Part shown: positions 1 through 64,000 of the stretch, piece by piece | How positions within the stretch are numbered: position 1 is the first letter of the stretch | Layout: the number at the start of each line of letters is the position of its first letter | DNA from: Omnitrophica bacterium GWA2_41_15 | GTDB taxonomy: Bacteria; Omnitrophota; Gorgyraeia; Gygaellales; UBA12090 | Length of the DNA: 64,000 nt | Assembly (NCBI GenBank): GCA_919902675.1 | Contig: CAKKRH010000014.1 | Coordinates: 21,393-85,392 of the forward strand | Direction: 5' to 3' | The notes under the pieces: model-generated | The model's database searches: none | What the model saw: only the letters and a program-made list of their open reading frames with translations | What the model was told of the DNA's origin: nothing | Position numbers and translations under genes: made by a program

Positions 1-193
1 GTTTAAATTTAGCGGCTATATCCTTAAATTCAGTAACCTTAATCCAAAAGAGCTTATCCGCGTATTTCTTCAGGCATCCCCGGGTATTTCCCTTAACGGC
101 GATAGCGATAACCGAATAACCTGAATCAGCGGCTTCCTGAGAGAATAGAATCGGAAAATTGCCCCTTCCGGCGATAAGACCTATTTTTTCCAT
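1..193 (-). CDS. lpxI: LpxI-family (DUF1009) UDP-2,3-diacylglucosamine hydrolase, N-terminal fragment running off the window edge
   Basis: Absent from the ORF track because it is truncated. Reverse translation from ATG 193-191 gives MEKIGLIAGRGNFPILFSQEAADSGYSVIAIAVKG..., which fits the LGLIAGxGxLP N-terminus of LpxI. It lies directly downstream of lpxD-lpxC/fabZ-lpxA. Confidence 0.55.
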   Translation of the reverse strand, partial: MEKIGLIAGRGNFPILFSQEAADSGYSVIAIAVKGNTRGCLKKYADKLFWIKVTEFKDIAAKFK

Positions 194-281
194 GCGCTTT
201 GGCCTTTCCTAAAAGAGGTGTCAGGAAAGTCTATCCCTGCCTCTAAAACAGGCAGGGGTCTGAATTATATTTGGCGGGAAG

Positions 282-1079
282 CTATAGAGATTCTTCCTGT
301 GGCGCGCGGTTTGCCCTGGCAACTCCCCGCGAAGAAGACTTTATGAAATCTAATAAATAAGCGGCTTCGGGACTTTGGGGAATGTCCTTTCTGGCTTTTT
401 CTACAGCGCTTGCCTTGTTCAGGCCAAGGAAGAAAAGTATTTTGAACGCGATTTTTAAATCCGAGATAATCTTGGAGGAAATCTGGGCCCGGCGAAGCCC
501 GACCAGATTTAAACCGTAAACCTTAGCCGGATGGCCGTCACAAGTGGAGAAAGGCGGAATATCCTGAACCACTTTGGAACAGCCGCCGATAATAGACATC
601 TTACCCACCCGGGTAAATTGGTGTATGGCCACCAAGCCTCCGATGACAGCCCGGTCTTCTATGGTAACATGGCCGGCCAGGGTAGCGCAATTCGCCAGAA
701 CACAATTATCCCCCACCACGCAATCATGGGCAATATGTGAATAGGCCATAATCAGGTTGTTATCGCCTACCTGGGTCAATCCTTTTTCTACTGTCCCCAG
801 GTTAATAGTAGTATATTCCCGGATAATGTTATTCTCGCCAATTATTAATTTAGTATCTTCACCTTTATATTTTAAATCCTGAGGAACACTTCCGATAACC
901 GCCCCATTAAAAATCTGGCATCCGGCTCCGATAACGGTGGAGCCGTCAATCAGACAAGAATTACCGATTTTCACCCCGGAACCGATTTTAACCTTGGGCC
1001 CGATAACGGTCCACGGCCCGATTTCCACATCGCCGGGAACCTGGGCTTCTTGAGCAACTATCGCTGTTTTATGTATCAT
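282..1079 (-). CDS. lpxA: acyl-ACP--UDP-N-acetylglucosamine O-acyltransferase
   Basis: 265-aa ORF with left-handed beta-helix hexapeptide repeats (IGPKVKIGSGVKIGNSCLIDG...) and a helical C-terminal domain, in lipid A operon context. Confidence 0.9.
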   Translation of the reverse strand: MIHKTAIVAQEAQVPGDVEIGPWTVIGPKVKIGSGVKIGNSCLIDGSTVIGAGCQIFNGAVIGSVPQDLKYKGEDTKLIIGENNIIREYTTINLGTVEKGLTQVGDNNLIMAYSHIAHDCVVGDNCVLANCATLAGHVTIEDRAVIGGLVAIHQFTRVGKMSIIGGCSKVVQDIPPFSTCDGHPAKVYGLNLVGLRRAQISSKIISDLKIAFKILFFLGLNKASAVEKARKDIPQSPEAAYLLDFIKSSSRGVARANRAPQEESL

Positions 1080-1082
1080 CTT

Positions 1083-2402
1083 TTAATTATCCACCAGGGC
1101 AAACATCAGCTCGCCTTCAGCGGCTACCTTACCATCCACATAAGCCTTACCGTAAACCCGGCCGGTCTTGGATTTAATTCTACCGGCGATAACCTCAATC
1201 ACCAGCTGGTCTCCCGGTAAGACCGTCTTTCTGAATTTTACCCGGTCAACTGCCATAAAAAAGGCCAGTTTCCCCTGGTTTTCCTCGGGAGAAAGCATCA
1301 TTACTCCTCCCACCTGAGCCATGGCCTCAACGATCAAGACTCCGGGCATAACCGGCCGCCCCGGGAAATGCCCAACGAAAAAATTCTCATTCATAGTTAC
1401 ATTCTTGATTCCCACCGCCCGTTTGCCCTTCTCCATGGAAATAATTTTATCCACCAGGAGAAAAGGATAACGATGAGGAAGTATCTTCATAATCATTGAG
1501 GTGTCAATTACTTCATCGCTCTTAGGAATATAACCGGCGGATATCCCCCCAAGCTCAAAGCGCGTCTTTTGCTGCCAAATTTTCTTGACTAATTTTAGAT
1601 TAAGGGAATGCCCGCTCCTGATGGCGATTATCCTGGCTTTAAGCGGCATACCTAAGACATAAAGGTCACCCATCAAGTCCAGTATTTTGTGACGCACGAA
1701 TTCATCGCCAAAACGTAATGTATTATTGATAACCTCATTCTCGCCGACCACCAGGGTGTTCTGATAATTGGCCCCCCGGCCCAAGCCTTTCCCCTGCAGG
1801 TCATCAGCTTCTTCTTTAAGACAAAATGTCCTGGCCCGGGCAAGCTCGCTCTCAAAGGCCTCCGGGTTCAGGGTTAAATCCATATATTGGGACCTAAGAA
1901 AAGAGTGATTATAATTTAAGGTATAGGAAATTTTGTAATCATTATCGGGAAGGGCCACAATCGTCCCGTTTTCATCCTGGACGTTTATCGGCTCTTTCAG
2001 GATATAAAATTTTTTCGGCGCGTCTTGTTCCGTTATGCCCGCTTTTTTAAGCGCCTCTAAAAAATCAAGCCCGGAACCGTCCATCCCGGGTATCTCGTTA
2101 TTATCAAGTTCTATTAGAAGGTTGTCTAACTGCAATCCGGATAAAACCGCCAGAAGATGCTCAACCGTATGCGCCTCAGAATCATTTGCCCCCAGGGAAG
2201 TGCGGCGCATACTGCTCATGGATTCCAGGAGATTCCGGCAATCTACCTTTATTACCGGCTTCCCGGCCAAATCCAAGCGCGTGAAATTTATTCCGCTATT
2301 TACCTCAGCCGGTTTAAATGTCAGGTTAACCTTATTACCGGTATGTAAACCTATCCCTGAGATCTTAACCGGATTCTTAATTGTCTTCTGCATAGGCTCC
2401 AT
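1083..2402 (-). CDS. lpxC/fabZ: bifunctional UDP-3-O-acyl-GlcNAc deacetylase / 3-hydroxyacyl-ACP dehydratase (LpxC-FabZ fusion)
   Basis: 439 aa. The N-terminal part has LpxC motifs (EAHTVEHLLAVLSGL). The C-terminal ~145 aa is a FabZ hot-dog fold (FFVGHFPGRPVMPGVLIVEAMAQ). Confidence 0.9.
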   Translation of the reverse strand: MEPMQKTIKNPVKISGIGLHTGNKVNLTFKPAEVNSGINFTRLDLAGKPVIKVDCRNLLESMSSMRRTSLGANDSEAHTVEHLLAVLSGLQLDNLLIELDNNEIPGMDGSGLDFLEALKKAGITEQDAPKKFYILKEPINVQDENGTIVALPDNDYKISYTLNYNHSFLRSQYMDLTLNPEAFESELARARTFCLKEEADDLQGKGLGRGANYQNTLVVGENEVINNTLRFGDEFVRHKILDLMGDLYVLGMPLKARIIAIRSGHSLNLKLVKKIWQQKTRFELGGISAGYIPKSDEVIDTSMIMKILPHRYPFLLVDKIISMEKGKRAVGIKNVTMNENFFVGHFPGRPVMPGVLIVEAMAQVGGVMMLSPEENQGKLAFFMAVDRVKFRKTVLPGDQLVIEVIAGRIKSKTGRVYGKAYVDGKVAAEGELMFALVDN

Positions 2403-3425
2403 TTACTTCTCCGGCTGTGCCAGACGTTTCTTTAGGGCTGAAACTTCCTCATAAAGCCGCGGCAGTCTCTGAAGGCAGGCATTTACTTTTTTGGCCTCAC
2501 TGTGCGGCCTGGCCGGATACCCGGAAACAAAGGTATTCGCGGGAACAGATTTGGTAACCCCGGCCTGGGCGGCGATTATGGCGCCATCCCCGATTGTAAT
2601 ATGCCCGACTAAGCCGGCCTGACCGGCCAAGATGGCGTTATTTCCGATAACCGTGCTTCCTGAAATACCTACCTGGGATATAATTAATGTGTTTTCGCCG
2701 ATAATCACATTATGGGCGATTTGAACCAAATTATCAATCTTGGTGCCCTTGCCCACAATTGTCTTATCAAAACGCGCCCGGTCAATGGTAACATTGGCCC
2801 CTATTTCCACATCGTCCTGTATTTCTACGGTGCCTATCTGGGGGATTTTTTGATGCCTGCCGTTAACATTGATAAAACCAAAACCGTCTGAGCCAATAAC
2901 TGTTCCGCTGTGAATTATTACCCGGCTGCCGATGGTTATCTTCTCCCTTATCGAGACATGAGGATAGACAATACAATCATTGCCTATGGAACTGCCATAG
3001 CCGATAAAACATCCGGGATAAATAACCGTCCTGTCCCCTATTACCGCGTTATCATCTATTACCGTGTAGGCGCCTAAAGCCGCGTCTTTACCTAAAGATA
3101 CATTCTTACCGATGAGTGCGCTGGGATGAATTCCCACGGGATGACGCACCTGGGATGGACAGATATGGGAAACTACCCTGGTAAAGGCAAGCGAGGGATT
3201 ATCGGTCTTGATTATCGGTTTAAGCAGCGAACCAACATCCTTGGAGGTAATGATAGCCGAGGCATTGGTCTCATCCGCCAGACTGCCGTAGCGGGAATTA
3301 GCCAGGAAAGTAATATCTCCCGGCCGGGCCTCTTTTATTCCGCTGACTCCGGTTATGACGATATCCGGATCCCCCACTATCTCTCCGTCAATGAGCCTGG
3401 CTATTTCAGATAAAGTACTTTGCAT
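2403..3425 (-). CDS. lpxD: UDP-3-O-acylglucosamine N-acyltransferase
   Basis: 340 aa with an N-terminal UDP-binding region followed by long hexapeptide repeats. Its stop abuts the lpxC/fabZ start. Confidence 0.9.
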
Positions 3426-3477
3426 GTTAAAAAGCTATGAGTTAAATTTATAACTTATCGCTTCCTTTGAATTATGG

Positions 3478-4002
3478 TTATTTCCCTGAAGGCGCCTTAG
3501 TCTTCTTGTAGTTCGCCTGGAGCGTTTCTAAGACCTTAGCGGTAACATCGTTAGCCTTATTACTATAAGCAAATACCCGGTCGTTAAAAATCATAGTATA
3601 GCCTTCTTTTTTGGCAAACTGGGCTGTGGCTTCCTCGATATCTTTAGCTACCTCTTTAAGCCTATCGTCGCCTTCTTTCTTCAGGTCGGTTTCCCTGGTT
3701 AAAGTAAAATCACGCGCCGCCTTAACCTTATCCTCAAGATCCTTCTGTTGCTTTTCCCTCTCGGCTTCAGTAAGCAGATTAAGCTTATCCTGAAGCTGTT
3801 TTATCTCGGAAATCTTGACATCCCGCTCTTTTTCATAAGAGCTGGCTTTCTGCTCAAGGCCCTTGGAATATTCCTTGGTCTTTTCATATTCATCAAAAAG
3901 ATTTCCCACGTCCACCGAGCCAATTTTGTCCGCGGCATAAACCCGGCCTAAAGATAAAAAACCAAATACCGTTATAATACCCACTACCAATGCTTTTCTC
4001 AT
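3478..4002 (-). CDS. skp: OmpH/Skp family periplasmic chaperone
   Basis: 174 aa with a signal peptide (MRKALVVGIITVFGFLSLGRVYA) and a Lys/Glu-rich coiled-coil body. It sits between bamA and lpxD, as in the canonical cluster. Confidence 0.8.
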   Translation of the reverse strand: MRKALVVGIITVFGFLSLGRVYAADKIGSVDVGNLFDEYEKTKEYSKGLEQKASSYEKERDVKISEIKQLQDKLNLLTEAEREKQQKDLEDKVKAARDFTLTRETDLKKEGDDRLKEVAKDIEEATAQFAKKEGYTMIFNDRVFAYSNKANDVTAKVLETLQANYKKTKAPSGK

Positions 4003-4021
4003 CTTCTCTTATCTCCTTTAA

Positions 4022-4199
4022 CCCGGAATTTGCAATAGGATTTCGGCAAAATGTCTCTAAATCCTTGCCAATACTGCGTTATGCTCGCAAAAGTGTCCTC
4101 GGCGTATCGCACCGGATACGCCTGCGGTACTTTTGCTCGCATGCCTTGTCTTGTCAAGGATTTAGGCCATTTTTCTCGAAACCTATCGCAAAATCCGGG
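4022..4199. mobile_element. MITE family B, copy 1 (178 bp)
   Basis: Terminal inverted repeats cccggaatttgcaatagg / cctatcgcaaaatccggg, nested internal palindromes, and a direct 5-bp duplication TTTAA at 4017-4021 and 4200-4204. No ORF. Confidence 0.75.
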
Positions 4200-4235
4200 T
4201 TTAATAATTGTTGTTAATTTCGCGCTTTCCGAGTT

Positions 4236-6785
4236 TCAAAAGCCGTGGCTTAGGCTGAAATGAAACCTGCCTTTTCCTTTTGAAGGCTCACCCGGCTCCT
4301 TGTTTAAGGGCCAGCCATAATCCAATCTCATCGGCCCAATAGGAGTTTTAACCCTCACCCCGAAACCAAAACCTGATTTAAAATCCCCGGAGGCGAAATC
4401 AGACATTTTTCTCCAGACGTTACCGGTATCGTAGAATGCCGCCCCCTTAATGAAATCAACGATGGGATAAAGATATTCAATGTTACCCACCAGCATTGCA
4501 TCGCCTCCGATAGGATCCTTGGATACCGGGTCTATGGGCCCGATTTTTCTTTCGTGATATCCGCGGATGCTGTAGGCGCCTCCGGCGTAAAAACGCTCGT
4601 AAATAGGAACGGTGCCGGTGTTAGCGTAGGCATCGGTTAATCCGGCGCGCAGCCTAAATTCCAAGACCGAAGAATTAAATAAACCGAAATATTTACTGTT
4701 GGCGCTGGTAAACTTGAAGAAATCCTTATCGCCTCCAAAAGGCCCTCCGGCCAGTTCAAATGTCCCGGCTAGGACATAGCCCTTGGAAGGGTTAAAGATA
4801 TTATCCCGGGTATCCCGGGTTAAACCAAACTGCATTGAGCTTATGATATTTGTTCCCACCTCTTTTATCAGATCGGCTGTGGCATCGCTGGAAGCGTTGG
4901 AGATATCCACCTCTTCTATCTTATACATCGTATCGGCCCTAAGATATTCATTCAACTCTTTTCCCAGGCGCAGGTCGCCTCCGGTCCTTTTCTCGCTATA
5001 GCCGTAACCGACATCGGTCTCCCGGTCACGGGCCCTGCGGTAAGCGTCAAAACCAAAGGATACCGGATAATCAAACATCCAAGGCTCGGTAAAACTCATT
5101 TCAAAGTTAGTGGTAATTGAACCGAGTTCCGCCCGAAAACGCAGGTCCTGGCCTCCGCCGGTAAAATAAGGAAAATTCTTCCAGTCAAAATTCTTCTGGG
5201 CTATCTCTACAAAACCTATTAGACTGTCTACCGAGCTGTATCCGCCGCCGAAACTGAACTCTCCGGTCTTGGACTCTTTTACATCCACGACCAGATTCCT
5301 CTTGCTTTGGTCGGGAGAATCCGAAGGCTCAATATCATACCCTACCTCCTCAAAGAAACCCAGGTTCCGCAGGCGCTCCTTACTGCGCTTAAGCTTATCC
5401 CCGTCAAAACGCTCACCCGGGTATATCCTTAGCTCCCTCCTGATAACCTTATCTTTGGTTTTTATATTCCCCCGTATCTTAACCTTGTCCACATAGCCGA
5501 TTATTCCCTCATCTATAGAATAGGTAATATCCACCCGGTCGGTCTCCGGATTTAGATAAGAACTCTCGGAAGCCTGGGCAAAAATATATCCCTTATCAAA
5601 ATAGAGGCCCTGGATATCAGAGGCGCCTTCGTGCATGCTCTCCGGGCTGAAAACCTTACCCGCGCCTAAGGCCTTCAGGGATTTAATTATCTCATCCTCG
5701 CTAAAAACCGTATTACCTTTGACGCGCACGCGGCCGATGGTATACCTTCTTCCCTCTTCAATCCTGATCACCACGAACATCCAGCCTTTTTTTTCCCCGT
5801 AACCGGTTTCGTAATCAATCTTGGCGTCGGTGTAGCCTTCCCGGCGGTAAAAAGACTTTAATCTTTCGATATCATCCTTTAAAAGATCCTCTTTGTAAAA
5901 ACCCGAACTAAAAAAACCCGACCGGCGGCTTTTCATCAGCTTAATCAACCTTTTGGTTTTTAAATTTTTATTGCCGCGGATATCGAATTTCTTTATCTTC
6001 ATCCGGGCGCCGGAATCAATGGTAATGGTAAGGATTACCTTGTTAGTCTCAGGGCTAGTAACCTGGCCTTGAGTTATCCGGGCCTCAGGATAGCCCTTCT
6101 TAACACAGGCATCCTTGATTGTCTGAAGGTCCTCTTTTAATTGAACCTCATCCAGATACTGGCCTTGTTTAAGCTTAATGGTTTCTCTTAATTTCTCTTC
6201 CCGGATTATCCGGGAAAAATATCCCTTGAAAACAATTTTTCCGATAAGCGATTTCTCCGAAACTATAATAAACACCTTAATCCCTTCCTCAAAATCCTGG
6301 GTATCTATCTTGATGTCGCTGAAGTAACCCAATTCATTGACCCGTTTAATATCCTCACTGATAATATTAGTGGAATACAGCGAACCCAGGCGGGTCTTAA
6401 TCTTGGAAAGAATAACCGCTGAGCTAATAAACCTGTTGCCTTGGACCTCAATAGCCGTAATTTTTTTCTCGACAGACGGTTCGGCCCTGCGGTTTGCCGC
6501 AGGCGGGATTTGGGCTAATTTTAAATCTGCTTCAGGCGCGGCACGGCCCACAGCGGCCTCCAAAACAGGTTTTTCTTCGGCTGTCTGGTTAGCCGGGGCG
6601 CTTTGCGAATAAGCTGTTTCCGATAATAAACTTAAGGCGCCAATGATAAAAATCAATCCTTCGACACCACGGGCTAAAGCCCGTAGTTTGCTCAGGATTG
6701 ATACTGAGAGCGGCGCTTTCTTTCCCCGCCCTAAAGGGCGGGGTTTGAGCGCCGCCGAATGTATCAATAAACTCTTTATTCTCAT
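4236..6785 (-). CDS. bamA: outer membrane protein assembly factor BamA
   Basis: 849 aa with POTRA-like repeats and a C-terminal beta-barrel ending in ...RFHFSLSHGF (terminal aromatic residue). Codons 7-46 are encoded by repeat family C (see findings). Confidence 0.9.
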   Translation of the reverse strand: MRIKSLLIHSAALKPRPLGRGKKAPLSVSILSKLRALARGVEGLIFIIGALSLLSETAYSQSAPANQTAEEKPVLEAAVGRAAPEADLKLAQIPPAANRRAEPSVEKKITAIEVQGNRFISSAVILSKIKTRLGSLYSTNIISEDIKRVNELGYFSDIKIDTQDFEEGIKVFIIVSEKSLIGKIVFKGYFSRIIREEKLRETIKLKQGQYLDEVQLKEDLQTIKDACVKKGYPEARITQGQVTSPETNKVILTITIDSGARMKIKKFDIRGNKNLKTKRLIKLMKSRRSGFFSSGFYKEDLLKDDIERLKSFYRREGYTDAKIDYETGYGEKKGWMFVVIRIEEGRRYTIGRVRVKGNTVFSEDEIIKSLKALGAGKVFSPESMHEGASDIQGLYFDKGYIFAQASESSYLNPETDRVDITYSIDEGIIGYVDKVKIRGNIKTKDKVIRRELRIYPGERFDGDKLKRSKERLRNLGFFEEVGYDIEPSDSPDQSKRNLVVDVKESKTGEFSFGGGYSSVDSLIGFVEIAQKNFDWKNFPYFTGGGQDLRFRAELGSITTNFEMSFTEPWMFDYPVSFGFDAYRRARDRETDVGYGYSEKRTGGDLRLGKELNEYLRADTMYKIEEVDISNASSDATADLIKEVGTNIISSMQFGLTRDTRDNIFNPSKGYVLAGTFELAGGPFGGDKDFFKFTSANSKYFGLFNSSVLEFRLRAGLTDAYANTGTVPIYERFYAGGAYSIRGYHERKIGPIDPVSKDPIGGDAMLVGNIEYLYPIVDFIKGAAFYDTGNVWRKMSDFASGDFKSGFGFGVRVKTPIGPMRLDYGWPLNKEPGEPSKGKGRFHFSLSHGF
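6648..6767. repeat. Repeat family C, copy 1 (~120 bp, two hairpins), embedded in frame in the bamA 5' end
   Basis: Near-identical, in inverted orientation, to 8792-8914. It contains the hairpins tcaatcct...aggattga, cacgggctaaagcccgt and ccccgccctaaagggcgggg. Confidence 0.8.
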
Positions 6786-6792
6786 ATATTTT

Positions 6793-6821
6793 ATTATAGT
6801 AAATTACACTTCAAAAAGCAA
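6793..6821 (-). promoter_or_regulatory. putative sigma70-type promoter of bamA (TTGCTT-N17-TATAAT), 7 nt upstream of the ATG
   Basis: Minus-strand read: ttgctt tttgaagtgtaatttac tataat aaaatat ATG. No Shine-Dalgarno sequence is present, which suggests a leaderless transcript. Confidence 0.4.
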
Positions 6822-6826
6822 TTGAA

Positions 6827-8170
6827 TTATTCCTCTCCCGGCCGGGCCATATTCTCAAATCGGGCGTATTCCTTAACAAAAACCAGATTAAAGGCTCCTA
6901 CCGGGCCGTTACGCTGTTTGGCGATGTTTATATCGGCCAGGCCCTTATTCTCTTCGGTGGGATTATAATATTCTTCGCGCATAAGCAGAACCACCACATC
7001 CGCGTCCTGCTCAATCGCCCCCGATTCCCTGAGGTCGGATAACTGCGGCTTATGGTCGGTGCGGCTTTCTACCGCCCGGGAGAGCTGGCTTATGGCAATC
7101 ACCGGAACATTTAACTCCCTGGCCAAAGCTTTCAACGAACGCGATATATCGGAAATTTCCTGTTGTCTGTTCTCAATCTTATTTGAGCCGCGCATAAGCT
7201 GAAGATAATCCAAAACAATCATCTTGATATCATACTGGGATTTCAGCCTCCTGGCCTTGGCCCTTAATTCCATTGCTGAAATAGACGGGGTATCATCAAT
7301 AAAAATAGGAGCCTCGGAAAGCTTGCCGGCGGCGGCGGTTAATTTCGGCCAGTCGGAAAGCGACAAGAAGCCCGTGCGCACCTTATGGGCGTCAACCCTG
7401 GCATGAGAGCAAAGGAGGCGCTGGACCATCTGCTCTTTAGACATCTCTAAGCTGAAAAACGCGGTAGGCACTTTTTCGATAACCGCGGCATACTCCACCA
7501 TCCCCAAGGCCAGCGCGCTTTTACCCATCGAAGGCCGACCGGCGACAATAATCAGGTCCGAAGGCTGAAGGCCGGCGGTCTTGATGTCAAAATCGGTGTA
7601 TCCGCTGGCTATTCCGGTAACATGGACTTTCCTCTGGTAAAGCTTATCAATTGCCTCAATAGAATCCTTGATTATTTCCTTCAGCGGGACAACCTGGCCT
7701 GATTTACGCTGATCCCTGATTTCAAAAATAAGCCGCTCGGCGTCATCCAAAACCTCATCGGTATTCCCTTCAGCGGTATAGGCATCGCTAATTATCCGGG
7801 TAGAATTACTGATTAAGGCCCGCAAGGTTGCCTTTTCCCTGACGATATGGGCGTAATGCTGGATATTGGCCGCGGTAGGGACGGTATTAACCAATGAGGC
7901 TATATAGCTGGGCCCTTCAACCTTATCCAGAATATTCTGCTTTTTTAATTCCTCGCAGATGGTAATAATATCAATTGCCTTATTCTGATTAAACAGCCCC
8001 AGGATGCAGTTATAGATCTGGCGGTGGCTGTCTTTGTAGAATAATTCCGGAGATAAAATCTCAATTGCCTGGGCAATGGCTTCTTCGTCGATAAGCATCG
8101 AGCCTAAAACAGCCATTTCAGCTTCGAGATTCTGGGGCGGGAGTTTTTCTAAGATAAGTTCCTGAGACAT
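6827..8170 (-). CDS. dnaB: replicative DNA helicase DnaB
   Basis: 447 aa with an N-terminal DnaB domain (PPQNLEAEMAVLGSML), Walker A (GRPSMGKSA) and RecA-like C-terminal motifs. Confidence 0.95.
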   Translation of the reverse strand: MSQELILEKLPPQNLEAEMAVLGSMLIDEEAIAQAIEILSPELFYKDSHRQIYNCILGLFNQNKAIDIITICEELKKQNILDKVEGPSYIASLVNTVPTAANIQHYAHIVREKATLRALISNSTRIISDAYTAEGNTDEVLDDAERLIFEIRDQRKSGQVVPLKEIIKDSIEAIDKLYQRKVHVTGIASGYTDFDIKTAGLQPSDLIIVAGRPSMGKSALALGMVEYAAVIEKVPTAFFSLEMSKEQMVQRLLCSHARVDAHKVRTGFLSLSDWPKLTAAAGKLSEAPIFIDDTPSISAMELRAKARRLKSQYDIKMIVLDYLQLMRGSNKIENRQQEISDISRSLKALARELNVPVIAISQLSRAVESRTDHKPQLSDLRESGAIEQDADVVVLLMREEYYNPTEENKGLADINIAKQRNGPVGAFNLVFVKEYARFENMARPGEE

Positions 8171-8332
8171 CGATTAAAACATATCGATAAACAATAACCG
8201 CTAACCAAAGAATAACCAAACACCAATAATCAATAACCAAACAATGGATTAGTTTCCAGCTTTATCATTGAGATTATTGATTATTGATTATTATTTGTGA
8301 TTTGGAAATTGGTTATTGATTATTGATACGGT
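8171..8332. repeat. long imperfect palindrome built from tandem short words (caataa/ccaaa series)
   Basis: The left arm ...aataaccaaacaccaataatcaataaccaaac is mirrored by ...tttggaaattggttattgattattg. It fills the whole rplI-dnaB spacer. Confidence 0.5.
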
Positions 8333-8776
8333 TTATTTCTTGACTATCCAAACCTTGATTGTAGCGGTGACCTCAGGATGCAGCTTTAAATCCATGCTAT
8401 AGACGCCTAAAGACTTTATCGGTTCGGCTAGAATGATATTTTTCTTGTCAATATCATAATCTTCGCTCTTTAACAATTTCTCAATCTCTTGAGCGTCAAT
8501 AGTTCCGTAGAGCTTATCTTCAGCCGTTGCCTCCCGGGTAAGGGTAAAAGACTCAGCCAGAAGTTTCTTGGCCAGGGCCTGGGCTTCTTTTTTATTCTTT
8601 TCTTCCGAGACAGCCTTAGAGGCCTCTAATTTTTCCTTAAGCTTTAAGTTTTCTTTTGTTACCGCCAGAACAAGTCCCTGGGGGAACAAAAAATTCCTGG
8701 CATAGCCGTCTTTGATATTAACCACATCCCAGGCCTTTCCTAATTTTTCCACATCCTGCTTTAGTATAACTTTCAT
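8333..8776 (-). CDS. rplI: 50S ribosomal protein L9
   Basis: Start reassigned to the ATG at 8776 (MKVILKQDVEKLGK...), which has a GGAGA RBS. The 29-aa upstream extension in the ORF track reads through repeat family C. Confidence 0.9.
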   Translation of the reverse strand: MKVILKQDVEKLGKAWDVVNIKDGYARNFLFPQGLVLAVTKENLKLKEKLEASKAVSEEKNKKEAQALAKKLLAESFTLTREATAEDKLYGTIDAQEIEKLLKSEDYDIDKKNIILAEPIKSLGVYSMDLKLHPEVTATIKVWIVKK

Positions 8777-8791
8777 ATATTCTCCGCTTTT

Positions 8792-8914
8792 TTGATATAT
8801 TCGGCGGCGTTCAAACCCCGCCCTTTTGAACGGGGAAAGGTTGCGCCGCTTTTTTAGTATCAATCCTAAAGCAATCCACGGTCTTTAGACCGTGGTGTCG
8901 AAGGATTGATTTTA
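8792..8914. repeat. Repeat family C, copy 2 (inverted relative to copy 1)
   Basis: Its reverse complement aligns along its full length with 6648-6767 (aaaatcaatccttcgacaccacgg...gggcggggtttgaRcgccgccgaatRtatcaa). It is intergenic, between rpsR and rplI. Confidence 0.8.
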
Positions 8915-8926
8915 AATACTACCGCA

Positions 8927-9271
8927 CTAAGTCCTTACGTACGGCAATAAAGCCATATACCTGGTGAGTTTAATCGCCCGGCCTAATCCTCTCTGATGCT
9001 TAGTGCAGGCGCCCGTTGCCCGGCGGGAGATCATCTTACCTCTTTCGTTAATAAACTTCTCCAGCCTTTTAGTATCCTTATAATCAATTGCTTTAACATT
9101 CTCAATACAAAAACGACATACCTTCTTTCTTGGCAAACCGAATTCATTCTCTTTCTTTAGCGTAAATACCTTGCCTTTGACATTTCTGCCTCCGCCACGT
9201 CCGGCGCCGCGTCCGGCGCCGCGTCCGGCTCCTGAGCCAGTACTTCTACCGGCAAAACTCTTTTTAATCAT
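8927..9271 (-). CDS. rpsR: 30S ribosomal protein S18 with an N-terminal Gly/Arg repeat extension
   Basis: 114 aa. The C-terminal ~75 aa is canonical S18 (CRFC...IDYKD...FI.ERGK...RR.TG.C.KHQR). The N-terminus GSGAGRGAGRGAGRGGGR is encoded by a 12-nt tandem repeat at 9195-9230. Confidence 0.9.
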   Translation of the reverse strand: MIKKSFAGRSTGSGAGRGAGRGAGRGGGRNVKGKVFTLKKENEFGLPRKKVCRFCIENVKAIDYKDTKRLEKFINERGKMISRRATGACTKHQRGLGRAIKLTRYMALLPYVRT

Positions 9272-9291
9272 TACACTCCCTCCATCTGCGT

Positions 9292-9732
9292 CTACGAAAT
9301 ATTGTCTTCCTGTAAAGAATCAGAGTCTATCTGCTGAGGACTTACTTCTGATATAACATCCGCGTCAGGCTGGGATTGCTCCCTTGCTCCTGAGGCGCCT
9401 TGAGACGAACTTAAAAACTGCACCCTTTCCGCCCGGACCTCAACCACACTGCGCTTGCCTCCGGTATTATCCTCCCAGGAACGAGACTGCAGCCTTCCCT
9501 CAACAAACACCGGAGCGCCTTTACGCAGATACTGGTTGCAGACTTCCGCCTGTTTATCCCAGGCTACCACGGTAATAAAACAGACCTCTTCTTTAGACTC
9601 CCCTGTTTTATCCTTCCAGCGCCGGTTTACCGCCATCCTTAAATTAACCACCGCGGTGCCCTGGGGAGTATAACGCAGTTCGGGATCCTTAGTAAGATTT
9701 CCCATCAACAACACCTTATTAAAACTGGCCAT
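9292..9732 (-). CDS. ssb: single-stranded DNA-binding protein
   Basis: 146 aa with an OB fold (MASFNKVLLMGNLTKDPELRYTPQGTAV...) in rpsF-ssb-rpsR context. Confidence 0.9.
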   Translation of the reverse strand: MASFNKVLLMGNLTKDPELRYTPQGTAVVNLRMAVNRRWKDKTGESKEEVCFITVVAWDKQAEVCNQYLRKGAPVFVEGRLQSRSWEDNTGGKRSVVEVRAERVQFLSSSQGASGAREQSQPDADVISEVSPQQIDSDSLQEDNIS

Positions 9733-9790
9733 TGCTTGCTCCCTCCAATTCAGAAACCGCGCTTAGCGGAGAACGGTTTTAAACCATTCC

Positions 9791-10081
9791 CTACGCGGCC
9801 GAGGTAATCAATATCCTGAGGATATTCTCATTCAGCTTATAAATCTGCCTTAACTTCAAGATAGCGGAAGGTTTGGCCTTAAAGGTTATCAAATAGTAAA
9901 AGCCTTCCTGAAACTTTCTTATAGGATGACCAAGTTTCCTCTTTTCCGACCAAATCCCGGAGGTTACTATCTGGCCTTCATTCTTGATTATCGCCTCATC
10001 TAACTGAGCAAAGACTTCTTTACCCTGCGCCTCGCTTAGATTCGGCTGTAATATAAACATTGCCTCATAATTATTAATCAT
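9791..10081 (-). CDS. rpsF: 30S ribosomal protein S6
   Basis: 96 aa (YEAMFILQPNLSE...), in a conserved operon with ssb and rpsR. Confidence 0.9.
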   Translation of the reverse strand: MINNYEAMFILQPNLSEAQGKEVFAQLDEAIIKNEGQIVTSGIWSEKRKLGHPIRKFQEGFYYLITFKAKPSAILKLRQIYKLNENILRILITSAA

Positions 10082-10191
10082 CTATACTCTCCTTTTACAA
10101 ATCGCTAATTAAGGGCCTATAGCCTATGGTAGATAGTCCATAGTTCCTTTTTTCTTTGACCATTGACCATCGGCTATTGACCATTTATTAT
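10082..10191. repeat. intergenic tandem-word tract (ttgaccat x3; ctatgg/ccatag)
   Basis: Contains ttgaccattgaccatcggctattgaccatt and cctatagcctatggtagatagtccatag. It fills the pth-rpsF spacer. Confidence 0.35.
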
Positions 10192-10752
10192 TTAATTATA
10201 CTTATTCATCGCTGTTTCTATTCCCTCTTTCAACCAGCATAAAACCGCCTCTTTCGCCGTATCCAGAGACTGACGGATCGACTTCTTTTCAGAGGAAGAG
10301 AAATTAGTCAATACAAAATCGCCTAAATCCTGATTTTTTTCAGGTAAAGATATCCCGATACGCAGGCGGCTGAATTCATTTGAACCTAAAACCTTAATAA
10401 TGGAATTCAGCCCTTTATGGCCTCCGGAGCTTCCTTTGGCCCTGATTCTTAACCTGCCCAGCTCCAGGCTTATATCGTCGCAGACAACCAGGATATCCCG
10501 CGGGTTGAGCTTATTTATTGTTTTCAGCTTCAAGACGCTCTCACCGGAAAGATTCATATAGGTAAGAGGCTTGCATAAAATAACATCTTCTTTATTAAAA
10601 AAAGTTGTTGCCCGCGTTGAGCGGCTCTCTCTGTCAAGCTTAAACTCAAGCAGTAACTCTTTAGCAAGACCGTCGAGAGCCATAAAACCCAAATTATGCC
10701 GGCTGTTTCTATATTCCAGGCCGGGATTTCCTAAACCTACAACCAACTTCAC
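10192..10752 (-). CDS. pth: peptidyl-tRNA hydrolase
   Basis: 186 aa (MKLVVGLGNPGLEYRNSRHNLGF...), the canonical Pth N-terminus. Confidence 0.9.
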   Translation of the reverse strand: MKLVVGLGNPGLEYRNSRHNLGFMALDGLAKELLLEFKLDRESRSTRATTFFNKEDVILCKPLTYMNLSGESVLKLKTINKLNPRDILVVCDDISLELGRLRIRAKGSSGGHKGLNSIIKVLGSNEFSRLRIGISLPEKNQDLGDFVLTNFSSSEKKSIRQSLDTAKEAVLCWLKEGIETAMNKYN

Positions 10753-10794
10753 GATTGCGGCCTCCGAAAGCCTCTATTATCCTGGAGCTTACCA

Positions 10795-10815
10795 TTCCTA
10801 TCGCAAAATCCAGGA
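10795..10815. repeat. possible solo terminal-repeat remnant of MITE family B
   Basis: attcctatcgcaaaatccagga closely resembles the right end of copy 1 (acctatcgcaaaatccgggt). No matching left end lies nearby. Confidence 0.3.
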
Positions 10816-10836
10816 TTATGCGGAATTATAAACCGG

Positions 10837-11544
10837 CTACTTTTTCTCTCCCGGAGCTGCCTTGGCAGAAACACCCTCCGCGCCTTCAGCCTTTTCCTTC
10901 TTCTCCTTAATCACTTCGGGCTCAGCCTTTGCCCCTTGTGCCAATGTTTCTTCAGCTGTTGGCGCGGCTTCTTCCTTGGTCGGAGCGACTACCGCTAATA
11001 CTGTCGCTTCAGGATCATTAAATACCTTCAAGCCTTGAGGGATAATCAGATTCCGGACATGAATAGAATCACCCACTTTTAAAGCAGTAACATCCACCTC
11101 AACTGACTTGGGTATCTGGGTAGGCAAACACTCAACCTCAATCTCCCAGAGGATATGATCCAATACCCCGCCGTCCTGTTTTACCCCCACAGACTCACCC
11201 TTGGCGGCAACCGGAACCTTTACTCTTATTTTTTTAGTCAGAGAAATCTGATTAAAATCAATATGCACTACATCGTCGGTGACCGGATTATGCTGGACAT
11301 GCTTGATCAAGACCGCCTTGTCTTCATTTTTCAGGTCTTCTTTTATCCTCAGGTTCAAAACAAAAGACTCACCGTGATGCGCCGACATTAAATTCACAAA
11401 ATCCTTTGAACGCACCTGTATAGTAAGCGTTTTTCGTCCTTCGCCGTAAACCACTGCCGGGATAATTGCCTGCTTACGCAGACGGTTAACCCTGCCTGTG
11501 CCTGTATCTTTTCTCATCTGCGCTTCTAAAATTATCTCTTCCAT
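10837..11544 (-). CDS. rplY: 50S ribosomal protein L25 / general stress protein Ctc
   Basis: The L25 N-domain is followed by a Lys/Glu/Ala-rich tail. The ATG at 11544 (MEEIILEAQ) is preferred because GGAG lies 6 nt upstream; the ORF-track start at 11556 is a GTG. Confidence 0.85.
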   Translation of the reverse strand: MEEIILEAQMRKDTGTGRVNRLRKQAIIPAVVYGEGRKTLTIQVRSKDFVNLMSAHHGESFVLNLRIKEDLKNEDKAVLIKHVQHNPVTDDVVHIDFNQISLTKKIRVKVPVAAKGESVGVKQDGGVLDHILWEIEVECLPTQIPKSVEVDVTALKVGDSIHVRNLIIPQGLKVFNDPEATVLAVVAPTKEEAAPTAEETLAQGAKAEPEVIKEKKEKAEGAEGVSAKAAPGEKK

Positions 11545-11564
11545 TCGTCGCTCCACTCCTCATA

Positions 11565-11649
11565 TCGCGAAACTACGCCGAACTATACGCGGAATCGCGC
11601 AATAAAGGTTGTGCGTAGTTCCGCGTACTATTCCGCGTGGTTCAGCGAT
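11565..11649. repeat. Repeat family A (ACGCGGAAC palindromic element), copy 1
   Basis: atcgcgaaactacgccgaactatacgcggaat...tgtgcgtagttccgcgtactattccgcgtggttcagcgat. It starts 1 nt after the prs stop codon. Confidence 0.8.
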
Positions 11650-11650
11650 T

Positions 11651-12589
11651 TTAATCAAATAATGAACTGACCGATTCTTCGCCGTGAATCCTCTTGATTG
11701 CCTCGCCAAAAAGTTCGGCTGCCGATAAAACCTTTATCCGGATATTTTTCTTGGAATCATCCAGAGGAATACTGTCAGTAATCACCAGCTCTTTAAGTTT
11801 TTTACATTTCTCTATCCGCTCAAGGGCCGAACCGCAAAGCACGCCATGAGTAATTGCCGCCCGGATTTCCTTGGCCCCCCGCTGGCTAAGAATCTCTACA
11901 GCTTCAATCAGTGAAGAACCGGTAGAGATAAGGTCATCAACCAAAAGGACATTTTTACCTTCAACATCGCCTAAGATATGCACCGCCTCGGTAGACTCTG
12001 GAGAAATCCGGCGTTTATCTACGATAGCCAGCCCTGCCTCCAGCCTCTTGGCATAAGCCCTGGCCATTTTAATACCGCCCACATCGGGAGAAACCACCAC
12101 CAAATCACTTAACTTCAACTTTTCAAAATACTCCACCATAACACCCACGGCAAAAAGATGGTCTAAGGGTATATCAAAGAAACCCTGAATCTGACCGGCA
12201 TGCAAATCCATGGTAAGAACCCGATCCGCCCCGGCCACAGTAATCAGATTAGCTACCAGCTTTGCCGTAATAGGAACTCTGGGCTGGTCCTTACGGTCCT
12301 GGCGGGCATAGCCGTAATACGGCATGACCGCGGTGATTCGTTTTCCGGAGGCCCTTTTCAGGGCATCAATAATAATCAAGAGTTCCATCAGGCTGTCATT
12401 AACCGGAGTACAGGTCGGCTGGACAACAAATACATCCTTACCACGAATATTTTCTTCTATTTTAACCCTGATTTCTCCTTCGCTGAACCTTCCCACCAAG
12501 CATTCAGAGAGCTTGATCTTAAGATACCTGCAGATTTTTTTGGCTAATTCCGGATTGGCATTACCAGTAACTACGGCTAATTTATCCAT
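11651..12589 (-). CDS. prs: ribose-phosphate pyrophosphokinase
   Basis: Start reassigned to the ATG at 12589 (MDKLAVVTGNANPELAKKI...). The 43-aa upstream extension in the ORF track reads through repeat A and overlaps glmU. Confidence 0.9.
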   Translation of the reverse strand: MDKLAVVTGNANPELAKKICRYLKIKLSECLVGRFSEGEIRVKIEENIRGKDVFVVQPTCTPVNDSLMELLIIIDALKRASGKRITAVMPYYGYARQDRKDQPRVPITAKLVANLITVAGADRVLTMDLHAGQIQGFFDIPLDHLFAVGVMVEYFEKLKLSDLVVVSPDVGGIKMARAYAKRLEAGLAIVDKRRISPESTEAVHILGDVEGKNVLLVDDLISTGSSLIEAVEILSQRGAKEIRAAITHGVLCGSALERIEKCKKLKELVITDSIPLDDSKKNIRIKVLSAAELFGEAIKRIHGEESVSSLFD

Positions 12590-12595
12590 ATAATG

Positions 12596-12681
12596 ATCGC
12601 TGAACTTACGCGGAACGCAACGCGGAACCACGCTTGATATGTTGTGCGTAGTTCCGCGTCCTGTTCCGCGTAGTTCCGCGC
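12596..12681. repeat. Repeat family A, copy 2
   Basis: atcgctgaacttacgcggaacgcaacgcggaaccacgc...tgtgcgtagttccgcgtcctgttccgcgtagttccgcgc. It overlaps the glmU stop codon by 1 nt and ends 6 nt before the prs ATG. Confidence 0.8.
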
Positions 12682-13943
12682 TATCCAATCGTCTTTCTAA
12701 GCGTCCTGGCCGGCACACCTACCACCACTTCTCCGGCAGAAACATCCTTGATTATCACCGAACCGCACCCTGTAACCGCCTTCTTCCCGATTTTGACCGG
12801 AGCTCTTAATATTGTATCGGAGCCGATAAAGGCTCCTTCTCCTATGACCGTCTTCTGCTTATTCTTACCGTCAAAATTAGCCGAAACAGTGCCGCAGCCG
12901 ATATTCACCGACCTCGAAACCAGGCAATCACCCAAATAACTAAAATGCTTCATCAGGGTATCCTGGCCAATGCGCGAGCGGACTACTTCGGTAAAATTAC
13001 CAATCACCGCTTTATCTTCAATCCTGGTGCCCGGCCTTAAATGACAAAAAGGCCCGATTGAGCAGAATTTTTTAATTATAACATCTTTTTCAATAACTGT
13101 AAAGGGATAAATTACGGTATCCCGGCCTATTTTACATCCGGCTTCTATATAGGTAGTATCCGGGTCAATAATACTAACCCCGGAGGCCATAAAATTGTCT
13201 AAGATCCGCTGGCGCATAATCTTTTGAGCCTGAGCCAAATCTATCCGCGAATTTATCCCCTGGGCCTCCCGGACATCTTGGCTTATACATAAAGACTGAA
13301 TAGCCTCACCCATGGCCGCCATTATCTTTATGGCGTCGGTTAGGTAATATTCCTTCTTGGCATTATCCGGTTTTATCCTGGCTATGGCCTTAAAAAGAAT
13401 ATCCTTCTTAAAACAAATTATCCCGGTATTTATTTCTTTGACGCTTTTTTGCTCCTGGGAGGCGTCTTTTTCTTCCACAATAGCCTGGACTCGGCCGTAA
13501 TTATCCCGGATAATCCTTCCGTATCCAAAGGGATTATCCATGCAGGCAGTCAAAATAGTAGCCGAGGCAAGGCTGGAAATATGCCTCTGGATAAGCTTCT
13601 TTAGGGTCGCGGCCTTTAAAAGCGGCTGGTCACCGTAAAGAATCAATAGATTTCCCGAAAAACCTTTCAGGGCGCTCTCTGTTCTTCGGACGGCATCGGC
13701 AGTGCCCACCAGCCTGTCTTGATATACGCTATCGGCCTGATATTCGGTGAGAATGCCCCGCAATAACTCCCTGCCATGGCCGGTGATAACGATGGTCCGG
13801 TCCAACTTAAGTGTTTGGGCCAAATCCAAGACATAGGCCAGCATCGGGCGGCCGCAAAGAGGATGCATCACTTTAGGGATTTCCGACTTCATCCGCGTGC
13901 CCTTACCCGCCGCCAAAATTATTCCCGCGAAATTATAGTTCAT
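12681..13943 (-). CDS. glmU: bifunctional UDP-GlcNAc pyrophosphorylase / GlcN-1-P N-acetyltransferase
   Basis: 420 aa with the N-terminal nucleotidyltransferase motif (IILAAGKGTRMKS) and a C-terminal hexapeptide-repeat acetyltransferase domain. Confidence 0.9.
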   Translation of the reverse strand: MNYNFAGIILAAGKGTRMKSEIPKVMHPLCGRPMLAYVLDLAQTLKLDRTIVITGHGRELLRGILTEYQADSVYQDRLVGTADAVRRTESALKGFSGNLLILYGDQPLLKAATLKKLIQRHISSLASATILTACMDNPFGYGRIIRDNYGRVQAIVEEKDASQEQKSVKEINTGIICFKKDILFKAIARIKPDNAKKEYYLTDAIKIMAAMGEAIQSLCISQDVREAQGINSRIDLAQAQKIMRQRILDNFMASGVSIIDPDTTYIEAGCKIGRDTVIYPFTVIEKDVIIKKFCSIGPFCHLRPGTRIEDKAVIGNFTEVVRSRIGQDTLMKHFSYLGDCLVSRSVNIGCGTVSANFDGKNKQKTVIGEGAFIGSDTILRAPVKIGKKAVTGCGSVIIKDVSAGEVVVGVPARTLRKTIG

Positions 13944-13990
13944 ATTTTTTATATGCCAATTATTAGATTCACCTGAACGTCAAGGCTGGC

Positions 13991-14356
13991 TCAATAATTT
14001 ATCAACCCCGATAACATCTTGCAGGTTTCATCAAGATTCTCTTTCAATGCTTTGTGTTTTTCTTCCCCTATTAATTTCTTTCGCTTACACAACTCAAGTA
14101 TCGGGATACACTCAAAAGCAGATCCTCGCGAAATCCTAAAAAAATTCTTTCTATCTGCTTTGCCATATCTGCCGTTACCCTCGGCAATATTGGCTGCAAT
14201 CGATAAAGCCGCACGATTTAACTGGTCGGTAAGATAATAATTGCCTTTTGAAAAACCTTCTGTCAGGCTGCTAATTTCGTCAGCAAAAGCGACCGCTTTC
14301 TGATAAACCTTGAGATTCTCAAACATAAAAGGCATAAGATTCCACCTTTTGAACAA
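13991..14356 (-). CDS. four-helix-bundle protein (23S rRNA intervening-sequence protein family)
   Basis: The motifs FENLKVYQKA...LTDQLNRAALSIAANIAEGNGR...FFRISRGSAFE are typical of this family. The true start may be an internal Met at 14335 or 14326. Confidence 0.75.
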   Translation of the reverse strand: MFKRWNLMPFMFENLKVYQKAVAFADEISSLTEGFSKGNYYLTDQLNRAALSIAANIAEGNGRYGKADRKNFFRISRGSAFECIPILELCKRKKLIGEEKHKALKENLDETCKMLSGLINY

Positions 14357-14461
14357 TAGAGCAATAGAAAATAGACCGCAATTGAGCTTTTATTTTTTTC
14401 TATTGCTCAATTTTCTATTGCTCAATTGCTCTACCAATTTTTGGCAAAGCCAAAAATTGGT
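14349..14461. repeat. Repeat family D, copy 1 (gaacaataga.../...ctattgctcaattgctc) plus a terminal hairpin
   Basis: Shares gaacaatagaRcaat...gaccgcaattgagc...ctattgctcaattgctct with 48190-48344 and 51828-51969. It ends in the hairpin ccaatttttgg-caaag-ccaaaaattgg, which overlaps the tRNA CCA end. Confidence 0.7.
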
Positions 14462-14531
14462 TGCCCGGTGAGGGCTCGAACCTCAACGCCGAGATCCAAA
14501 TTCTCGTGTGCTACCATTACACTACCGGGCA
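14458..14531 (-). tRNA. tRNA-Gln (anticodon TTG), CCA encoded
   Basis: Minus-strand cloverleaf: acceptor TGCCCGG/CCGGGCA, anticodon stem CGAGA/TCTCG with loop ATTTGGA, T arm TGAGG-TTCGAGC-CCTCA, discriminator A and CCA. Total 74 nt. Confidence 0.85.
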
Positions 14532-14612
14532 GATTTTTCACGATAACAGTTTATGGATGATAGCGTATGGTTTATGGCTTAAAAACAAAAGCTATCAACT
14601 ATCAACTATAAA

Positions 14613-15020
14613 CTACTCTTTAACCGCTACGCGAGGGCCTTTTTTCTTTTCCTGTTCGTAGGCCTCAATAACCTTCTTTTGAAGCTGTTCCCTGAAAATC
14701 TGGGTTATGGGATGGGCAATGTCCTTATGTTCGGACTGCATATCCGAGGCCTGAGATTCACCCGTAATCGGCTCTGACACCAAGGGGAGTTGGCCGGCAC
14801 ACTGGTTACAGTATTTACTGCGGATTTCATTACGGTAGCCGCATTTCGGACAGGGCTGTTTTATTTTACGCGAAGGCATAGCGATGAATAAACCGCTAGA
14901 GCCATCGATAACCTTTATATTCCTTACCACAAAGGCGTCATCAAATGTAACCGTAGCGTAGGCCTTGAGTTTCTTATCCACTGAATCCTTTAAAAATATT
15001 CTTACTTCAGTTATTTCCAT
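14613..15020 (-). CDS. spoVG: SpoVG-family protein with an inserted C4 zinc ribbon
   Basis: 135 aa. MEITEVRIF...KAYATVTFDDAFVVRNIKVIDGSSGLFIAMPSRK and DIAHPITQ are SpoVG blocks. Between them lies CPKCGYRNEIRSKYCNQCAG plus a linker. Confidence 0.8.
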   Translation of the reverse strand: MEITEVRIFLKDSVDKKLKAYATVTFDDAFVVRNIKVIDGSSGLFIAMPSRKIKQPCPKCGYRNEIRSKYCNQCAGQLPLVSEPITGESQASDMQSEHKDIAHPITQIFREQLQKKVIEAYEQEKKKGPRVAVKE

Positions 15021-15066
15021 AGCTGTATTCCTCCAGTTTTAAGCTTTTTTACTTTCTTAGTATACG

Positions 15067-16017
15067 CTAAACGGCGGTTTCCGCGACAAAGACCTTGAGA
15101 TTCTTAAGACGCTTCAAAATCTTAGCTATTTTCAACCCCCCCTTTCTGCTTCCTACCATCCCAAAGACCGCGGAGCCTGAGCCAGACATCAGCGCGTTTA
15201 TAAGTCCTCGCGCTTCTAAATTCCGCTTAAGCCTGCCTACCTGAGGATATCTTCTAAAAGTTACTTCCTCAAGGCGATTGAACAAAATATCTTTAGCGCG
15301 CAGGGACGAAGTGCCGTTAGTCTTTAGATTTTTTATCCTTAATGAGCCAAAGGATTTTTTATTTTTTGTCTGTTGGCGCGATTCATCTAAATCCCGGTAT
15401 ATTAGAGCGGTAGAGACATTTAATTCAGGAACGGCTATAACGTGCCAGAGCTTCTTTTTAGAACCATTCCAGGGCGTAATCCGCTCTCCCCTTCCGCGGC
15501 CGATCGCCAAAGGATAATTATAGATGAAAAAAGCTACATCACTGCCCAGGCGCGAGGCATACTCTTTTAATTCTTTAGCGCTTAAACCTAAATTCCAGAG
15601 GTAATTTAATCCCAAAAGAGTGCTGGCGGCATTACTTGAACCGCCACCCAAACCCGCGCCTACCGGAATACGCTTTCTTATCTTGATCACCAGGCCGGCA
15701 AGGATACCAAAATTCTTCTTTAAAAGCTCCGCGGCCTGATAGGCTAAATTTCCCGCGCCTTTAGGTATATCCAGAGAATCGGTTTCTATTCTTATGGAAT
15801 TTCCGGGAGCCCTTTTTATGACTATTTCATCCGCTAAGGATACGCGCTCAAAAATCGTCTCCAGATTATGATAGCCGTCCGGACGTTTATCTAAAATCTC
15901 TAAGTAAAGATTTAATTTAGCGTAAGATAAAACTCGGACCCCGCCGGGGATTTTTTGTATTCTTTTATCCGCCTTAAGGCTAATCGGCGATTTTCTCTTA
16001 ATCATTTCAAAGATCAA
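15067..16017 (-). CDS. ispE: 4-diphosphocytidyl-2-C-methyl-D-erythritol kinase
   Basis: GHMP kinase motifs (AKLNLYLEIL, PVGAGLGGGSSNAA). The ORF-track start is a TTG; an ATG at 16005 is an alternative start. Confidence 0.85.
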   Translation of the reverse strand: MIFEMIKRKSPISLKADKRIQKIPGGVRVLSYAKLNLYLEILDKRPDGYHNLETIFERVSLADEIVIKRAPGNSIRIETDSLDIPKGAGNLAYQAAELLKKNFGILAGLVIKIRKRIPVGAGLGGGSSNAASTLLGLNYLWNLGLSAKELKEYASRLGSDVAFFIYNYPLAIGRGRGERITPWNGSKKKLWHVIAVPELNVSTALIYRDLDESRQQTKNKKSFGSLRIKNLKTNGTSSLRAKDILFNRLEEVTFRRYPQVGRLKRNLEARGLINALMSGSGSAVFGMVGSRKGGLKIAKILKRLKNLKVFVAETAV

Positions 16018-16937
16018 ACAATCTTACCGCAGGCGACAATGATATCCTCAAGCGAAAGTCCGTATTCCTTAATCAGCTCATCCGGCTCGCCGGACTGTCC
16101 ATAGCGGTTCTTTACCCCTACGCGCATAACTTTGACCGGATAATTCTCAGCCACGATTTCATCTACCGCTGACGCCAACCCGCCCGTCACCGTATGCTCT
16201 TCACAAACCACAATGCCTTTGGTTTCCCTCGCCGCTTCTATTATTGCCTGAGAATCAATAGGCTTTACGGTGTGCATATTAATCACCCGGCAGCTGAGGC
16301 CTTTTTCTTTGAGACGGCCCGCGGCCTCAAGGGCGGATTTTACCATTATTCCGCAGGCAATTATAGTCAGATCATTTCCCGGGTTCAACACCTGGGCTTT
16401 GCCGAATTCAAAGGCATATCCCGCGGTTACCGTGGGAACCTTTGGCCGGCCTAATCGCACGTATACCGGGCCAGGAGTATTATAGGCCGCGATTACCGCC
16501 TCACGGGCCTGGGGCCCGTCAGCCGGGACAATAATCTTCATAGTCGGGACTATACGCATCAGGGCGATATCCTCCAAGGCCTGATGCGATGCCCCGTCCG
16601 GACCCACACTCACTCCGGCGTGAGTAGCCACAATCTTAATGTTAAAGTTATTATAGGCGGCGGTATTTCTTACCTGATCCCAGGCCCTTCCGGTGGCGAA
16701 TATGGCAAAGGTTGAAAGAAACACTATTTTTCCGCAAGCGGCCAGACCGGCTGAGGCGGCCACCATATTCTGTTCAGCCACCCCGAAATTAACAAACCTA
16801 TCCTTAAATTCTTTGGCAAAAAGACAGGTGCGGGTTGAGCCGGAAAGGTCAGCATCCAAAACCACAATATTGGAATCTTTCTTACCCAGCTCAATTAAGG
16901 TCTGTCCGTACACATCACGCTGATATAACATCTCCAT
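16014..16937 (-). CDS. transketolase, C-terminal (pyrimidine-binding) subunit
   Basis: 307 aa (RFVNFGVAEQNMV...) with the transketolase Pyr and C-terminal domains. It pairs with the N-terminal subunit at 17114-17935. Confidence 0.9.
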   Translation of the reverse strand: MEMLYQRDVYGQTLIELGKKDSNIVVLDADLSGSTRTCLFAKEFKDRFVNFGVAEQNMVAASAGLAACGKIVFLSTFAIFATGRAWDQVRNTAAYNNFNIKIVATHAGVSVGPDGASHQALEDIALMRIVPTMKIIVPADGPQAREAVIAAYNTPGPVYVRLGRPKVPTVTAGYAFEFGKAQVLNPGNDLTIIACGIMVKSALEAAGRLKEKGLSCRVINMHTVKPIDSQAIIEAARETKGIVVCEEHTVTGGLASAVDEIVAENYPVKVMRVGVKNRYGQSGEPDELIKEYGLSLEDIIVACGKIV

Positions 16938-16955
16938 AGTATTAATTATAACAGT

Positions 16956-17113
16956 TTAATGTCGAATTCCCTAATGACCAATAACTAATGAATAACAAAT
17001 TCTTTAATGAGTCAATGTCCAAAATGATTATTTTTATATGTGTAAATTATAGACATTTGGTCATTGAGACATTAGACATTCATTCGTCATTCTGATTTCG
17101 TCATTCGACATTT
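16956..17113. repeat. Repeat family E, copy 1 (taatgtcgaatt...gatttcgtcattcgacatttt)
   Basis: Long imperfect hairpin of AATGNC-type words, homologous to 41527-41660. It fills the spacer between the two transketolase subunits and overlaps the upstream stop codon. Confidence 0.7.
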
Positions 17114-17935
17114 TTATTCAAGTTCTTTTAGTGCCTTTTCCGCCTCTTCCTTGGTAGGGGCGCGGCCGTGAAAATCCAGGACATTTTCCATAAAAGAAAC
17201 CCCCTTACCTTTTATGGTGCGGGCAATGATAATGGAAGGCTTTCCTTTTATTGTCTTGGCTTCCTCGTAAGCGCTGAGTATCTCTTTAATATTATGCCCG
17301 CTTATCTCTATAGTATGCCAGCCGAAAGAACGCCACTTATCGGCCAAAGGCTCTAAATTCATAATCTCTTTAGTGCATCCGTCAATCTGAAAGCCGTTAT
17401 GATCAATCATCGCGCAGAGATTGTCACACTTATAGTGGGCGAGCGCCATAGCCGCTTCCCAGACATTACCCTCCTGGGTCTCACCGTCTCCCATCAAGCA
17501 ATACACCCTGTAAGATTTCTTGTCCATTTTAGCGGCCAGACTCATTCCCAGGGCCACGGATAAGCCCTGGCCCAAAGAACCGCTGGCCACCTCTACTCCG
17601 GGAACCTTACGGTCCGGATGCCCCTGAAGTATTGAACCCAGTTTACGCAAGGTCCAAAGATGTTCCGGAGGAAAATATCCTGATTCCGCCAGCACCGCGT
17701 AAAGCGCCGGACAGCAGTGGCCCTTAGAAAGATGAAACCTGTCCCGATCCGGCCACTGAGGATCCTTAGGATTATGACGCAAAACTTTAAAATAAAGGCA
17801 GGTCAATAAGTCCGTGGAAGAAAGGCTTCCTCCGGGATGGCCCGAACCGGCCTTAACCAGCATTTTAATAATCAGCCGGCGCGTTTCCTTGGCCTTATCC
17901 TCTAAAAGCTGTATTTCTTTCTCCGTAGAGCCCAA
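17114..17935 (-). CDS. transketolase, N-terminal (ThDP-binding) subunit
   Basis: 273 aa with GSGHPGGSLS and the GDG...E.N ThDP motif (CLMGDGETQEGNVWEA). Confidence 0.9.
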   Translation of the reverse strand: MGSTEKEIQLLEDKAKETRRLIIKMLVKAGSGHPGGSLSSTDLLTCLYFKVLRHNPKDPQWPDRDRFHLSKGHCCPALYAVLAESGYFPPEHLWTLRKLGSILQGHPDRKVPGVEVASGSLGQGLSVALGMSLAAKMDKKSYRVYCLMGDGETQEGNVWEAAMALAHYKCDNLCAMIDHNGFQIDGCTKEIMNLEPLADKWRSFGWHTIEISGHNIKEILSAYEEAKTIKGKPSIIIARTIKGKGVSFMENVLDFHGRAPTKEEAEKALKELE

Positions 17936-17937
17936 AT

Positions 17938-18948
17938 CTACTCCTTCTTTAATTTTTCTTTTAGCTTATCTTGCGCGGGATTAAGCTCTAAAGACTTTTG
18001 CCAGGAGGCCCGGGCCTTATCCTGAGCTCCCTTTTTAAAATAGGCATCCCCAAGATGTTCGTATATCAGAGGGTCAAAAAGCAAAAGGCCGGCTTTCTCT
18101 AAATGCTCAATCGCCTTATCCAGCTCATTTCTTTTAAAATAAACCCAGCCCAGACTGTCAATATAAGCCCCGTTATCCGGTTCAATCAAAATAGCTTTTT
18201 TGATTAACTCCTCAGCCTCGTTAAGCTGGCGGCCATCCTCAGCATAGAGATAGCCTAAAGAATTCAGGGCGTTAGGGTAATCCGGCTTGAGCCTTAAAAC
18301 CTCTTTAAATTTCTCTACCGCCTCGTCCCTTTTACCGCTCTCCTCTAAAAGAGCCCCCAGCAAAAATAGCGATTCATAATCATTCTTATCAATATCCAGG
18401 ATGAGCTTATACAGGTTAAGCGCCTCCGGGAATTTCTTCTGCTGATAATACAGGCCGGCCAAGGTCTTAAGGATATCAACATTCTTAGGGTCGGCGCTTG
18501 AGGCCTTCTTCAAAACATCCTCGTATTCTTCAACTGCCTTATCCGAAGAATTCTGGATGGTATACAGGAGGGTCAAAAGCAGCCCGGTTTCTATATTCTC
18601 AGGGTCAAGCTTTTTTGCCTCCTGGAGTTCTATGAGCGCGTTAGGGAAATCGTTTTTGCGGATAAGATTCGCGGCGATACGCACACGCGCCGCCGGGATA
18701 TCTTTTTCTAAGGCCAGGGTTTGTTTATATTCGGCAATTGCCTCATCAAATTTATTCTGGTTTTCATAAAATAAGCCCATCATATAATGGGCTTGAGCCT
18801 GGGTCTGGGATTTTTCTTTCAAGCCGCCGAATCCAACGGCACCCTCAGATAAGTTAAGCGCCTTATTCCATACACGGCCTGACAAGGATAAAACGCACGC
18901 TGTTACAGAAAACCAGATTAAAAACCTGACCACCCTATGCCGCGACAT
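17938..18948 (-). CDS. tetratricopeptide-repeat protein with an N-terminal membrane anchor or signal
   Basis: 336 aa with repeated TPR units (AHYMMGLFYENQNKFDEAIAEYKQTLAL...). No specific function is assignable. Confidence 0.75.
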   Translation of the reverse strand: MSRHRVVRFLIWFSVTACVLSLSGRVWNKALNLSEGAVGFGGLKEKSQTQAQAHYMMGLFYENQNKFDEAIAEYKQTLALEKDIPAARVRIAANLIRKNDFPNALIELQEAKKLDPENIETGLLLTLLYTIQNSSDKAVEEYEDVLKKASSADPKNVDILKTLAGLYYQQKKFPEALNLYKLILDIDKNDYESLFLLGALLEESGKRDEAVEKFKEVLRLKPDYPNALNSLGYLYAEDGRQLNEAEELIKKAILIEPDNGAYIDSLGWVYFKRNELDKAIEHLEKAGLLLFDPLIYEHLGDAYFKKGAQDKARASWQKSLELNPAQDKLKEKLKKE

Positions 18949-19113
18949 TAATATTACTCAGGCTTTTTGTAAATCTATTTTTTCTAAAAAAGCCGAGTTT
19001 ATCCCCTTGAGCCAAGCTATAGAAATATACACTTACCGGTAAGCCGGTCCAGCAATGGTTTAGCTTTCCATAATAGCCAAAGCCATAAGTCCTTCAATCT
19101 ATTGCTCGGAAGC

Positions 19114-19141
19114 GTGGAGGCGAACAGCCGTTCGCCTCCAC
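19114..19141 (-). terminator. 12-bp perfect stem-loop downstream of the small basic protein gene
   Basis: gtggaggcgaac-agcc-gttcgcctccac, 13 nt after the stop codon. It has no U-tract, so its role as a terminator is uncertain. Confidence 0.35.
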
Positions 19142-19154
19142 AAAGCACTGCTTT

Positions 19155-19256
19155 TTAACCCCAAGCTCTCTTCTTTAAGTGTCTGAGCTTACGACGCATC
19201 TTTTTTCTTTTATGCGTGCGTATTTTCTGTCTTTTTCTTTTTTTACCGCAAGGCAT
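19155..19256 (-). CDS. 33-aa highly basic protein resembling the AURKAIP1/COX24-like small basic protein family
   Basis: Absent from the ORF track because it is under 60 aa. ATG at 19256 with a GAGG RBS; product MPCGKKRKRQKIRTHKRKKMRRKLRHLKKRAWG; TAA stop at 19155. Confidence 0.55.
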   Translation of the reverse strand: MPCGKKRKRQKIRTHKRKKMRRKLRHLKKRAWG

Positions 19257-19270
19257 TTTTCCTCACTCTG

Positions 19271-19364
19271 TTTGCGAACCGCGAAACTACGCGGAATTTC
19301 ACGCGGAAACACGCGATACAATTTGTGCGTGGTTCTGCGCAGCGTTCAGCGTAGTTCCGCGGTT
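19271..19364. repeat. Repeat family A, copy 3
   Basis: gcgaaccgcgaaactacgcggaatttcacgcggaaacacgcg...tgtgcgtggttctgcgcagcgttcagcgtagttccgcgg. It begins about 3 nt after the hisG stop codon. Confidence 0.75.
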
Positions 19365-19367
19365 TTT

Positions 19368-20246
19368 CTAATATATTAACTTATTTAACGGATACTCGAT
19401 AATCCCCTCGGCTCCAGCTTCCTTAAGCTGGGGAATTATATTACGCACAACCTTTTCTTCAATTATAGTCTCAACCGCCAGCCAGCCTTCTTTAGCTAAG
19501 CCGGATACTGTGGGATTTTTCAGGGCCGGTAAAATACCGGTTACTTTCTTTAGGTTTATCCGCCTCACATTCATCTTCAGGCCAACCTTGCCCTCAGCCT
19601 GGATTGCCCCTTTTAATAAAAGGCAAATCTGCCGCATTTTGGCTTTTTTCCAGGAGTCTTTATAAGAAGCATTGTTAGCGATAAACTGGGTAGTGGAGAA
19701 GATTATCGCGGTAATTTCTCTTAGTTTATGCGCCCGCAGGCTTCTGCCGGTTTCAGTCAGCTCCACAATCGCGTCCACTAAACCGGAGGCTACCTTAACC
19801 TCGGTCGCCCCCCAGCTAAACTCCACATCGGCGTTAACCTTATTTTTCTTTAAAAATTCCTTGGTAGCGTTAACTAATTCCGTGGCAATAATTTTTCCCT
19901 CTAAATCCTTAACGCTCTTTATATTTGAGCTCTCCGGCACAGCCAGCACCCAGCGCACCGGATTCAGGCTCTGTTTGGCGTATACCAGCTCTTCTACCCG
20001 CGTCACATCCGAGCCATTTTCTAATATCCAGTCATTTCCGGTAACCCCGCAGTCCAGCGCTCCATCCTCAACATAGCGGGACATCTCCTGTGCCCGCAAG
20101 AGAACCGGCTCAATCTCCGGGTCATCAATAGAAGGCAGATAAGACCTTTCCCCCACATGCACATTAAAACCCGCCTTCTTAAACATACTGAAGGTGGCCT
20201 CCTGCAGGCTTCCTTTAGGCAAACCGAGTTTTAATATTTTTTTCAT
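19368..20246 (-). CDS. hisG: ATP phosphoribosyltransferase (long form)
   Basis: 292 aa ([12 protein letters not shown]...) with the C-terminal regulatory domain present. Confidence 0.9.
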
Positions 20247-20341
20247 TTCTATTATTGAAATCCTTTCTTGCCATCAGCTTAATATAAAATCTTAACAATT
20301 ATACAACCCATAAATCAAAATGTAAAGCAAAAAGAATATTG

Positions 20342-20369
20342 TTGCTTTTGGCGCTTTAAAAGGTATAAT
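20342..20369 (+). promoter_or_regulatory. putative sigma70-type promoter (TTGCTT-N16-TATAAT), 8 nt upstream of the ATG at 20378
   Basis: Read directly as ttgctt ttggcgctttaaaagg tataat tataaatt ATG. No Shine-Dalgarno sequence. Confidence 0.4.
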
Positions 20370-20377
20370 TATAAATT

Positions 20378-21865
20378 ATGTTAAAAATATTGCGTCAAAA
20401 AAAGCGGGCTCAGAAAATAATCCTCTCAGGAATGGTCGTGGTAATGGTCTTCGCCTTTGTGCTTTGGGGAGCCGGGGCCTGGAAGCAGAGTTCTAAAGAA
20501 TCCAACTATTCCGGAGTGATCTTTGGCCGCCGGGTTTCTAACCCGGAATTTAGAAAAATACGGCTTTCCTGCCTGAATGACCTCAAGTTCAGGTTCGGAG
20601 AAAATTATAATGTCCTCCTGCAGTTTGTTGACCTGAATAACCAGGCCTGGATAAAACTGATTCTGCTGGAGTATGCCAAAAAACAAAAAATTACCGCCTC
20701 CAACCAGGAGGTAATTGATGAAATTGCCTCTAATCCTTTGTTTTCCAAAGACGGTAAATTCAATCAGGATACCTACGGCAGAATAATCCGCTATTTTCTG
20801 GGCAGCCAGCCCCGCGAATTCGAGGAGCAAACCCGCAATAACCTTATTATCCGCAAACTCTATGTCCAGGCCACCAAGGATGCCGCCCTGACCGACACGG
20901 AAGTCTTGGAGGCTTACAAAAAAGACAATGAGACCTTAAGCGTCCATTATATCCAAACTGACTCTAAAAACTTTCTTTCTGATATAAAAACAAGCGAAGA
21001 CGAGCTTAAAGACTATTATCAGAAAAACTCAAGTCAGTTCAAACGCCCTCCCACGGTAAAAATCGAATATATAGGAATAGACTACCCCCCGGACTCCAAA
21101 GAAGCCCAGATGATAGGCGTATCCGAGCAGATGAACAATATCCATTCTAAAATCAAGAAATCAAGCGAGTTAAAAAGCCTTGCCGGGGATAATGTTATCC
21201 ATAAGGAAAGCGGCTTCTTTGCCTCAGATGAGCCCTTAGAGGGCATTGAGTCTGAAGAATTCTATAAGTATGCTTTTAGCCTGGGCGCCGGTCAAGTCAG
21301 CCCGGTAATCAAAACCTTAAAAGGCGTATATATCCTTAAGGTGATCCGAAAGAAGGACCCTTATATCCCGGAATTAACCGAGACAAGGCCTAAGGCAGAG
21401 GAGGCGCTGAAATTAATCAAGGCTAAAGAAGAAGCCAGGAAGAAAGCCGAAGATTACAGAAATAAGATTGACGGTTATCTCAAGAACGATCAGGCGATAA
21501 ATTTAAAAAAGGCCGCTGAGCTTTTAGGAGTAGAATTAAAAACCACTCCCGCTTTTAAACGCGGCCAGGCAATTCCGGACGCGGACATAGACCTAAGTGT
21601 CTTAAATTCCGCCTTTGAGCTTAAGCCGGGTGAAATAAGCCCGATTTTAGAAGGCGCGAAAAGTATTTTTATTGTCGAGCCGGATAAATTCACCGGAATT
21701 GACCAGGAAAAATTCAAGCAAGATAAAGCGGCCTTCTCCGAAAATCTTTTGGAAAAGAAAAAACAGGATGCCTTTAACTCCCTCCAGAGCCAGCTCATTG
21801 GCCAGGCCAATCTCAAGCAATACATCTCCTCATCATCCGCCTTTCCAGATATAGCTGACCAATAA
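20378..21865 (+). CDS. PpiD/SurA-family periplasmic chaperone, parvulin-type peptidyl-prolyl isomerase
   Basis: 495 aa with an N-terminal anchor (KIILSGMVVVMVFAFVLWG), a SurA-N-like region and a parvulin-like segment (VSPVIKTLKGVYILKV). It is the only plus-strand gene in the window. Confidence 0.7.
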   Translation: MLKILRQKKRAQKIILSGMVVVMVFAFVLWGAGAWKQSSKESNYSGVIFGRRVSNPEFRKIRLSCLNDLKFRFGENYNVLLQFVDLNNQAWIKLILLEYAKKQKITASNQEVIDEIASNPLFSKDGKFNQDTYGRIIRYFLGSQPREFEEQTRNNLIIRKLYVQATKDAALTDTEVLEAYKKDNETLSVHYIQTDSKNFLSDIKTSEDELKDYYQKNSSQFKRPPTVKIEYIGIDYPPDSKEAQMIGVSEQMNNIHSKIKKSSELKSLAGDNVIHKESGFFASDEPLEGIESEEFYKYAFSLGAGQVSPVIKTLKGVYILKVIRKKDPYIPELTETRPKAEEALKLIKAKEEARKKAEDYRNKIDGYLKNDQAINLKKAAELLGVELKTTPAFKRGQAIPDADIDLSVLNSAFELKPGEISPILEGAKSIFIVEPDKFTGIDQEKFKQDKAAFSENLLEKKKQDAFNSLQSQLIGQANLKQYISSSSAFPDIADQ

Positions 21866-21867
21866 AA

Positions 21868-21898
21868 ATGGCGGCCCGGTTTTGCCGGAGGCCGCCAT
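21868..21898 (+). terminator. stem-loop after the ppiD-like gene
   Basis: atggcggcc-cggttttgccgga-ggccgccat begins immediately after the stop codon. The U-tract is weak. Confidence 0.4.
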
Positions 21899-21901
21899 TA
21901 T

Positions 21902-22059
21902 CCCGGATTTTGCAATAGGAATGCGGCACCGAGACGCCAAAGAAGGATGCAGATTTGGCAGAAAAAAGTGCGCGCATACTTTTAGTATGTAAGCGCTTTT
22001 TTCTGACGAAGATGCGCCCTTATTTGGCGGCGAATGCCATTACTATTGCAAATTCCGGG
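21902..22059. mobile_element. MITE family B, copy 2 (158 bp)
   Basis: TIRs cccggattttgcaatagg / ctattgcaaattccggg, with a direct 5-bp duplication ATTAT at 21897-21901 and 22060-22064. The interior forms a long imperfect hairpin. Confidence 0.75.
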
Positions 22060-22106
22060 ATTATATACTTTTTATGTATGTCTAACGCTTGAATTCAGGG
22101 TTTAAT

Positions 22107-22322
22107 TTATGCTGATACCGGGGTCAGACTAAATACACGCGCGATCTTCGTTGCCCTCTGCAGGGAGCCTTCTCGCAAAGCTTCCCTTACCTCATCTATC
22201 TTTTGGGCATCTTCAAGAGAAAGATACGGCGACCAGCCATCTCCGGTATCAAGAATCTCCACATCAATTTCCGCGACATATTTGCCCTCGTGCACGAGTT
22301 TTGTATGCTGCCTCTTTGTCAT
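22107..22322 (-). CDS. 71-aa hypothetical protein
   Basis: The ATG at 22322 is preceded by a GGAGG RBS (MTKRQHTKLVHEGKYVAEIDVEILDTGDGWSPYLSLEDAQKIDEVREAL...). I recognise no domain. Confidence 0.5.
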   Translation of the reverse strand: MTKRQHTKLVHEGKYVAEIDVEILDTGDGWSPYLSLEDAQKIDEVREALREGSLQRATKIARVFSLTPVSA

Positions 22323-22371
22323 ATTCGCCTCCTGGTAAAATTGTCTGTCCACATATTTACATCCGGCCTAT

Positions 22372-22442
22372 AAAAAAAGGGGTCAGAGTCATTTTTGAAT
22401 TGTTGTTGTCTCACAAGCAAAAATGACTCTGACCCCTTTTTT
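22372..22442. terminator. ~25-bp perfect inverted repeat flanked by A- and T-tracts (bidirectional terminator-like)
   Basis: aaaaaaaggggtcagagtcatttttg ...loop... caaaaatgactctgacccctttttt. It lies between the 776-aa gene and the 71-aa ORF. Confidence 0.6.
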
Positions 22443-22522
22443 GAATGTTCTGCTCACAACTAAATTATATCACCACAGAGATAAAATATCTATAGATAAG
22501 ATTAAGAAATCTGGAAATCCGC

Positions 22523-24853
22523 TTAACTCATGCCCGCCTTTTGGCTATTAGGCAAGAGGACGAATTTAGCGGTGTCCACAATCACCAGCGACTCTCTAAG
22601 TTCCGGGCTAGTTTCCAGATTCTCTTCCTCTGCCAAGCGGTAGATCTCAGCCAGACAGACTAACAAATCATCCTGTTTTTCCTCAATCTTACCCTTCTGG
22701 AAGCAGGCGGCCAGATATTCCTTAACCCTCTCTCCCGAAGGCACCATCCCGGCCTTGACCATATCGCGCAAGGCCTCTAACTCCTCATCCAAGTCAAGCC
22801 TCTCCAGCGCGCTGATAGTTAAGGTAGGCAGGCCAAAGCGCAAATCCTTAAAGCTCCCCATCGGCTGGACCAGATAATTCATAGCTCGAAAATCAATACC
22901 GCCGACATTTTTAAGAGCAGGTTTAGAAATTGTCTCCATTGAGGAAGAAGCCATAATCTCTGCTATCTTTTTATCAACCATTTCCTGCAGGCTCTCATTT
23001 CCTTTAGGATTCTGAATAACGTAGCCTATAATTTCTCCTACCTCTTGTATGGCAGGGTTACGGTCAATCTTTTCCCGGAATCTTTCCACAATAGATTTTA
23101 CATATTTCTCACTCGCAGCACCCGTTTGCCCTACGATTCTCTTTACTACAGCCTCCGCATCAATTTCTAGCTTTTCCCAATCTTCCTGAAGCTGTTTTAA
23201 CTCGGAAATGCTACCCCTTAATGTTAATAATCTTGGTCCTGATCGCACCGCGTATCCTTCCGGCAGAATATTTACCAATAATTCCTTACCATAAAAGCCT
23301 CTTCTCTCAGAAAGCATCTCTACAATTTCCTTTATTTCTTCCCCCTTTTCTATTTTTATTCTTGTGCCGTCTCGGTAAAAAGTCTTTAAATAAGATAACA
23401 TTCTACCAATATCTTGAAAGCCGCTTTCCGCAATTTCAATCTCCCCCCTGTTCTTTTGCTCGCTTAATTTCTCAATATTAAGCATTTTTTCAATATCCTT
23501 CACTATAACCCACAATCTTCTTTCAAGCTTTCGCATTTCTTCTATCTGCTTAAGAGAAAGAGAATCCATATCTTTCCGCCTTGCCTCCATCGGCGAAGAG
23601 CCTTTTTCTCCATTAGCCGTACCTGGCTCAAGCACAATTATTTTAACTCCTATATTGTTTCCGTATGTTGTAAAATAAAGTTTTTCAGTCTGTTCGTTTG
23701 GTTTAAGTTTATAACCTTGGACACTAACAACATCAAGGTGTCCTTTATCTTTACTAACATCATGGTATGTATTCTCGGTCATCACTGGACTGCTTATGGC
23801 CATCCCCCCGCTGACATAGCTCCTGATTGCCTGACCAGTAGGGGTGACTACCTGCTCTTTAAGGTTATATTCGCCTTGTTCAAAGGATTTCTTGTATTCA
23901 TTAAAGTAGTAGGTTTTATCCCAGGCCTCTTTAGAAGTAAGGTTAGTGAGATTATGGGAATCTATGAGTTTAACATAGGAGTTGCTATTCTGTGGACTAT
24001 GGACTGTGGACTGTGGACTGAATGTTTCTTTGAACCAGCGGGCCATTACCAGAGAAAAAAAGACCTGGCGAAGGGCGGCGTAGCGCTTGGAGATGTTTAC
24101 CTTTTTGGTCAGCTTAGGGATAATCAGCTCCCGGATAAGCCGGGTGGAGTATTCGTTGAGCTCCTTCATCCTGGGATCTTTGAAATTATATTGCTGAGAG
24201 TTGATAGCTGACGGCTGAGAGCTTAAGTAATCATGTTCTAACATCACCTTCATATTGGCCTTAAAGATATAGGCCGAGTCTTCTCCTTGCCTTAAGATTA
24301 TCTCTCCCGGGACTATCCAAGGCCGGGTGATGGTGGGAATGGTGATGTTTTCACTGCCGAATAGCTCTCCGGCCTTCTTATAAAGCTTGTCCCAGTATTG
24401 CTTACCTTCCGGGGTCTGGGGCGAGGTCAGGCCGGCGGTGTCCTTCTTTAACTGCAGGTCGGCCTCAAGCATAACCTTACCCATATCGGTTTTCTCAAGC
24501 TCCGGGTCTATCATCTGGTCCGGGGCGTCCGGCCTTAGGTTGACCCAGAACTTCTCATTAGGCAGGGCCAGGCCAATCTGGAAATACTCCATCAGCACCT
24601 TGGTCTTTTCCTCTAATTCAGCTTCTTTAATATCCTTATTGTCTCCCTTATCTAAGAGTAACTGAAAATCATCCTTCTCTATATCGTATGAGAAATAGCG
24701 CATATGTAAGGGGCGGAACCTGTCCGCTGCCAGGCTGCTGCCTACGGTATGCAGGTAGGTTCCTATGTTAAGCTGGGCTACTCCCTGGGCAAAGATGGGC
24801 TGACCTGTAATCAGGGTCCAAGACAAAAGAATAGAGATTATCTTCTTTAGCAT
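22523..24853 (-). CDS. 776-aa secreted protein of unknown function
   Basis: Signal peptide MLKKIISILLSWTLITGQPIFAQG and a GGAGG RBS. The middle is Lys/Glu-rich and coiled-coil-like, and the C-terminal region contains VGGIDFRAMNYLVQP. I cannot name a domain. Confidence 0.7.
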   Translation of the reverse strand: MLKKIISILLSWTLITGQPIFAQGVAQLNIGTYLHTVGSSLAADRFRPLHMRYFSYDIEKDDFQLLLDKGDNKDIKEAELEEKTKVLMEYFQIGLALPNEKFWVNLRPDAPDQMIDPELEKTDMGKVMLEADLQLKKDTAGLTSPQTPEGKQYWDKLYKKAGELFGSENITIPTITRPWIVPGEIILRQGEDSAYIFKANMKVMLEHDYLSSQPSAINSQQYNFKDPRMKELNEYSTRLIRELIIPKLTKKVNISKRYAALRQVFFSLVMARWFKETFSPQSTVHSPQNSNSYVKLIDSHNLTNLTSKEAWDKTYYFNEYKKSFEQGEYNLKEQVVTPTGQAIRSYVSGGMAISSPVMTENTYHDVSKDKGHLDVVSVQGYKLKPNEQTEKLYFTTYGNNIGVKIIVLEPGTANGEKGSSPMEARRKDMDSLSLKQIEEMRKLERRLWVIVKDIEKMLNIEKLSEQKNRGEIEIAESGFQDIGRMLSYLKTFYRDGTRIKIEKGEEIKEIVEMLSERRGFYGKELLVNILPEGYAVRSGPRLLTLRGSISELKQLQEDWEKLEIDAEAVVKRIVGQTGAASEKYVKSIVERFREKIDRNPAIQEVGEIIGYVIQNPKGNESLQEMVDKKIAEIMASSSMETISKPALKNVGGIDFRAMNYLVQPMGSFKDLRFGLPTLTISALERLDLDEELEALRDMVKAGMVPSGERVKEYLAACFQKGKIEEKQDDLLVCLAEIYRLAEEENLETSPELRESLVIVDTAKFVLLPNSQKAGMS
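23993..24020. repeat. heptanucleotide tandem repeat (tggactR x4) inside the 776-aa CDS
   Basis: Read directly as tggacta tggactg tggactg tggactg. The unit length is not a multiple of 3. Confidence 0.8.
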
Positions 24854-25025
24854 TTTAGCTACCTCCGGAAGGATTTTTGGGGTGGATTTTTGGGTTATTT
24901 TGTAGTGTATTCATATTGTAGCTAAAATATACCACAAGAAAAGACAAAAACAAGGTCCAGGCCGTGTTTTTGAGAAAGCGCTTTCTTGGGGAGGAGTTAT
25001 CGTCGGAGAAGTAAAAAGCGGGGTG

Positions 25026-25066
25026 AAAAAATAAATAAAAAGGCGGCCCGCGTGTTACAGGCCGCC
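25026..25066 (-). terminator. rho-independent terminator after the ferredoxin gene
   Basis: Minus-strand read: GGCGGCC-tgtaacacgcg-GGCCGCC followed by TTTTTATTTATTTTTT. Confidence 0.7.
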
Positions 25067-25094
25067 ATCAATGGCTAAAACTTACTATTAAAGG

Positions 25095-25277
25095 TTATTC
25101 TACCTTAATACAGCTTACCGGACAACTCTCGGCTACCTCTTTGAGGTTGTGGTTGGCCGCGCAGTTAGAACCCAGCACATGGGCCAGGCCGTCGCCCTGG
25201 ACCCGAAAGACCTCCGGACAGCCCTGTTCACATAAACCGCACCCCACACAAGTTGAAGCATCAACACTTACCTTCAT
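25095..25277 (-). CDS. fdx: small monocluster ferredoxin
   Basis: 60 aa with CVGCGLCEQGCP ... CP. It lies directly downstream of the por operon and is the likely electron acceptor. Confidence 0.85.
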   Translation of the reverse strand: MKVSVDASTCVGCGLCEQGCPEVFRVQGDGLAHVLGSNCAANHNLKEVAESCPVSCIKVE

Positions 25278-25302
25278 TTATCGTTCCTCCATTTTTGGCG
25301 TA

Positions 25303-27342
25303 TTAGACTTTTGGTTGAGCCTGGACAGCTTGAGGCGGCTGCGGAACGATTTGCTCCGCTTTCAGGCCGTATCTCTCAATATTTTTATCCGCCACTGCCT
25401 GTATCTGCTTAACTAACTCAGGCGAATTGATAATATGTTTGAACCTTCCCTGACACTTTAAATATTCCTCAACCGGCTTAATCTTGGCTAATTTACGCGC
25501 ATTGGTCAATTTTCCGTTTTCATATTCTATTAAAGGGTAAAGCCCTGTTTCCACCGCGAGCTTGGCAATATCATAAGTAAGTTGAGACTCATGCCTCCAG
25601 CCCAGAGGACAGGGAACGTGAATCTGGAGATATTTCGGGCCCTTAATGGATATAGCCTTTTTAACCTTATTCTCTATATCTCTAAGGTAACCCACCGAAG
25701 CCGTAGCCACATAAGCCAAGCCGTGGGCCACGGCAATTTCCGGCATCGGCTTCTTGGGCCGGGGATTGCCGGCGGATTGACTGCCTATGGGTGTAGTAGA
25801 GGTAGAGGTTTCAAAAGGAGTCAGCCCGCTGCGCTGAACGCCGGTATTATGCACCACAATGCCGTCAGCGATAAAATTATGCTCATCCTCCACCCTCAAA
25901 TCCAGGGTCGGCTCGATACCTTTAGACTCTACACTGATAATTTCTTCGGTCTGAAAAAATTCATTCTCCATCAAGAAATCCCGATACCGGGATTGCGAAG
26001 GATATTTCTTTATGTCCGGCTGGATTTTGCGGCTAAAACAGATATAGCCATATTCTGAATCTACCAGTAAGTTCCTGTTTACGCATTTAGTGCCTTTTTT
26101 CTTGGTTTGGGTATGAATTTTTCCTACCCGGTAATTGAGCGTCTGAAGCAATAAGCGCATCCGTTTCAAGAGCTCAAAACTTGCCGAGACATATCTTTTG
26201 CTCCCTTTATGGTCATAACCGTCAGCCAGCATCAAGCCTTCAACAAACGCTTCTTTCTCTTCTTTAGGAAGGGTGAATATCCAGCCGGGTATAGTTTTAT
26301 TCTTCGCTCCCTGTCCCAACCCCAATGTATCTATAAATTTAGTTAAGTTAACCGAGTAAATTGAAAGATAGTTCTCATCCTGGGACACCGGACTAGAAAA
26401 TATTTCTTTATGCAGGCCAACCAGAACCTCTCTGGCTTTTTTGCCTTTGGGCAGAGCAAACCCTATTTCATCCCGGCCTTCCCTTCTCCAGCCGTCGCCG
26501 ACAAATATCCCCAGGTACTTCATCAGCTCCGGGGTGGATTCCCGGGGCAAATTTACTTCATTGAGCTTATTAACCTTATAATCGCCTTTTTTTACCTTAT
26601 TTATCTGGCTGAATTTAAACGACCGGCAGGCGCCGTTCATCCCTTTCAAAGATACTACCTGGTCACCGATTTTGACATTCTCAAGCGTCTTCCAAACAAA
26701 AGAATTCGACCGCCCTCTGCCGTTTCTTTTTAAGATCAGAAAAGGGTGATTCGCGGTTGCCTTTATGGAATGGTGGCGGGTTTGCAGTTCAAATACCTCT
26801 TTTTTGCCGTTATCAAAGACACCACTGCATTTCTTAATTACTAAGTGCCGGGTATTTTGGTCAAAGGCATAAACCCCGTCGCCAACCTTTATCTCGGTTA
26901 TTTTCTTAAGCCCATCCCCGGTTAAAATCAATGACGAGAGGCTTAAACAATTCATATAGGCCTCATTGTCATAGCAGATTGACAGGATATCGTGGCCTCT
27001 TTCCCACATCCCAGATAACGCCTGTAATCCGATATCCGCGGTTCCCCCGTCCCCGGCCTGGCAAATGACATTTATTTTATCCTTGACTCCCAGATGCTTT
27101 AAGGCCGCCTCAATGCCGGAGGCAACTGCCGCGGCATTCTCAAATAAGGAATGGATCCAGGGAACTCCCCAGGATGATTCCGGATATTTGGTGGAGAAAA
27201 CCTCAAGACAGCCGGTATTATTGGCAATCATAGTGTTTTTTCCGGCAATATCTATGACTAACCTGGCGGCAACTGCCTGGCCGCATCCGGCGCAAGCGGT
27301 ATGCCCGGCGCAAAAAAGGTGTTCTGAAGCTGGGGCGCTCAT
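25303..27342 (-). CDS. porB: pyruvate:ferredoxin oxidoreductase beta subunit (ThDP-binding), interrupted by an intein
   Basis: The exteins (131 aa + 180 aa) carry CAGCG..., GDGG...YDNEAYMN|TG and the C-terminal PorB region. A 368-aa insert lies between them. Confidence 0.9.
25846..26949 (-). mobile_element. intein with a LAGLIDADG homing-endonuclease domain (368 aa)
   Basis: Begins with Cys ([13 protein letters not shown]) and has block B ATANHPF and LAGLIDADG-like motifs LGIFVGDGW and [11 protein letters not shown]. It ends in IVVHN followed by Thr+1. Confidence 0.85.
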
Positions 27343-28514
27343 ATACTTTCCTCTAATAGTTCCGCTTTTAAATCAATATATTCTTCGCTTATGGTTTTAG
27401 CGCTTAATCTTTTGTATACCTCTTTGATGGAATCAATGGTAATATCCCTTCCTCCCAGTCCGATAACAAAACCGCTGATCACCGGGGATTTCTTTTTACC
27501 GCTGAATACCGCGCGGATTTCGCTCAGTAAAGGACTATAGGAACCCAAAGACACCGCCTTCTCTAATACCGCCACCCGAGGCACATTTTTTAGAGCCTGG
27601 CATATCTCATCAATAGGTAAAGGCCGATAGGTAACAATTTTGAGCAGGCCTACTTTTTTGCCCTTTTCTCTCAAGGCATCGATGACATCCTTAATCGTGC
27701 CACAGACCGAGCCCATAGCCACAATAACTTTCTCGGCGTCATCCAATCTATACCCCTCAACCAAGCCGCCGGAAGGACGGCCGAATATTTTCTGAAATTC
27801 CTCTTTTACCACTGGAATAAGCTTTAAAACATCTTTGTGGGTCTGGTGAACGGCAAAGCGGGCCTCTAAGTAATAATCAGGATCGACCAAAGGCCCAAAA
27901 GTCAGCGGATTACTTACATCTAATCTGTATAAAGCTTTATAAGCGGGCAGAAACTTATCCACCTGATCCTGCTCCGGAAGCTCCACCACCTCTAAGCCAT
28001 GGGTAAGGATAAAGCCATCCATATTCACCATCACCGGAAGCATTATCTTAGGATCTTCGGCAATCCGGTAGGCCTGGATATGTAAATCAATGGCCTCCTG
28101 AACATTCTCCGCGTGTAACTGCACCCAGCCGGAATCGCGCACCGTAATGGCGTCCTGATGGTCATTCCAGATATTCAAAGGAGCGGAAATTGCCCTATTG
28201 GCGCAGGTCATTACTACCGGAAAGCGCATCCCGGCGATATTGAAGACTACCTCAGCCATCAATAAAAGCCCCTGGGAGCTGGTGGCGGTAAAAGAGCGCG
28301 TCCCGGCCGCGGAGGCGCCCAAAACCACGCTGGCCGCGGAATGCTCAGACTCCACGTTCACAAACTCAGCCCTTAGCTTTCCGTTGGCGATTATTGCCGC
28401 TAACTCTTCCACAATATGGGTTTGGGGGGTAATCGGATAAGCGGAAATCACTCCCGGCTTGCATAATCTTACTGCCTCGGCTACGGCGAGGGATCCTTCT
28501 AATAACTCACGCAT
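27339..28514 (-). CDS. porA: pyruvate:ferredoxin oxidoreductase alpha subunit
   Basis: 391 aa ([26 protein letters not shown]...), the typical PorA N-terminus. Confidence 0.9.
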
Positions 28515-28516
28515 TT

Positions 28517-28771
28517 TTAGTCTTCCTTTACCATTACAATATCTTTTTTAGGACAAACTGCCGCGCAATTACCACAGCCTTTACAAAAGTTAGAATCGTA
28601 ATCGTAGGTATTTTTGGCTTCGCCGGTTATGCAGGCCTCCGGGCAGATCAAAACGCACATTTTACAGGCAATGCAATCTTTCTTTAAGAACTTAGGCTTA
28701 TGCTCGACCCGCCAGGAACCGGTTTTATTCGCTTTGGATGTGGAAGGCTTGGAAATTAACGGGCCAAACAT
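28517..28771 (-). CDS. porD: pyruvate:ferredoxin oxidoreductase delta subunit (2x[4Fe-4S])
   Basis: 84 aa with two Cys clusters, CIACKMCVLICP and CKGCGNCAAVCP. Confidence 0.85.
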   Translation of the reverse strand: MFGPLISKPSTSKANKTGSWRVEHKPKFLKKDCIACKMCVLICPEACITGEAKNTYDYDSNFCKGCGNCAAVCPKKDIVMVKED

Positions 28772-29337
28772 TTTTCCTCACTCTGCTTAGACAGCCTGCA
28801 TTGCTTTATATATTCATAGCCTTTCTGGGTGGCTGAAATATTCTGTTCCACCGCTTTACCAGAAAATCTATGTTTAATCGCCTGAATTAAAGAATCCAAT
28901 TTTATCTCATCTGTTGCCGCCACATAGGCCCCCAGCAAAGCAGTATTACCTAATGGCCTTCCGATAGTCTCCATGGCTATGTCGTTAGCCGCGACCAGAT
29001 AGATCTTTTGTCCGCTTTTATGCTCCGGGATGCCGAAGTCATGCCGGGCGTTAATTATGGCCACCCCGTTATCCTTGAAACCTTTGAAGCAGTTAAACCC
29101 GCGCAGTAAGGTAGCGTCGGAAATCAAAAGATAATCGGGCTCATAAATCTGAGAACGCAGGCGCACCGGCTTATCGTCAACCCGGACAAAGGCGTTCATC
29201 GGCGCGCCCATCCGGGCCGCCCCGAAATTAGGAAAGGCGTAGGGGAACTTCCCCTCCAGGAAATAGGCAAAGCCTAAAATGCTGGCGGTAGTTATCGCGC
29301 CTTGGCCGGCGCGGGCATGGATTCTGATTTCTTTCAA
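28756..29337 (-). CDS. porG: pyruvate:ferredoxin oxidoreductase gamma subunit
   Basis: 193 aa (IRIHARAGQGAITTASILG...), TTG start. It is the first gene of porGDAB. Confidence 0.9.
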   Translation of the reverse strand: MKEIRIHARAGQGAITTASILGFAYFLEGKFPYAFPNFGAARMGAPMNAFVRVDDKPVRLRSQIYEPDYLLISDATLLRGFNCFKGFKDNGVAIINARHDFGIPEHKSGQKIYLVAANDIAMETIGRPLGNTALLGAYVAATDEIKLDSLIQAIKHRFSGKAVEQNISATQKGYEYIKQCRLSKQSEEKCLAR

Positions 29338-29409
29338 CTGAAAATTCCTTTTTAAATTCTATTGTTCTGAAGATTTATGACGGATTAACACACGGAAGTT
29401 ATAATTATA

Positions 29410-29844
29410 TCATCCAATGGGGGGCTTTTGCAAGATTTTTTTATCTTTTTTTCCTGCCGGTTCAGTAGAAGGCGGATTGCTTCTTCCCATGCCCTCTAAA
29501 ATACCGCTAAAAGCGGACTCAAAATCGTAGACATTCTTAAAATCATCCAGAGAATCGGTCTCGGTCCTAAAAAAGAATTTATTCTCAATCAGATTAAAGA
29601 CAATATTGCCCACATCCTCGGTCCGATGGATACCCCAGTGGTTGAGAACGGTCTTAGCCATCGGCCCGAACTGCTCAATAGCGAACTCTTTTAAACCCTC
29701 CAAGAGTTCCTTTCCTAAAATATGGCCATGGCGCTTAAGTTTCTTTTGGGAAAAATGCAGGGCCGCGGCCACAAATTCATAAGCATCAGGCTTATAGCGG
29801 CTGTCTTTAGAAAATATACTCTCTACAGTCTTTTCAAAGTTCAT
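29410..29844 (-). CDS. hypothetical protein resembling the Minf_1886 family (PVC-restricted)
   Basis: 144 aa. The assignment of HILGKELLEGLKEFAIEQFGPMAKTVLNHWGIHRTEDVGNIVFNLIE is from memory of that family and is unverified. Confidence 0.45.
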   Translation of the reverse strand: MNFEKTVESIFSKDSRYKPDAYEFVAAALHFSQKKLKRHGHILGKELLEGLKEFAIEQFGPMAKTVLNHWGIHRTEDVGNIVFNLIENKFFFRTETDSLDDFKNVYDFESAFSGILEGMGRSNPPSTEPAGKKDKKILQKPPIG

Positions 29845-29846
29845 TT

Positions 29847-30143
29847 CTAGGTCAAACCGGGGATGTTAAGGCCGGTAACCGACTTCATCTTGTCCGCGGC
29901 TATATCGTGAGAACGTTTTAAGGCCTGAGTTAGCGTATCTTTTAGAGCGGCCTCCAAAACAGAATTCTTCATATCGGCTAAATTCCCCTGGATCTTAACG
30001 CCCCTTATCTCCTGAGAGCCGTTCATCTCCACCTTAACCGTCTTATCCCGGCTTTCCACTTCAAAGATAACGCCATCCAGCTCCCGCTTTAGCTCCTGCA
30101 TCTTCTTCTGCATATCCCAAAGGGATTTCATTTTATCAAACAT
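29847..30143 (-). CDS. ybaB: YbaB/EbfC family nucleoid-associated protein
   Basis: 98 aa (MQKKMQELKREL...VKVEMNGSQEI..VKI...) ending in ...TGLNIPGL. Confidence 0.85.
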   Translation of the reverse strand: MFDKMKSLWDMQKKMQELKRELDGVIFEVESRDKTVKVEMNGSQEIRGVKIQGNLADMKNSVLEAALKDTLTQALKRSHDIAADKMKSVTGLNIPGLT

Positions 30144-30203
30144 ATCTTTACCTCCGTTTCACACAAATTATTATTATACAACGAATATTAGATTTTTAAA
30201 GAA

Positions 30204-31421
30204 TTAATATTTCCTCACTCCGCATGGCCTCCAGGATGGAGAGATTACCTTGTTCGGCTCATCGGCACCTAACAAGGCCGCGAATTTTAAAACCCCCTCC
30301 CCAAAATGCCCATTGATAGAATCCAGCGCCCGGTTCAACTTCTTCTTGCGCGCGTCCTCTTCAAAAAGAAAAAAATCTTCCTGATTCTTTTCTAAGCCGG
30401 ACACACTTACCCCCAAAAGCCGCAGGGGTTTTGACAGGGAAGTATTACCGATAATTGCCATGGCCTGTGAATATATAACCCTGGTATCATCGGTTGAGGC
30501 CGGAATTTTCTTCTGACGGCTAAAGGTATGAAAGTCGCTATAGCGAAATACCACTGAAATTGTTCTTCCGGACAGGCCTTCCCGGCGCATCCTGCGGCCA
30601 ACCATATCCGACAACCCTAAAATACACCTGGCTATATCAGCGCAGGCGCTGATATCATGCTCCAGGGTCATGCTATGGCCGATGGAGCAGGCCTTAGGCT
30701 CATAACCAAAGGGCATTATCGTTGCATCATCTTTTCCCGCTCCCATCTGCTTCAATATTTCTCCCCCGATCCCGAATCTTTTCCTGAGTAACCCGGGATC
30801 GGCTTTAGCCAGCTGAGAACAGGTATATATACCTAAGCTGTTTAAAACCTGGGTGGTCTTTTTTCCGATACCACATAATTCATCCACCGCAAGATTCTCC
30901 AGCTCCTTTGGAGCGTCTTCTGCCTTTATCCGAAACAGGCCATCCGGCTTATGCCGGGAACCGGCTAACTTTGCCAGTAATTTATTCGGGCCGATACCCA
31001 CCGAACAGCTCAAATCTAATTTCCCTCTTATCGCTTGTTTTATTTTCCGGCCTATCTCGAGCGGCTCTCCCAATAAACGGCGCACATTAGTAATATCCAG
31101 GAATGACTCATCAATAGAATATACTTCTATATCCGGGCTGAAGACATAGAGTATTTTTACAATTTCCCGACAGGCTTGGGTATACTTTTCATGACAAGCC
31201 TCAACAAAGATAAGCTCAGGGCAGATCCTTTTTGCCTCAAACTTATTCATCCCGGTTTTTACCCCTAAGGTCCGAGCCTCATAAGAAGAGGTAACTACAA
31301 CAGTCCGGCCGCCTCTACCCACAACCGCGACCGGTCTGGCCAGCAACTGAGGATTATCCCTTTGCTCTACCGAAGCAAAGAAAGCATCCATATCTATATG
31401 CAAAATTATCCGTTCAGCCAT
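30204..31421 (-). CDS. dinB: DNA polymerase IV
   Basis: 405 aa with ILHIDMDAFFASVEQRDNP and SIDESFLD, both Y-family polymerase motifs. Confidence 0.9.
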   Translation of the reverse strand: MAERIILHIDMDAFFASVEQRDNPQLLARPVAVVGRGGRTVVVTSSYEARTLGVKTGMNKFEAKRICPELIFVEACHEKYTQACREIVKILYVFSPDIEVYSIDESFLDITNVRRLLGEPLEIGRKIKQAIRGKLDLSCSVGIGPNKLLAKLAGSRHKPDGLFRIKAEDAPKELENLAVDELCGIGKKTTQVLNSLGIYTCSQLAKADPGLLRKRFGIGGEILKQMGAGKDDATIMPFGYEPKACSIGHSMTLEHDISACADIARCILGLSDMVGRRMRREGLSGRTISVVFRYSDFHTFSRQKKIPASTDDTRVIYSQAMAIIGNTSLSKPLRLLGVSVSGLEKNQEDFFLFEEDARKKKLNRALDSINGHFGEGVLKFAALLGADEPNKVISPSWRPCGVRKY

Positions 31422-31465
31422 AGCTTAAAAAATCAGGAAGGATACTCTTTTTTATCTTTTTAAGT

Positions 31466-34400
31466 TTAAGATAAAATAACGTCTATTCTGGAAATTTTTC
31501 CTTGCCGGATATCTTCAGCAACCGGAGAGCCTAAATTAGAGGAGGGGAAAGTTTTTTTGGTTTTATCTATATATTCTACGGTTATTTCTTGTATCTTAGC
31601 GGCATTTTTGCCGAAGGTATCTCTTTTCTTGGGGCTGTGGTATACCACCAGGGTTTGGCTTAAAAACTTAAAGGCAAAGCTATGCTTGGGGAATCCACCC
31701 TCTTGTCTCTGGCTAAACAGCCAGGAAGGAAGCACCGGCTTAAATTCTAAATTAAGCCTTCCCTGCTTGTCCAGATAAAAAGGCCGCGCTCCGGCGCACA
31801 TATAAAGCCAGATGCTGATAAACTCGGCGGTTGAGCCGCTTAAGCGGGCCACAAACCCCGTGCCGTGCAAATTTTCATCCGGAAAGACGCTAGAAACCAG
31901 GAATGAGGAATTTTCCAGAATGCTCCTTCCGTAACGAGCCGGATTCTGAAAAGGAATCAGCACATTTTTAAAATCTTCAAAAAACTCGGCGTAGAGCCCG
32001 TTTTTAAGTAGTTCAAATATATACTTATACTCCATATGCAGCCAGATGGATTCGTTCTCTAACCACCCGGGGCTAAAAATACGACAGCGGCCGATCTCTT
32101 CAGGCATATCTTCCAAAGGAGCGCAGACCTTATACATCTTCAGCTTTTTATCAAAAAGCCCGGACTTACGGATTGCCTTAAACACCTCTTTAGCTTGATT
32201 GGGATTATCTAAGGTCCTTAAATAATGCATCGGGCCTTCTAAAAATAAAGGTAAGGGCAGCTGCTTGAATTTAAGCGGCTTTACTCCCTGCGCGGATTCA
32301 AAATTCTCTAAAGGTTGATACTGGCTGACCTCGTTGATAAAATAGGAGTAACACAGCTTTGACTTAGGGTCATAAGCCTTCTTAAGTCCGGCATCAAGCC
32401 TTTCCAGGAATTTATCCAGGGTTTCGTCCAGCTTTGCGAAATCAAGTTCTCTGAAATCACCGCCAAATCCCAATACGGTCTTCTTAAGATAATCTTCTCT
32501 CAGGCTGTGGGACTTGTCCCAGAAGGTAAAATCGTCTTTTTCACCGCTTATATCTTTAAGGCCTCCAAGCAGTTCATAAAGCTCAAATGGAAGCTCCGGA
32601 GAACAGCTATTTTGGAGGTTTAATTCCTTAAGCTTATCGCGCAGGAAAATAATCCAACGTTTAAGCTCAAAGGTCTCACAGGTAGAGGAACCCAATAATC
32701 CGGGCAGGCCGTTCAAAGAATCAAACCAATTAGGCTTATTGGCATCCATCTCCACCCCCACCCCAAAAGGGTCCAGGCCGGCGAATTTATTGGCAATTAC
32801 TACCAGCATCTTAACTGTCAGGGTAGTTTTATAAATACCGCCCAAACCATCTTTGAGGCGCGAGACATGGGACTGGGCATCCCTTTTTTTAATCAGGTCG
32901 CGTTTGGCGTGATTATTCGCCAGGGAATGAAACTGAAATACCCGATTGCCTTTTAAGATATATCTTTCTGTCCTTGGCCGCAAGACCTCGGAATTATCAA
33001 AGAAGGTAAACTCTTTATTCTCTAAAAGTATGCTCTTAAGATTCTCAGGATACAGCGCCAAAAAGCTGATCAAAAGGTCAAGGCAATATGCCCAGTGGTC
33101 GCTCCAGAATCCTTCGCCGTGTTCGGCGCTGAATGATTTGGCGGAATTGGCTAAGACGGATTTCAAGAATCCCTCCCGGTCATTAAGATTTATTTCATTC
33201 TGCTCTAATGAATATAACAACTCACCCGGGGTAAAAGGCTTTTCTAAAAGGGTCCGGAGTTTCGAAGAATCATCTTTACGCAAGAATTTATCCAGGGAGG
33301 CATAATTTCCGTTAAAGGTAAAATTATCCGGTTTGATAACTAAGGGATTATAGCCGTCAGTCTGCAGGAGATTAAAAAAGTTCAGGATATTCTCTTCTTT
33401 TACCAGCGGATTAAACCAGACATCCGACCTGCGGTTCTGGTTGGCATCCCGGTAGTTGCCGTTGCCCTGGGAGAAATAGGTTGGCTCAATAAGGAAGCGG
33501 TTATAATCCCGCTCTAAATCACCGTGCTTACGGGAATAAACCTGGATATTGGTAAGGCCGGCGGCTTGGGCTATGGCCCCGCCTACGGCGGGGTGGCCAG
33601 CGGAATGTTTTAAAGAATAAGGATAGCCGCCACGCAAGACATTATCCAGAAAATTTTGCCGGCAATAAAGGTCAAAATTTTTAGACCCGGAATGAGTGAA
33701 TACCCCGGAGGTTAAATCTTCAATCAATTTTCTATTCTCAACCTGCTTATCTATAAGATACTCTTTACCGGCTATTCTTTTTGAGTTTTCCTTCAACTTA
33801 TCTAAGGTAGACATATTCCCGGCCAGGGAATGAACCTCATAAGTTTCATCGGCCCGAAGGGCAATCGCGCGATAACCCATACAACAAGGAGTTTTACCGC
33901 GGGTAAGCTGTTTTTTAGGATAGCTGAATTTTTTAGTTTCTAAAAATCGCGCCGGATAAGTAAAATCGCTCATCTGGCCAAAGATTGCCTCCGGGTCAAC
34001 TATCGGCTTAATCAGGCCCCAAGCGTCAAAGGCCAGGTAAAAATTCCCTTCCCGGATACGCGTTACCTCAGGCCGGTCCGCCGGGTCAACCACCAGCCGT
34101 AAGAAAGGGATGCCATTCTCCAGATTTTCTACCTGCATCCAGGCCTCGATGGTCCGGGAGAGCTCCTTTAAAAGGAAATTGTTGGTGCCAAATGGTATAA
34201 TCTGAGGAAGGCCGTCAATTATTTCTAAATCCCTGACTTTGCGGGTTAGATTCCTGACGCTCAATTTTCGGACCAGCGCTCCGTAATTATCATTAGGAAT
34301 AGTAAAGTACTCAATGTTTATCTCCAAGCCTAAGGTCTGATTTATCTCCCTCAATTTAAGCTCAGAGGAGCTTATCCGCATCTGGCGGACAATTTCAAAT

Positions 34401-34717
34401 CCGCAATCACTTAAACCGCTGTTAAAGGCATCATAAAGAAGAGTTTTATTCCGAGAATTTTCCTTAATCAAAGTCCTGAAGCCTTGTAAGGAAGTAAGTT
34501 GATAGGCCTTATTAGCCGGCTGAAACTCTAGAATCGGATGATCTTTATCCCGGACTCCAAAACTGGCAATAGCCTGGCCCCGGTTAACATAAAAAGCCCA
34601 GATTGGAACTCCCCAGACCCCGGCGACACCGGGAAAAAAGCTGGAAAAAGGCTTACTTAAGTGATAATTCTCTATCACAAACTCGTTGTCTTTGTTTAAA
34701 TAGTATTTGGGTTTCAT
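31466..34717 (-). CDS. 1083-aa conserved uncharacterised cytoplasmic protein (possibly glycoside hydrolase/phosphorylase-like)
   Basis: Long uninterrupted ORF with no signal peptide. Motifs FFPGVAGVWGVPIWAFYVNRGQ and GNGNYRDANQNRRSDVWFNP. The functional guess is weak and from memory only. Confidence 0.6.
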   Translation of the reverse strand: MKPKYYLNKDNEFVIENYHLSKPFSSFFPGVAGVWGVPIWAFYVNRGQAIASFGVRDKDHPILEFQPANKAYQLTSLQGFRTLIKENSRNKTLLYDAFNSGLSDCGFEIVRQMRISSSELKLREINQTLGLEINIEYFTIPNDNYGALVRKLSVRNLTRKVRDLEIIDGLPQIIPFGTNNFLLKELSRTIEAWMQVENLENGIPFLRLVVDPADRPEVTRIREGNFYLAFDAWGLIKPIVDPEAIFGQMSDFTYPARFLETKKFSYPKKQLTRGKTPCCMGYRAIALRADETYEVHSLAGNMSTLDKLKENSKRIAGKEYLIDKQVENRKLIEDLTSGVFTHSGSKNFDLYCRQNFLDNVLRGGYPYSLKHSAGHPAVGGAIAQAAGLTNIQVYSRKHGDLERDYNRFLIEPTYFSQGNGNYRDANQNRRSDVWFNPLVKEENILNFFNLLQTDGYNPLVIKPDNFTFNGNYASLDKFLRKDDSSKLRTLLEKPFTPGELLYSLEQNEINLNDREGFLKSVLANSAKSFSAEHGEGFWSDHWAYCLDLLISFLALYPENLKSILLENKEFTFFDNSEVLRPRTERYILKGNRVFQFHSLANNHAKRDLIKKRDAQSHVSRLKDGLGGIYKTTLTVKMLVVIANKFAGLDPFGVGVEMDANKPNWFDSLNGLPGLLGSSTCETFELKRWIIFLRDKLKELNLQNSCSPELPFELYELLGGLKDISGEKDDFTFWDKSHSLREDYLKKTVLGFGGDFRELDFAKLDETLDKFLERLDAGLKKAYDPKSKLCYSYFINEVSQYQPLENFESAQGVKPLKFKQLPLPLFLEGPMHYLRTLDNPNQAKEVFKAIRKSGLFDKKLKMYKVCAPLEDMPEEIGRCRIFSPGWLENESIWLHMEYKYIFELLKNGLYAEFFEDFKNVLIPFQNPARYGRSILENSSFLVSSVFPDENLHGTGFVARLSGSTAEFISIWLYMCAGARPFYLDKQGRLNLEFKPVLPSWLFSQRQEGGFPKHSFAFKFLSQTLVVYHSPKKRDTFGKNAAKIQEITVEYIDKTKKTFPSSNLGSPVAEDIRQGKISRIDVILS

Positions 34718-34726
34718 ATTTTCAAC

Positions 34727-35344
34727 TTACCTGCTACATAAGCCGCAAGCCAAAGCCATAACCTCTTTGGTTTTAACCAATCTTACTCCGTTATTTTTAA
34801 ATTTAGCCAGAAGGGCCTTGCCTTCTCTTGGCTCAACCGCGGAAACCGCGTCCGTTACCAGATTCACCTTAATGCCGCTCTGTAAAAGCCCAAGCACGGC
34901 GTATTTAACGCAGTAATCCACGGCCACGCCATAGACAAAGGCTTCATTAAAAGGCTTTAATAACCGCGAAAGATTAAAGTTAGTGAATACATCGTAGGTA
35001 TTCTTCTCTATTATTATTTGTTTATATCCTTCGATATTAGCAAACAATTCTTTTCTGGTTAATATCTCGCGGGAAATAAAAATATGTTTCTTCAGCAGGG
35101 TCTGGGGAATCTTTTTCTGGCCGCGGGTTTTTTCAACGCAATGGGCGGGGAACCGCTTAAACTCCGGATCGTTTTTCAGATGTGTATCTACGGTAGAAAT
35201 AATCCGGATATCTCTTTTAGAAGCGGCATCAGTCAGCAGTTTTAAATTAGGGATTATCTTTTCGGCCTCATTTATATAGAGCCTGCCGTCAGAAAGCATA
35301 AAATCACGCTGGGTGTCAACATCTATAAAGACAATTTCTTTCAT
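34727..35344 (-). CDS. pncA: isochorismatase-family nicotinamidase
   Basis: 205 aa with a likely catalytic triad (DVDTQRDF, EKNTYDVF, VAVDYCV) and the FPAHCV motif. It is adjacent to the NAPRTase gene. Confidence 0.7.
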   Translation of the reverse strand: MKEIVFIDVDTQRDFMLSDGRLYINEAEKIIPNLKLLTDAASKRDIRIISTVDTHLKNDPEFKRFPAHCVEKTRGQKKIPQTLLKKHIFISREILTRKELFANIEGYKQIIIEKNTYDVFTNFNLSRLLKPFNEAFVYGVAVDYCVKYAVLGLLQSGIKVNLVTDAVSAVEPREGKALLAKFKNNGVRLVKTKEVMALACGLCSR

Positions 35345-36705
35345 TAATTCCTTAAGGCTATATCCTGTTTTAGCTTTTCAATCATCCGCTTTAAGTCCGG
35401 GCTTAAAGAAACCGGATAAGCTCCTTCAACCTTTAGCTTTTTATATTTTGGCCGCAAGCAGCGGATATTCTCCTTAGCCAGGACGCGTATCTTGTCCAAT
35501 GAGGGAGAAGGAATGGCTATTTTACCATTTTCCATCACTTTTTCAAGCAGGGGTTTACCTTTTATCTTCTCGCCTTCCAGGCCGATAATATCTTTTAAAT
35601 AGAGGCCGTCTTTAGCGCGAATCCTGAATACCTGCTTTTTTCCGGGGTAAGTAATCTTGTCCTGGCTAAGCTTCATTACCGGCTGGATAGAGCCATCAGA
35701 ATTATCAATCCGGCTGAGCTTATAAATAACATCCAGATAGGGGGCATCACAAGAAGTGCCCATATTAGTGCCTACCCCAAAGCTATCAATCTTGGCCCCG
35801 CTTTTTAGCAGGCTCTCAATCTTAAACTCATCCAGGTTTCCGCTGGCAAATACGCGGACATAACTTAATCCGGCCTTATCCAGGAGGCGGCGGGCCATCC
35901 TGGAAATCCGGACTAAATCCCCGCTGTCTAAGCGCACCCCCTTTAATTTATGCCCTTTCGCCTCTAAGCCCCTGGCCGCGGTAATGGCATTTTCTATTCC
36001 CTTGCGATAATCATACGTATCCACCAAGAGTATGGAATTATCCGGAAAAAGCGAGGTATAGGCCCGGAAACTTTCTAATTCCGAATGAAAAGACATCACA
36101 AAAGAATGGGCCATTGTCCCGGCAGTGGGCATACCATAGAGTTTCCCGGCCAGAACATTGGAGGTGCCCAGGCATCCGGTAATATAACTGGAGCGGGCCG
36201 CGGCCAGGGCGGCAGACATTCCCTGGGTGCGGCGCAGGGAAAAATCATAGACCCCTTTCCCTTTCGCGGCCAAAACCACCCGGGCGGCCTTGGAAGAAAT
36301 AAGCGAAGCGATATTAATTATATTCAATAGCGCGCTTTCTACCATCTGGGCCTCTAAAATCGGGGCGCTGACCCGCAATACCGGCTCACCCGGGAAAAAT
36401 ACCGTTCCCTCGGGCATAGCCCAGACCTCGCCGCTAAACTTTAACCCTTTCAAATAATCCAGAAAGCTATCCTTAAATATTCCCTTCTTCTTCAGGAAAT
36501 CTATATCTCCTGAGCCAAAAGAAAAATCCTTTAAGAATTCAAGCGCTTCCTCCAGGCCCGCGGCAATCAAGAAAGAGCGGTCCTTAGGCAGACGCCGGAC
36601 AAAAAGGTCAAAGACCGCCCGGACATTTCTCTCGCGCTCAAAATACCCGGCGGCCATGGTCAGCTCGTATAAATCAAGCAGAAGGCTTTTATTATCGCTA
36701 CGCAT
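35344..36705 (-). CDS. pncB: nicotinate phosphoribosyltransferase
   Basis: 453 aa with SLLLDLYELTMAAGYF and the GTMAHSF motif. Confidence 0.85.
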   Translation of the reverse strand: MRSDNKSLLLDLYELTMAAGYFERERNVRAVFDLFVRRLPKDRSFLIAAGLEEALEFLKDFSFGSGDIDFLKKKGIFKDSFLDYLKGLKFSGEVWAMPEGTVFFPGEPVLRVSAPILEAQMVESALLNIINIASLISSKAARVVLAAKGKGVYDFSLRRTQGMSAALAAARSSYITGCLGTSNVLAGKLYGMPTAGTMAHSFVMSFHSELESFRAYTSLFPDNSILLVDTYDYRKGIENAITAARGLEAKGHKLKGVRLDSGDLVRISRMARRLLDKAGLSYVRVFASGNLDEFKIESLLKSGAKIDSFGVGTNMGTSCDAPYLDVIYKLSRIDNSDGSIQPVMKLSQDKITYPGKKQVFRIRAKDGLYLKDIIGLEGEKIKGKPLLEKVMENGKIAIPSPSLDKIRVLAKENIRCLRPKYKKLKVEGAYPVSLSPDLKRMIEKLKQDIALRN

Positions 36706-37226
36706 TATTTCTGAGATAAAATCTTTAGGTAATCTTCGGGCAGGCTGTTTCCCTGAAATTTAATCTTGCCTTGAGCATCCACTAGAACCAGGGTGGGAAT
36801 CCCAATCACATTATAGGCATAGGAAACCCTGGAATCGGTATCCAAGAGCACGGGAAAGGCTATGTTTTTGCCGCTTAAATATCTGACCACCCGCTCTCTG
36901 GGCTCGCCGCTGTCAATAGCCAGAAGCTCAACTCCGCTTTCTTTAATGGCAGCGTAGGACTTCTCTAAATGGGCTAATTCCCGCACGCAATAAGGACACC
37001 AGGTGGCCCAGATAAACAGCATTACCGGCCTTCCTTTAAAATCAGAAAGCGCCACATCTTTACCGCTCAGGCTGGAAAGCCGGAATTCGGGAGCCGTATC
37101 GTTTATGGATGCCTCCCGGGGTAGGCTGGCCGAGGCGCTCAAATATCCGCTCTCTGAGAATACAATTACCAGAAATAGCGATACCGCTGACAGAAAACGA
37201 CATACCGGTCTCAAATATTTTTTCAC
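36705..37226 (-). CDS. TlpA/ResA-like periplasmic thiol:disulfide oxidoreductase
   Basis: 173 aa with a signal or anchor sequence and the thioredoxin motif WATWCPYC. Confidence 0.8.
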   Translation of the reverse strand: MKKYLRPVCRFLSAVSLFLVIVFSESGYLSASASLPREASINDTAPEFRLSSLSGKDVALSDFKGRPVMLFIWATWCPYCVRELAHLEKSYAAIKESGVELLAIDSGEPRERVVRYLSGKNIAFPVLLDTDSRVSYAYNVIGIPTLVLVDAQGKIKFQGNSLPEDYLKILSQK

Positions 37227-37894
37227 ATCAATCTCCCTGCCTGGATAAGAAAATATTCACCCGCGGCTATCAGGATAAATCCGCAGGCTTTTTTGATTCC
37301 CATAAGCCAGGCCCCGGATTTCGGCAGACGCAGAAAAAACGCCCCAAAAGTTCCGGTTAGAATTAATAAAAAGCCCATTCCGTAAGCAAAACTGAATAAT
37401 AGGCTCGCTCCATATACTACATTTTGACGGCTGGCCACATACACTAAGATCGCCCCCAAAGCCGGGGCAGTGCAAGGCCCGGCCACCAACCCCGAGGCCA
37501 AACCCAAAAGAAAAACCGATAAGTATCCGCCTTTTCTCTCTATCTTATTCTCCAGGCGCAAACCCATAAAAGGAATATTTATTACCTCAAAAAATGACAA
37601 CCCGGCCAGAATACAGACATTGCCTACGATCAAAAAAGATAGGGGATGGCTGGAAATCCTGCCAAAGAGTTGTCCGCTAAGGGCGGCAATTAATCCTAAC
37701 GCCGAATAAGTAACCGCCAGGCCCAATACATAAACCAGGCTTAGATAAAACCCCCGCAGGCGCCCGGCCGAACCCTTTGCTCCGATAAAACCTAAAGTTA
37801 CCGGAAGCAAAGGATACACGCAAGGCGAAAAACTCACCAAAATTCCGCCTAAAAACGCGCTTAGATAATCTATGGGGCTACCTTGTAGAATCAT
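37223..37894 (-). CDS. ccdA: cytochrome c biogenesis / thiol-disulfide transporter CcdA (DsbD core)
   Basis: 223 aa, polytopic membrane protein with SPCVYPLLP and GPCTAPALG. Confidence 0.85.
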   Translation of the reverse strand: MILQGSPIDYLSAFLGGILVSFSPCVYPLLPVTLGFIGAKGSAGRLRGFYLSLVYVLGLAVTYSALGLIAALSGQLFGRISSHPLSFLIVGNVCILAGLSFFEVINIPFMGLRLENKIERKGGYLSVFLLGLASGLVAGPCTAPALGAILVYVASRQNVVYGASLLFSFAYGMGFLLILTGTFGAFFLRLPKSGAWLMGIKKACGFILIAAGEYFLIQAGRLM

Positions 37895-38195
37895 TTATCC
37901 ACTTTAAATAATCTTTATTTCCGGAAATAATCGGCAGGCTGATAATCTCGGGGACGCTATAACTATGCAGAGACTTGACTTTCCCGACCAATTTATTGAA
38001 AAGCTCTTTTTTAGTCTTAATCACCAAAAGCGCTTCCTTGGCGCGGTCAATCTTATCCTGCCACCAAAAATACGATTCAACGCCCGGGATAATATTGACG
38101 CAGGCAGCCAGTTTATCTTCCAGTAGCCCTTGGGCAATCTTATCCGCCTCCTCCTTGGAAGAAGCAGTAACTAAGGCAACGATATACATAGGCAT
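37878..38195 (-). CDS. cutA: divalent-cation tolerance protein CutA
   Basis: 105 aa (LAACVNIIPGVESYFWWQDKI...HSYSVPEIISLPI). Confidence 0.85.
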   Translation of the reverse strand: MPMYIVALVTASSKEEADKIAQGLLEDKLAACVNIIPGVESYFWWQDKIDRAKEALLVIKTKKELFNKLVGKVKSLHSYSVPEIISLPIISGNKDYLKWINDSTR

Positions 38196-38352
38196 TGAAA
38201 ACTCTAAACCCTAAACTCTAAACCCTAAACAAATCCAAAATTCCAAGCTCAAAATTCAAAATAGCTTTTTAGATCGTTGATTTTGTGTTTTTGAATTTAT
38301 GATTCTAAGCTTATTTAGGGTTAGGATTTCGGATTCAGGGTTTGACATTATT
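38196..38352. repeat. long imperfect palindrome of ctaaaccc-type words
   Basis: aactctaaaccctaaactctaaaccctaaac... is mirrored by ...tttagggttaggatttcggattcagggttt. It fills the spacer between the glutaredoxin-like gene and cutA. Confidence 0.5.
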
Positions 38353-38580
38353 TTATAATAATCTATCTATCTTGTCCTTATCGAACCCCACCACGATCTC
38401 TCCGTTAATATTTATTACCGGAACCCCCATCTGCCCGGAGAGACTGATCATCTTTTCTAAGCTCTGGGCGTCGGAGGAAACATCTATATTGGTAAAATTA
38501 ATCCCCTTCTGGTTCAGGTAGCTTTTCAGCCGGATGCAATAAGAACAACTTGGTGTAGAATAAACGGTCACTTCAGGCAT
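38353..38580 (-). CDS. glutaredoxin-like protein (NrdH/YruB type)
   Basis: 75 aa with the CSYC active site and the GVPVININGEIVVGFD motif. Confidence 0.8.
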   Translation of the reverse strand: MPEVTVYSTPSCSYCIRLKSYLNQKGINFTNIDVSSDAQSLEKMISLSGQMGVPVININGEIVVGFDKDKIDRLL

Positions 38581-38592
38581 ATTATTATCCTC

Positions 38593-39069
38593 CTAAACAA
38601 ACAACTTCTTAACCAGCCTGGCAAAGCGCTCGCCGTATCTTAGGCACTGTTTCTGGGAGCGCTCATCCGGCGCGCCTATGGATACCGGTCCGTAGTGATC
38701 ACCCTTAGGGTCGCCTTGAATAATCATACCATGGATGAGCATGGCGTTCAAGATATCTAAGATGGTGGTTTCGTTCCCGCCGCCGATATTGGCGCTGGAG
38801 GCGAAGGCCCCACCGACGCGTCCGTCTAATTTAGTATGGAATTTAACCGATTCGTCAAAAAGCTTCTTTATGGGAGCGGCCATTGAGCCGTAGTAAACCG
38901 GAGAGCCGATAACAATCCCCTGATAATCCAACAACTCATCAACCTTAAGCTCATCAATACTCTTAAAAGACACATCCACTTCTTCCTTCTTCATCCCTTC
39001 CAAAATCAACTCCGCCATTTTCTTGGTATGCCCGCTTAAAGAATAATAAGTAAGCAGTATCTTCGCCAT
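38593..39069 (-). CDS. flavodoxin-fold protein (WrbA/NAD(P)H dehydrogenase-like)
   Basis: 158 aa (KILLTYYSLSGHTKKMA...GSPVYYGSM). Confidence 0.7.
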   Translation of the reverse strand: MAKILLTYYSLSGHTKKMAELILEGMKKEEVDVSFKSIDELKVDELLDYQGIVIGSPVYYGSMAAPIKKLFDESVKFHTKLDGRVGGAFASSANIGGGNETTILDILNAMLIHGMIIQGDPKGDHYGPVSIGAPDERSQKQCLRYGERFARLVKKLFV

Positions 39070-39132
39070 TTTATCCCTCCGTCTCTATAAAAACCCTCAA
39101 TTGACAATCTTTTAAGCTTTTACTATAAACTG

Positions 39133-39906
39133 TCAACCGTCAACTGTGAACTGTTTTACCATCACCACCGACATCATTCTCCCCGCGTTTTGGCCTTCTT
39201 TACGGTATGAAAAAAAATCATCATCGCGACAAAAGGTGCAGATTTGGCTGTCGTTGATATTTTTTTCTAAAACACCAGCGCTTAAAAGCTGCCGCGAGTT
39301 TACCTTGATCAGGTTAAGAAAGAGCTTTCCCTGCCTTTGTTCTACGCAATCAGGAAAATAATCCTGAAAAACCTCACTCACCTCATAACAACAGTTTCGG
39401 ATACAGGGGCCAAAGCCGCAGATAATGTCTTTCGCGCGGCTATTAAACCTGTTTTTAAAGATATCCAGCGCGCTTAGAGCAATTCTATCCCTGGCGCCTT
39501 TCCATCCGGCATGCAGTATGGCACTTACCCGGTTTGCGGTATCCAACATAAAGACCGAAAGGCAGTCGGCGCTAAACACCGCCAGGGGTAATTCCTTTTC
39601 CCGGGTAATTATCCCGTCGCAATCGGGGATTGCCGAGTCATAATCAAATGCCCCGCGGCCTTTATCCTCTTTTTTAGCCAGAAATATCTTATTTCCGTGA
39701 ACCTGCTTAAGACAGATAAGCTCATCCGGTTTTATGCCTATTGTTCTTAAAAAACTTTCCCGGTTTTTCTTAAGGTCAGGATTATTCTGAAAGCCTAAGT
39801 TCAACCTGCCACGGCTAAAACCCGCTATACAGCCATATTTTTTAAAACTATCAAATAAAAAATATTCCGTATGAGGTTCAATAATTCTTTCAGAGAGCGT
39901 GGTCAT
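39133..39906 (-). CDS. pgeF: YfiH/PgeF family (laccase-domain) peptidoglycan editing factor / purine nucleoside phosphorylase
   Basis: 257 aa with QVHGNKIF, SADCLSVFM and HAGWKG. The last codons are supplied by a gtcaact tandem tract. Confidence 0.8.
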   Translation of the reverse strand: MTTLSERIIEPHTEYFLFDSFKKYGCIAGFSRGRLNLGFQNNPDLKKNRESFLRTIGIKPDELICLKQVHGNKIFLAKKEDKGRGAFDYDSAIPDCDGIITREKELPLAVFSADCLSVFMLDTANRVSAILHAGWKGARDRIALSALDIFKNRFNSRAKDIICGFGPCIRNCCYEVSEVFQDYFPDCVEQRQGKLFLNLIKVNSRQLLSAGVLEKNINDSQICTFCRDDDFFSYRKEGQNAGRMMSVVMVKQFTVDG

Positions 39907-40933
39907 ACACTTTCTTTAGAGTCAAAAACTTTTCGGTATGCCTGATAATCTGATTCATCATCACTACCGACTCAACCGGATAATTTCCCGCAGCACTCTC
40001 GGCGGAAAGCATCACCAAGTCTGTACCGTCCAATATGGCATTGGCCACATCGGTAACCTCGGCCCGGGTCGGCTGGGGAAACTCCACCATATGCTCAAGC
40101 ATCTGGGTAGCGGTAATCACCGGTTTTTTTCTTTGGTTACACTTCCTGATTATCATCTTCTGGATCATAGGTATTTCCCAGATAGGAACCGAAATTCCCA
40201 TATCGCCCCGGGCAATCAGGATACAATCGCACTCTTCTATAATGCTGTCAATATTCCTTATGGCCGAACGGGATTCGATTTTGGAAACTAAGAGACAGCC
40301 CGGATGCCTGTCTTTGAGGATATTCCTAAAGGCCCGGCAGTCGTATTTATCCCGTACAAAAGACAAGGCCAGATAATCCACCTTGTTTTTTATCCCGAAT
40401 TCTATATCCTGCCTGTCTTTTTCGGTTATCCGGGGGAACTTTAAATTCGCCTCCGGAATATTAACCCCTTTATGTTCTTTTAAAAATCCTCCCGCCTCAA
40501 CTTCCGCGAGTATTTTATTCCTAAAGGATTTCTTAACCTCAAGCTGAATATTTCCATCATCAATAAAAATACTTGAGCCGCTCTTAATATCCAGAAACGA
40601 ACCGTTATAATCTATGCACAGCTCTTTAGGACCGCCGATTATCTCTTCCCTGACTAACCAGATTTTCTGCCTTTTTTTTAGTTCAACCGGTTTTCCGTCT
40701 TTTAGTTTGCCGACCCTGATTCGGTTGCCTTCTAAATCCTGAAGTATTTTTATTCCCCGGCGGTATTTAAGGTTTATTTTTCTAACGATGTCCAGGCGAC
40801 TCTGATGCGCTTCGGCATCTCCGTGCGAAAAATTAAGCCTGGCCACATCCATACCAGAGATAACCATCTTGCGGATGACCGTCTCGGAAGAACTCGCCGG
40901 CCCTAAGGTGGCCACTATCCTGGTTATTGGCAT
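39890..40933 (-). CDS. pyk: pyruvate kinase, short form lacking the C-terminal domain
   Basis: 347 aa (RIVATLGPASSS...ARLNFSHG...) with the B-domain present. The ORF ends right after the A-domain and overlaps pgeF by 17 nt. Confidence 0.85.
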   Translation of the reverse strand: MPITRIVATLGPASSSETVIRKMVISGMDVARLNFSHGDAEAHQSRLDIVRKINLKYRRGIKILQDLEGNRIRVGKLKDGKPVELKKRQKIWLVREEIIGGPKELCIDYNGSFLDIKSGSSIFIDDGNIQLEVKKSFRNKILAEVEAGGFLKEHKGVNIPEANLKFPRITEKDRQDIEFGIKNKVDYLALSFVRDKYDCRAFRNILKDRHPGCLLVSKIESRSAIRNIDSIIEECDCILIARGDMGISVPIWEIPMIQKMIIRKCNQRKKPVITATQMLEHMVEFPQPTRAEVTDVANAILDGTDLVMLSAESAAGNYPVESVVMMNQIIRHTEKFLTLKKVYDHAL

Positions 40934-40941
40934 CTTAGGCG

Positions 40942-41496
40942 CTATTCTTTGACGTAGGCCTTGATTATTTTTTGCTCGGCTGCTGGCTTATCGGAAGCGC
41001 CGACCTGGCAATTTTCTATTTTCTCCACCACATCATAGCCTTCCACCACTTCGCCGAATATGGTGTGCTTCATATTTAACCAGGGAGTAGGAACCGTAGT
41101 GATAAAAAACTGGCTTCCGTTGGTGCCCGGCCCGGCATTGGCCATGGCCAGGATGCCTTTACGGTCAAACTTTACACTGGCGGAGACTTCATCTTCAAAC
41201 GGTTTTCCCCAGAGAGATTCTCCCCCCATTCCGGTCCCACTGGGATCTCCCCCCTGAATCATAAAATCCTTAATCACCCGGTGAAAAATTATCCCGTCAT
41301 AATAACCCTTTTTTACCAACCCCAGGAAATTTTCCACTGTCTTGGGGGCTGTCGCGGAAAATAACTTTACGACTATTTTTCCCTGATTAGTCTCTAAAAC
41401 CACCTTTGCATCGCCTGCCATAGCCACCCCTCCGGTTAAAAAAGTAGATAAAAACCACACCCCTAACCACATCCTCACTATCCGTCCCATATTCAA
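40942..41496 (-). CDS. ppiB: cyclophilin-type peptidyl-prolyl isomerase, secreted
   Basis: 184 aa with a signal peptide, [15 protein letters not shown] and GSQFFIT. Confidence 0.9.
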
Positions 41497-41526
41497 CCCT
41501 CCTTGTATAATATGTGTAATAGCCTG

Positions 41527-41660
41527 TTAATGTCGAATTTCCTAATAACGAATGCCGAATAAATGACTAATTATTCAATTCTCTAATGTCTAAAAGATTT
41601 ATTTAGGCCTTTAGGCATTGGACATTAATTCGCCATTCGGATTTCGTCATTAGACATTTT
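41527..41660. repeat. Repeat family E, copy 2
   Basis: ttaatgtcgaatttcctaataacgaatg...cattggacattaattcgccattcggatttcgtcattagacatttt, homologous to 16956-17113. Confidence 0.7.
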
Positions 41661-41672
41661 CCTGTTGCTGCC

Positions 41673-41891
41673 TCACTTAATCTCTATCCTCTTGTCCCTC
41701 GACCTTTCTCCCTGGATTATCGAAATCCGGGATTCGCGAACCCCATAATATTCCGCCAAGGCCTTAAGGACAGCCTTATTCGCCTTATTGTCCTCAGGCG
41801 CGGCGCTGATATACACTTTTAAACACCCCGGGGCTGTTTCTTCAACGCGTTTAAATTTTGCCTTAGTTGTAACCCGGACATTGATAATCAC
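41673..41891 (-). CDS. DUF167 (YggU) family protein
   Basis: 72 aa (VRVTTKAKF...KANKAVLKALAEYYGV..SRISIIQGERSRDK). Confidence 0.75.
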   Translation of the reverse strand: MIINVRVTTKAKFKRVEETAPGCLKVYISAAPEDNKANKAVLKALAEYYGVRESRISIIQGERSRDKRIEIK

Positions 41892-42859
41892 TCGCTTCCG
41901 ATTGTTTCCTGTCTGGCGGCGGATGAGGAAATCAGCTTATCCTGGAATTTGCTTAATCTCTTATCGGCATCATCGTATTTCTGAGAAGAGCATCTGATGT
42001 GATTTCCTAAGAGCCTAAAATCCTCGGCGAACTTAGAGAGCTCCTGCTGAAGGCGGCCTAAATTAGACAAAATTTCCTTGGCATTACGCTCCACCTGCAG
42101 GCCTTTTAAGCCTAAACAGATTACCTGCAAATAAGCGTAAAAGGTATTCGGGGAAACCGGGACCACCTTTTTGCTTAAGGCAAAGCTGAGCAGTTCCTGC
42201 CTTATGGTTGTCTCGTAATAGACATTTTCAGCCGGAATATACATTAAGGCGAAATCAAAGGTCCCTTCATCGGTAAGGATATATTTATTGGATATCTCGT
42301 TGATTCTATTCTTGACATCGGTAATGAATTTTTTGGAATACGCGCTCCTGGCCTCCTCATTTTCAGCCTTTAAAAGCAATTGAAAATTCTCCAAAGGAAA
42401 CTTGGCGTCTATTGGGACGATGTTGGCGCCTAAACGTATTGCCGCGTCCACGGCCTCACCGCTTTTAAAACGATACTGCAGTTCATAATGGCCCTTGGGA
42501 AGAACCTGCTCCAGGAGATTACCTAAAAGGGTTTCTCCTATTTCCCCCCGGAATTTAGGGGCCTTAAGCAGATTTTGCAGGCTGGAGATATCCTTGCTGA
42601 TTTCAAAAATCTGGCGGTTGGTTTCCTCTAATTTACCTAAGCTCTTATGCAGGCCGGAAACTACATTTACGGTATTATCTAAGCGCTCACCCACGCCTTT
42701 TTGCATCTCACCGACGCTTTGAGACATCTCTTTCAGGCGCTCGCTGATTTGATTGGTCATTGAGCTTAGATGAAGATTGGTCTGGGAGGAAATCTTAAAA
42801 AGCAGGCCGGCTACGATAATTACTAACACCAAAAATAAAGCTATACCTATCCAAAGCAT
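41888..42859 (-). CDS. rmuC: DNA recombination protein RmuC
   Basis: 323 aa with an N-terminal TM segment, a coiled coil and a C-terminal nuclease-like region (VPIDAKFPLENF...). Confidence 0.8.
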   Translation of the reverse strand: MLWIGIALFLVLVIIVAGLLFKISSQTNLHLSSMTNQISERLKEMSQSVGEMQKGVGERLDNTVNVVSGLHKSLGKLEETNRQIFEISKDISSLQNLLKAPKFRGEIGETLLGNLLEQVLPKGHYELQYRFKSGEAVDAAIRLGANIVPIDAKFPLENFQLLLKAENEEARSAYSKKFITDVKNRINEISNKYILTDEGTFDFALMYIPAENVYYETTIRQELLSFALSKKVVPVSPNTFYAYLQVICLGLKGLQVERNAKEILSNLGRLQQELSKFAEDFRLLGNHIRCSSQKYDDADKRLSKFQDKLISSSAARQETIGSE

Positions 42860-42864
42860 AATAA

Positions 42865-43686
42865 TTAATAATTAAAAATTATTAAACTGATTATTCTATC
42901 TCCAAAAAATAGCGCGGCCAGGGCGGCCAAAGACAAAAACGGCCCGTAAGGAATCAAGTGGCTTTTCTTACAAATCAGGACATATATTCCCACTACCGAG
43001 CCAAAGAAAGGGGCCAGGAAAAAAGTCAAAACAGTCAGCTTCCAGCCCAAGAAACTCCCAATCATCGCCAAAAGCTTGACATCCCCTCCGCCCATACATT
43101 CGGTTTCGCCTTCAATAGGGCCTTTCTTCATCAGCTTAAAGATGATAAAATTCCCCAGAATCGCGCTTCCATAAATAAGCGCCCCTCCGCAGAGAGCTCC
43201 CGCTAGCGAATCCACCAAAGGAACGCGGGGAAATTCTTTAAGCCGGGGAATACTTTTAATCAGAAAAAAAATCAAACCCAGAACCGTCCCGCCTAAAGAA
43301 ATCTCATCCGGAATTATCCGCCATTTTATATCAATAAATGTGGCTACCAAAAGCCCAGAGATAAAAGTAATATAAATCAACGAATCCAAAGAAAGGCCCC
43401 AGTGCTTATAGACAATCCAAAACACCAGGCCGGTCAATACCTCAACCAGAGGATACTGAAAAGATATGGGCCCTTTACAAAATCTGCACTTACCGCCCAG
43501 GAAGATAAAACTTAAGACAGGAATATTATCAAACCAGTGAATAGGCTTCTTACAGGATGGACAATGCGAAGACGGAAGAACTAAAGAATAACCATCATTT
43601 GGCATCCGGGCTATACAGACATTAAGAAAACTTCCCACAATCAAACCAAAAAGAAAAACAAAGGCCTCAATTATTTTTTCCGGCAT
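42865..43686 (-). CDS. pilD: prepilin peptidase (A24 family)
   Basis: 273 aa with the N-terminal Cys pairs CPSCKKPI...CRFCKGPIS and GGGDVKL. Confidence 0.85.
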   Translation of the reverse strand: MPEKIIEAFVFLFGLIVGSFLNVCIARMPNDGYSLVLPSSHCPSCKKPIHWFDNIPVLSFIFLGGKCRFCKGPISFQYPLVEVLTGLVFWIVYKHWGLSLDSLIYITFISGLLVATFIDIKWRIIPDEISLGGTVLGLIFFLIKSIPRLKEFPRVPLVDSLAGALCGGALIYGSAILGNFIIFKLMKKGPIEGETECMGGGDVKLLAMIGSFLGWKLTVLTFFLAPFFGSVVGIYVLICKKSHLIPYGPFLSLAALAALFFGDRIISLIIFNY

Positions 43687-44597
43687 TCCTTTAATCCTTC
43701 CTCTAAAGCCCGGCGCATAACCTCAACCGGAGCGTCCTTCTTTGTCCAGGACGTTGTCCAGAATTCAAATGCCGCCACTCCCTGATATAAGAGCATACCC
43801 AAACCTCCGGAATTCTTTAACCCCAGCGATTTCGCGTCCTTTATCAGCTGAGTTTCCCGGTTATAAACCACATCATATACGGATAAATCTTTATGCAGCA
43901 ACTCTTTCTTAATTACAGATGGATCGCCTTCTTTCATCCCCAGCGGCGAAGCATTAATCAATAAATCGGATGATGCTAAAACATCTGGCAACTGCTTCTC
44001 CTGAGAAATAAATTCAAATATACAATTAGTAACATTAAATGACGAAAAATGATCTTTTGCGCAACGAAAAGCATCTTGATTGGGTTCGTAGATATAAATT
44101 TTGCGAGGTGATGTTCTCCAAGCTAAAGCAGCTACTACGGCCCTGCCCGCGCCACCACAGCCAACCAAAATAACATTTTTATCTTTGGGATTAAATTTCA
44201 TATCTTCTCGTAATGACTGCCGAAAACCGATTACATCTGTGTTAAGATAATACATTTTATCTACTGCTATTCTAACCGTGTTAATGGCTCCCGAGATACG
44301 CACACGACTGCCAATATCATATTTAACGATTTCAGGGAACTGCCTTTCCAGAATCTCCTTAGCCTTAACCTTATGGGGAATAGTGATGTTGAATCCGGAT
44401 AAATCTCGCATGGAGAAAGATTCACCTTTGGAATCCCTAATCTCTTTATCCCTAAGCAGAAAATCCTCTAAATCCTCCGGGGCAACTTCAAAAAGGCGGT
44501 ATTTGGCCTCTATTTTAAGCTCTTTAAAGGCCGCGTTGTGCATCAGGGCCGAAAGGCTGTGTTTAACCGGATATCCGATAAGGCCGTAGGTCTTCAT
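43671..44597 (-). CDS. aroE: shikimate dehydrogenase
   Basis: 308 aa (YGLIGYPVKHSLSALMHNAAF) with the Rossmann motif VGCGGAGRAV. Confidence 0.85.
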   Translation of the reverse strand: MKTYGLIGYPVKHSLSALMHNAAFKELKIEAKYRLFEVAPEDLEDFLLRDKEIRDSKGESFSMRDLSGFNITIPHKVKAKEILERQFPEIVKYDIGSRVRISGAINTVRIAVDKMYYLNTDVIGFRQSLREDMKFNPKDKNVILVGCGGAGRAVVAALAWRTSPRKIYIYEPNQDAFRCAKDHFSSFNVTNCIFEFISQEKQLPDVLASSDLLINASPLGMKEGDPSVIKKELLHKDLSVYDVVYNRETQLIKDAKSLGLKNSGGLGMLLYQGVAAFEFWTTSWTKKDAPVEVMRRALEEGLKECRKK

Positions 44598-45046
44598 TGG
44601 TTACGTGATTTCTTCTTAAAAATTATCTGCCAGAATTGCTTCCAGTGTTGATCCTGAAAATAACTAAAAGGGGAAGGGTATAATTCTTTAAATCTCTCCT
44701 GCATCTCCGGCTCGGTCAATTGCCTGGCCCGCGGTGGAAGGCGCTCATTCTCCGAGTAGTCTACCGGAAATAACCCGTAGATAACATTCCAGAATTTATC
44801 CCAGTCTGAACCCTGAAAATCCAAGAAAGGAGCGCCTACATACATCTTTAACTCCTCTTCTCTTTGCAGGGTAGATATCGGCCGGGAGCGCCCCGGGCTA
44901 AAGCCCCGGTTAAAATTATCTATCCAGATATTAACCGTCTCAACCAGGTCATTCCAATCCTGGCGCAGGTTTACTCTGGCTAAATAAAGCATAAAAGCCA
45001 AAGCAATACCAAAAACTATCAGTATCTTTGGCCGTAAAGATGACAT
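44594..45046 (-). CDS. 150-aa membrane-anchored hypothetical protein
   Basis: N-terminal TM segment (ILIVFGIALAFMLYL) and two copies of a W-x2-FW-x2-I motif (DWDKFWNVIY, HWKQFWQIIF). It overlaps aroE by 4 nt. Confidence 0.5.
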   Translation of the reverse strand: MSSLRPKILIVFGIALAFMLYLARVNLRQDWNDLVETVNIWIDNFNRGFSPGRSRPISTLQREEELKMYVGAPFLDFQGSDWDKFWNVIYGLFPVDYSENERLPPRARQLTEPEMQERFKELYPSPFSYFQDQHWKQFWQIIFKKKSRNQ

Positions 45047-45064
45047 TATTATCTTAGTATTTAA

Positions 45065-45156
45065 CCCGGATTTTGCAATAGGTATGTAAGCGCTTTTTTC
45101 TGACGAAGATGCGCCCTTCTTTGGCGGCGAATGCCATTACTATTGCAAATTCCGGG
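45065..45156. mobile_element. MITE family B, copy 3 (92 bp, an internal-deletion derivative of copy 2)
   Basis: Same TIRs as copy 2, with a direct duplication TTTAA at 45060-45064 and 45157-45161. The right duplication contains the leuA stop codon. Confidence 0.75.
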
Positions 45157-45157
45157 T

Positions 45158-46660
45158 TTAACCGGCTATCTTATTAACCGCCTGCAGGTATGCCTTGATA
45201 GAAGCCTCGATAATATCAGTGGAGCTGGCTCGCCCCATGGCCTCTTTTGTCTTACTTCTTAACTTCAGGCTTACCTCACCCAGGGCGTCTTCGCCCCGGC
45301 TCACCGACTGAATACCGTAATCCAAAAGCTGGCACTTGAGGCGGGTGATTTTTTCTATTGCTTTATAGCAGGCATCCACCGGCCCGTCTCCTCCGGAGTC
45401 CGCCTCAAAAATCTTACCCGAACTCTTTAAGATTATTTTTGCCTGAGGCACAGAATTGCTCTTAGAATTTATCTCAAAGGCCTCTAACTTCCAGACCTCA
45501 AGCGCGTTAGACCCAATTTCTTCCTGAACAATAGTAACCAAATCCTCATCAAAGACCTGCTTTTTCTTATCCGCCAATATTTTAAATCTCTTAAAGGCCT
45601 CATCTATGTCTTTTTCGTCCAGTTTGTATCCTAAGGTTTTAAGCCGGGCCAAAAAGGCGTGCCTTCCGGAGTGTTTGCCCAGGACCAAACCCTCTACTTT
45701 AAAACCCACATCCTCAGCCTTAATAATCTCATAGGTAGAGCGCTTCTTTAAAACCCCGTCTTGATGTATGCCGGACTCATGCCTGAAGGCATTCAAACCC
45801 ACAATGGCCTTATTCGGGGCAACCACAAAGCCGGTTAATTTGCTGACTAAGCGCGAGGTCCTATAAATCTCTTTGGTTTTAATAGAAGTAGTAACCCCGA
45901 AATAATCTTGGCGCACCTTAAGGGCCATCACTAATTCTTCCATTGAGGCGTTTCCGGCCCGCTCTCCTATACCGTTGATGGTGCATTCTACCTGGCGGGC
46001 GCCATTCTTAACCGCGGCCAAGGAATTGGCCACCGCCAGGCCCAGGTCATTATGGCCGTGCACCGAAATAACCGCTTGATTAATATTAGGGACATTTTCT
46101 CTTAAGGCCCGGATAAGCCCTCCATAACCATACGGCTCGGCATAACCCACGGTATCCGGAATATTCACGGTCCGAGCCCCGGCCTTAATCACCGCCGCGA
46201 CCACCCGGTATAAAAATGCCTCCTCCGTCCTGGAGGCGTCCTCGGGAGAAAACTCAATGTCATCACAGAGATTCCTGGCGTATTTTATTGAGCTTACTGC
46301 CAGGCGCAGGATTTCATCCTCAGCTTTTTTTAATTTATAACGCATATGGATTTTAGAAGTGGCCAGAAACACATGGATGCGGGATTGCCTGGCCTTTTTA
46401 GTAGCCTGATAAGCGATGTCTATATCCTTGGGGATAGCCCTGGCCAAGGCGCATATTCTGGAGCCCTTTATATTCCGGGCCACCATCTCCACCGCCTCAA
46501 AATCACCGGGGCTAGAAACCGGAAAACCGGCCTCAATAACATCCACCCCCAGCTTCTCCAAGCTAAAGGCGATTTCCAGCTTTTCCTTCTGGTTTAAAGA
46601 GGCCCCCGGCGCCTGCTCTCCGTCGCGCAGGGTAGTATCAAAGATAATTATCCTATCCAT
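45158..46660 (-). CDS. leuA: 2-isopropylmalate synthase (or citramalate synthase)
   Basis: 500 aa with [12 protein letters not shown], an HMGL-like barrel and a LeuA dimerisation/regulatory C-terminal domain. Confidence 0.85.
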
Positions 46661-46676
46661 ATCGTGCTCTTAATTC

Positions 46677-47675
46677 TTAGCTCTGTTTTTTCATCCAGGG
46701 CATCATTTCCCGCAATTGCCGCCCCACCTTCTCTATGGGGTGATTATCGCCATCCTGGATAAGCTTATTAAAGTTAGGGCGGCCCTTTTTATTTTCCTTG
46801 ATCCATTCCCGGGCAAACTTTCCGGACTTAATGTCCTTAAGGATTTTTTTCATTGTCTTCCTGGTCTTTTGATTAATAATCATCGGCCCGCGGGTCAGGT
46901 CTCCGTAAGTAGCGGTGTTAGATACCCGCCGACGCATCCCGCTGATGCCGTATTCCTGAACCAGGTCGGTAATCAATTTAAGCTCGTGGAGAACTTCAAA
47001 ATAGGCAATCTCCGGCTGATACCCGGCCTCAATTAAGGTATCAAACCCGGCCTTGATTAATTCCGTGGCCCCGCCGCATAAAACTGCCTGCTCTCCGAAA
47101 AGATCGGTCTCGGTCTCTTCCTCAAAGGTAGTTTCAATAACCCCGGCTCTGGTAGACCTAATGGCCTTAGCGTAAGCCAAAGCCAGCTGTTTGGCCTGCC
47201 CGGAGGCATCCTGGAATACCGCGACTAAAGAGGGAACTCCTTTGCCTTCTTCATACATCCTTCTGACCAAGGCTCCCGGGCCCTTGGGGGCGACCATAAA
47301 CACATCCACATCCTTGGGCGGCTTGATTTGCTTAAAACGAATGTTAAAGCCGTGAGAAAAACACAGGGCCTTCCCTTTGCGTAAATTCGGCTTGATATCT
47401 TTTTTATACACCAGGGCCTGGGCGTGATCCTGGGTGAGAATCTGAATAATGTCCGCGGCCCTGGCCGCCTCATTGGCCGCTACCGGATTAAATCCGTCCT
47501 GTTTAGCCTGTTCGTAATTCGGAGTTCCGGAGAGCTCCGAAACTATAACCTTACAACCGGAATCCTTAAGGCACAAAGCCTGTCCCCGGCCCTGGATACC
47601 ATAGCCGATAATCGCGATGGTTTTATCCTTGATTAAATTTAAATCCGCGTCCTGATCATAATATATCTTTGCCAT
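46677..47675 (-). CDS. ilvC: ketol-acid reductoisomerase
   Basis: 332 aa ([12 protein letters not shown]...[14 protein letters not shown]...). Confidence 0.95.
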
Positions 47676-47691
47676 ATCTTTCCTCCTTCAA

Positions 47692-48165
47692 TTATCCGGC
47701 CATAGCGATTTTCCCGGTCCTTACCAATTCTTTTATCCCAAAATTATTCAGCTCGCACAATAACTCTTTAATATCCTGCTGGACTCCGGTAAATTCAATA
47801 ATCGCGATATCTTCTTTTCGCCGAATCAGCTTAGCCTGGAATTTATTCAAAACAGTTGTAAGCTTTGCCTTAACCTTAGCCGGACAGCTGACCTTGGCCA
47901 TAACCAACTCGCGTTCCACATGCTCTTTTTTAGTGAAATCAGCCACTATTAAAACATCAATCAGGCGGTTTAATTGCTTTTTTATCTGCTCCAGTATCTT
48001 CTCATCATTTGTATCAACCACAATAGTCATGCAGGACACCGCGGGGTCGTGGGTTTCGCTGACTGCCAGAGAAGAAATATTATAACCTCTGGCGCTGAAT
48101 AACCCGGCTATCCGCGCCAAAACCCCGAATTTATTTTCCACCAAAACTGATATGATATGCTTCAT
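47692..48165 (-). CDS. ilvN: acetolactate synthase small (regulatory) subunit
   Basis: 157 aa with an ACT domain (ISVLVENKFGVLARIAGLFSARGYNI). Confidence 0.9.
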   Translation of the reverse strand: MKHIISVLVENKFGVLARIAGLFSARGYNISSLAVSETHDPAVSCMTIVVDTNDEKILEQIKKQLNRLIDVLIVADFTKKEHVERELVMAKVSCPAKVKAKLTTVLNKFQAKLIRRKEDIAIIEFTGVQQDIKELLCELNNFGIKELVRTGKIAMAG

Positions 48166-48189
48166 TTGTCGCTATCGTTTAGGGCTACT

Positions 48190-48344
48190 ACACTGTAAAA
48201 TTAGTTTTTAGTGACAAAACTGCTGTTTTGAACAATAGAACAATTGAACAATGGACCGCAATTGAGCATCAGTTCTATTGTTCTATTCTCTATTGCTCAA
48301 TTGCTCTGTGCGCTGTCATATTAAAGATTAATTTGACAGCGCAC
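48190..48344. repeat. Repeat family D, copy 2
   Basis: ttagttttt...gaacaatagaacaattgaacaatggaccgcaattgagc...ctattgctcaattgctct plus the hairpin gtgcgctgtca...tgacagcgcac, whose last base is the first base of the ilvB stop codon (read on the plus strand). Confidence 0.75.
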
Positions 48345-50020
48345 TACGCCATACCCCCGATCATCCTATTGATCGCCTCACCGGCCGGAACCATGGGATA
48401 CACGTTCTCCTCGTCCTCAACCACAAAATCCAGCACTACGGTATTATCTATCTCAATGGCCTTTTCAATTGCTTCGCGCACATTTTCTTTTTTAGTAATC
48501 CGCATCCCCGCGGCTCCGTAGGCCTCGGCCAATTTCACAAAATCCGGGTTACAGAGTTTGGTATGCGAATAGCGCTTTTTATAAAAGAGCTCCTGCCACT
48601 GCCTGACCATCCCCAGGCAACCGTTATTTAGAATAGCCACCTTCACCGGTATTTTATTGCAGACTACGGTCATTAATTCCTGGATATTCATCTGGATTGA
48701 GCCGTCTCCGGCAATATCAAAAACTATTTTTCCCGGACAACCTAATTTAACTCCCATAGCCGCGGGTAAACCAAAACCCATTGTGCCCAAACCGCCGCTG
48801 GAGATAAAAGTACGAGGGCGGTTATATTTATACCACTGACAACTCCACATCTGGTTTTGACCGACTTCGGTAACAATGATCGCCTCGCCTTTAGTTGCTT
48901 CGTAAATCTGCTCAATCACATATTGAGGCTTAATCTTACCGGTCTCATGAAGATATCTTAAGGGGTGCTTGGCCTTCCATTCGTGAATTTGTTCCAGCCA
49001 CCTGTGGGTATCCGGCTTTTTCTTAAGCCTGCCTATGGCCTCTAAAAGCTGGCCCAGGACATTCTTAACATCTCCTACGATCGGAACATCTACTTCAATA
49101 TTCTTACTGATTGAGGTAGGGTCAATATCAATATGGATTATCTTGGCATGAGGAGCAAAGGCGCTTACCCTGCCGGTAACCCGGTCGTCAAAACGCGCGC
49201 CCACGGCGATAATCAGCTCCGACTCCATTGTGGCGTGATTGGCGTAAGCCGTGCCGTGCATACCCAGCATCCCTAAAGATAATTCATGGGTTCCCGCAAA
49301 GGCCCCCAGGCCCATCATGGTCATGGTTACCGGAATCCTGTAAACTTCAGCCAATTCCTTTATTTCACCGGCGGCCCCGGAGGTAATCACCCCTCCGCCG
49401 ATATAAAGTATGGGCTTCTTAGACTCAGTAATCAATTTAGCCGCTCTTTTAATCTGTCCGGAATGGCCAAAATAGGTAGGCTTATATCCGGGCAAATTAA
49501 CTTCCCGCGGATAGACAAAGTCACATTCGGCCTGCTGGACATCAACCGGGATATCCACTACCACCGGTCCCGGCCTGCCGGTTGAGGCAATATGAAAGGC
49601 CTCCCGGATAACCCGGGCTAAATCCAAAACATCCTTGACTAAATAATTATGCTTAGAAATTGAGCGGGTAATTCCGGTAACATCCACCTCCTGAAAAGCA
49701 TCGTTTCCGATTAAAAAAGTCTTCACCTGCCCGGTGATGGCTACCATAGGTATGGAATCCATATAGGCATTGGCAATACCGGTAATCAAATTAGTGGCTC
49801 CCGGGCCTGAAGTAGCCAGGCACACCCCGACTTTTCCGGTTGAGCGGGCATAGCCGTCAGCGGCATGGGCCGCGCCCTGCTCATGGCGGGTTAAGATAAA
49901 TTTTATCTTGGAATCATAAAGCCGGTCAAAAATAGGCAAAACCACCCCACCCGGGTATCCAAACATTATCTCGACACCCTCGCGTTCTAAACATTCAATA
50001 AGTATCTGCGCGCCAATCAT
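48344..50020 (-). CDS. ilvB: acetolactate synthase large subunit
   Basis: 558 aa, a ThDP enzyme (GYPGGVVLPIFD, GDGSIQMNIQEL). Confidence 0.95.
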   Translation of the reverse strand: MIGAQILIECLEREGVEIMFGYPGGVVLPIFDRLYDSKIKFILTRHEQGAAHAADGYARSTGKVGVCLATSGPGATNLITGIANAYMDSIPMVAITGQVKTFLIGNDAFQEVDVTGITRSISKHNYLVKDVLDLARVIREAFHIASTGRPGPVVVDIPVDVQQAECDFVYPREVNLPGYKPTYFGHSGQIKRAAKLITESKKPILYIGGGVITSGAAGEIKELAEVYRIPVTMTMMGLGAFAGTHELSLGMLGMHGTAYANHATMESELIIAVGARFDDRVTGRVSAFAPHAKIIHIDIDPTSISKNIEVDVPIVGDVKNVLGQLLEAIGRLKKKPDTHRWLEQIHEWKAKHPLRYLHETGKIKPQYVIEQIYEATKGEAIIVTEVGQNQMWSCQWYKYNRPRTFISSGGLGTMGFGLPAAMGVKLGCPGKIVFDIAGDGSIQMNIQELMTVVCNKIPVKVAILNNGCLGMVRQWQELFYKKRYSHTKLCNPDFVKLAEAYGAAGMRITKKENVREAIEKAIEIDNTVVLDFVVEDEENVYPMVPAGEAINRMIGGMA

Positions 50021-50107
50021 AGTTAAACTTAAAAGTAAAAAGTAAAAATTTAAAAATTTAAAAATTTTTATTTTTAACCGGAACTTTTGCCTTTTTACTT
50101 TTTACTT
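50021..50107. repeat. imperfect palindrome of aaaagta words
   Basis: aaaagtaaaaagtaaaaatttaaaaattt... is mirrored by ...cctttttactttttactttt. It fills the ilvD-ilvB spacer. Confidence 0.5.
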
Positions 50108-51760
50108 TTACCTTAATATAGCTCCCTTGTCCGCGGAACTGACCATCCGGGCATAACGGGATAAATAGCCTTCGGTTATCTTGGGCTTGGGTTTCTTGAT
50201 TTTGGCTAATCTTGCCTTTAATTCTTCGTCGCTGATTACCAACTCTAACTTTCTTTTAGGAATATCTATCTTTATAATATCACCGTCACAAACCGCGGCA
50301 ATCGGGCCTCCGGAATAGGCCTCAGGTGAAATATGGCCGATGCATGGGCCGCGGGTGCCGCCGGAAAAACGGCCGTCGGTAATCAAGGCCACACAATCGG
50401 CTAAACCCATGCCCACAATCGCCGAGGTGGGAGAAAGCATCTCCCTCATTCCCGGGCCTCCGGAAGGGCCCTCATAACGGATAACCACTACCTGCCCCTT
50501 ATGGATCTCACCATTCAAGATGGCCTTCATCGCCTCTTCCTCGGAATTAAAGCATATTGCCTGCCCTTGAAAAAGCTTCATCTTCACGGATACCGCCGCC
50601 TGCTTCACCACTGAGCCGCCGGGAGCAAGATTGCCGTAAAGGACAGCGATACCGCCTTCTTTATTATACGGATTATTCAAAGGACGAATCACTTCGCTAT
50701 CGGTAATTTCCGCCTCATCGGCGATTGTATAAATTGATTTGGTATTTACCGTAGGATTGTTCTTTAGGCTTTCTTTGAGCCGCTTTAAGACCGCGGGAAT
50801 CCCTCCGGCGTATTCCAAATCCTCCATATAAAAATTTCCTGTGGGCTCCAGAGAACAAATATTAGGAGTAACCTTGGAAATATCATCAAACAGCTTAAGC
50901 GGCAGGTCCACTTTAGCCTCGTTGGCAATGGCCAAGAGATGCAGCACCGTGTTAGATGAACCGCCTAAAGCCATATCCACGGTAATGGCATTATGGAAGG
51001 CGCGCTTATTCATTATCGAGCGCGGAAGGACATTTTCTTCTACCAGGCGGACTATTTTTCTGCCCGATTCAAAGGCAATTCTCTCTTTCTTGGCTAAGGC
51101 CACCATGCTGGTGGCACAGCCTGTCAGGCTCATCCCCATGGTCTCAGTAAGACAAGACATAGTATTAGCGGTGTAAAGGCCCTGGCAAGAGCCGGAGCCG
51201 GGACAAGCGCACATCTCAACGGTTTCAATTTCTTTTTGAGAGAGCTCGCCTGTTTTTGCCTTAGCCACGGCCTCAAAGGTATCCCGGACCAAAGAAAGCC
51301 GTTTTCCCTTAAGCCTTCCGGTTACCATTGGCCCGGCGGTTACTATGATTGACGGAATATTCAGGCGGGCCGCGGCCATCAGCATTCCGGGAGTAATTTT
51401 ATCGCAGTTAGTAAGCAAAACCAGGCCATCCAAACAATGGGCATTGGTAATAGATTCAACCATATCCGCGATCAGCTCCCGCGAGGCCAAGGAATAATGC
51501 ATTCCGGAATGCCCCATCGCGATTCCGTCGCAGATTCCGGGGATGCCAAAAACAAAAGGCCTGCCGCCTCCGGCATAAATCCCGTTTTCGATCGCGCTCT
51601 CTAAAGGGCGCATCTGGGTGTGTCCGGGAACCAGGTCGGTAAAACTTGAGGCAATCCCGATAAAAGGTTTACCCAAATCTTCGCGGGTAATGCCGGTAGC
51701 AAAAAGCAAGGCCCGGTGAGGAATCCTCTCTATGCCTTTTTTAATTGTATCCGAACGCAT
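50108..51760 (-). CDS. ilvD: dihydroxy-acid dehydratase
   Basis: 550 aa with [12 protein letters not shown] and the other ILVD/EDD family motifs. Confidence 0.95.
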
Positions 51761-51784
51761 TCTCTTGTCTCCTTACAGTTTTAT

Positions 51785-51826
51785 CCGTCAACTGTCAACT
51801 CTTGAACTGTCAACCGTCAACTGTTT
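51785..51826. repeat. gtcaact tandem-word tract (related tract at 39126-39152)
   Basis: ccgtcaactgtcaactcttgaactgtcaaccgtcaactgt. The string aactgtcaaccgtcaactgt recurs at 39126-39152. Confidence 0.5.
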
Positions 51827-51827
51827 C

Positions 51828-51969
51828 TAGTGCATTGTTAAGTTAGTTTTTGAACATTAGAACAATAGAACATTAGACCGCAATTGAGCTTTTGTTTGTC
51901 TATTGTTCTATTGTCTATTGCTCAATTGCTCTGTGCGCTGTATTATTAAAAATTAAATTAACAGCGCAC
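51828..51969. repeat. Repeat family D, copy 3
   Basis: ttagtttttgaacattagaacaatagaacattagaccgcaattgagc...ctattgctcaattgctct plus the hairpin gtgcgctgt...acagcgcac, which overlaps the fba stop codon in the same way as in copy 2. Confidence 0.75.
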
Positions 51970-53294
51970 TAGTCCGCCCCTTCTCCGTCATGAACTATCT
52001 CCCGCCCTTCTTTTCTTTTACGCGCGATCACCCTTTTTAGATGAGTATGCGTATCGGTCAGCTCTTTTTTATTCACCACATTCAGCTGTTTGAATAGAAA
52101 ATCAAACTTTGCCTCAAGCTCAAGGGCGATAGCGTCCCGGAGTGAATCCGGCAGGCCCATAATCTCGCGCTTAAACGGGCCTAAGGCCTTTTTGCGGGTC
52201 TTATAGAAAAACTGTTCGTCAGTCTCACCGTCTTTTCTTTCTGAGGCGGCATTAATTTTAAGCCATTGATATATTTTCTCCTTTAATTCCGGCGGAAAAT
52301 GCCTGGAGTCATAGATCATATTCTGGAATTCGGTGGCTAAATGCACCTCAGCCGTTTCGCATTCAGCAAATTTGTGAAATGCCGCCGAAGGCAGGGTTGA
52401 CGCTCCGTGCTGGACCGCGCCGGAGAGGCCATATTCTTTTCTGGAAATTTCCGAAAGCGTCTTTAAGGTATCAAAATCAAGGGCTACCTGGGCGATTGAG
52501 CCGTCGGGCAAAACCACGCCGCCATGAGAGGTTCCGGTCTGCACGGAAATCTTGCTTATTCCGGTTAATCCTTTTCGCAGGCGCTCTTTAAAACCGTCCA
52601 TAAATACCCGCAGTTCCTCGGGGGTGGAATTTTTATGTCCCACCTCGCCAATCTCTCCGCCCACGGAAACAGTGATCCCCTTAGGTTCAACGCGCCGAAT
52701 AAACTGGGTAAGCCTGGCACAGGTATCAAAATTATAATATTGCTGTTTCTTTACCGTTGATTGCGATAAATCAACCAGCGTTGATGAATCTATATCTATG
52801 TTATAAAAACCATACTCAATCGCTTCGGCGATTAAGGCCTGCAAGGCCTCTATTTCCTTGTCGGGATTTTCTTTGAATTTCTTGATATTCACCTGGGTAT
52901 GGTCGGCCTGAATAAATACCGGGCCGCGATAGCCTTCCTTAATCGCGGCGGCTAAAATCACCGCGGCATATTCCGGAGGAGGCTGATTGGTATAGCCCAT
53001 TTCCGATTTGGCGATTTCAAAGATAAACGCGCCCGAGTTATTACGCTCTGCCGCCCTGAATATCGCCCGCGCTAAATCGTAGGTCATCGAACGTAAATTC
53101 ATTGCCGGCACCGTAAAGCCGCCAAAACCTTCCTTAGCCCGGGCGATATAAAAATCATGGATAGAAGCCGGATAAATTCCGTTTTTATAGGCCAGGCCTA
53201 AAACTTTTTTATAAATCCTCTTTTTAGTTTCAATGTCCTCAATCGCGATGAGATCTTTTACGAATCCGCTAATGTCTTTTGCCGTTCTTGCCAT
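51969..53294 (-). CDS. fba: class II fructose-bisphosphate aldolase family protein (long type)
   Basis: The ATG at 53294 (MARTAKDISGF...) is preferred because GGAGAGAGG lies 6 nt upstream; the ORF-track start is a TTG at 53315. Motifs: GFTVPAMN, FIQADHT. Confidence 0.8.
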   Translation of the reverse strand: MARTAKDISGFVKDLIAIEDIETKKRIYKKVLGLAYKNGIYPASIHDFYIARAKEGFGGFTVPAMNLRSMTYDLARAIFRAAERNNSGAFIFEIAKSEMGYTNQPPPEYAAVILAAAIKEGYRGPVFIQADHTQVNIKKFKENPDKEIEALQALIAEAIEYGFYNIDIDSSTLVDLSQSTVKKQQYYNFDTCARLTQFIRRVEPKGITVSVGGEIGEVGHKNSTPEELRVFMDGFKERLRKGLTGISKISVQTGTSHGGVVLPDGSIAQVALDFDTLKTLSEISRKEYGLSGAVQHGASTLPSAAFHKFAECETAEVHLATEFQNMIYDSRHFPPELKEKIYQWLKINAASERKDGETDEQFFYKTRKKALGPFKREIMGLPDSLRDAIALELEAKFDFLFKQLNVVNKKELTDTHTHLKRVIARKRKEGREIVHDGEGAD

Positions 53295-53318
53295 TTCTTG
53301 CCTCTCTCCTTTCAAAAC

Positions 53319-54284
53319 TTAAGTCATTTTCTTGATTAACGCATAGGCCTGCTCTACCTTTAAGTCTTTTCTCACTAAGGCCTGTTCCAGGCCCACGCTG
53401 ATAACCTCTCCGTTGGTTACGGCTACCGCCTTATCCGACTCGCCTTTTAATAAACACTCTACTGCCGCCTCCCCCAGCCTTAAGGCCAGGCTGCGGCTGG
53501 CGGCGGTGGGCCGGCCGCCTCTTTGAATATGGCCTAAGACTACGGCCCGGGCCTCAAGTGAAGTTAATTGACTTATCTTAGCCGCGATATCCGGGGCTGA
53601 AGCCGCGCCTTCGGCGCTAACTATAATCCAGCTGATCTTTCCCCGGATATTTCCCTCAACTATTTCATGGCAGGCCTTCGCTAAATCAAAGGCGCGTTCC
53701 GGAATAATCACATCCTCGCATCCTCCGGCCAGGGCCGTCTGTAAGGCGATATATCCAGAGTCCCGGCCCATTACCTCCACCACAAAGATCCTCTCCATTG
53801 AAGTAGCCGTATCCCGAATATTATCAATGGCATAAAGCGCGGTGTTGATGGCCGTATCCAGGCCTATGGTTGAATCTATTCCGTTGATATCATTATCAAT
53901 AGAGGCCGGGATACCTATGCAAGGAAGATTATATCTGGCCCCAAAACTATGCGCCCCCCGAAAACTGCCGTCTCCGCCAATAACAATGAGACCGTCTATG
54001 GCGTATTTCTTTATGGTCTGATAAGCCTGCTTCTGTCCGTCTTCAGTCTTAAATTCAGCAGAGCGGGCAGTCTTCAGGATCGTCCCGCCCAGATTGATTA
54101 TCCCGGATACCGAACGATGATCCAGGGGCTTGACCTCATCATCAATCAAACCCTGCCAGCCCCGGAATATGCCAAAAACCTCTAATTTCGCGCTTAAGGC
54201 GCACCTGACCACACTGCGGATAGCCGCGTTCATCCCAGGCGCGTCTCCTCCGGCGGTCAAGACTCCGATACGTTTCATTGCCAC
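53319..54284 (-). CDS. pfkA: ATP-dependent 6-phosphofructokinase
   Basis: 321 aa (RIGVLTAGGDAPGMNAAIR). IGGDGSF, with Gly rather than Asp, indicates the ATP-dependent type. Confidence 0.9.
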   Translation of the reverse strand: MAMKRIGVLTAGGDAPGMNAAIRSVVRCALSAKLEVFGIFRGWQGLIDDEVKPLDHRSVSGIINLGGTILKTARSAEFKTEDGQKQAYQTIKKYAIDGLIVIGGDGSFRGAHSFGARYNLPCIGIPASIDNDINGIDSTIGLDTAINTALYAIDNIRDTATSMERIFVVEVMGRDSGYIALQTALAGGCEDVIIPERAFDLAKACHEIVEGNIRGKISWIIVSAEGAASAPDIAAKISQLTSLEARAVVLGHIQRGGRPTAASRSLALRLGEAAVECLLKGESDKAVAVTNGEVISVGLEQALVRKDLKVEQAYALIKKMT

Positions 54285-55969
54285 TATAGGCCTTCAACCG
54301 GCATATCTTTAGGATGCTCAATCAGATAGGAATATGTTATTTCGATTTTTGCTTTCGGCTCCAGCTCTAATTCCCAAAGCCATATTCCTTTACGGTCCTT
54401 CCAATCTTTTTCTTGAGGCTCAAGGCTCACCTGCTGAATCTTCACCTTGATGCGGTCATCTTCAGAAACAGGCATCGCTTCAAACAATTTTACTTTTATC
54501 TTTTTGGACTTATAATTTTCGACCGTAAGCTTATATTTAAAAACCACGCGCCTGGTGGAAGAGGAAATCGCGCCGATGATAGTTTCATCAACCTTCTTTT
54601 CAATCTGTTCTCTCTTGACCTTAACCGACTCATCCGCGCCCAGGTATAAATCAAATTCCTCTCCCGGTCCTATCGCGGGGATAGAGGAAGCCCCGGTAAA
54701 ATCGCCTTCCAGAAATATATTAACCCTTCCGCCCAATAACTGCAGGTCAGGAGCGTTAGTTGCCCGGCTTCCTAAATAGGCGCATGGCATAGAACGCGGA
54801 TAGGCGGAATATTCAAAGCCCGCGCTTAACATCTGCGTGGAAATCGGCAGTTTATGGTCTGAACCGTCGGCCTTGACGCTTACCTTCTTGGGCAGTTTAT
54901 AGGCTACCGCGGTACCTTTTTCCCGCGGCTGGGTGTAAACAAACTCAGCCTCGACAGACTCATCGGATTTTTCCGAGAGTTCATTGCCGTCAAAGGCTTC
55001 ATATTGCAGAGCAGGGGCTTCTACTGCCATATTGCTAGCCAGGTTAATCGAACGCTGACCTTTACGCGCCATAGGCTGCCGCGGCCTCAATAACCAGGAG
55101 CCTACATAGGGCATATTACCAGAGGCAGTCAATCTTGCCGTAGATAAGGACATCTCCACATCCTGCCAATCCTCTCCGGTATTCTGCCGGACAATGCCGT
55201 TTGAAATCAACTCCAGCTCCTGGGTATCAAAGCTCGCCCGGGCCTCGTAAATCGGCCGCCAGGACGCACCTCTTACCATATAAGAAACATTGATATTCAC
55301 CGTTACCGGGCTTAGCGCCGTTAAATCCACGACAATCTCCCGCTTCAATTTTTTGCCCGGCCCGGATATCTCGGCCAACTGCCTCCTGAGAATATCGATT
55401 TTCTCGTTTATATCCCTTATCCTGAATTTATGTCCGCTATGGGCTGAAAAATTATCCTTCAGCTTCACACTCAAAAAAGCAAGCAGGCCTTCCAACTCTG
55501 AAACCTGCGGCATCCTGGTAACCAAATCCTCGGGTATCTGCGTGTCCGCGAATAAACTGATAGAATCCAGAAATTGCTTCTCCTCAGAAAGCACCGCTTT
55601 GGCATCCTCTATTCCGCTTTTCTCATCTTCAAGCTTCCTGACTTCATCGTTAATCTGCTTAATCCTCTCGGAAGGTACATCCTCCAGGAATTCTTTTTTT
55701 ACCTGCGCGCCGAAAAGCTTTACCTCAGAGGCCCCCCGGGCCGAAACCCGCAAAGAATTCTCATCCACATCGGGGATGATATCGGGAAACACCACCCGAT
55801 GGTCACCGGATTCCAGGTTTACGGAGGCAAAACGGGTTATGATCGCGGAATCAGGGTAAACCGTTACCTCAGCAATCCTGGAATCCGCCTTAATCTCCGC
55901 GGCATAAATAATCCCGGTAAAAGATACTAACAGCCAAAAAACAGCCCAAAATACGCTTTTACATCTCAT
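54284..55969 (-). CDS. DUF4139/DUF4140 (MuiA-like) secreted protein
   Basis: Start reassigned to the ATG at 55969 (MRCKSVFWAVFWLLVSFTGIIYA signal peptide). The ORF-track extension reads through a tandem-word tract and overlaps ahcY. Confidence 0.7.
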   Translation of the reverse strand: MRCKSVFWAVFWLLVSFTGIIYAAEIKADSRIAEVTVYPDSAIITRFASVNLESGDHRVVFPDIIPDVDENSLRVSARGASEVKLFGAQVKKEFLEDVPSERIKQINDEVRKLEDEKSGIEDAKAVLSEEKQFLDSISLFADTQIPEDLVTRMPQVSELEGLLAFLSVKLKDNFSAHSGHKFRIRDINEKIDILRRQLAEISGPGKKLKREIVVDLTALSPVTVNINVSYMVRGASWRPIYEARASFDTQELELISNGIVRQNTGEDWQDVEMSLSTARLTASGNMPYVGSWLLRPRQPMARKGQRSINLASNMAVEAPALQYEAFDGNELSEKSDESVEAEFVYTQPREKGTAVAYKLPKKVSVKADGSDHKLPISTQMLSAGFEYSAYPRSMPCAYLGSRATNAPDLQLLGGRVNIFLEGDFTGASSIPAIGPGEEFDLYLGADESVKVKREQIEKKVDETIIGAISSSTRRVVFKYKLTVENYKSKKIKVKLFEAMPVSEDDRIKVKIQQVSLEPQEKDWKDRKGIWLWELELEPKAKIEITYSYLIEHPKDMPVEGL

Positions 55970-55984
55970 ATTTATCTCGCCCTC

Positions 55985-56034
55985 CGGCTTTTTCGTCCCT
56001 GACTTTAGACTTTTGACTTTTAATTTTTGACTTT
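55985..56034. repeat. ttgactttt tandem-word tract
   Basis: gactttagacttttgacttttaatttttgactttttaag, lying between the ahcY stop codon and the DUF4139 gene start. Confidence 0.45.
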
Positions 56035-57303
<1,269 letters not shown>

Positions 57304-57309
57304 TTATAT

Positions 57310-57397
57310 ACCGCTGAACTACGCGGAACTTGACGCGGAACTACGCGTGACATACTGTGCGTGGTTTTAGCGTACAGTTCCGCGTAGGTTCCGCGCC
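57310..57397. repeat. Repeat family A, copy 4
   Basis: accgctgaactacgcggaacttgacgcggaactacgcg...tgtgcgtggttttagcgtacagttccgcgtaggttccgcgcc, between metK and ahcY. Confidence 0.8.
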
Positions 57398-57410
57398 AAT
57401 ATTTATTTTA

Positions 57411-58580
57411 TTACAACCTGGCTGCTTGTTTCTTCAAATCCGCGGCCTTATCGGCCTGCTCCCAACTGAATTCGGCTTCAGTCCGGCCAAAATGCCCGTA
57501 ACAGGCAGTCTTCCTATATATCGGACGCAGAAGATCCAGGCTCTGGATCATCCCTTTGGGGGTAAGGTCAAAATTGCTATTAATCAATTTGATTATAGCG
57601 TCATCGGAAATCTTTCCGGTGCCGGAGGTATCCACATAAATAGACAAAGGCTCGGCCTTGCCGATCACATAGGCCAGATGAATCAGGCACTTATCGGCGA
57701 TACCGGCAGCCACGATATTCTTAGCCACATACCTGGCCATATACGCGGCAGAACGGTCCACCTTGGTTGGGTCCTTGCCGGAAAACGCCCCTCCGCCGGA
57801 AGCAACCATGCCGCCGTATGTATCCACCACAATCTTTCTTCCGGTCATCCCGGTGTCCGACTGCGGCCCGCCAACCACGAATTTTCCGGTCTGATTAATA
57901 TAATATTTAGTGTCTTTATCTATATATTGTTTAACTATCGGTTTTACTACAATATCAATGATTTCCTGTCTGGCCTTTTTGGTGATGTGCAGGCCTGAAG
58001 CATCCAGGATATCCTCGGTATGCTGGCAGGCGATAACCACTGAATCCACTCTTTTAGGATGATTGTCTACATACTCTACCGTAACCTGGCTCTTGCAGTC
58101 TGGACCTAAATATTTCAAGGTCTTGGCTCTTCTGACATCGGCAGTCTTCTTCACCAGCCGATGCGCGAGCATAATCGGTAAAGGCATCAGCTCCGGGGTT
58201 TCTTTACAGGCATAGCCGACCATAAGCCCCTGGTCTCCCGCCCCGCCGGAATCCACCCCTTGAGCGATATCCGGGGACTGAGTGTGTATGGTATTGATAA
58301 CCGCGCAGGTATGATAATCAAAGCCGTATTTGGGATGATCGTAGCCTATTTCCTTTAGTATGTCCCGGGTAAGGTTATGCACATCAACAAAACCGGTAGT
58401 GGTGATCTCGCCACCCACAATCAAAAGCCCCATAGTTACATAGGTTTCACAGGCCACCCTGCCGTAAGGATCTTGCTTTAGAACGCAATCCAGGACTCCG
58501 TCTGATATCTGATCGCAGACCTTATCCGGATGCCCCTCACCTACTGATTCCGAAGTAAATAAAAACTTGCGCTTTTCCAT
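57411..58580 (-). CDS. metK: S-adenosylmethionine synthetase
   Basis: 389 aa with [13 protein letters not shown] and [16 protein letters not shown]. Confidence 0.95.
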
Positions 58581-58636
58581 CCACCTTCCTCCTTTTAGTT
58601 AGTTAACAGGTTGCCACAAAACCATTCTTTTAGATA

Positions 58637-58658
58637 GACGGGACAAATTTGTCCCGTC
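58637..58658 (-). terminator. perfect 22-nt palindrome downstream of the nucleotidyltransferase gene
   Basis: gacgggacaaatttgtcccgtc. It has no clear U-tract. Confidence 0.35.
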
Positions 58659-58692
58659 CTACGGCGGGGTTTTCCCTGCCTACCTTTTAGTT

Positions 58693-59448
58693 TTATGACA
58701 ATCTATTAGTTAAGGCAAACGCCTTATCCGCTTCCCGATACACCTTAAGATCCCCTATATCATACCACTGCTTCTTAAAAACAAATGAATACACCTCATC
58801 GTTGCGGCTTAACCAGCCGATAAAACTTCCTGAGGCATCACAGCCGCCCTGGCAACTCTCCCGATATTCGTCAAAATATTTTAATTTTTCTTTAGGTATA
58901 TAATATAAGCAGGTGGCCACCAATGAAGACAACGGGTAAAGAGGCTTTTCAGTAAAATTGACTATCTTATTTTTCTTATCTAATTTTACCACCCCGTATT
59001 TAACTGCCAGGGATTTTTTTTTGATATCGTATACCCCGATACTTGCCCGGGGCTTCTTCCCCAGGGAAAATTTTATAAAACCGTCCAGGTTTTCCTCAAA
59101 CAGATTGTCGCCGCCAAAGATAATCACATCTTCGTTAATTGCCTCCCGGTTAAGCGCGAAGCTGATATCTCCCACCGCCCCCAGGCGTTCGTTCTCATTC
59201 CTGGTTCTGTCATTTAGTATCTTTATCGAAGGTCCGGTTTTAAATTTTTCCGCCCACTTTAAGAAATTCGGATAGAATTTGGCATTAGTAATAACAATAA
59301 TTTCCTTTAAAGTCTTAACCCCGCTTAATTTTCCGGCAATATAATCAAGTATCGGCCTACCGCCTACGGGCAGAAGAGGCTTGGGATACTTTTTGGTCAG
59401 AGGATATAAACGGGTGCCGTAACCGGCGGCTAAAATCAAGGCTTTCAT
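58693..59448 (-). CDS. sugar-phosphate nucleotidyltransferase (NDP-sugar pyrophosphorylase)
   Basis: Start reassigned to the ATG at 59448 (MKALILAAGYGTRLYPLTKKYPKPLLPV). The ORF-track extension reads into repeat A. Confidence 0.75.
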   Translation of the reverse strand: MKALILAAGYGTRLYPLTKKYPKPLLPVGGRPILDYIAGKLSGVKTLKEIIVITNAKFYPNFLKWAEKFKTGPSIKILNDRTRNENERLGAVGDISFALNREAINEDVIIFGGDNLFEENLDGFIKFSLGKKPRASIGVYDIKKKSLAVKYGVVKLDKKNKIVNFTEKPLYPLSSLVATCLYYIPKEKLKYFDEYRESCQGGCDASGSFIGWLSRNDEVYSFVFKKQWYDIGDLKVYREADKAFALTNRLS

Positions 59449-59453
59449 TAAGA

Positions 59454-59560
59454 AATCGCGGAACAACGCGGAACTGGACGCGGAACAACGCAATATAAGT
59501 TATGCGTGGTTCCCTGCCTGCTGAGCAGGCGCGTTCCGCTCTGCGCGTAGTTCAGCGGAT
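59454..59560. repeat. Repeat family A, copy 5 (with an extra internal hairpin gcctgctgagcaggc)
   Basis: aatcgcggaacaacgcggaactggacgcggaacaacgc...tatgcgtggttcc...gcgttccgctctgcgcgtagttcagcggat. It abuts the stop codon of the upstream gene and ends 6 nt before the next ATG. Confidence 0.75.
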
Positions 59561-60340
59561 TTAGAGAAATTCAAACACATCCGAATAATCGTATTTATCC
59601 GGATTATTCAGAAAATCAAACTTCCGCGCTTGAACGCGCGCTAAAAAATACATTGGCTCACTGGAACTTAAACCGAACTTTTCTATTTTTTTAAAAGGAC
59701 GGGCCACTCTCATCTTGGGCACTTCCTGATAATAAGGGTTAGCCTCAAAACGTTCGCCTAAACTATCCTCAAAGACAAAATAGGCCGCGCCGCCTTCCAT
59801 TTTATAAAGTTCATATTCCGGAGAAAATTCAGATGAGACCCAGCGAGAAACAACCAAATGAGTTTTACCGGTATTTATCAGGGTATGTCCGTATTCCGGA
59901 GGGATAACAACCTTATCTCCCGGGGCAGCCTTAACCAGAATCACATCCTCTATAATCCGGCTATTTTTAACATCTTTCTTCTGCAATAAACACCAGGCCT
60001 CACCATATACTACTTCGTATAACTCGCCATGGCCGCCCCGGTGATTTTGTCCGGCGGTCTTCATCAACTCGTTACCCAATTTGCCGGGGCGGATAACAAT
60101 AATATCATACCTTAGTTTATTCCCGCGGATAATATCTTCATCCTTGATATCACGCAGGCCGCGATATATATAATACAATTGCTCCGGGGCGGTTATGCCT
60201 TTGCGGGGCGGAATTTCCTTTGGTTCTTTTAAATATCTGACTTCCGGCTTAATTTTATTTAAATTCTTCCCTAAAATCAGGGAATGTTTTTTAAGATCTA
60301 ATTTAAGTTCTAAGCCCGACGTTTTGCTCAAATCCTCCAT
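59561..60340 (-). CDS. cupin-type glucose-6-phosphate isomerase-like protein
   Basis: 259 aa. The segment LRYDIIVIRPGKLGNELMKTAGQNHRGGHGELYEVVYGEAWCLLQ...VVIPPEYGHTLINTG resembles archaeal cupin PGI as I remember it, with one motif His replaced by Gln. Confidence 0.5.
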   Translation of the reverse strand: MEDLSKTSGLELKLDLKKHSLILGKNLNKIKPEVRYLKEPKEIPPRKGITAPEQLYYIYRGLRDIKDEDIIRGNKLRYDIIVIRPGKLGNELMKTAGQNHRGGHGELYEVVYGEAWCLLQKKDVKNSRIIEDVILVKAAPGDKVVIPPEYGHTLINTGKTHLVVSRWVSSEFSPEYELYKMEGGAAYFVFEDSLGERFEANPYYQEVPKMRVARPFKKIEKFGLSSSEPMYFLARVQARKFDFLNNPDKYDYSDVFEFL

Positions 60341-60342
60341 GG

Positions 60343-62082
60343 CTAAGGCCGCGAAACGCTCAATTCCTTAAGTTTCCTTATGGCAAACCCTTCGACATCC
60401 TTGGTGGTAGAGAAAGACAGCGCCTCCTGGGAAATGCTCACGGCCTCGGGCATGCTCACCGAACGGATAATATGCTTTATTTCCGGTATCATCAGCGAAG
60501 GCATGCTGAATTCATCCAAGCCCATTCCCAAAAGTATCAGGGTAAAAATCGGATCTCCGGCCATCTCTCCACACATTCCCACGCTAAGATTGGACTTATG
60601 CCCTATATCTATGATATTTTTGATAAGCCGTAAGACACCCGGATGAGCCGGTTCATAAAGATAGGCCACCTTTTCATTGCTGCGGTCAACGGCAATCGAA
60701 TATTGAATAAGATCATTAGTCCCGATACTGAAAAAATCTACTTCTTTAGCCAGGATATCGGCGGTCATTGCAGCCGAAGGGACCTCAATCATCGCCCCAA
60801 CCTTAATAGATTCATCAAAAGGCCTGCCCTCCCTCAGCAGCTCATTCTTAGATTCCTCTAAAAGCGTATTTGCCTGCCTTAATTCCTCAATACCGGAAAT
60901 CATCGGATACATCAGCTTCAGGTTTCCGTGCACTGAGGCCCGGAGTATGGCCCTGAGCTGGCTCTTAAACATATCCGGCCTGGCCAAACAGAACCTTATT
61001 GCCCGCCAGCCTAAAAATGGGGACATCTCATGTGGGACCTCTAAATGAGACAAAAATTTATCCCCGCCGATATCTAAGGTGCGGATAATAACGGATTGAG
61101 GCTTAACCGCCTCAGCCACAAATTTGTAGGCCTGGTAATGCTCTTCCTCAGAGGGGATATCGGTCCGGTTCATATAGAAAAATTCCGTGCGGTAAAGCCC
61201 TATGCCTTCGGCACCATGTTCAATAATAGAAGGAATCTCATCCGGGAGCTCGATATTTGCCGCCACCCACACCCGCCTTTTATCGGTAGTAACCGCTGGT
61301 TCATCCTTTAATGAAACATAACGCTGGGTGGTATCTTTAAAGGCCCGGCTTTCTTTGCGATACTTTTCTAAGGTAACTTCATCCGGATTAACGATAATAA
61401 CGCCGGTTGTTCCATCAATGATCAGGATATCTCCCGTGGCAATCTTTAAGGTTGCCGTCTCCAGCCCCACTACAGCCGGAATCTCCATTGACTTAGCCAT
61501 AATCGCGGTATGCGAAGTTTTGCCTCCGATACTGGTGATAAAAGCCAGAATGTTCTTTTTATGCATAGCCGCGGTATCCGAGGGAGAAAGATCATTGGCA
61601 ACCAAAATCACTTTTTCCTTAAAATCATCCAGGCGTTTGACGCTTTTACCCAGAAGATTGCGCAGGACCCTGCGGCTTACGTCATTGATATCACTTACCC
61701 TCTCCTTAAGATACTCGTCCTCGATATTAAGGAACACCTGGATGTATTTTTTCAGGACATTTTGAAAAATATAGGCGGCGGTAAGCTTTTCCTTCTTAAG
61801 CTGTAAAATAACCTCCTCAATAAGCATCCTGTCTTCCAGGACCAAAAGATGCGCGTCAAATATTTCAGCCACATTCTGACCCATTCCTTCGGCAATTTTT
61901 TTCTGCAGGTCTAAAATCTCATGGCGGGTTTTAATCAAGGCCTCCTCAAAAAGCTGGATCTGGACGGCTATCTGACTTTCGGAAATCTCCTGGCGCGCGA
62001 CAACAAATTCTTCCTTGGTCCAGAGATAGGCCGGGCCGACGGCTATTCCTCCCGATGCTGGTATTCCTTTTAACTCAATCAT
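60343..62082 (-). CDS. ptsI: phosphoenolpyruvate-protein phosphotransferase (PTS Enzyme I)
   Basis: 579 aa with GGKTSHTAIMA (active-site His) and a PEP-utilising C-terminal barrel. Confidence 0.9.
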   Translation of the reverse strand: MIELKGIPASGGIAVGPAYLWTKEEFVVARQEISESQIAVQIQLFEEALIKTRHEILDLQKKIAEGMGQNVAEIFDAHLLVLEDRMLIEEVILQLKKEKLTAAYIFQNVLKKYIQVFLNIEDEYLKERVSDINDVSRRVLRNLLGKSVKRLDDFKEKVILVANDLSPSDTAAMHKKNILAFITSIGGKTSHTAIMAKSMEIPAVVGLETATLKIATGDILIIDGTTGVIIVNPDEVTLEKYRKESRAFKDTTQRYVSLKDEPAVTTDKRRVWVAANIELPDEIPSIIEHGAEGIGLYRTEFFYMNRTDIPSEEEHYQAYKFVAEAVKPQSVIIRTLDIGGDKFLSHLEVPHEMSPFLGWRAIRFCLARPDMFKSQLRAILRASVHGNLKLMYPMISGIEELRQANTLLEESKNELLREGRPFDESIKVGAMIEVPSAAMTADILAKEVDFFSIGTNDLIQYSIAVDRSNEKVAYLYEPAHPGVLRLIKNIIDIGHKSNLSVGMCGEMAGDPIFTLILLGMGLDEFSMPSLMIPEIKHIIRSVSMPEAVSISQEALSFSTTKDVEGFAIRKLKELSVSRP

Positions 62083-62085
62083 TTT

Positions 62086-62424
62086 TTATTTTCTTTTTAT
62101 AGTATGCCTTGAAACCGCCGCGCGCAAAAACGGAGAAGCGGATTTACGAAAAATATTATCCAGGTCATCGGCGGAGGCTATCTTTTCAAGTTCAACAACC
62201 GCCTCCTGGGCATCTTTACCGGTAGCACTAATTATTATTATGCTGTCCTTTTCCGCGGCCAGCATAAGTATACCCATAATGGATTTGCCGTTTACCTCCT
62301 GGTCATCTTTAATCACAGTGATATCAGAATCAAATTTATTGGCCGCCTGGACAAACAAAGCCGCCGGCCGGGCATGCAGGCCCATTCTATTCTTAACCAC
62401 AACCTTTTTCTCTATAGTAGTCAT
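62086..62424 (-). CDS. ptsH: HPr phosphocarrier protein with a ~24-aa C-terminal extension
   Basis: 112 aa with His15 (GLHARPA) and Ser46 (NGKSIMG) contexts. The extra tail is ADDLDNIFRKSASPFLRAAVSRHTIKRK. Confidence 0.85.
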   Translation of the reverse strand: MTTIEKKVVVKNRMGLHARPAALFVQAANKFDSDITVIKDDQEVNGKSIMGILMLAAEKDSIIIISATGKDAQEAVVELEKIASADDLDNIFRKSASPFLRAAVSRHTIKRK

Positions 62425-62472
62425 TTTAAACTATCCCGCTTGTCAGTTGAAGGCTGAAAGCTTATTTCATAA

Positions 62473-63720
62473 TTAGAAGTTTTCCTGAATCAAATCTATG
62501 ACAATCTTGGCCAGCTTTCCGGGATCGTGGCGCACATAATCCAATGAGTTTACTAAATCTCCTTCGATGACCCGATATCCGGCATGCCTTATCTTATCTA
62601 TATCAATTAAAACCGGAAAAGAATTATCCTGCTGGTATTTCTCCAGCAATTCCTGGGAAATCAATCTGGAATTAACCACGCAATAGTCAATTATCCTGGG
62701 TGAACTGTGTTCAATAATCGCCTTGATATGTTCATAAGCGGTATAGCCATCGGTTTCTCCCGGCTGAGTCATCACGTTGGATATATATATCTTTAGGGCG
62801 GAACTGGCCAATATAGCCTCCCGGATCTCCTTAATCAAAAGATTAGGAATAACGCTGGTGTAGAGGCTTCCCGGCCCCAGGATAATTGCCTGGGCCTCCG
62901 AAATGGCCTTGATGGCATCCGGCGTGCCCTGGATATCCGGAGGGTTTAGATATATATTGGTAATCTGGCGCTTCTTATTAGGAATAGAGGTTTCGCCCTC
63001 CTGAGTAGAGCCATCCTTATATTTTGCCACCAGGGATATTTTATTTAAGGTTGACGGTATAACCTGCCCGCGGATAGCCAGGACCTTACTTGACTCCTTA
63101 ACCGCCTTCTCAAAATCTCCGGTCAATTTAGTCATTACGGTTATAAAGAGATTCCCGAAGCTGTGTCCGGAGAGCTCGCTTGAAGAGTCGAACCTGAATT
63201 GAAAAAGCTCCTGCATCAGGGTAGGGGCATCAGCCAGGGCCACTAAACAGTTGCGGATATCGCCGGGAGGAAGTATGTCAAACTGCTGTCTAATCCTGCC
63301 GGAAGAGCCTCCGTCATCGGCAACCGTAACCACCGCGGCTATATTAGAGGTATACTCCTTTAAACCATGCAGTAAAACCGATAACCCGGTTCCACCTCCT
63401 ACGGTTACTATGCGCGGGCCTTTTTCTAAATAACGCTTGCGGTAAATCATATCCACCAGTTCCTTGTCGCCGCCGGGAACAAAGACATTAATAAAAGAAC
63501 TTAAGATATTACGCAGGCCAAGGACCCCCAGGAATACCCCTAAAATGGTTACCAGGATATACAACGCCCGGGAAAAAAAGCTTTCTTCAATAAAGAACCG
63601 CGCGCTGCTTAAAGCCACCAAGGCAACCGCGAAGGCAAGCAGACCCACCCAGCGCTTAACCCGCATTCCGGGATAGAACCATTTAATTATTCGCACAAAA
63701 ATATTAGAGTCTTTTTTCAT
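62473..63720 (-). CDS. yvcK: YvcK/CofD-family gluconeogenesis factor with an N-terminal membrane anchor
   Basis: IVTVGGGTGLSVLLHGLK and GPGSLYTSVIPNLL. The ATG at 63720 (MKKDSNIF...) is the more plausible start. Confidence 0.8.
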   Translation of the reverse strand: MKKDSNIFVRIIKWFYPGMRVKRWVGLLAFAVALVALSSARFFIEESFFSRALYILVTILGVFLGVLGLRNILSSFINVFVPGGDKELVDMIYRKRYLEKGPRIVTVGGGTGLSVLLHGLKEYTSNIAAVVTVADDGGSSGRIRQQFDILPPGDIRNCLVALADAPTLMQELFQFRFDSSSELSGHSFGNLFITVMTKLTGDFEKAVKESSKVLAIRGQVIPSTLNKISLVAKYKDGSTQEGETSIPNKKRQITNIYLNPPDIQGTPDAIKAISEAQAIILGPGSLYTSVIPNLLIKEIREAILASSALKIYISNVMTQPGETDGYTAYEHIKAIIEHSSPRIIDYCVVNSRLISQELLEKYQQDNSFPVLIDIDKIRHAGYRVIEGDLVNSLDYVRHDPGKLAKIVIDLIQENF

Positions 63721-63813
63721 TCCGCGTATTAATTGAATAACACAAAAAAACAAAGGGCTAAGGTTAAGACAATCTTAATCTTAGGCTCTTCAAACTACCG
63801 TTTGTTTTCAAAG

Positions 63814-64000
63814 CTATATTTTTTTATCGTCTTCCTGAAGGATAATTTTTAGTATGGACTTTTCGTCTTTACATTCTTTTAGTGAGTCGCGGAAGTATTT
63901 ATCTTTTAAGAGGCGGGAAATCCTGGCCAAGGCCTTCAGATGCGGACCGGCAGAATCAATAGGGGCGATGAGCAGGAAAAATATGTAAACTTTTTCTCCG
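63814..64000 (-). CDS. ptsN: PTS EIIA (PtsN/fructose-mannitol type), C-terminal fragment running off the window edge
   Basis: Absent from the ORF track. Reverse translation gives ...GEKVYIFFLLIAPIDSAGPHLKALARISRLLKDKYFRDSLKECKDEKSILKIILQEDDKKI*, which matches the EIIA-Ntr C-terminal pattern. Confidence 0.6.
   Translation of the reverse strand, partial: GEKVYIFFLLIAPIDSAGPHLKALARISRLLKDKYFRDSLKECKDEKSILKIILQEDDKKI

Follow-up and report, generated by a model that had tools for sequence, protein, structure and literature searches.

Results

Four short elements lie in spacers of housekeeping operons

The window, i.e. the whole 64-kb stretch of DNA analysed here, holds four short elements, all of them intergenic, located in housekeeping operons and given here without strand; the genes next to copies 1 and 2 and the remnant were assigned by Pfam. 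Copy 1 (4022-4199, 178 bp, subfamily A) lies between the stop codon of bamA (4236-6785, minus strand) and the ribosome-binding site of skp/ompH (3478-4002, minus strand), at a site upstream of lpxD-lpxC/fabZ-lpxA. It is bordered by TTTAA at 4017-4021 and 4200-4204, and the skp Shine-Dalgarno sequence (ttAAAGGAG) starts with bases from the second copy of this 5-mer. A 34-bp remnant (10781-10814), bordered by ATTAT at 10776-10780 and 10815-10819, is found between rplY/ctc (10837-11556, minus strand) and pth (10192-10752, minus strand). A SurA/PpiD-like PPIase gene (20378-21865, plus strand) has a GC-rich, terminator-like hairpin, and copy 2 (21902-22059, 158 bp, subfamily B; ATTAT at 21897-21901 and 22060-22064) sits just past it. 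Copy 3 (45065-45156, 92 bp, one-armed subfamily B), with TTTAA at 45060-45064 and 45157-45161, separates the stop codon of leuA (45158-46660, minus strand) from an ORF of 150 amino acids (44594-45046, minus strand) that is located upstream of aroE. The duplication at 45157-45161 contains the leuA stop codon and, in the sense of the mRNA, the junction reads GGT-TAA-A, MITE, TTAAA, so that leuA retains its stop codon in the first of the two 5-mers.

Proteins identical to those of the window occur in Hainich aquifer groundwater metagenomes, the named relatives of LeuA are from Candidatus Omnitrophota, and a MAG of the same phylum (L032) is collinear with window positions 19769-25045 at 75-92% nucleotide identity. 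Several contigs from the same population (L126-L129) terminate within copy 1, as expected of a dispersed repeat. The source genome is also represented by a long-read contig of 444 kb (ENA ERZ1286166 contig_3842).

The elements share their ends and a 5-bp duplication

The three longer elements and the remnant have in common a 17-bp terminal inverted repeat (TIR), CCCGGAWTTTGCRATAG, and all are of MITE size (34-178 bp). With up to three mismatches, the 18-mer CCCGGAWTTTGCAATAGG occurs seven times in the window as opposed to a mean of 0.32 in 100 dinucleotide-preserving shuffles, none of which reached seven, and this excludes chance repeats. The core is conserved over 17 bp, while G or A is found at position 18 and position 7 varies. 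The original prediction had described three copies with shared ends of about 18 bp, perfect 5-bp target-site duplications (TSDs; TTTAA, ATTAT and TTTAA) and at least two subfamilies using the same ends. On re-reading of the sequence the positions of copies 1-3 proved exact and the three duplications were found; comparison of the elements bore out the subfamilies, and the shared TIR stands with its core refined to 17 bp. Copies 2 and 3 do share an interior that is distinct from copy 1, as had been proposed, but copy 3 is a one-arm deletion form rather than a full member of the subfamily: it shares 98.7% identity with the right arm of copy 2, lacks the left arm and is 66 bp shorter. Similarly, what had been taken for a solo end at 10795-10815 is indeed end-like, but it belongs to a two-ended 34-bp remnant with a TSD of its own. 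The remnant reads CCTGGA-gcttaccatt-CCTATCGCAAAATCCAGG and retains both tips and a complete right TIR (10797-10814, two mismatches to the 18-mer); CCTGGA, 16 bases upstream of this TIR, is the exact inverted partner of the TCCAGG tip. Since ATTAT brackets the remnant on both sides, the window has four elements, every one of which carries a perfect 5-bp duplication.

Copies 1 and 2 form end-to-end hairpins when folded as DNA (-46.5 and -51.6 kcal/mol; z -8.5 and -9.35), in agreement with the hairpin interiors that had been predicted for all copies, whereas copy 3 pairs mainly via its TIRs (z -4.3). The interiors had also been said to contain no ORF, and the only ORFs overlapping the elements are indeed short (≤75 amino acids) and run across element borders. 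Likewise, the reported lack of a transposase in the window was upheld, as tblastn with the partner transposase described below gave no match anywhere in the 64 kb. Promoter and terminator scans around all three copies returned nothing above the shuffled background and no Rfam family matched the elements at gathering thresholds, the sole match being a tRNA.

The family recurs in several phyla

Scanning 185,579 species genomes with CCCGGAWTTTGCRATAG yielded at least 111 loci. It should be noted that an exact 17-mer was required at one end, so that conservation of the TIR is partly a matter of ascertainment and many single matches are due to chance; by simple arithmetic a few hundred chance matches are expected in that much DNA, and a single TIR match accordingly means little. 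Many such matches were discarded as chance or as conserved coding sequence, e.g. a Caulobacterales gene and Desulfobacterales oxidoreductases. Among the matches listed, 25 are paired elements in which two inverted ends lie 28-389 bp apart and across which the 17-bp core is conserved. The original prediction hinged on the flanking 5-mers being duplicated at other copies as well, and a perfect 5-bp TSD is present in 18 of these 25 (null rate 0.0019 at the same loci and the same spacing); duplications of 3, 4, 6 or 7 bp were found at none of the paired elements, and only a length of 5 fits.

Paired elements are hosted by Omnitrophota, Elusimicrobia, Chitinophagales/Bacteroidia and one unclassified bacterium, with near-perfect cases in Nitratifractor, Fibrobacteraceae and the isolate Algoriphagus zhangzhouensis DSM 25035. 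Homologues of copy 1 (L090 and L101; 75-82% identical) are present in two other Omnitrophota MAGs, a homologue of copy 2 (L087; 95% identical) in an Omnitrophota MAG that is collinear with the window, and full-length homologues of copy 2 at about 70% identity among 157-bp elements of Elusimicrobia. No TIR with two mismatches or fewer was found in 62 metagenomic loci around skp homologues (an estimated 280 kb or so), indicating that the family has expanded in particular lineages only, and viral contigs scanned for paired ends 154-184 bp apart gave no match. Some elements consist of little more than their ends, such as the back-to-back TIR pair of 39 bp in L003 (6687-6725) and, in Candidatus Omnitrophus magneticus, an element of 51 bp flanked by a perfect TTAAA duplication (L091:4767-4817). 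Together with the 34-bp remnant, these TIR-only forms suggest that the ends may suffice for mobility. Tiny TIR-only or tip-only remnants also occur at L062:3750-3780 and L058:4415-4430, and some directly abut a full MITE.

Empty sites in close relatives indicate recent activity

Sites with a single copy of the target, which the original prediction had led one to expect in related genomes, were found for copy 3. In L196, whose LeuA is 95% identical, the leuA-orf150 spacer is 11 nt long and contains a single TTAAA and no element (ggTTAAAtactaa; in a fuller stretch, ...gttggTTAAAtactaaaacgATG), and in L195, with a LeuA identity of 98%, there is again a single TTAAA and no copy 3. L195 carries an unrelated insert of about 135 nt with a GGGGTCAGCGGACGCTGACCCC hairpin three bases beyond its TTAAA (L195:1910-2050, orthologous to window 45047-45160), and the leuA-orf150 spacer apparently acts as a hot spot of small insertions. 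Copy 1 is missing from L130-L133 (Skp 85% identical), in which the bamA-skp spacer measures about 40 nt and is diverged (TATAAGGAG versus TTAAAGGAG in the window), with TATAA where the window has TTAAA. The copy 2 site in L032 (5002-5777, orthologous to window 21878-22514) aligns poorly; it shows one TIR, CCCGGAATTTGCAATAG, abutting TAATGG, and the adjoining spacer has about 750 bp that cannot be aligned to the window spacer, plus unrelated genes. This lone TIR could have arisen by deletion between the TAATGG(C) repeats present in window copy 2.

Copy 2 is 95% identical to L087, whereas the genes around it show an identity of only 75-92% between these two genomes. This better conservation, together with insertion polymorphism at 95-98% LeuA identity, points to recent activity, and we conclude that the MITE family is real and recently active.

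An IS1380-family insertion sequence has the same ends

The original prediction left the autonomous partner unknown and proposed a search for a longer element with the same ends and a transposase; such an element exists in other genomes. When the ORFs located inward of TIR matches were compared, one protein recurred in two phyla, namely in L007 (Omnitrophica) and L092 (a Chloroflexi bin), with lengths of 441-454 amino acids and 73% identity. The partner is an IS of 1438-1470 bp (1437-1439 bp on retrieved contigs) with one gene, encoding a DDE transposase of 436 amino acids, and the L007 protein matches both Pfam PF13701 (DDE_Tnp_1_4; E 2.7e-46) and NCBIfam NF033539 (transpos_IS1380; 262.3 bits, cut-off 180). 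Its carriers (L007, L092, L112-L119 and L192-L194) have the ends CCCGGATTTTGCAATAG...CTATTGCAAAATCCGGG around a single ORF; in L007 the gene lies between CCCGGATTTTGCAATAGG and ...GGCTATTGCAAAATC, beyond which the record is masked. The IS ends read CCCGG..., and the termini match at 17/17 to 18/18 positions at both ends of at least nine full-length IS1380-family elements. As judged by the curated model, the type of its ends and the TSD, the partner IS is a member of the IS1380 family, and the previously unnamed partner can thus be given as an IS of this family with identical ends, known from related genomes.

The IS ranges over other Omnitrophota, a Chloroflexi bin and a finished Aliarcobacter plasmid. 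At E≤1e-30 its transposase has 3157 relatives in the protein database, several of which are named 'IS1380 family transposase' in Omnitrophica, and most of the relatives' contigs are 1.4-2 kb long, as expected of a repeat that breaks assemblies. The abundant ENA transposase clusters P0039 and P0005 come from samples other than the source aquifer, and a PDB sequence search with the transposase gave no match at E≤1. On metagenomic contigs, full-length ISs have the TSDs TTAAA (L119) and TTTAA (L192). Five others on short contigs (L092, L117, L118, L193 and L194) have unequal flanks, probably because multicopy repeats were assembled into chimeras or because copies recombined with each other; they were left out of the TSD evidence, and all of their flanks still fit the target consensus. 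In L115 (73-1338) and L116 (18-1283), a copy of the IS1380 clade without its left end has a DDE_5 (IS701-like) transposase gene immediately upstream, an arrangement that suggests nested IS insertions.

The finished plasmid pACIB of Aliarcobacter cibarius H743 (NZ_CP043858.1; L199-L203) encodes transposases 47% identical to the L007 protein and contains four IS copies with intact boundaries and perfect TSDs (ATAAT, ATTAA, TTTAT and ATAAA), one of which splits a DMT transporter gene. The same plasmid also holds an IS1380-clade copy interrupted by an IS5 (211796-214799) and a rearranged composite in which two IRR-type ends surround an IS630 (26366-29941).

The clean sites, 24 in number (18 MITEs, two metagenomic ISs and four plasmid ISs), define the target W-T-N-A-W: T at position 2 and A at position 4 are present in all 24, the first and last positions are A or T and the central one is unconstrained, TTTAA or TTAAA being the commonest. 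MITEs and ISs agree both in TSD length and in this target. An origin of the MITEs by internal deletion of the IS was considered and rejected, as arm positions 18-40 are identical to the IS ends at no more than 12 of 23 positions. The similarity between MITE and IS stops at nucleotide 17, and what links the two is hence their ends, TSD length and target, and not a deletion series.

The arms of the palindrome co-vary

Alignment A3 comprises the 157-158-bp subfamily, i.e. window 21902-22059 with L087, L059, L064, L031, L033, L096 and L088 from Omnitrophota and Elusimicrobia. In this alignment 92% of the cells are paired compared to 80.4% after shuffling, and double changes occur in 23 of 55 pairs where 10.9 ± 2.1 are expected; in controls with the partner slid by 1-3 columns only 3-7 pairs show double changes. 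Covariation far above both the shuffled and the slid controls argues that the palindrome is actively maintained and not merely inherited. G-U and A-C cells show no clear strand asymmetry (nine pairs versus six by manual count), which favours a cause at the level of DNA, e.g. symmetry needed for or produced by propagation of the element, over selection on one RNA strand.

At position 7 of the TIR, A at one end is combined with T at the other in 14 of the 25 MITEs among the matches listed, for instance at window positions 4028 and 4193, 21908 and 22053, and 45071 and 45150, so that the hairpin has a conserved A-A or T-T mismatch. T stands at this position in nearly all ends of the 1437-1439-bp ISs and of the 1461-bp copy on pACIB, and the two 1470-bp copies on pACIB vary.

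Discussion

The ends, duplications and targets described above lead us to believe that the window elements are very probably non-autonomous MITEs of an IS1380-family clade, most likely moved by the IS1380-family transposase found in related genomes. Judging from the DDE chemistry of this family and the anatomy of the elements, a full-length IS located in another part of the genome or population would provide the transposase in trans. The enzyme would bind both terminal repeats, cleave at the CCC/GGG tips and join the element to target strands cut 5 bp apart, and gap repair of the 5-bp stagger would create the W-T-N-A-W duplication. Stop codons and A+T-rich spacers are similar to the target, and insertions within genes would be lost; this combination may explain why the survivors sit in the spacers of housekeeping operons (bamA-skp, ctc-pth and leuA-orf150), where the duplicated 5-mer restores a stop codon or the start of a ribosome-binding site. 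The long palindromic interior stays symmetric over time, with decay proceeding by loss of one arm, as in copy 3, or of nearly everything, as in the 34-bp remnant. An effect of the hairpins on operon mRNA is possible.

A transposase of another family that generates 5-bp TSDs, be it of Tn3-type TIMEs, IS3, IS1634 or ISH3, could in principle move the elements, with the match to IS1380 ends being coincidental, since a 5-bp TSD is not exclusive to IS1380 and the window contains no transposase of any kind linked to the elements. We consider this very improbable: termini identical at 17/17 to 18/18 positions at both ends of nine or more full-length elements would have to agree by coincidence, as would the TSD length and the W-T-N-A-W target, and all-against-all comparison of the ORFs beside TIR matches disclosed no other recurring transposase. 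Moreover, Tn3-family ends are about 38 bp long and begin with GGGG, whereas the present ends begin with CCCGG. Even less credence, practically none, is due to REP/BIME-like or other host palindromes spread by RAYT or recombination, or to chance repeats, in either of which the flanking 5-mers would be part of the repeat. The genome is admittedly rich in other intergenic palindromic repeat families; here, however, the flanking 5-mers vary from copy to copy (TTTAA, ATTAT, TTGAA, TTCAA and others) and are direct, not inverted, empty sites contain exactly one copy of the 5-mer, and the seven TIR matches against 0.32 expected speak against the chance version.

Two further readings deserve mention. 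The TIR clade may represent a cross-phylum IS1380 group with CCCGGAWTTTGCRATAG ends that is the closest prokaryotic mechanistic analogue of piggyBac, given its CCC/GGG tips and near-palindromic TTNAA, and palindromy of the MITEs may be a requirement of the reaction, e.g. through a hairpin or fold-back DNA intermediate or regeneration of lost arms by fold-back synthesis, and not a matter of mere descent. What supports this is the target logo and the arm covariation, and we regard it as unlikely, if somewhat less so than the proposal that elements which are MITEs by origin are now kept by the host as structured RNA or DNA signals in operons, e.g. as hairpins that stabilise or process bamA-skp mRNA. 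Such retention would supplement the MITE interpretation and is compatible with it. Roles in mRNA stabilisation or processing have been proposed for REP, ERIC and Correia elements. The hairpins here are very stable and have arms that co-vary across subfamilies (the 23 double-change pairs against 10.9 expected), and copies 1 and 3 and the remnant, having genes of like orientation on both sides, would be transcribed. Against host retention, copy 3 is missing at 95-98% LeuA identity and copy 1 at 85% Skp identity, and insertions that are polymorphic among very close strains are not conserved features of an operon. Furthermore, no promoter- or terminator-like signal exceeded the shuffled background, no Rfam family matched, the balance of G-U and A-C cells argues against selection on one RNA strand, and the hairpin has been lost in copy 3 and in the remnant.

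Several bacterial repeat families invite comparison with these MITEs. The Correia/NEMIS elements of Neisseria and the Tn3-derived TIMEs are likewise short, palindromic, intergenic, co-transcribed and non-autonomous, and TIMEs also have a 5-bp TSD. Correia elements have 26-bp TIRs and duplicate TA, whereas the TIRs described here differ in sequence, are 17-18 bp long and come with a 5-bp TSD. The ends of TIMEs are of the Tn3 type and about 38 bp long, and neither Correia nor TIME ends match CCCGGAWTTTGCRATAG. REP/BIME sequences lack a TSD and consist of a short imperfect palindrome with a conserved GTAG-type head and a linked RAYT gene, unlike the present elements, which have TSDs and an empty site and whose termini match an IS1380-type IS.

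ISfinder describes the IS1380 family as producing 4-5-bp target duplications and having short inverted repeats (IRs) that start with CC. The partner IS is like IS1380, IS1247, ISPme1 and ISEcp1 in its single ORF, short CC-starting IRs, 5-bp TSD and A+T-rich targets; it differs in that its target is defined as W-T-N-A-W, and the window elements differ from the family in being without transposase and only 34-178 bp long. With matches on Klebsiella plasmids, which we take to be of the ISEcp1 type, the partner transposase shares an identity of only about 27-28%. At 1438-1470 bp the partner IS is also shorter than IS1247, which measures 1672 bp and has an IR of 16/13 and a DR of 5 bp (PMC3281130). 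ISPme1 and ISEcp1 are capable of one-ended mobilisation of adjacent DNA as 'transposable modules' (PMC9330008), a different derivative from the two-ended MITEs found here, and a two-ended MITE derived from IS1380 was not reported in the literature as searched. The IS1182-related MITEPye1 of Paracoccus yeei agrees with the present elements in being small and intergenic, with IS-matching TIRs, direct repeats, no transposase and a stem-loop predicted to be long (PMC11578231). It differs in IS family, ends, TSD and hosts, and the present family spans several phyla and has TIR-only mini-forms.

As judged from the logo of the clean sites, W-T-N-A-W brings to mind the TTAA at which piggyBac, to which IS1380 is distantly related, inserts. 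The termini of piggyBac read CCC...GGG, and the likeness to the present elements lies in these termini and in the palindrome-like TT(N)AA target. piggyBac duplicates the 4 bp TTAA, whereas the elements described here duplicate 5 bp with a free centre and W on the outside; because the 4-bp TTAA duplication is defining, they resemble piggyBac and are not members of that group. IS1380 transposases have been treated as distant prokaryotic relatives of piggyBac and used as an outgroup (PMC10140906; PMC10813416), and for this reason the definition of the target is of some interest.

The elements are ordinary mobile DNA, and the view of how MITEs or IS1380 elements work is unchanged. What the analysis provides is an explanation for contig breaks and unannotated intergenic repeats in MAGs of Omnitrophota and Elusimicrobia, a tie between a MITE family and the IS1380 family, for which the literature as searched described no MITEs, and a sharp W-T-N-A-W target set for the present IS1380 clade. 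Since the insertions are polymorphic between strains with 95-98% identity, they can be used as markers with which to trace recent changes in the genomes of uncultured bacteria from groundwater. The related autonomous IS in a cultured Aliarcobacter strain offers a possible experimental host for the IS clade, and if the analogy to piggyBac were to hold, the clade could become a tractable bacterial model for piggyBac-type chemistry and for the origin of palindromic MITEs.

Apart from the MITEs, the window contains other palindromic repeats. A separate intergenic family, unrelated to the IS1380-type MITE, is present at 11564-11661, 12597-12694, 19278-19375, 57310-57400 and 59452-59555; its copies consist of about three tandem ACGCGGAAC-type motifs, a loop and reverse-complement motifs (GTTCCGCGT). 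Further families of hairpin repeats, in which a motif repeated three times is followed by a loop and by the inverted motif three times, are located at 14347-14432, 48226-48346 and 51848-51971, at 16936-17114 with 41507-41660, and at 39126-39164 with 51774-51841. Their motifs are of the GAACAATAGA/TTGCTCAATTGCTC type, the AT-rich TAATGTCGAAT/GACATTAG type and the CCGTCAACTGT type, and the copies at 48226 and 51848 are followed by a second hairpin, GTGCGCTGTCA...TGACAGCGCAC.

Follow-up and report, generated by a model that had tools for sequence, protein, structure and literature searches.

Palindromic insertions at operon junctions of an Omnitrophota contig, probably ORF-less copies of a GxxExxY cassette

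Five palindromic elements found in a 64,000-nt stretch of DNA from a Candidatus Omnitrophota contig (hereafter, the window) are insertions into the short gaps between the genes of operons. Because the same sequence arrays bracket genes for GxxExxY proteins in relatives, the elements read as ORF-less derivatives, and we consider it probable that they are non-autonomous, MITE-like copies of a small GxxExxY insertion cassette. The evidence for this comes from the layout of the five copies, from the comparison of filled and empty orthologous junctions, and from the cassettes themselves.

The five palindromes (85-107 nt) all lie between co-directional genes on the minus strand, and each starts between -1 and 13 nt past the stop codon of the upstream gene (5/5 copies). 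Direct reading, alignment and a profile built from the five copies confirmed their coordinates as originally predicted, together with the distances to the stop codons. The copies and their neighbours are as follows.

11565..11649, minus strand: copy 1, without an ORF, between prs (stop codon 11651-11653, 1-nt gap) and the L25/Ctc gene (ATG at 11544, Shine-Dalgarno sequence GGAG at 11551-11560); read along the transcript, four CGCGGAAC-like units are followed by a loop of some 10 nt and by four GTTCCGCG-like units.
12596..12681, minus strand: copy 2, the best preserved of the five, between glmU (stop codon 12681-12683, 1-nt overlap) and prs (ATG at 12589, no Shine-Dalgarno sequence).
19271..19364, minus strand: copy 3, between hisG (stop codon 19368-19370, 3-nt gap) and a 33-aa ORF.
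19155-19256, minus strand: the 33-aa ORF next to copy 3, basic and rich in lysine and arginine.
57310..57397, minus strand: copy 4, between metK (stop codon 57411-57413, 13-nt gap) and the S-adenosylhomocysteine hydrolase gene (ATG at 57291, Shine-Dalgarno sequence AAGGAG).
59454..59560, minus strand: copy 5, between the gene for a cupin-type glucose-6-phosphate isomerase (stop codon 59561-59563, abutting) and a nucleotidyltransferase gene (ATG at 59448, no Shine-Dalgarno sequence).
59516..59530, no strand assigned: a 15-nt mini-hairpin in copy 5, GCCTGC tga GCAGGC, nested in the 4-nt spacer of one arm.

In the direction of transcription the order is thus glmU, copy 2, prs, copy 1 and L25/Ctc; hisG, copy 3 and the 33-aa ORF; metK, copy 4 and adenosylhomocysteinase; and cupin-type glucose-6-phosphate isomerase, copy 5 and the nucleotidyltransferase gene. 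The names of the flanking genes agree with Pfam. The original prediction placed each copy at the stop codon of the "upstream gene", and this adjacency stands with the clarification that, all flanking genes being on the minus strand, upstream means towards higher coordinates. Copy 5 is longer than the others because of its nested mini-hairpin; a similar nested hairpin is found in the corresponding spacer of one arm in both copies at locus L138. The next gene begins 5-20 nt beyond the stem. In two cases this distance had been put at 6 nt, which is right for prs after copy 2 and is 5 nt for the nucleotidyltransferase gene after copy 5; both of these genes lack a Shine-Dalgarno sequence, as had been noted. 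The centre, described as always TGTGCGT, is exact in four of the five copies and reads TATGCGT in copy 5, and the termini given as ATCGCKGAA...TTCAGCGAT hold approximately, not exactly. As for the constant orientation, it applies to 5/5 copies in the window, but is weak evidence (1 in 16 by chance) because 58 of the 60 long ORFs there are on the minus strand.

The five-copy profile matched these five sites and nothing else in the window, with E values of 8e-30 to 2e-26. In addition, ACGCGGAAC, allowing up to one mismatch, occurs 23 times, compared with 8.6 +/- 3.0 in shuffled sequences (0/100 shuffles reach 23), and 20 of the 23 sites fall within the five elements. The window also holds at least four other families of short-unit palindromes. 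Searches with Rfam 15 returned only tRNA over the whole window at gathering thresholds and zero matches for positions 11450-12800 at E <= 1, so that for Rfam 15 the statement that the element matches no RNA family is correct. Direct reading of the transcript strand revealed no intrinsic (Rho-independent) terminator, that is, no G+C-rich hairpin with a U run, at any of the five stems, which are followed immediately by GCGAUAUGAGG, GCGAUCAUUAU, GCGGUUCGCAA, GCGGUAUAUAA and GCGAUUUCUUA.

Each arm of the palindrome is a fixed module of about 42 nt, in which four direct CGCGGAAC-like 8-mers, rather than the two or three units per arm counted originally, are set at start-to-start spacings of 10/12/10 nt. 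The outermost and innermost units of an arm are degenerate, and the spacers measure 2-3, 4 and 2-3 nt. On the transcript strand the element reads CGCKGAAC-n2-3-CGCGGAAC-n4-CGCGGAAC-n2-3-CGCAYAAC, followed by the loop of about 10 nt and the four units inverted. Of the 79 distinct four-unit modules collected, 74 have 12 nt as their middle spacing and 46 show 10/12/10 throughout. These modules are found singly or as inverted pairs, and solitary modules, with one arm and no ORF, are common and conserved. A scan for ACGCGGAACNNNACGCGGAAC across one genome per species gave mostly chance matches or coding repeats from high-GC genomes. The 12-nt tandem repeats of these high-GC genomes, which reflect chance or coding low-complexity peptides of the PDAE/TRNR type, were set aside as unrelated. 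Genuine relatives in the same scan came from Candidatus Omnitrophota, Patescibacteria/Saccharibacteria and Elusimicrobia. A metagenome scan using a stricter three-unit pattern identified 61 loci, most of them from groundwater and sediment.

That the element is an insertion was seen by comparing the window with relatives whose prs genes are 87-88% identical (L194, GCA_040960175.1; L195; L196/L197) or 80% identical (L123 and L176). In L194, L195 and L196/L197 the gene order of the window is kept, and the three junctions examined (glmU/prs, prs/L25 and hisG/small ORF) are empty. At the empty glmU/prs site the genes overlap (ATGA) in L194 and are separated by 6 nt, with a Shine-Dalgarno sequence, in L196; the empty prs/L25 site is 19 nt in L194, and the empty hisG/small ORF site is 13 nt, TGAaaggagcgaggtaATG, in L194, L195 and L196. 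The point of insertion lies between the stop codon and the Shine-Dalgarno sequence, and at glmU/prs the insertion of copy 2 removed the Shine-Dalgarno sequence of prs. No target-site duplication is recognisable between filled and empty sites, whose flanks have diverged and where the ends of the element are themselves palindromic. The more distant L123 and L176 both carry a CGCGGAAC palindrome at prs/L25, a junction filled in three species, and have palindromes of the CGCGGAAC type or of other short units at other junctions. The presence of elements in L123 and L176 at the same junctions as in the window requires either a target preference or an ancient insertion with precise loss in the closer relatives.

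The link to a gene was identified through the DNA pattern. In two of the loci collected in this way (L147 and L177), inverted modules lie about 400 nt apart with a single gene between them, the last codons of which extend into the 3' module. Its product matches TIGR04256 ("GxxExxY protein") and PF13366 (PDDEXK_3) above the cut-offs, with E values of 1e-27 and 2.5e-28. A third locus from the pattern search, L166, contains a GxxExxY gene whose arrays are variant. As an independent test, GxxExxY homologues were retrieved by protein search, with named hits in Elusimicrobiota and several CPR lineages, and the contigs on which they lie were then inspected. All eight loci retrieved by homology (L180, L181, L184, L190, L191, L193, L198 and L200) have the array bracket. 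In these, the 5' array starts 0-15 nt past the stop codon of an upstream co-directional gene, and the inverted 3' array lies at or just past the GxxExxY stop codon, followed by the Shine-Dalgarno sequence and start of the next gene. Across the 11 loci (eight by homology and three by DNA pattern) the bracketed gene encodes a product of 125-140 aa, the arrays are of the C[AG]CNRAAC type, and the ORF-bearing cassettes are all co-oriented with their operons. A search for further, more distant GxxExxY genes among the collected loci recovered only those already known.

The unit sequence varies among cassettes, but within any one of them the left array is always the reverse complement of the right: CGCGGAAC/GTTCCGCG, CACGGAAC/GTTCYGTG, CACWAAAC/GTTTNGTG and CGCRAAAC/GTTTYGCG are the left/right types observed. 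Many GxxExxY homologues also have tails or heads encoded by the module, for example ...QRSSAYSSA or ...RETDAK.... The locus L147 belongs to Omnitrophota by its SmpB, as does the window by its prs, and therefore an ORF-bearing cassette with canonical units exists in the same phylum as the five ORF-less copies. Furthermore, the sequence at the centre of the five copies (CGCACAAC...AAGCGTGGTTC) agrees with the inner ends of the cassette at L180 (CGCACAAAAA-TTG... and ...TTTTAAGCGTGGTTCTGCG), as would be expected from loss of the ORF. No GxxExxY gene was found within the 64-kb window. Operon junctions in L198 and L200 also hold 23S_rRNA_IVP (PF05635) genes, flanked on both sides by short-unit arrays that are inverted and of unrelated sequence, and these brackets tie elements of the GxxExxY type to those of the 23S_rRNA_IVP type.

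On the basis of motif and model we are confident in predicting that the GxxExxY protein is a PD-(D/E)XK nuclease. Among 29 homologues of 55-84% identity, E29, P67-D68 and E78-x-K80 are invariant, and the structure model (pLDDT 94) has a PD-(D/E)XK fold, with Cas4, lambda-type exonucleases and Hjc resolvases as the nearest, all distant, solved folds. A search of PDB sequences with a GxxExxY profile gave zero matches at E <= 1. PADLOC and PHROGs gave no meaningful match, and the protein therefore belongs to no known defence or phage family. No PD-(D/E)XK protein of this size is known to act alone as a transposase. In the literature searched, GxxExxY, PF13366 or TIGR04256 appear in one catalogue entry and in incidental mentions, the catalogue listing GxxExxY/PDDEXK_3 with the function "Unknown" and "multiple transfers" (PMC3424549). 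The same literature yielded no earlier description of GxxExxY cassettes or of the CGCGGAAC repeat, and the 8- and 9-mers themselves retrieved primer sequences only, because GTTCCGCGT belongs to a thrombin-site linker.

Elsewhere the element occupies a wider range of sites. In CPR-like contigs it is found in frame inside murC, tsaD, clpB, GluRS/GlnRS-type (gltX-type), glycosyltransferase, DegT-type and miaA genes, with the module in either orientation within coding sequences, and the murC insertion occupies the same site in four diverged CPR genes; no in-frame copies were seen in the window itself. In L146 and L142 the element extends helix P12 of RNase P RNA, and other copies lie between smpB and the tmRNA gene or in an rRNA operon spacer. 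The orientation of co-directional intergenic copies outside the window is mixed relative to their genes (about 14 same and 10 opposite, or 9 and 5 among confident calls). Random orientation elsewhere in the genome, together with no link to stop codons, had been named as grounds for abandoning the original prediction. In other genomes orientation is indeed mixed, whereas the link to stop codons holds, because insertion falls in very short spacers between stop codon, Shine-Dalgarno sequence and start.

Each copy in the window can be folded into a long interrupted hairpin on either strand, with dG values of -43 to -56 kcal/mol (-56 for the stem of copy 2, ahead of prs) and z-scores of -3.8 to -9.3. 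For an alignment of 31 palindromes RNAalifold reported 17 invariant pairs and a single compensatory event, the covariation term being +0.24. At the variable positions (unit position 4 and the spacers) standard pairs were formed in 6/31, 14/31, 14/30, 13/31, 8/31, 6/31 and 15/31 cases, so that 19-48% are paired, compared with about 37% by chance. In murC, third-codon positions are invariant in 7/9 module codons versus 3/28 flanking codons (p = 3.5e-4). It is the 8-mers that are constrained or homogenised, rather than the stem. Conservation of the units without compensatory change is therefore the pattern of a repeated protein-recognition site, unlike that of an RNA structure maintained by selection.

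These results bear on the three options that the original prediction had offered. The non-autonomous mobile element gained support from the empty orthologous sites, the ORF-carrying versions and the insertions in coding sequences and RNase P RNA. The likeness to REP/BIME elements survives as an analogy, in that an inverted pair of modules sits in operon spacers, but the module consists of four direct 8-mers, and the partner gene, for which a REP-associated tyrosine transposase (RAYT) had been proposed as a target of search, is the predicted PD-(D/E)XK GxxExxY gene. An array of protein-binding sites agrees with the invariant units, free spacers and fixed 10/12/10 spacing, which mark them as candidate sites. 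The compensatory changes that were to be sought with a covariance model did not emerge, the variable positions pairing at chance level.

Taken together, we suggest the following model. A complete cassette would consist of four direct CGCGGAAC-type 8-mers, the GxxExxY gene and four inverted units, and loss of the gene would leave both arrays adjoining, with only the loop of about 10 nt between them, as seen in the window. The 8-mers, which at 10/12/10 nt lie about one helical turn apart, may serve as recognition sites for a GxxExxY nuclease acting in trans; if so recognised, the arrays would be the cis-acting ends of the element. By analogy the protein would bind or cleave the arrays, and could mobilise the element. 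Insertions would then survive where they are least harmful: in the gap between stop codon and ribosome-binding site, as in-frame additions to protein loops that tolerate them, or at an RNA helix tip. The elements in the window would be co-transcribed with their operons and fold into interrupted stems of 35-40 bp, and a secondary effect on the mRNA is likely. Such stems are probably cut by RNase III, as are rRNA intervening sequences; this cleavage of the mRNA hairpin, proposed here by analogy, would leave the two cistrons uncoupled. Translation of prs and of the nucleotidyltransferase gene, both of which have lost the Shine-Dalgarno sequence, would then depend on a processed or folded leader. 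Against the cassette reading stand the absence of a GxxExxY gene from the 64 kb, the absence of a visible target-site duplication and the lack of known transposases among PD-(D/E)XK proteins of this size; a two-ended element also leaves the solitary modules unaccounted for.

Other explanations share parts of this evidence. The arms might be the whole element and the ORF a passenger, in which case a hairpin family resembling intervening sequences (IVSs) would have spread by means that the host encodes or that its own structure drives (for example template switching, or else recombination at hairpins or cruciforms), with different small ORFs lodging in the loop and no role for the nuclease in mobility. 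The 23S_rRNA_IVP genes of L198 and L200 argue in this direction, since a different ORF is bracketed likewise by unrelated arrays and the ORF may thus be carried along by the element instead of driving it. So do the other short-unit palindrome families of the window (at least four), the different short-unit palindromes that L176 and L123 carry where the window has the CGCGGAAC type, and the Coxiella IVS, with tandem heptamers in the stem and a seemingly dispensable ORF (PMC4990558). We give this reading a modest chance, however, as all 8 + 3 GxxExxY genes have arrays of the C[AG]CNRAAC type, with unit sequences that change between cassettes, and as the invariance of the catalytic residues across the 29 homologues is unlike a decaying passenger. 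The chance appears small that the palindromes are instead RNA elements of the REP/BIME kind selected by the host, stabilising the upstream message or acting as intercistronic processing sites that set the relative expression of the neighbouring genes. The hairpins are very stable, all five copies lie inside operons right after stop codons and in one orientation, the prs/L25 palindrome is present in three species, and palindromes of other families are present at other junctions. Against this, the variable positions pair at chance with no compensatory changes, folding is equally good on both strands, orientation is mixed in other genomes, the closest relatives lack the element, and the module is also found alone, in RNase P RNA and, facing either way, inside coding sequences.

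The features that speak for recognition by a protein, namely the invariant 8-mers, free spacers and helical spacing, the conservation of synonymous sites within murC, and the existence of solitary modules (the hairpin is therefore not required), would also be expected of DNA binding-site arrays for a host protein, such as a regulator, a nucleoid or segregation protein or a DNA-uptake receptor, kept for their usefulness to the cell. We regard such arrays as very improbable given their presence and absence among close relatives at housekeeping junctions, the lack of a common function among the flanked genes, the linkage to a nuclease gene whose flanks change their units together, and a density (5 per 64 kb) and tandem layout that are unlike those of known uptake sequences. 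It is hardly credible that the elements form a REPIN family moved by a RAYT from another part of the genome: inverted modules of about 42 nt do form a hairpin of about 90 nt, singlets and doublets are both present, and on the CPR contig L200 a Y1_Tnp gene lies 4 kb from the cassette, but this gene has no adjoining arrays, the module itself has neither a hairpin nor a GTAG-type head, and the gene found between inverted modules is GxxExxY every time.

Several further candidates were considered and dropped. ECF-sigma promoters (-35 element GGAAC), LexA Cheo boxes and CsrA GGA sites would call for a spacing and for partner motifs that the sequences lack. Rho rut sites do not fit elements that are structured and rich in G, and coupled mini-ORFs as in MIRU are not indicated, there being no start codons that overlap stop codons. 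DNA uptake sequences were set aside for their too low density and the tandem arrangement of the units, and a reading of the junctions without Shine-Dalgarno sequences as small ORFs or leaderless promoters for the want of a -10-like hexamer at the right distance.

Returning to the cassette reading, we tentatively extend it to a broader proposal, which we hold to be possible though doubtful: that GxxExxY (PF13366) proteins, a widespread family, are the nucleases of an undescribed class of selfish cassettes whose ends, four phased 8-mers, co-evolve with the protein, and that cassettes and ORF-less hairpins move among Omnitrophota, CPR/Patescibacteria and Elusimicrobiota, colonising operon junctions, coding sequences and structural RNA genes. 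If this is true then, together with the 23S_rRNA_IVP cassettes, the classical rRNA IVS would be one form of a much broader family of "transcript-embedded" elements. The element described here joins in one sequence family three phenomena that are usually kept apart, namely REP-like operon hairpins, in-frame palindromic insertions in proteins and the intervening sequences of structural RNAs, and helps to account for the many unexplained insertions in CPR proteins and RNAs. For GxxExxY/PDDEXK_3, the cassettes provide a first genomic context and a testable candidate substrate, a 42-nt array of four 8-mers. Omnitrophota and Patescibacteria have groundwater habitats in common and exchange genes (PMC12455944), and the element offers a means of tracing gene flow between them. 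There is a consequence for annotation too, in that the elements create false N-terminal extensions: the prs ORF, for example, stays open through copy 2 to a GTG at 12718. Since they extend ORFs and remove Shine-Dalgarno sequences, predictions of start sites and operons in these genomes must allow for them.

Among known systems, the intervening sequences of rRNA come with an ORF (S23p/23S_rRNA_IVP) in Coxiella and Leptospira and without one in the Salmonella type of about 100 nt. The element described here resembles them in having terminal inverted repeats that pair into a long stem, the loop of which may or may not hold a small ORF; in its insertion into transcribed DNA, which for the L146 and L142 copies is at the tip of an RNA helix, extending P12 of RNase P RNA; in a patchy distribution that suggests horizontal spread; and in the 23S_rRNA_IVP genes of L198 and L200, which have the same bracket architecture. 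It differs in that the window copies are intercistronic in mRNA rather than at a helix tip, that the cargo is a predicted PD-(D/E)XK GxxExxY nuclease and the arms are fixed four-unit 10/12/10 modules, and that in-frame copies inside coding sequences and single arms are found as well. In Coxiella the IVS, a selfish element of 428 nt, has a terminal stem of 28 bp; RNase III excises it, cutting in the stem region immediately before the ORF, where tandem heptamers (GACAGAT) are located (PMC4990558). Both IVSs and 23S_rRNA_IVP ORFs are present in the rRNA genes of CPR bacteria (PMC11270868).

With REP, BIME and REPIN sequences the element shares its nature as a short interspersed repeat in operon spacers right after stop codons, its occurrence as singlets and as inverted doublets that form two-unit hairpins, and a dedicated gene between inverted copies of the repeat. 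REP-type hairpins affect mRNA stability, as in malE-malF of E. coli. Here, however, the module consists of direct 8-mers, its spacers are not complementary and it holds no internal palindrome, the partner in all 11 loci is a predicted PD-(D/E)XK protein and not a Y1 HUH RAYT, and the element is not strictly extragenic. The in-frame copies in CPR-like contigs recall the Rickettsia palindromic elements, reportedly repeats of about 100 nt found in frame in protein genes, in RNA genes and between genes. Those differ in host phylum, are unrelated in sequence and lack four-unit arrays, and we know of no gene associated with them.

MITEs such as the Correia elements of Neisseria are likewise non-autonomous, about 100 nt long and inverted at their termini; those of the Correia type are co-transcribed with their neighbours, and their hairpins are processed by RNase III. 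Presence and absence at orthologous sites is seen here as well, with L194-L197 empty and the window filled, and the termini of the ORF-less copies also bracket the GxxExxY gene, including on an Omnitrophota contig, as those of an autonomous relative would, the role of GxxExxY as a transposase being putative. Unlike in MITEs, the termini are 8-mer arrays, no target-site duplication is seen, and the candidate trans-acting protein is not a DDE transposase. MIRUs, which are direct tandem repeats of 46-101 bp with small coupled ORFs, are said to lie between cistrons in operons, touching the flanking stop and start codons, and in this position at stop and start codons within operons they resemble our element; they have, however, neither inverted arms nor a nuclease gene. 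Set beside all of these, the element falls outside what defines REP/RAYT systems and rRNA IVSs, while it acts like a REPIN or a MITE and looks like an IVS.

At operon junctions that hold CGCGGAAC palindromes in the window, two relatives with prs 80% identical, L176 and L123, carry palindromes with other units.

L176 3470-3590: palindrome with other units
L176 9720-9880: palindrome with other units
L123 9540-9690: palindrome with other units

These are built as in the CGCGGAAC type, with GTTAGCCAGTT/AACAGACA as units and GTTCAKG present five times. Comparison of the window with L176 and L123 shows that fixed operon junctions see turnover of hairpin families. A Shine-Dalgarno sequence and start codon, ATGAGGAG-n-AGCGACGAATG, lie 3' of the 3' array at the prs/L25 junction of both the window (11544-11564) and L176 (about 2417-2440), and L123 has the same sequence in this position at two separate junctions (about 2140-2165 and 3165-3190). 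The element may bring the ribosome-binding leader of the downstream gene with it.

Palindromes of the CGCGGAAC type were also identified within RNase P RNA genes, in both of which the inserted palindrome extends the P12 hairpin and the RNA still matches RF00010 with 169-183 bits.

L146 2011-2487: RNase P RNA gene, element at 2176-2270
L142 10404-10836: RNase P RNA gene, element at 10587-10680

In addition, the four CPR murC genes of L122, L129, L139 and L140, which share about 80% identity, carry a solitary module (one arm only) at a site common to all four, which is translated as ...FRVVPRLVPRGSA... and whose units are conserved at synonymous positions. Within the palindromes themselves, the 4-nt spacer of one arm holds a small G+C-rich hairpin in three cases, two of them in contig L138, which suggests that secondary insertions are frequent at this spacer, making it a hot spot.

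L138 10675-10784: palindrome with nested hairpin
L138 11984-12102: palindrome with nested hairpin
Window 59516-59530: nested hairpin

The prs frame (window 11651-12718, minus strand) is open across all of copy 2, as far as a GTG at 12718 within glmU, and ORF callers may therefore assign prs a false 43-aa N-terminal extension. Downstream of hisG lies a small conserved ORF with a strong Shine-Dalgarno sequence, which encodes MPCGKKRKRQKIRTHKRKKMRRKLRHLKKRAWG and is called as well in L196 and L197, where prs is 87-88% identical.

Window 19155-19256, minus strand: 33-aa lysine/arginine-rich ORF

The original prediction described the copies as constant in orientation relative to transcription. GC skew is negative over the whole window (-0.07 to -0.19), and the minus strand carries 58 of its 60 ORFs. 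The window belongs to a single replichore and its genes are co-oriented with replication, so that here orientation relative to transcription is inseparable from orientation relative to replication. The plus-strand genes are confined to a region holding an inverted repeat of 25 nt without mismatches, which has an A run and a T run at its sides and resembles a bidirectional terminator (22373-22442), and a palindrome with 46-nt arms (21935-22029).

In high-GC genomes (L044, L091, L097, L108, L079, L022 and L110), CGCGGAAC also occurs within long tandem repeats of an exact 12-nt unit; these probably encode low-complexity peptides of the PDAE/TRNR type and were considered to have no relation to the element.

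The window contains further palindromes.

14351-14431, 48220-48290 and 51850-51915: second palindromic repeat family, three copies
50022-50114 and 8175-8335: short-unit palindromes in intergenic spacers

Tandem units of the GAGCAATWGA type form the arms of the second family around a conserved centre, AGCTCAATTGCGGTC, and a GTGCGCTGTCA...TGACAGCGCAC hairpin precedes two of the three copies. One of the short-unit palindromes is composed of GTAAAAA units and the other of CAATAA/AATAATCAATAACCAA units with 62-nt arms. The GAGCAATWGA-type palindromes may be the ORF-less form of another cassette type. On two contigs with a GxxExxY nuclease cassette, genes of the 23S_rRNA_IVP family (PF05635), bAvd-like four-helix bundles, have co-directional neighbours and inverted arrays of short direct units on both sides (GAGACAAG/GGACAAGG with CCTTGTC; GAAGTAGG with CCTACC/CTTCC).

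L200 2218-2589: PF05635 gene
L198 7329 to about 7710: PF05635 gene

Follow-up and report, generated by a model that had tools for sequence, protein, structure and literature searches.

Omnitrophota are ultra-small, uncultured and probably host-dependent, and the giant signal-peptide proteins that they encode, full of otherwise "cytoplasmic" enzymes, constitute a puzzle. Described examples are the Archaeovorin-type giant proteins (West-Roberts et al. 2023, preprint 10.1101/2023.11.21.568195; 2026 preprint 10.64898/2026.06.07.730766), which exceed 30,000 aa, are rich in membrane helices and carry SecA-like domains as well as peptidase domains of the C39 or S8 type. In a 64,000-nucleotide stretch of Omnitrophota DNA (hereafter the window), we analysed a 776-aa gene whose family presents this puzzle on a tractable scale, in genes of 0.5-4 kb built of a fixed frame and a payload; cloning and proteomics can therefore be used to test export, junction processing, the activity of the payload and what the end domains partner with.

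The family resembles the Archaeovorins in its phylum, its N-terminal signal peptides, its divergent versions of housekeeping domains and a PpiD-like Rotamase_2 gene that recurs nearby. In both, cytoplasm-type domains are predicted to be extracytoplasmic (HEAT, TPR, PPDK, NUDIX, HAD, methyltransferases and glycolytic enzymes), and the combination of signal peptide and cytoplasm-type repertoire is found here at the level of the family. It differs in being defined by a fixed N-domain and a fixed C-domain, an arrangement not described in the Archaeovorin preprints. The window protein has neither the giant length nor the membrane helices, with 776 residues and, beyond the signal peptide, no further hydrophobic segment, and Pfam detected no SecA-like, C39 or S8 peptidase domain in it or in 54 scanned members.

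Polymorphic toxins (Rhs, CdiA, LXG, MafB) likewise form paralogous families with a conserved trafficking part and payloads swapped by recombination. Their payload is an extreme C-terminal toxin with an adjacent immunity gene, whereas in the present family the payload, consisting of metabolic enzymes or repeat domains, lies inside the protein and it is the C-terminus that is conserved. The 776-aa protein ends in the conserved C-domain, no immunity-like neighbour is conserved in 78 family loci, and the gene 3′ of it in the window appears to be an unrelated antitoxin remnant. Proteins with a T9SS C-terminal domain, autotransporters and dockerin-bearing cellulosome enzymes share the combination of Sec signal, variable functional region and a conserved terminal domain that recurs in many proteins of a single organism. 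They differ in that the C-domain studied here is a predicted helical bundle rather than a beta-sandwich, beta-barrel or Ca-binding dockerin, and in that the family has another conserved domain, far larger, at its N-terminal end. The 776-aa protein was not matched by the NCBIfam and Pfam models of these sorting domains.

Conserved end domains and variable middle of the 776-aa protein

Every sequence feature listed in the sequence-only reading was found where it had been placed (Table 1). That reading described the 776-aa product as a secreted protein with a clear signal peptide, a strong ribosome-binding site and no nameable domain, and each of these points held. The N-terminus (MLKKIISILLSWTLITGQPIFA, followed by QG) is Sec signal peptide-like, a pattern that recurs in 199 of 209 family members as judged by simple heuristic rules rather than a trained predictor; GGAGG stands 8 nt before the start codon; and neither Pfam nor NCBIfam yielded a match. 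The two strings that it had highlighted in this ORF, FWVNLRPDAPDQMIDPELEKTDMGKVMLEADLQLKKDTAGLTSP and VGGIDFRAM...LVQP, are both present and proved to be signatures of the conserved parts of the protein. The whole protein is 100% identical to the NCBI entry [quoted passage not shown].

Table 1. Features of the locus and its flanks (position 1 is the first nucleotide of the window)
Feature	Position	Strand	Basis or remark
PpiD-like gene	20378-21865	+	flank of the region
MITE-like element, 160 bp, nested palindrome	21901-22060 (21898..22063 with duplications)	.	TTA duplications at 21898-21900 and 22061-22063
71-aa putative antitoxin gene, toxin partner lost	22107..22322	-	ORF list; homologues
Putative DUF4258 toxin gene remnant, last 17 codons and stop	22319..22372	-	stop overlaps antitoxin ATG (ATGA)
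Predicted intrinsic terminator of the 776-aa gene	22373..22442	-	25-bp perfect stem, 20-nt loop, then U-run
776-aa gene	22523..24853 including stop codon	-	ORF list; Omnitrophota family member with conserved end domains and variable middle
Conserved C-domain, aa 651-776, begins GGIDF, helical and acidic	22526..22903	-	family alignment, AF2
Hypervariable middle ("cargo"), aa 351-650, charged, mostly helical	22904..23803	-	GC 0.385
Conserved N-domain, aa 23-350, ends in invariant Y346-x-S348-G349-G350	23804..24787	-	family alignment
Sec-type signal peptide, aa 1-22 (MLKK, hydrophobic core, IFA/QG)	24788..24853	-	read from sequence
RBS GGAGG, 8 nt 5′ of ATG	24862..24866	-	read from sequence
Terminator-like hairpin 3′ of the ferredoxin gene	25042..25066	-	10-bp stem, 8 GC pairs, then T-run
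Ferredoxin/por genes	start at 25095		flank of the region
Second, shorter MITE copy, 94 bp plus TTA duplications	45061..45160	.	intergenic gap

Searches with the N-domain retrieved at least 7,360 clusters at 50% identity (E <= 1e-3), 5,001 of them at E <= 1e-30, and two short motifs alone led to 468 confirmed genomic loci. The best 80 of these 468 are Omnitrophota metagenome-assembled genomes (MAGs), a few of which were deposited as "bacterium" or "uncultured Planctomycetales"; a search of 2.9 million viral contigs gave two family matches. Copies are numerous within genomes, at least 15 in one MAG and at least nine in another. On these matches, the 776-aa gene belongs, as one of its many paralogues, to a very large, unnamed family that appears restricted to Omnitrophota.

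Comparison of 120 matches delimited three parts, of which the N-terminal part was shared by 120/120, the C-terminal part by 114/120 and the middle by 3/120; in a second, larger count the C-domain was present in 182 of 218 members. The N-domain (~330 aa) always starts at about residue 1, contains ~50 invariant columns, FWVNLRPD among them, and shows a median identity of 67% between paralogues. The C-domain (~125 aa) occurs as a single copy, always at most 37 residues from the C-terminus; G651 is invariant at its start, and G652, I653, D654 and F655 are at least 90% conserved. Members seen range from 537 to 3,963 aa, usually with one or few payload domains and without a membrane helix, and shorter matches in the list lack the C-domain and may be truncated. 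The features that define membership were all found in the 776-aa protein: the N-domain motifs FWVNLRPD, LEADLQLKKD, RPWIVPGE and terminal Y-x-S-G-G, the GGIDF C-domain at the extreme C-terminus, and a variable middle between [SAG]-S-P-hydrophobic junctions. The junction motif occurs 392 times in the family versus 23.8 +/- 5.0 in shuffles, and in the 776-aa protein it takes the form SSP[VM] at aa 354 and 419.

AF2 modelled both end domains of the family at pLDDT >90, with the C-domain as five helices (pLDDT >88); in the 776-aa protein the N-domain is mostly >90 and the C-domain 88-97, and confidence is low for the middle. The pTM values of 0.63 and 0.73 hint at a possible contact between N- and C-domain. 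Neither end domain had a significant match in Pfam, NCBIfam, PDB sequences, Foldseek against PDB (two models) or BFVD. The predicted N-domain fold is alpha/beta with no known structural relative in PDB and BFVD, the two collections searched. Two large, well-defined domain families comprising thousands of sequences are thus named in no database searched.

Cargo exchange and cysteine content

The middle of the 776-aa protein is common only to two of the 120 compared matches (P0002 and P0003, 51-53% identity), and its GC of 0.385 is the lowest in the window, against an average of 0.458. Across the family, the middle segments include PGK, GAPDH, GDH, GPI, NUDIX, guanylate kinase and MraZ; PPDK, GH94, PGM, adenylate kinase, HD, HAD, RIO, PrmA and FHA; and HEAT, TPR, DnaJ, CheR and ACP. 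The PGK cargo aligns end to end with 1VPE, including substrate-binding and catalytic motifs, and the GAPDH cargo retains NGFGRIG, SCTTN and TVHAYT. With catalytic motifs intact, the cargo enzymes look active. Many payloads (kinases, GAPDH, methyltransferases, DnaJ) require ATP, NAD or SAM, which is unexpected outside the cytoplasm and speaks against export.

Closely related frames often enclose different cargo. Among 203 pairs of members that match at 85% identity or more in the N-domain, the middle was shared over at least half its length in 27, and in one pair (P0009 and P0010) the N-domains are 94% and the C-domains 96% identical around unrelated middles. Some cargo segments carry at their start a signal sequence of their own, Tat-like (SQTRREFLK...) or Sec-like, which we read as signs of whole-ORF capture. 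For the study of protein evolution, the family may offer a natural case in which entire ORFs have been captured between fixed ends.

The cysteine content is 0.05% in the N-domain, which is rich in tyrosine and lysine, 0.22% in the cargo and 1.95% in the C-domain, versus 1.17% in the window's long ORFs. Cargo is thus about five-fold depleted, and in the GAPDH cargo the sole cysteines are the two of the active site; cytoplasmic enzymes in this family have apparently lost cysteines yet kept their active sites. The cysteine-rich C-domain goes against an export reading. Its two semi-conserved cysteines co-occur in 73/172 members versus 65 expected by chance, a weak coupling, and a C-domain disulfide is therefore not supported.

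Candidate functions of the two-part frame

The explanation towards which we lean is that these are exported proteins whose two end domains form one module, common to the family, that sorts or attaches interchangeable payloads. The 776-aa protein comprises, in order, a Sec signal peptide that is probably cleaved, the N-domain, a short S-S-P-hydrophobic junction, a freely replaceable cargo, a second junction and the GGIDF C-domain. Following export through Sec, the N- and C-domain together would act as one unit for sorting, attachment or assembly and carry varied payloads to one shared extracytoplasmic site, for which the periplasm, the cell surface and the zone where the cell touches its host or prey are candidates. 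New payloads may originate as entire ORFs captured within the frame, between its two ends, and exchange may proceed by recombination inside the conserved end-coding sequences; the payload of the window copy would be a lineage-specific, charged, helical one. A broader version of this proposal is conceivable but doubtful. It envisages a new, phylum-wide system in which the two-part frame captures whole ORFs, catalytically competent glycolytic enzymes and nucleotide kinases included, and exports them through Sec to a common site, so that a metabolic workspace in the periplasm, at the surface or at the prey interface would be built from dozens of interchangeable modules, as a short, single-payload counterpart of the Archaeovorins.

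Alternatively, the proteins might be effectors injected into prey or host, the end domains acting in translocation as the B part of AB toxins does and the payload reaching the other cell's cytoplasm with its ATP, NAD and SAM. Payloads that are nearly all cytoplasm-type enzymes or protein-interaction repeats, keep their catalytic motifs and are cysteine-depleted behind a signal peptide would suit such a role, the multiplication of paralogues and the exchange of cargo recall families of effectors and polymorphic toxins, and Omnitrophota have been proposed to be host-dependent or predatory (PMC10066038; 10.1101/2023.11.21.568195). Even so, we consider it unlikely: the cargo census contained no toxin-type payloads (nucleases, deaminases, ADP-ribosyltransferases), the 78 loci showed neither adjacent immunity genes nor conserved secretion genes, and glycolytic enzymes would be a strange payload for a predator to deliver. 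The top Foldseek matches, the ClyA-type pore formers NheA, MakA and MakB, are non-significant, and at E >= 0.27 and TM ~0.1 they amount to noise.

Retention in the cytoplasm would account for the cofactor-dependent payloads and for the cytoplasm-like cysteine content of the C-domain. The N-terminal segment would then be an uncleaved anchor or a non-working export signal, and the end domains would cluster metabolic enzymes at the inner membrane as a tethered scaffold. The authors of the giant-protein study also doubt the predicted extracellular location of glycolytic domains in the Omnitrophota giants (10.1101/2023.11.21.568195, section 8), and in 12 of 172 members the N-domain is directly followed by a membrane-helix-like segment. 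These additional segments resemble signal peptides left over from captured ORFs, one of them with a twin-arginine motif, and most members, the window's included, have no second hydrophobic segment. The conserved n-region, 12-residue hydrophobic core and G-F-A/Q site, in which F-A-Q is invariant or nearly so across the family, are typical of a cleaved Sec signal; the positively charged N-terminus would place the protein body outside, and cargo is depleted in cysteine. Together these observations make a cytoplasmic scaffold improbable.

Strong N-domain conservation, as expected with many fixed contacts, a composition nearly free of cysteine and rich in tyrosine and lysine, and many paralogues per genome, taken as co-expressed, would also fit a self-assembling lattice or shell, built jointly by the N- and C-domains of many paralogues as an S-layer-like coat or as the wall of a compartment, with the middles displayed on it or enclosed by it. 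No similarity to S-layer, encapsulin or microcompartment folds was found (best Foldseek match Caulobacter RsaA, E = 1.8) and no anchoring motif was recognised, and we regard such a structure as highly improbable. Finally, the accessory islet of the sequence-only reading, here taken as horizontally acquired and as carrying orphan genes, can draw on the MITE, the low GC of the cargo segment and the small genes that differ among relatives between the por operon and ppiD (HepT/MNT, MazE, PIN, DUF2283), but deserves very little credence, being largely refuted by the size of the family, by the core-like 776-aa gene with the same neighbourhood in at least five other genomes and normal GC in its end-domain coding parts (0.474 and 0.506), and by the more than 2000 homologues of the 71-aa gene.

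Predicted transcription unit, putative antitoxin remnant and mobile element

In at least five other genomes the por-fdx/ppiD-hisG neighbourhood holds a family member; the cargo differs, and three other loci (L072, L077 and L080) carry PGK there. Variability had been raised as a question for this locus; it applies to the small genes, and the 776-aa gene, a member of a family of thousands rather than an accessory oddity, keeps its place. The remaining parts of the region are commonplace. The locus is thus syntenic, and neither of its two proteins falls into a well-characterised family. No neighbour gene (transporter, chaperone or receptor) was conserved among the 78 family loci, and this lack of a conserved partner counts against an export module.

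The perfect hairpin of about 25 bp noted earlier was confirmed, with arms at 22373-22397 and 22418-22442. Its minus-strand RNA folds at -41.9 kcal/mol (z = -7.3; 0/200 shuffles fold as well), its sequence occurs once in the window and is absent from all retrieved loci, and it is a predicted intrinsic terminator of the 776-aa gene. On the other side, the hairpin at 25042..25066 parts the gene from the por/fdx transcription unit. With a terminator on either side, the 776-aa gene would be transcribed alone.

The 71-aa ORF, previously taken for an orphan, has homologues in several phyla at 69-99% identity (one listed at 50%). Elsewhere the homologue sits 3′ of a DUF4258 gene with a 4-bp overlap, and the window gene is ~82% identical to partners in such DUF4258 (PF14076) two-gene modules. 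The window keeps the ATGA overlap and the last 17 codons of the toxin gene, the remainder of which is gone, in contrast to intact modules; the remnant reads YRPDVNMWTDNFTRRRI before its stop, where an intact 107-aa DUF4258 protein ends in YRPDSTMWTDNFTRRRI, and the similarity ceases exactly at the 25-bp hairpin. The partner protein has no Pfam family, and an HMM search says that it is not DUF2283. The 71-aa gene is thus a putative leftover of a decayed DUF4258-type toxin-antitoxin pair.

MITEs mobilised by IS5/Harbinger-type transposases are flanked by a 3-bp TWA target duplication. The element that adjoins the 71-aa gene is similar in being short (160 bp) and non-coding, with inverted ends of ~25 nt and TTA/TAA duplications at multiple sites, and differs in that its interior is itself a long palindrome and that a 94-bp deletion variant exists. 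Its 27-nt inverted ends lie at 21897-21923 and 22038-22064, and a 24-mer from the end sequence has five matches in the window versus zero expected. Copies at 95-98% identity occur in four metagenome contigs with unrelated flanks, the element alone being shared with the window. Ends, duplications and dispersed copies agree with its earlier designation as a MITE, which it is by these sequence features. The window contains two copies and two end-remnants, and TTA or TAA target duplications flank six of seven copies.

Conserved end domains and variable middles

The window derives from a Candidatus Omnitrophota metagenome-assembled genome (MAG), and its 776-aa product has an NCBI protein entry with 100% identity, AABZ65_04840. 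We divided this protein into an N-terminal (aa 1-360), a middle (361-640) and a C-terminal (641-776) part and compared each with the 120 best database hits. The N-terminal part was common to all 120 and the C-terminal part to 114, while the middle was shared by only three, namely the window protein itself and two products of one close relative. A homologue search with the middle segment alone returned zero matches, the query protein itself being missed as well. The N-domain starts at residue ~1 in all cases, contains ~50 invariant residues (F-W-V-N-L-R-P-D among them) and terminates in the invariant Y346-x-S348-G349-G350. The C-domain begins with G651-G652-I653-D654-F655, occurs once per protein and ends at most 37 residues from the C-terminus (median 5). 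Of 218 members, 182 carry it, and most of the others look like truncated metagenome fragments.

When 1.84 billion cluster representatives were exhaustively scanned with HMMER, 7,360 proteins matched at E <= 1e-3, 5,001 of them at E <= 1e-30, with lengths of 410 to 3,963 aa among the best 150 matches. A scan of one genome per species, with two exact motifs as the sole query, recovered 468 confirmed family loci. The family is restricted to Omnitrophota: the best 80 of the 468 loci lie in Omnitrophota MAGs, a few of them deposited only as 'bacterium' or 'uncultured Planctomycetales', and one MAG carries at least 15 copies, another at least 9. Family matches on viral contigs numbered 2 among 2.9 million; both loci (L208 and L209, classed as viral in IMG/VR) encode the N-domain at the contig end and are probably host DNA or misclassified.

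The sequence-only reading could name no domain in the 776-aa protein, from which it quoted two peptide strings that are indeed present in the ORF. The database searches agree with it: the end domains had no match among Pfam, NCBIfam and PDB sequences, both the 776-aa and the 71-aa protein of the window gave only sub-threshold noise against Pfam and NCBIfam, and the precomputed Pfam annotation of family members is blank over the end domains. A literature search found no description of these domains or their motifs. The N-domain (aa 45-350) and C-domain (650-770) of the window protein were modelled by AF2 mostly at >90 pLDDT (pTM 0.63), and a natural minimal member of 537 aa reached pTM 0.73. 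Foldseek searches of the PDB with the full window model and the compact 537-aa member, together with a BFVD search, returned nothing at E <= 1e-3. The recurring top Foldseek matches, NheA, MakA and MakB, were treated as noise (E >= 0.27, TM ~0.1), as were the coiled-coil matches of a PDB profile search, which were confined to the variable middle. A large protein family, so far undescribed and amenable to experiment, can be approached well through the 776-aa gene.

Cargo identity and exchange

The middle of the window protein (aa ~351-650) is charged and mostly helical, with a low-confidence model, and other members frequently carry a recognisable complete domain in this position. Pfam assignments include phosphoglycerate kinase (PGK; E = 4.8e-92 over the full profile), GAPDH, glutamate dehydrogenase, cupin-type glucose-6-phosphate isomerase, NUDIX, guanylate kinase and MraZ. 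Further cargo comprises pyruvate phosphate dikinase, GH94 phosphorylase, phosphoglucomutase, adenylate kinase, HD, HAD, RIO kinase, PrmA and FHA, as well as HEAT, TPR, DnaJ, CheR and acyl-carrier domains. Over its full length, the PGK cargo can be aligned with T. maritima PGK, and it retains the motifs RVDFNV, SHxGRP, ENTRF, GGxKVSxK, WNG, GGGD and STGGGA; the GAPDH cargo likewise retains NGFGRIG, SCTTN and TVHAYT. Judged by these motifs, both look like competent enzymes.

A short motif, [S/A/G]-S-P-hydrophobic or its variant S-S-A-hydrophobic, recurs on both sides of the cargo. In the variable regions it is 16-fold enriched (392 occurrences versus 23.8 +/- 5.0 in shuffled sequence) and usually lies within ~45 residues past SGG and ~10-25 residues ahead of GGIDF. 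We would guess at a processing or glycosylation site. Double-glycine processing at SGG and GGIDF by a C39 peptidase, considered because of the C39 domains of giant proteins, fits poorly with Sec export.

Among paralogues, N-domain identity ranges from 56 to 99% (median 67%) and C-domain identity has a median of 37%, the two being correlated (Spearman 0.46). Similarity of the ends does not predict that of the middles: of 203 pairs whose N-domains reach 85% identity or more, only 27 have a middle in common over at least half its length. The members P0009 and P0010 are 94% identical in the N-domain and 96% in the C-domain, yet have unrelated middles of 357 and 538 aa; P0002 and P0003, each compared with P0005 (N 90%, C 95-96%), likewise show no similarity to it in the middle. 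In one sub-family even the linker behind the N-domain is shared, while the cargo is NUDIX, TPR, GPI or unknown. Some cargo segments start with a Sec-like or twin-arginine (SQTRREFLK) signal sequence of their own, suggesting capture of entire exported ORFs between the end domains. Such starts lie right behind the N-domain in P0213, P0060, P0021, P0031, P0097 and others, and P0213 has a textbook twin-arginine motif, SQTRREFLKMIGIGAVATAV. Taken together, near-identical ends with unrelated middles, the varied cargo of one sub-family and the signal-like starts of some cargo indicate that cargo is replaced like a cassette while the end domains stay in place, which may proceed by recombination within the conserved end-coding DNA. 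A transmembrane helix past the N-domain is not a general trait (12 of 172 members), and these 12 segments resemble Sec or Tat signals left over from captured ORFs.

Proposed export, destination and related systems

The consensus N-terminus comprises a basic n-region, a ~12-residue hydrophobic core and Q-Q-x-G-F-A-Q, with predicted cleavage between A and Q; F-A-Q at this site is invariant or nearly so across the family. A simple signal-peptide heuristic was passed by 199 of 209 members. The cysteine content is 0.05% in N-domains and 0.22% in cargo, compared with 1.17% in the long ORFs of the window; among the cargo segments (median 699 aa), 37% lack cysteine, and the GAPDH cargo has only two cysteines, both active-site. 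The signal-peptide consensus and the cysteine depletion argue for export. We lean, if only slightly, towards Sec-exported modular proteins, in which N- and C-domain would together form one module, common to the family, that sorts, attaches or assembles its interchangeable payloads; the payloads would have one extracytoplasmic destination. The architecture, family size, taxonomic restriction, cargo identity and swapping, cysteine depletion and synteny are direct results, and export, the cooperation of the two end domains and the destination are inferences.

In mode of working, polymorphic effector families and sorting-domain cargo are closest to the family. Polymorphic effectors combine a toxin C-terminus with an immunity gene, whereas the family has a conserved C-terminus and no immunity gene; payload injection into prey or host cells appears unlikely. 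The C-domain of sorting-domain cargo is a beta-sandwich or barrel, whereas that of the family is helical. The giant 'Archaeovorin' proteins of Omnitrophota have signal peptides together with HEAT, TPR, PPDK, NUDIX and glycolytic domains (10.1101/2023.11.21.568195; 10.64898/2026.06.07.730766), a payload repertoire in common with the family, but they are giant and multi-spanning and family members are neither. The family falls outside the defining tests of all three. That it constitutes a categorically new system for placing payloads is doubtful; we place it, as a previously undescribed form, among the modular exported proteins of Omnitrophota.

Two observations count against export: many payloads require ATP, NAD or SAM, and the C-domain contains 1.95% cysteine with unconvincing pairing, its two cysteines co-occurring slightly above chance. 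The same contradiction has been noted for Archaeovorins (10.1101/2023.11.21.568195; 10.64898/2026.06.07.730766). Set against the signal-peptide evidence, a membrane scaffold facing the cytoplasm is a little less likely still than injection. A surface lattice or shell is improbable.

The genomic slot and its small elements

Features of the window and of compared loci
Feature	Position	Strand	Remarks
776-aa ORF	22523..24853	minus	
GGAGG			8 nt 5' of the 776-aa gene's ATG
[S/A/G]-S-P-hydrophobic motifs	about 23783-23794 and 23588-23599		aa 354 and 419 of the 776-aa protein
Perfect 25-bp inverted repeat	22373-22397 / 22418-22442		3' of the 776-aa gene
Sigma-70-like promoter match	22464-22492	minus	TAGATA-17-TATAAT, TG upstream, 10 of 12
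Terminator-like hairpin	25066..25042		end of the upstream ferredoxin gene
71-aa ORF	22107..22322	minus	
MITE	21901-22060		160 bp, ~25-nt inverted ends, internal 46-nt palindrome
MITE deletion variant	45064-45157		94 bp, TTA duplications, between two ORFs
MITE end-remnants	4015-4048 and 10793-10823		isolated end-fragments
PpiD-like gene	20378-21865	plus	SurA_N + Rotamase_2; adjoins the family member
porB-like TPP-binding subunit	25303-27342	minus	679 aa, with intein
tRNA	14461-14531	minus	only Rfam match in the window
L001 slot (JAUSCZ010000007.1)	6705-17287		two big-gene copies interleaved with HepT/MNT, MazE, PIN and DUF2283 genes
L003 slot (MHGN01000057.1)	844-3792		interrupted family member

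The stretch holding the MITE and the 71-aa and 776-aa genes had been read as an accessory islet. The por operon, ferredoxin gene, ppiD and hisG stand together in a close relative (L001) too, and the family member occurs twice there (789 and 771 aa; overall identity ~70%, with N 82-86%, middle 51-53% and C 88%). The small toxin-antitoxin genes of L001, placed between the two copies, differ from those of the window, and the slot seems to collect such modules. More distant genomes have a family member with other cargo in the same neighbourhood (PGK at loci L072, L077 and L080). The big gene is therefore a stable occupant of the slot, where turnover is limited to the small genes. In GC content the middle of the big gene is the lowest of the window (0.385), which suits the islet reading, but the N- and C-domains are at 0.474 and 0.506 (overall 0.458). 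An accessory islet is thus highly improbable as an account of the big gene, and the islet as such is mundane.

In another close relative (L003), the slot member is broken after 389 codons with tblastn matches running on to residue 766, either a frameshifted pseudogene or an assembly error. No conserved partner gene was found around 78 family loci, whose neighbours are assorted housekeeping genes. The PpiD-like gene also stands beside family members in at least five other genomes, and a Rotamase_2 isomerase is also reported to be a conserved neighbour of the secretion loci near Omnitrophota giant genes (10.1101/2023.11.21.568195); this neighbour could be a chaperone link. In the porB-like product, about aa 132-500 form an intein that carries a LAGLIDADG homing-endonuclease domain (Intein_splicing E = 2.5e-13, LAGLIDADG_3 E = 2.8e-5); L001 has the intein too, whereas in the more distant L080 the gene is uninterrupted (275 aa).

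The 71-aa gene is not the orphan it was taken for, having more than 2000 homologues of 69-71 aa (identity 69-99%, one entry at 50%) in Omnitrophota, Deltaproteobacteria, Actinobacteria and unclassified bacteria. Elsewhere, a 107-aa DUF4258 (PF14076) gene lies directly 5' of the homologue with an ATGA stop/start overlap. The window preserves this overlap, its toxin frame encodes YRPDVNMWTDNFTRRRI before the stop where an intact toxin ends in YRPDSTMWTDNFTRRRI, and toxin-gene similarity stops precisely at base 22372/22373, the hairpin start. These features point to a decayed two-gene module whose putative antitoxin, so assigned from gene order, survives.

The ~25-bp perfect inverted repeat and the MITE of the sequence-only reading are both real. 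As minus-strand RNA the hairpin has a folding energy of -41.9 kcal/mol (z = -7.3), and a U-run comes after it; with the terminator-like hairpin after the ferredoxin gene, it delimits a single-gene transcription unit, and it is the intrinsic terminator of the 776-aa gene. With no second copy in the window or any fetched locus, it was ruled out as a repeat element. The promoter match sits between the stop codon and this hairpin; promoter-like matches in the region are no more numerous than in shuffled sequence.

The MITE is flanked by TTA on either side, and IS5/Harbinger-type transposases generate a 3-bp TWA target duplication. Its end-remnants suggest past insertion or deletion events at other sites of the window. 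A metagenome scan with an 18-mer gave 120 matches, most of them likely chance or unrelated, with the whole element on only four contigs (95-98% identity, TAA flanks, no other sequence in common with the window). GC skew in the window is negative across nearly all 1-kb bins, and the minus strand carries most genes.

Follow-up and report, generated by a model that had tools for sequence, protein, structure and literature searches.

Analysis of a 64,000-nt stretch of DNA (referred to here as the window) indicates that porB, the gene for the beta subunit of a probable pyruvate:ferredoxin oxidoreductase (POR), is interrupted by what is very probably a canonical class-1 intein with a nested, monomeric two-motif LAGLIDADG homing endonuclease. 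The insertion lies in an active-site loop just past the ThDP/Mg motif, and the residues and predicted fold of the element suggest that it would be capable of both protein splicing and DNA cleavage. All features described are on the minus strand, and coordinates are those of the window. The porB precursor ORF (25303..27342), taken from the ORF list, codes for 679 aa plus stop, and matches TPP_enzyme_C and the PorB model NF008819 in two stretches flanking the intein. It consists of an N-extein (26950..27342, PorB residues 1-131, aligned to PDB chains 9bt4_C, 5c4i_C and 1b0p_A), an intein of 368 aa and ~42 kDa (25846..26949, residues 132-499), in which a HINT splicing domain contains the nested endonuclease, and a C-extein located by alignment (25303..25845, residues 500-679 plus stop). 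The insert is 1104 nt long and in frame, beginning with CLSLSS after ...YDNEAYMN and finishing with ...GIVVHN before TGVQRSG. A previous sequence-only reading of this DNA had described a 368-aa insert that starts with Cys and ends with His-Asn followed by Thr, and its coordinates were exact to the base. Splicing in silico gives a porB of 936 nt, encoding 311 aa (~34 kDa).

Removal of the insert restores a recognizable PorB, with a full-length match, a CxGC cluster motif and a GDG-X26-N ThDP/Mg motif. The spliced protein matches the PFOR beta chain 9bt4_C with an E-value of 3e-107 over residues 1-292. NF008819 is the best NCBIfam model, matching the two extein stretches (E 2e-109, 365 bits); the insert brings the precursor under the curated cutoff (405). 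A VorB-type model scores 306 bits on the precursor. Pyruvate, as opposed to another 2-oxoacid, may be the substrate: the PorB equivalog model matches best, though under its cutoff, and the Asn found at the position equivalent to Asn996 of Desulfovibrio africanus PFOR is compatible with a pyruvate pocket.

The neighboring genes are also those of a POR. The alpha subunit gene porA (27339..28514; PorA_Arch NF040682, E 5.5e-161, 535.8 bits, slightly under the curated cutoff of 550) overlaps the start of porB by 4 nt at its end. It is preceded by porD, for the delta subunit with 2x[4Fe-4S] (28517..28771; TIGR02179 PorD_KorD, 81.3 bits, cutoff 60), and by porG/porC, for the gamma subunit (28756..29337; TIGR02175, 186 bits, cutoff 81). 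Downstream of porB lies a 60-aa ferredoxin gene (25095..25277), identified by the Fer4_13 and Fer4_15 matches of the 60-aa gene in the equivalent position of loci L001, L084 and L085. The tightly packed por genes are bracketed by a promoter-like site upstream of porG (29404..29433, TTGCAA-18-TATAAT with a TG extension) and by a terminator-like hairpin after the ferredoxin gene (25042..25066, 10 pairs, 8 of them G-C, followed by a T run), both recognized by consensus match only. The assignment of the host gene to a porGDAB-fdx operon, made earlier from the sequence, is thus borne out by the best NCBIfam models of the neighbors (PorA, PorD, PorC/G) and by the adjacent ferredoxin gene.

An intein-free allele is present in a related genome (L003) from the same groundwater well, Hainich H52, where occupied and empty alleles both occur in related genomes. 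The protein from the empty allele (P0121) is 98% identical to the in-silico spliced PorB. Alignment of the window DNA with L003 stops at 26950 and restarts at 25848, the two segments sharing 3 nt (AAT), and the empty site reads ...GCCTATATGAAT followed directly by ACTGGCGTCCAACGC... at the junction. The empty and the spliced porB are both 936 nt, so that the alleles differ by exactly the 1104-nt insert, which fixes its boundaries. Among the matches listed for spliced PorB, all 120 best homologs are likewise intein-free, with lengths of 280-317 aa.

The exact 679-aa protein was found on independent short-read contigs, and an identical protein is present in three independent assemblies; the insert is therefore not an assembly artefact. 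Split ENA gene calls for one protein entry (P0037, 192 aa + 400 aa) could be read as a real frameshift. This reading was rejected, as the short-read contigs have an intact ORF; the long contig with the split calls differs from the window by 11 indels per 7.2 kb.

Profile searches of the precursor gave matches above cutoff, and much too strong to be due to chance, for Pfam Intein_splicing (53 bits, cutoff 35.8), NCBIfam intein_Nterm (31.0, cutoff 24.5) and intein_Cterm (TIGR01443, 26.6, cutoff 15.6). The NCBIfam DnaB model PRK07773 also matched. The complete set of class-1 blocks is present. Block A provides the nucleophile Cys1 for the N-S acyl shift (26947..26949), block B reads ATANHPF (26740..26760) and contains Thr65 and His68, and block F contains Asp350. 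The block G junction (25843..25857) consists of VVHN followed by Thr, comprising the penultimate His367, the terminal Asn368 and the +1 Thr nucleophile (25843..25845), and is covered by the TIGR01443 match. Cys1, Thr65, His68, Asp350, His367 and Asn368 are conserved in 80/80 full-length family copies. Thr occupies +1 in every homolog with a located C-terminal junction, in a junction search that accepted Thr, Ser or Cys.

We considered whether the insert might instead be a non-splicing PorB domain, a cleavage-only bacterial intein-like (BIL) domain or an assembly chimera. The Pfam Hint and PT-HINT models gave weak matches, under their cutoffs, that could be taken in this sense. BIL domains are HINT domains that lack a nuclease, usually also lack a +1 nucleophile, and occur in variable, non-essential proteins. 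The PorB insert, however, has both a nested homing endonuclease and Thr+1, together with the terminal Asn and the rest of the class-1 blocks, and is hosted by a conserved enzyme core. The nearest PorB homologs are without exactly this insert, and the protein recurs identically in independent assemblies. Taken together, the contigs from independent sources and the intein-free allele effectively refute these readings.

An AlphaFold2 (AF2) model of the intein was predicted with high confidence scores (pLDDT 93, pTM 0.91), and Foldseek matched it to inteins and to Hedgehog/BIL HINT domains. The best PDB matches are endonuclease-containing inteins (7qsu/7qss, 2cw7, PI-SceI and PI-PfuI), with an E-value of 3e-22 and a TM score of 0.72 for 7qsu. 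The endonuclease domain extends approximately over intein residues 125-325 (25975..26577), its alpha/beta core running from helix 140-152 to strand 298-307 in the model. The alpha-beta-beta-alpha-beta-beta-alpha pseudo-dimeric fold typical of such endonucleases is borne out by matches of the model to I-DmoI and to the nuclease parts of the VMA inteins and PI-PkoII. The block B motif and the two LAGLIDADG-like motifs were found where the sequence-only reading had put them. Motif 1, LGIFVGDGW (26488..26514), supplies the catalytic Asp152, which is Asp in 78/80 copies and Asn in 2. Motif 2 (26215..26247), which includes GLMLADGY, supplies Asp243, which is Asp in 80/80, and lies within the Pfam LAGLIDADG_3 match (residues 231-299, 24.5 bits, cutoff 22.5). 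Both catalytic Asp are thus kept in 78 of 80 copies, including that of the window. In line with the earlier suggestion that an intact endonuclease domain would point to an element able to home, the intein is probably still mobile.

Comparison with solved inteins shows a familiar architecture. The archaeal VMA inteins TliVMA and PhoVMA (7qss, 7qsu, 7qst), the best fold matches, likewise have an endonuclease of the two-motif LAGLIDADG type nested in a HINT domain, and are of similar size (~360-430 aa). They share only 18-20% sequence identity with the PorB intein, and their host is V-ATPase subunit A, with an unrelated insertion site. PI-PkoII, PI-SceI and PI-PfuI have the same bifunctional architecture and all match the fold, but are larger (454-537 aa), carry extra DNA-recognition or stirrup domains, and reside in DNA polymerase, V-ATPase and ribonucleotide reductase. 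By sequence, the nearest solved splicing domains are the Ssp and Npu DnaB inteins, which have in common with the PorB intein ...IKATANH.FL... in block B and ...HNF(I/V)A(D/N).I.VHN in blocks F/G; in searches of the PDB, the intein matched the Ssp DnaB intein (1mi8, E 9e-10) and its nuclease region matched PI-PkoII (2cw7, E 1e-8). The solved DnaB forms differ in being mini-inteins without nuclease, in a replicative helicase, and they have Ser at +1 where the PorB intein has Thr.

The insertion site was examined in relation to the active site. The N-extein contains the CxGC motif (C17, C20), C45, and the complete ThDP/Mg motif, G97-D98-G99 followed by 26 residues and Asn126. The Mg-binding residues of Sulfolobus tokodaii OFOR, GDG 89b-91b and Asn118b, match this GDG-X26-N (PMC5020499). 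The insertion occurs five residues past Asn126, between Asn131, the last residue of the N-extein, and Thr (Thr132 in the mature protein), a position that aligns with Asn996/Thr997 of D. africanus PFOR. Asn996 lines the pyruvate pocket, and its equivalent in S. tokodaii OFOR, Leu123b, influences substrate specificity (PMC5020499). The sequence-only reading had the intein splitting the ThDP/Mg motif, and this part has to be corrected: because GDG-X26-N is complete in the N-extein and the insertion comes five residues later, after the substrate-pocket Asn131, the site is an active-site loop beside the cofactor motif and not within it. In the C-extein, the conserved Cys of HVPCPLGW aligns with Cys1071 of D. 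africanus PFOR. The 679-aa precursor is expected to be unable to form a working active site, because the 42-kDa insert parts the cofactor motif and three cluster cysteines (N-extein) from the remainder of the loop and the fourth cysteine (C-extein).

We propose that maturation would follow standard intein chemistry. Cys1 would undergo an N-S acyl shift aided by Thr65 and His68 of block B, and the hydroxyl of Thr+1 would attack the thioester to give a branched ester. Cyclization of Asn368, aided by His367 and the block-F Asp350, would then release the intein, and an O-N shift would re-form the Asn-Thr peptide bond of the 311-aa PorB. The endonuclease of the free intein may cleave intein-less porB alleles at the conserved junction ...TATATGAAT followed directly by ACNGGNGTNCA..., after which repair from an occupied allele would copy the element in (homing).

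As the enzyme is sensitive to oxygen and the intein sits in its active-site loop, the element might also have been recruited by the host as a conditional switch, with splicing, and so POR maturation, gated by a redox or other signal, for example through a disulfide with Cys1. A candidate partner is Cys41, invariant in 80/80 intein copies and Val in the Ssp DnaB intein. The intein persists in many lineages, and gating of inteins by redox state or stress has been suggested in other proteins (discussion section of PMC4760082). Most close relatives are nevertheless without the intein, and the presence/absence pattern and horizontal spread fit a selfish element without host benefit, leading us to regard co-option as quite improbable. 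Similarly speculative is the extension that the intein is retained as a post-translational gate, possibly via Cys41 and Cys1, that would keep the oxygen-labile POR from maturing before the surroundings turn reducing. In that case the way the intein has spread through Omnitrophota, Patescibacteria and DPANN archaea might trace DNA exchange in very small groundwater organisms; we give this whole idea little credence.

To describe the occurrence of the intein, the best 80 GTDB species-representative loci were compared. An uninterrupted intein was present at the same PorB site in 79 of the 80, giving a count of at least 79 species-representative genomes. The hosts include Omnitrophota, Aerophobetes, Cloacimonadota, Patescibacteria, DPANN, Asgard and other archaea, with taxon labels from metagenome-assembled genomes (MAGs) that may be imprecise. 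Intein identity rises to 81% in bacterial-archaeal pairs whose exteins are only 46-51% identical, whereas among Omnitrophota there are pairs with 80-86% identical exteins whose inteins share only 57-61%. This decoupling of intein and extein identity indicates, at the level of sequence comparison, repeated horizontal transfer, including between Bacteria and Archaea. A search of IMG/VR for a viral carrier of a PorB-type intein returned none, only distant inteins in other genes (<=31% identity over full length). Within the window, phmmer against the six-frame translation matched porB only, and Pfam on the ten other largest ORFs gave no inteins.

In the lineage of the window itself, the intein is a long-term resident, since its GC3 (50.3%) matches that of the host gene. 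In comparison with the closest relative (L004), the intein has a dN/dS of 0.094 and its endonuclease part one of 0.085, with values of 0.026-0.085 in the exteins; dS is similar in intein and exteins, which fits vertical inheritance. No raised identity or co-conversion tract was found at the junction between the window and the L003 empty allele, where synonymous differences are, if anything, slightly more numerous just after the junction, and there is thus no sign of recent homing in this lineage. Over the whole operon, informative sites favor joining L003, which is empty, to L004, which is occupied (55 sites vs 28-29). Inside porB alone, the phylogenetic signal is too weak to separate loss from ancestral absence for the L003 allele.

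These vertical features (dS like the exteins, GC3 in keeping with the host gene, no co-conversion signal) would suit an intein that splices but whose nuclease no longer cuts DNA, being inherited only vertically with its fold kept to support folding or splicing, as would the Asp-to-Asn or Gly-to-Arg changes in the motifs of a few family members. We consider this unlikely, though deserving of some weight. Against it, the catalytic Asp pair is retained in the window copy and almost throughout the family, and the endonuclease part, judged by its dN/dS against L004, is under strong purifying selection. Shorter or degenerate copies of 150-224 aa occur at the same PorB site, suggesting that the nuclease is dispensable for splicing and is lost if unselected, and many transfers are needed to explain why intein and extein identity are decoupled. 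An endonuclease that is probably still functional remains our preferred reading, to which the presence of both occupied and empty alleles in related genomes lends further indirect support.

Inteins in metabolic enzymes are recorded in InBase for Methanocaldococcus jannaschii PEP synthase, GlmS and UDP-glucose dehydrogenase. Like the PorB intein, these reside in proteins other than the customary hosts from replication, repair and nucleotide metabolism; they occupy other enzymes and other sites than the PorB intein does. Of the intein hosts in a 2015 survey, 62-67% belong to COG category L and 8-22% to category F, the list being mostly replication, repair and nucleotide-metabolism proteins, and the survey's main text makes no mention of pyruvate or ferredoxin (PMC4760082). 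We found no published description of a PorB, POR or OFOR intein in the literature, including the main text of this survey. Public databases contain >100 clusters of the PorB intein, some of which JGI automatic annotation labels 'intein/homing endonuclease'. The PorB intein is a real, widespread and apparently undescribed example of a well-known type of selfish element.

The understanding of how inteins work is unchanged by the PorB intein, which adds to the intein hosts a central energy-metabolism enzyme and an exact active-site position. The natural set of full-length and shortened Thr+1 inteins may help protein engineering. In many NCBI MAG annotations, the start of the intein-containing porB gene is placed at a Met that precedes the intein by two residues, and the gene is called 'hypothetical' or 'LAGLIDADG endonuclease'. 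Metabolic reconstruction by automated means can for this reason overlook PorB, and hence POR, in host lineages. With its signs of inter-domain transfer and its commonness, the PorB intein could mark gene flow through the communities of anoxic groundwater and sediment.

The porB ORF of the window (25303..27342, minus strand) encodes 679 aa, with similarity to PorB, the beta subunit of pyruvate:ferredoxin oxidoreductase (PFOR), confined to residues 1–131 and 500–679. The insert between them (25846..26949, minus strand; residues 132–499, 368 aa) begins with CLSLSS directly after YDNEAYMN, and ends with GIVVHN, followed by TGVQRSG. The sequence-only reading had called it a LAGLIDADG intein, and all the motifs listed there were found in place. 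In a profile search of the porB product, Pfam Intein_splicing (53 bits, cutoff 35.8) and LAGLIDADG_3 (24.5, cutoff 22.5), and NCBIfam intein_Nterm (31.0, cutoff 24.5) and intein_Cterm (26.6, cutoff 15.6) all scored above their cutoffs, bearing out that assignment.

In sequence, the insert resembles the Ssp DnaB intein of known structure (E = 9e-10), and it also hits PI-PkoII over the nuclease region (E = 1e-8). An AlphaFold model built from 47 family sequences was confident (pLDDT 93, pTM 0.91), and its best PDB fold match was TliVMA (7qsu, E = 3e-22, TM 0.72), followed by PhoVMA, PI-PkoII, PI-SceI and PI-PfuI, all endonuclease-containing inteins. The nuclease core matched I-DmoI, and the HINT part matched mini-inteins, Hedgehog and BIL domains. 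The class-1 residue set is complete (intein residues Cys1, Thr65 and His68 in block B, Asp350 in block F, His367-Asn368, and Thr+1 in the C-extein). Both acidic residues of the LAGLIDADG motifs (Asp152 and Asp243) are present, and 78/80 full-length family copies retain this catalytic Asp pair.

All 80 full-length family members have Cys41 (26827..26829, minus strand), and the Ssp DnaB intein has Val at the aligned position. This residue is not known to act in splicing chemistry. Its invariance could fit a regulatory role through conditional splicing, which we consider very improbable.

A search with the in silico spliced PorB (311 aa) returned intein-free proteins of 280–317 aa as all of its best 120 matches. 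The top match, P0121 (98% identical), is encoded on L003, a contig from Hainich groundwater well H52 whose gene order matches that of the window, at 88–93% DNA identity. The DNA alignment stops at window position 26950 and picks up again at 25848, the two parts overlapping by 3 nt, and the spliced and empty porB genes are 936 nt each, differing at 70 mostly synonymous sites; the element is therefore exactly 1104 nt. The nearest PorB homologs lack the insert, and L003 gives its exact boundaries. The intact 679-aa protein also occurs on two independent short-read contigs, one from the same well. With an empty allele, all intein blocks in place and independent contigs bearing the same protein, we exclude that the insert is a PorB domain that does not splice, a BIL domain or an artefact of assembly.

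A 444,595-bp contig of the same organism (L001, ENA ERZ1286166 contig_3842) is 99.8% identical to the window (22303..30342 compared), with 11 indels per 7.2 kb. Because of these indels its porB is called in two pieces, of 192 aa and 400 aa (P0037), and a real frameshift was rejected in favor of sequencing error. The neighboring 776-aa gene is called in three pieces, and L001 looks like an unpolished long-read assembly.

Spliced PorB aligned with the solved PFOR beta subunit 9bt4_C (E = 3e-107), and with oxalate oxidoreductase beta (5c4i_C) and Desulfovibrio africanus PFOR (1b0p). The CxGC cluster motif (C17, C20) and C45 lie in the N-extein, and the counterpart of D. africanus Cys1071 in the C-extein; partly on the basis of the D. 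africanus structure, these four are the probable cluster ligands. The ThDP/Mg motif comprises G97-D98-G99, 26 residues and Asn126, equivalent to GDG 89b–91b and Asn118b of the Sulfolobus tokodaii 2-oxoacid:ferredoxin oxidoreductase (OFOR), and lies wholly within the N-extein. Contrary to the sequence-only reading, it is therefore not split; the intein is inserted five residues further on, in the active-site loop. It comes directly after Asn131, whose D. africanus counterpart, Asn996, lines the pyruvate pocket and rotates upon pyruvate binding (PMC5020499). The S. tokodaii equivalent, Leu123b, five residues past the Mg-binding Asn, affects substrate specificity (PMC5020499). It is reasonable to infer that the unspliced precursor is inactive.

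Homologous inteins occupy the same PorB site in >100 clusters (90% identity), with the consensus Y(M/A/E)N-C...HN-TG(I/V)Q (hyphens, intein junctions) and lengths of 150–370 aa, including mini-inteins, partly deleted and full-length copies. In a GTDB scan (one genome per species; 478 confirmed stretches), 79 of the best 80 loci carried an uninterrupted intein at this site. By record titles, the hosts include bacteria (Omnitrophota, Aerophobetes, Cloacimonadota, Patescibacteria/Parcubacteria, Poribacteria, Vermiphilus) and archaea (Woese-, Nano-, Micr- and Aenigmatarchaeota, Heimdallarchaeota, Bathyarchaeia, Hadesarchaea). Outside PorB, the next nearest inteins share no more than about 30–35% identity, and no PorB-type copy was found in IMG/VR viruses. 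Proteins P0070, P0093, P0095, P0096, P0099 and P0105–P0120 include shortened inteins of 150–224 aa at the same PorB site as well as full-length copies with degraded LAGLIDADG motifs (such as GNGW, SDRY, IACGE). Together these represent the successive states that a homing cycle would be expected to pass through.

The identity of the intein is only loosely coupled to that of the exteins (r = 0.50), and the intein is more similar than the exteins in 90% of all pairs. Bacterium–archaeon pairs reach 81% intein identity at 46–51% extein identity, as for L047 (Cloacimonadota MAG) with L068 and L059, and Omnitrophota pairs with 80–86% identical exteins have inteins only 57–61% identical. Such decoupling requires repeated horizontal transfer. 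The Cloacimonadota MAGs L047 and L050 against the archaeal MAGs L068, L059, L045 and L071 (inteins 77–81%, exteins 46–51% identical) are, with hosts taken from MAG labels, the clearest candidates for fairly recent inter-domain transfer.

Against L004, the closest relative (93% intein identity), dN/dS was 0.094 over the intein and 0.085 over its endonuclease part; the C-extein is equally low (0.085), and dS differs little. In the window lineage, these values point to vertical inheritance of the element, with the nuclease kept under purifying selection; GC3 of the intein matches the host gene. A dead endonuclease is the less likely reading, in view of these selection data and because shorter copies without a nuclease exist. 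Excluding the intein, the operons of L003 (empty allele) and L004 (occupied) are 93.1% identical, and either is 90.6–91.2% identical to the window; informative sites (L010 as outgroup) group L003 with L004 (55 vs 28–29). Within porB alone the signal favors no grouping. Related genomes from a single aquifer include both occupied and empty alleles.

porA, porD, porG and a 60-aa ferredoxin gene neighbor porB on its own strand with little space between them; a promoter-like site (29433..29404, minus strand) precedes the cluster and a strong terminator-like hairpin (25066..25042, minus strand) follows it. Two antisense ORFs inside porB and the intein (25582..26058, plus strand, 158 aa; 26410..26733, plus strand, 107 aa), at positions where related contigs have no called gene, are most likely chance ORFs. 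Just downstream of the operon, a 776-aa ORF (22523..24853, minus strand), conserved in this position on contigs L084 and L085, has no Pfam or NCBIfam match. Just upstream of porG, a 144-aa protein (29410..29844, minus strand) belongs to the Minf_1886 family (TIGR04138, 'Plancto_Ver_chp', 145.8 bits); its gene is conserved in that position in L003, beside a YbaB-like gene. A 1083-aa ORF (31466..34717, minus strand) has no Pfam domain, its only match being weak and N-terminal, to a GH149 beta-1,3-glucan phosphorylase model (96.7 bits, cutoff 1150).

Full-text literature searches and the main intein survey yielded no description of inteins from POR, PorB or other OFORs. The host protein and insertion site appear to be new; the element type itself is very well understood. 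Some copies already carry the label 'beta subunit/intein/homing endonuclease' from the JGI pipeline. NCBI MAG gene calls usually start at a Met two residues before Cys1 ('MNCLS'; loci L002/L013, L005, L007 and L009), their products (P0001–P0005 and many others) being named hypothetical or LAGLIDADG endonuclease, and leave about 120 N-extein codons unannotated despite a continuous reading frame. PorB may therefore go missing from metabolic reconstructions of the lineages that carry this intein.
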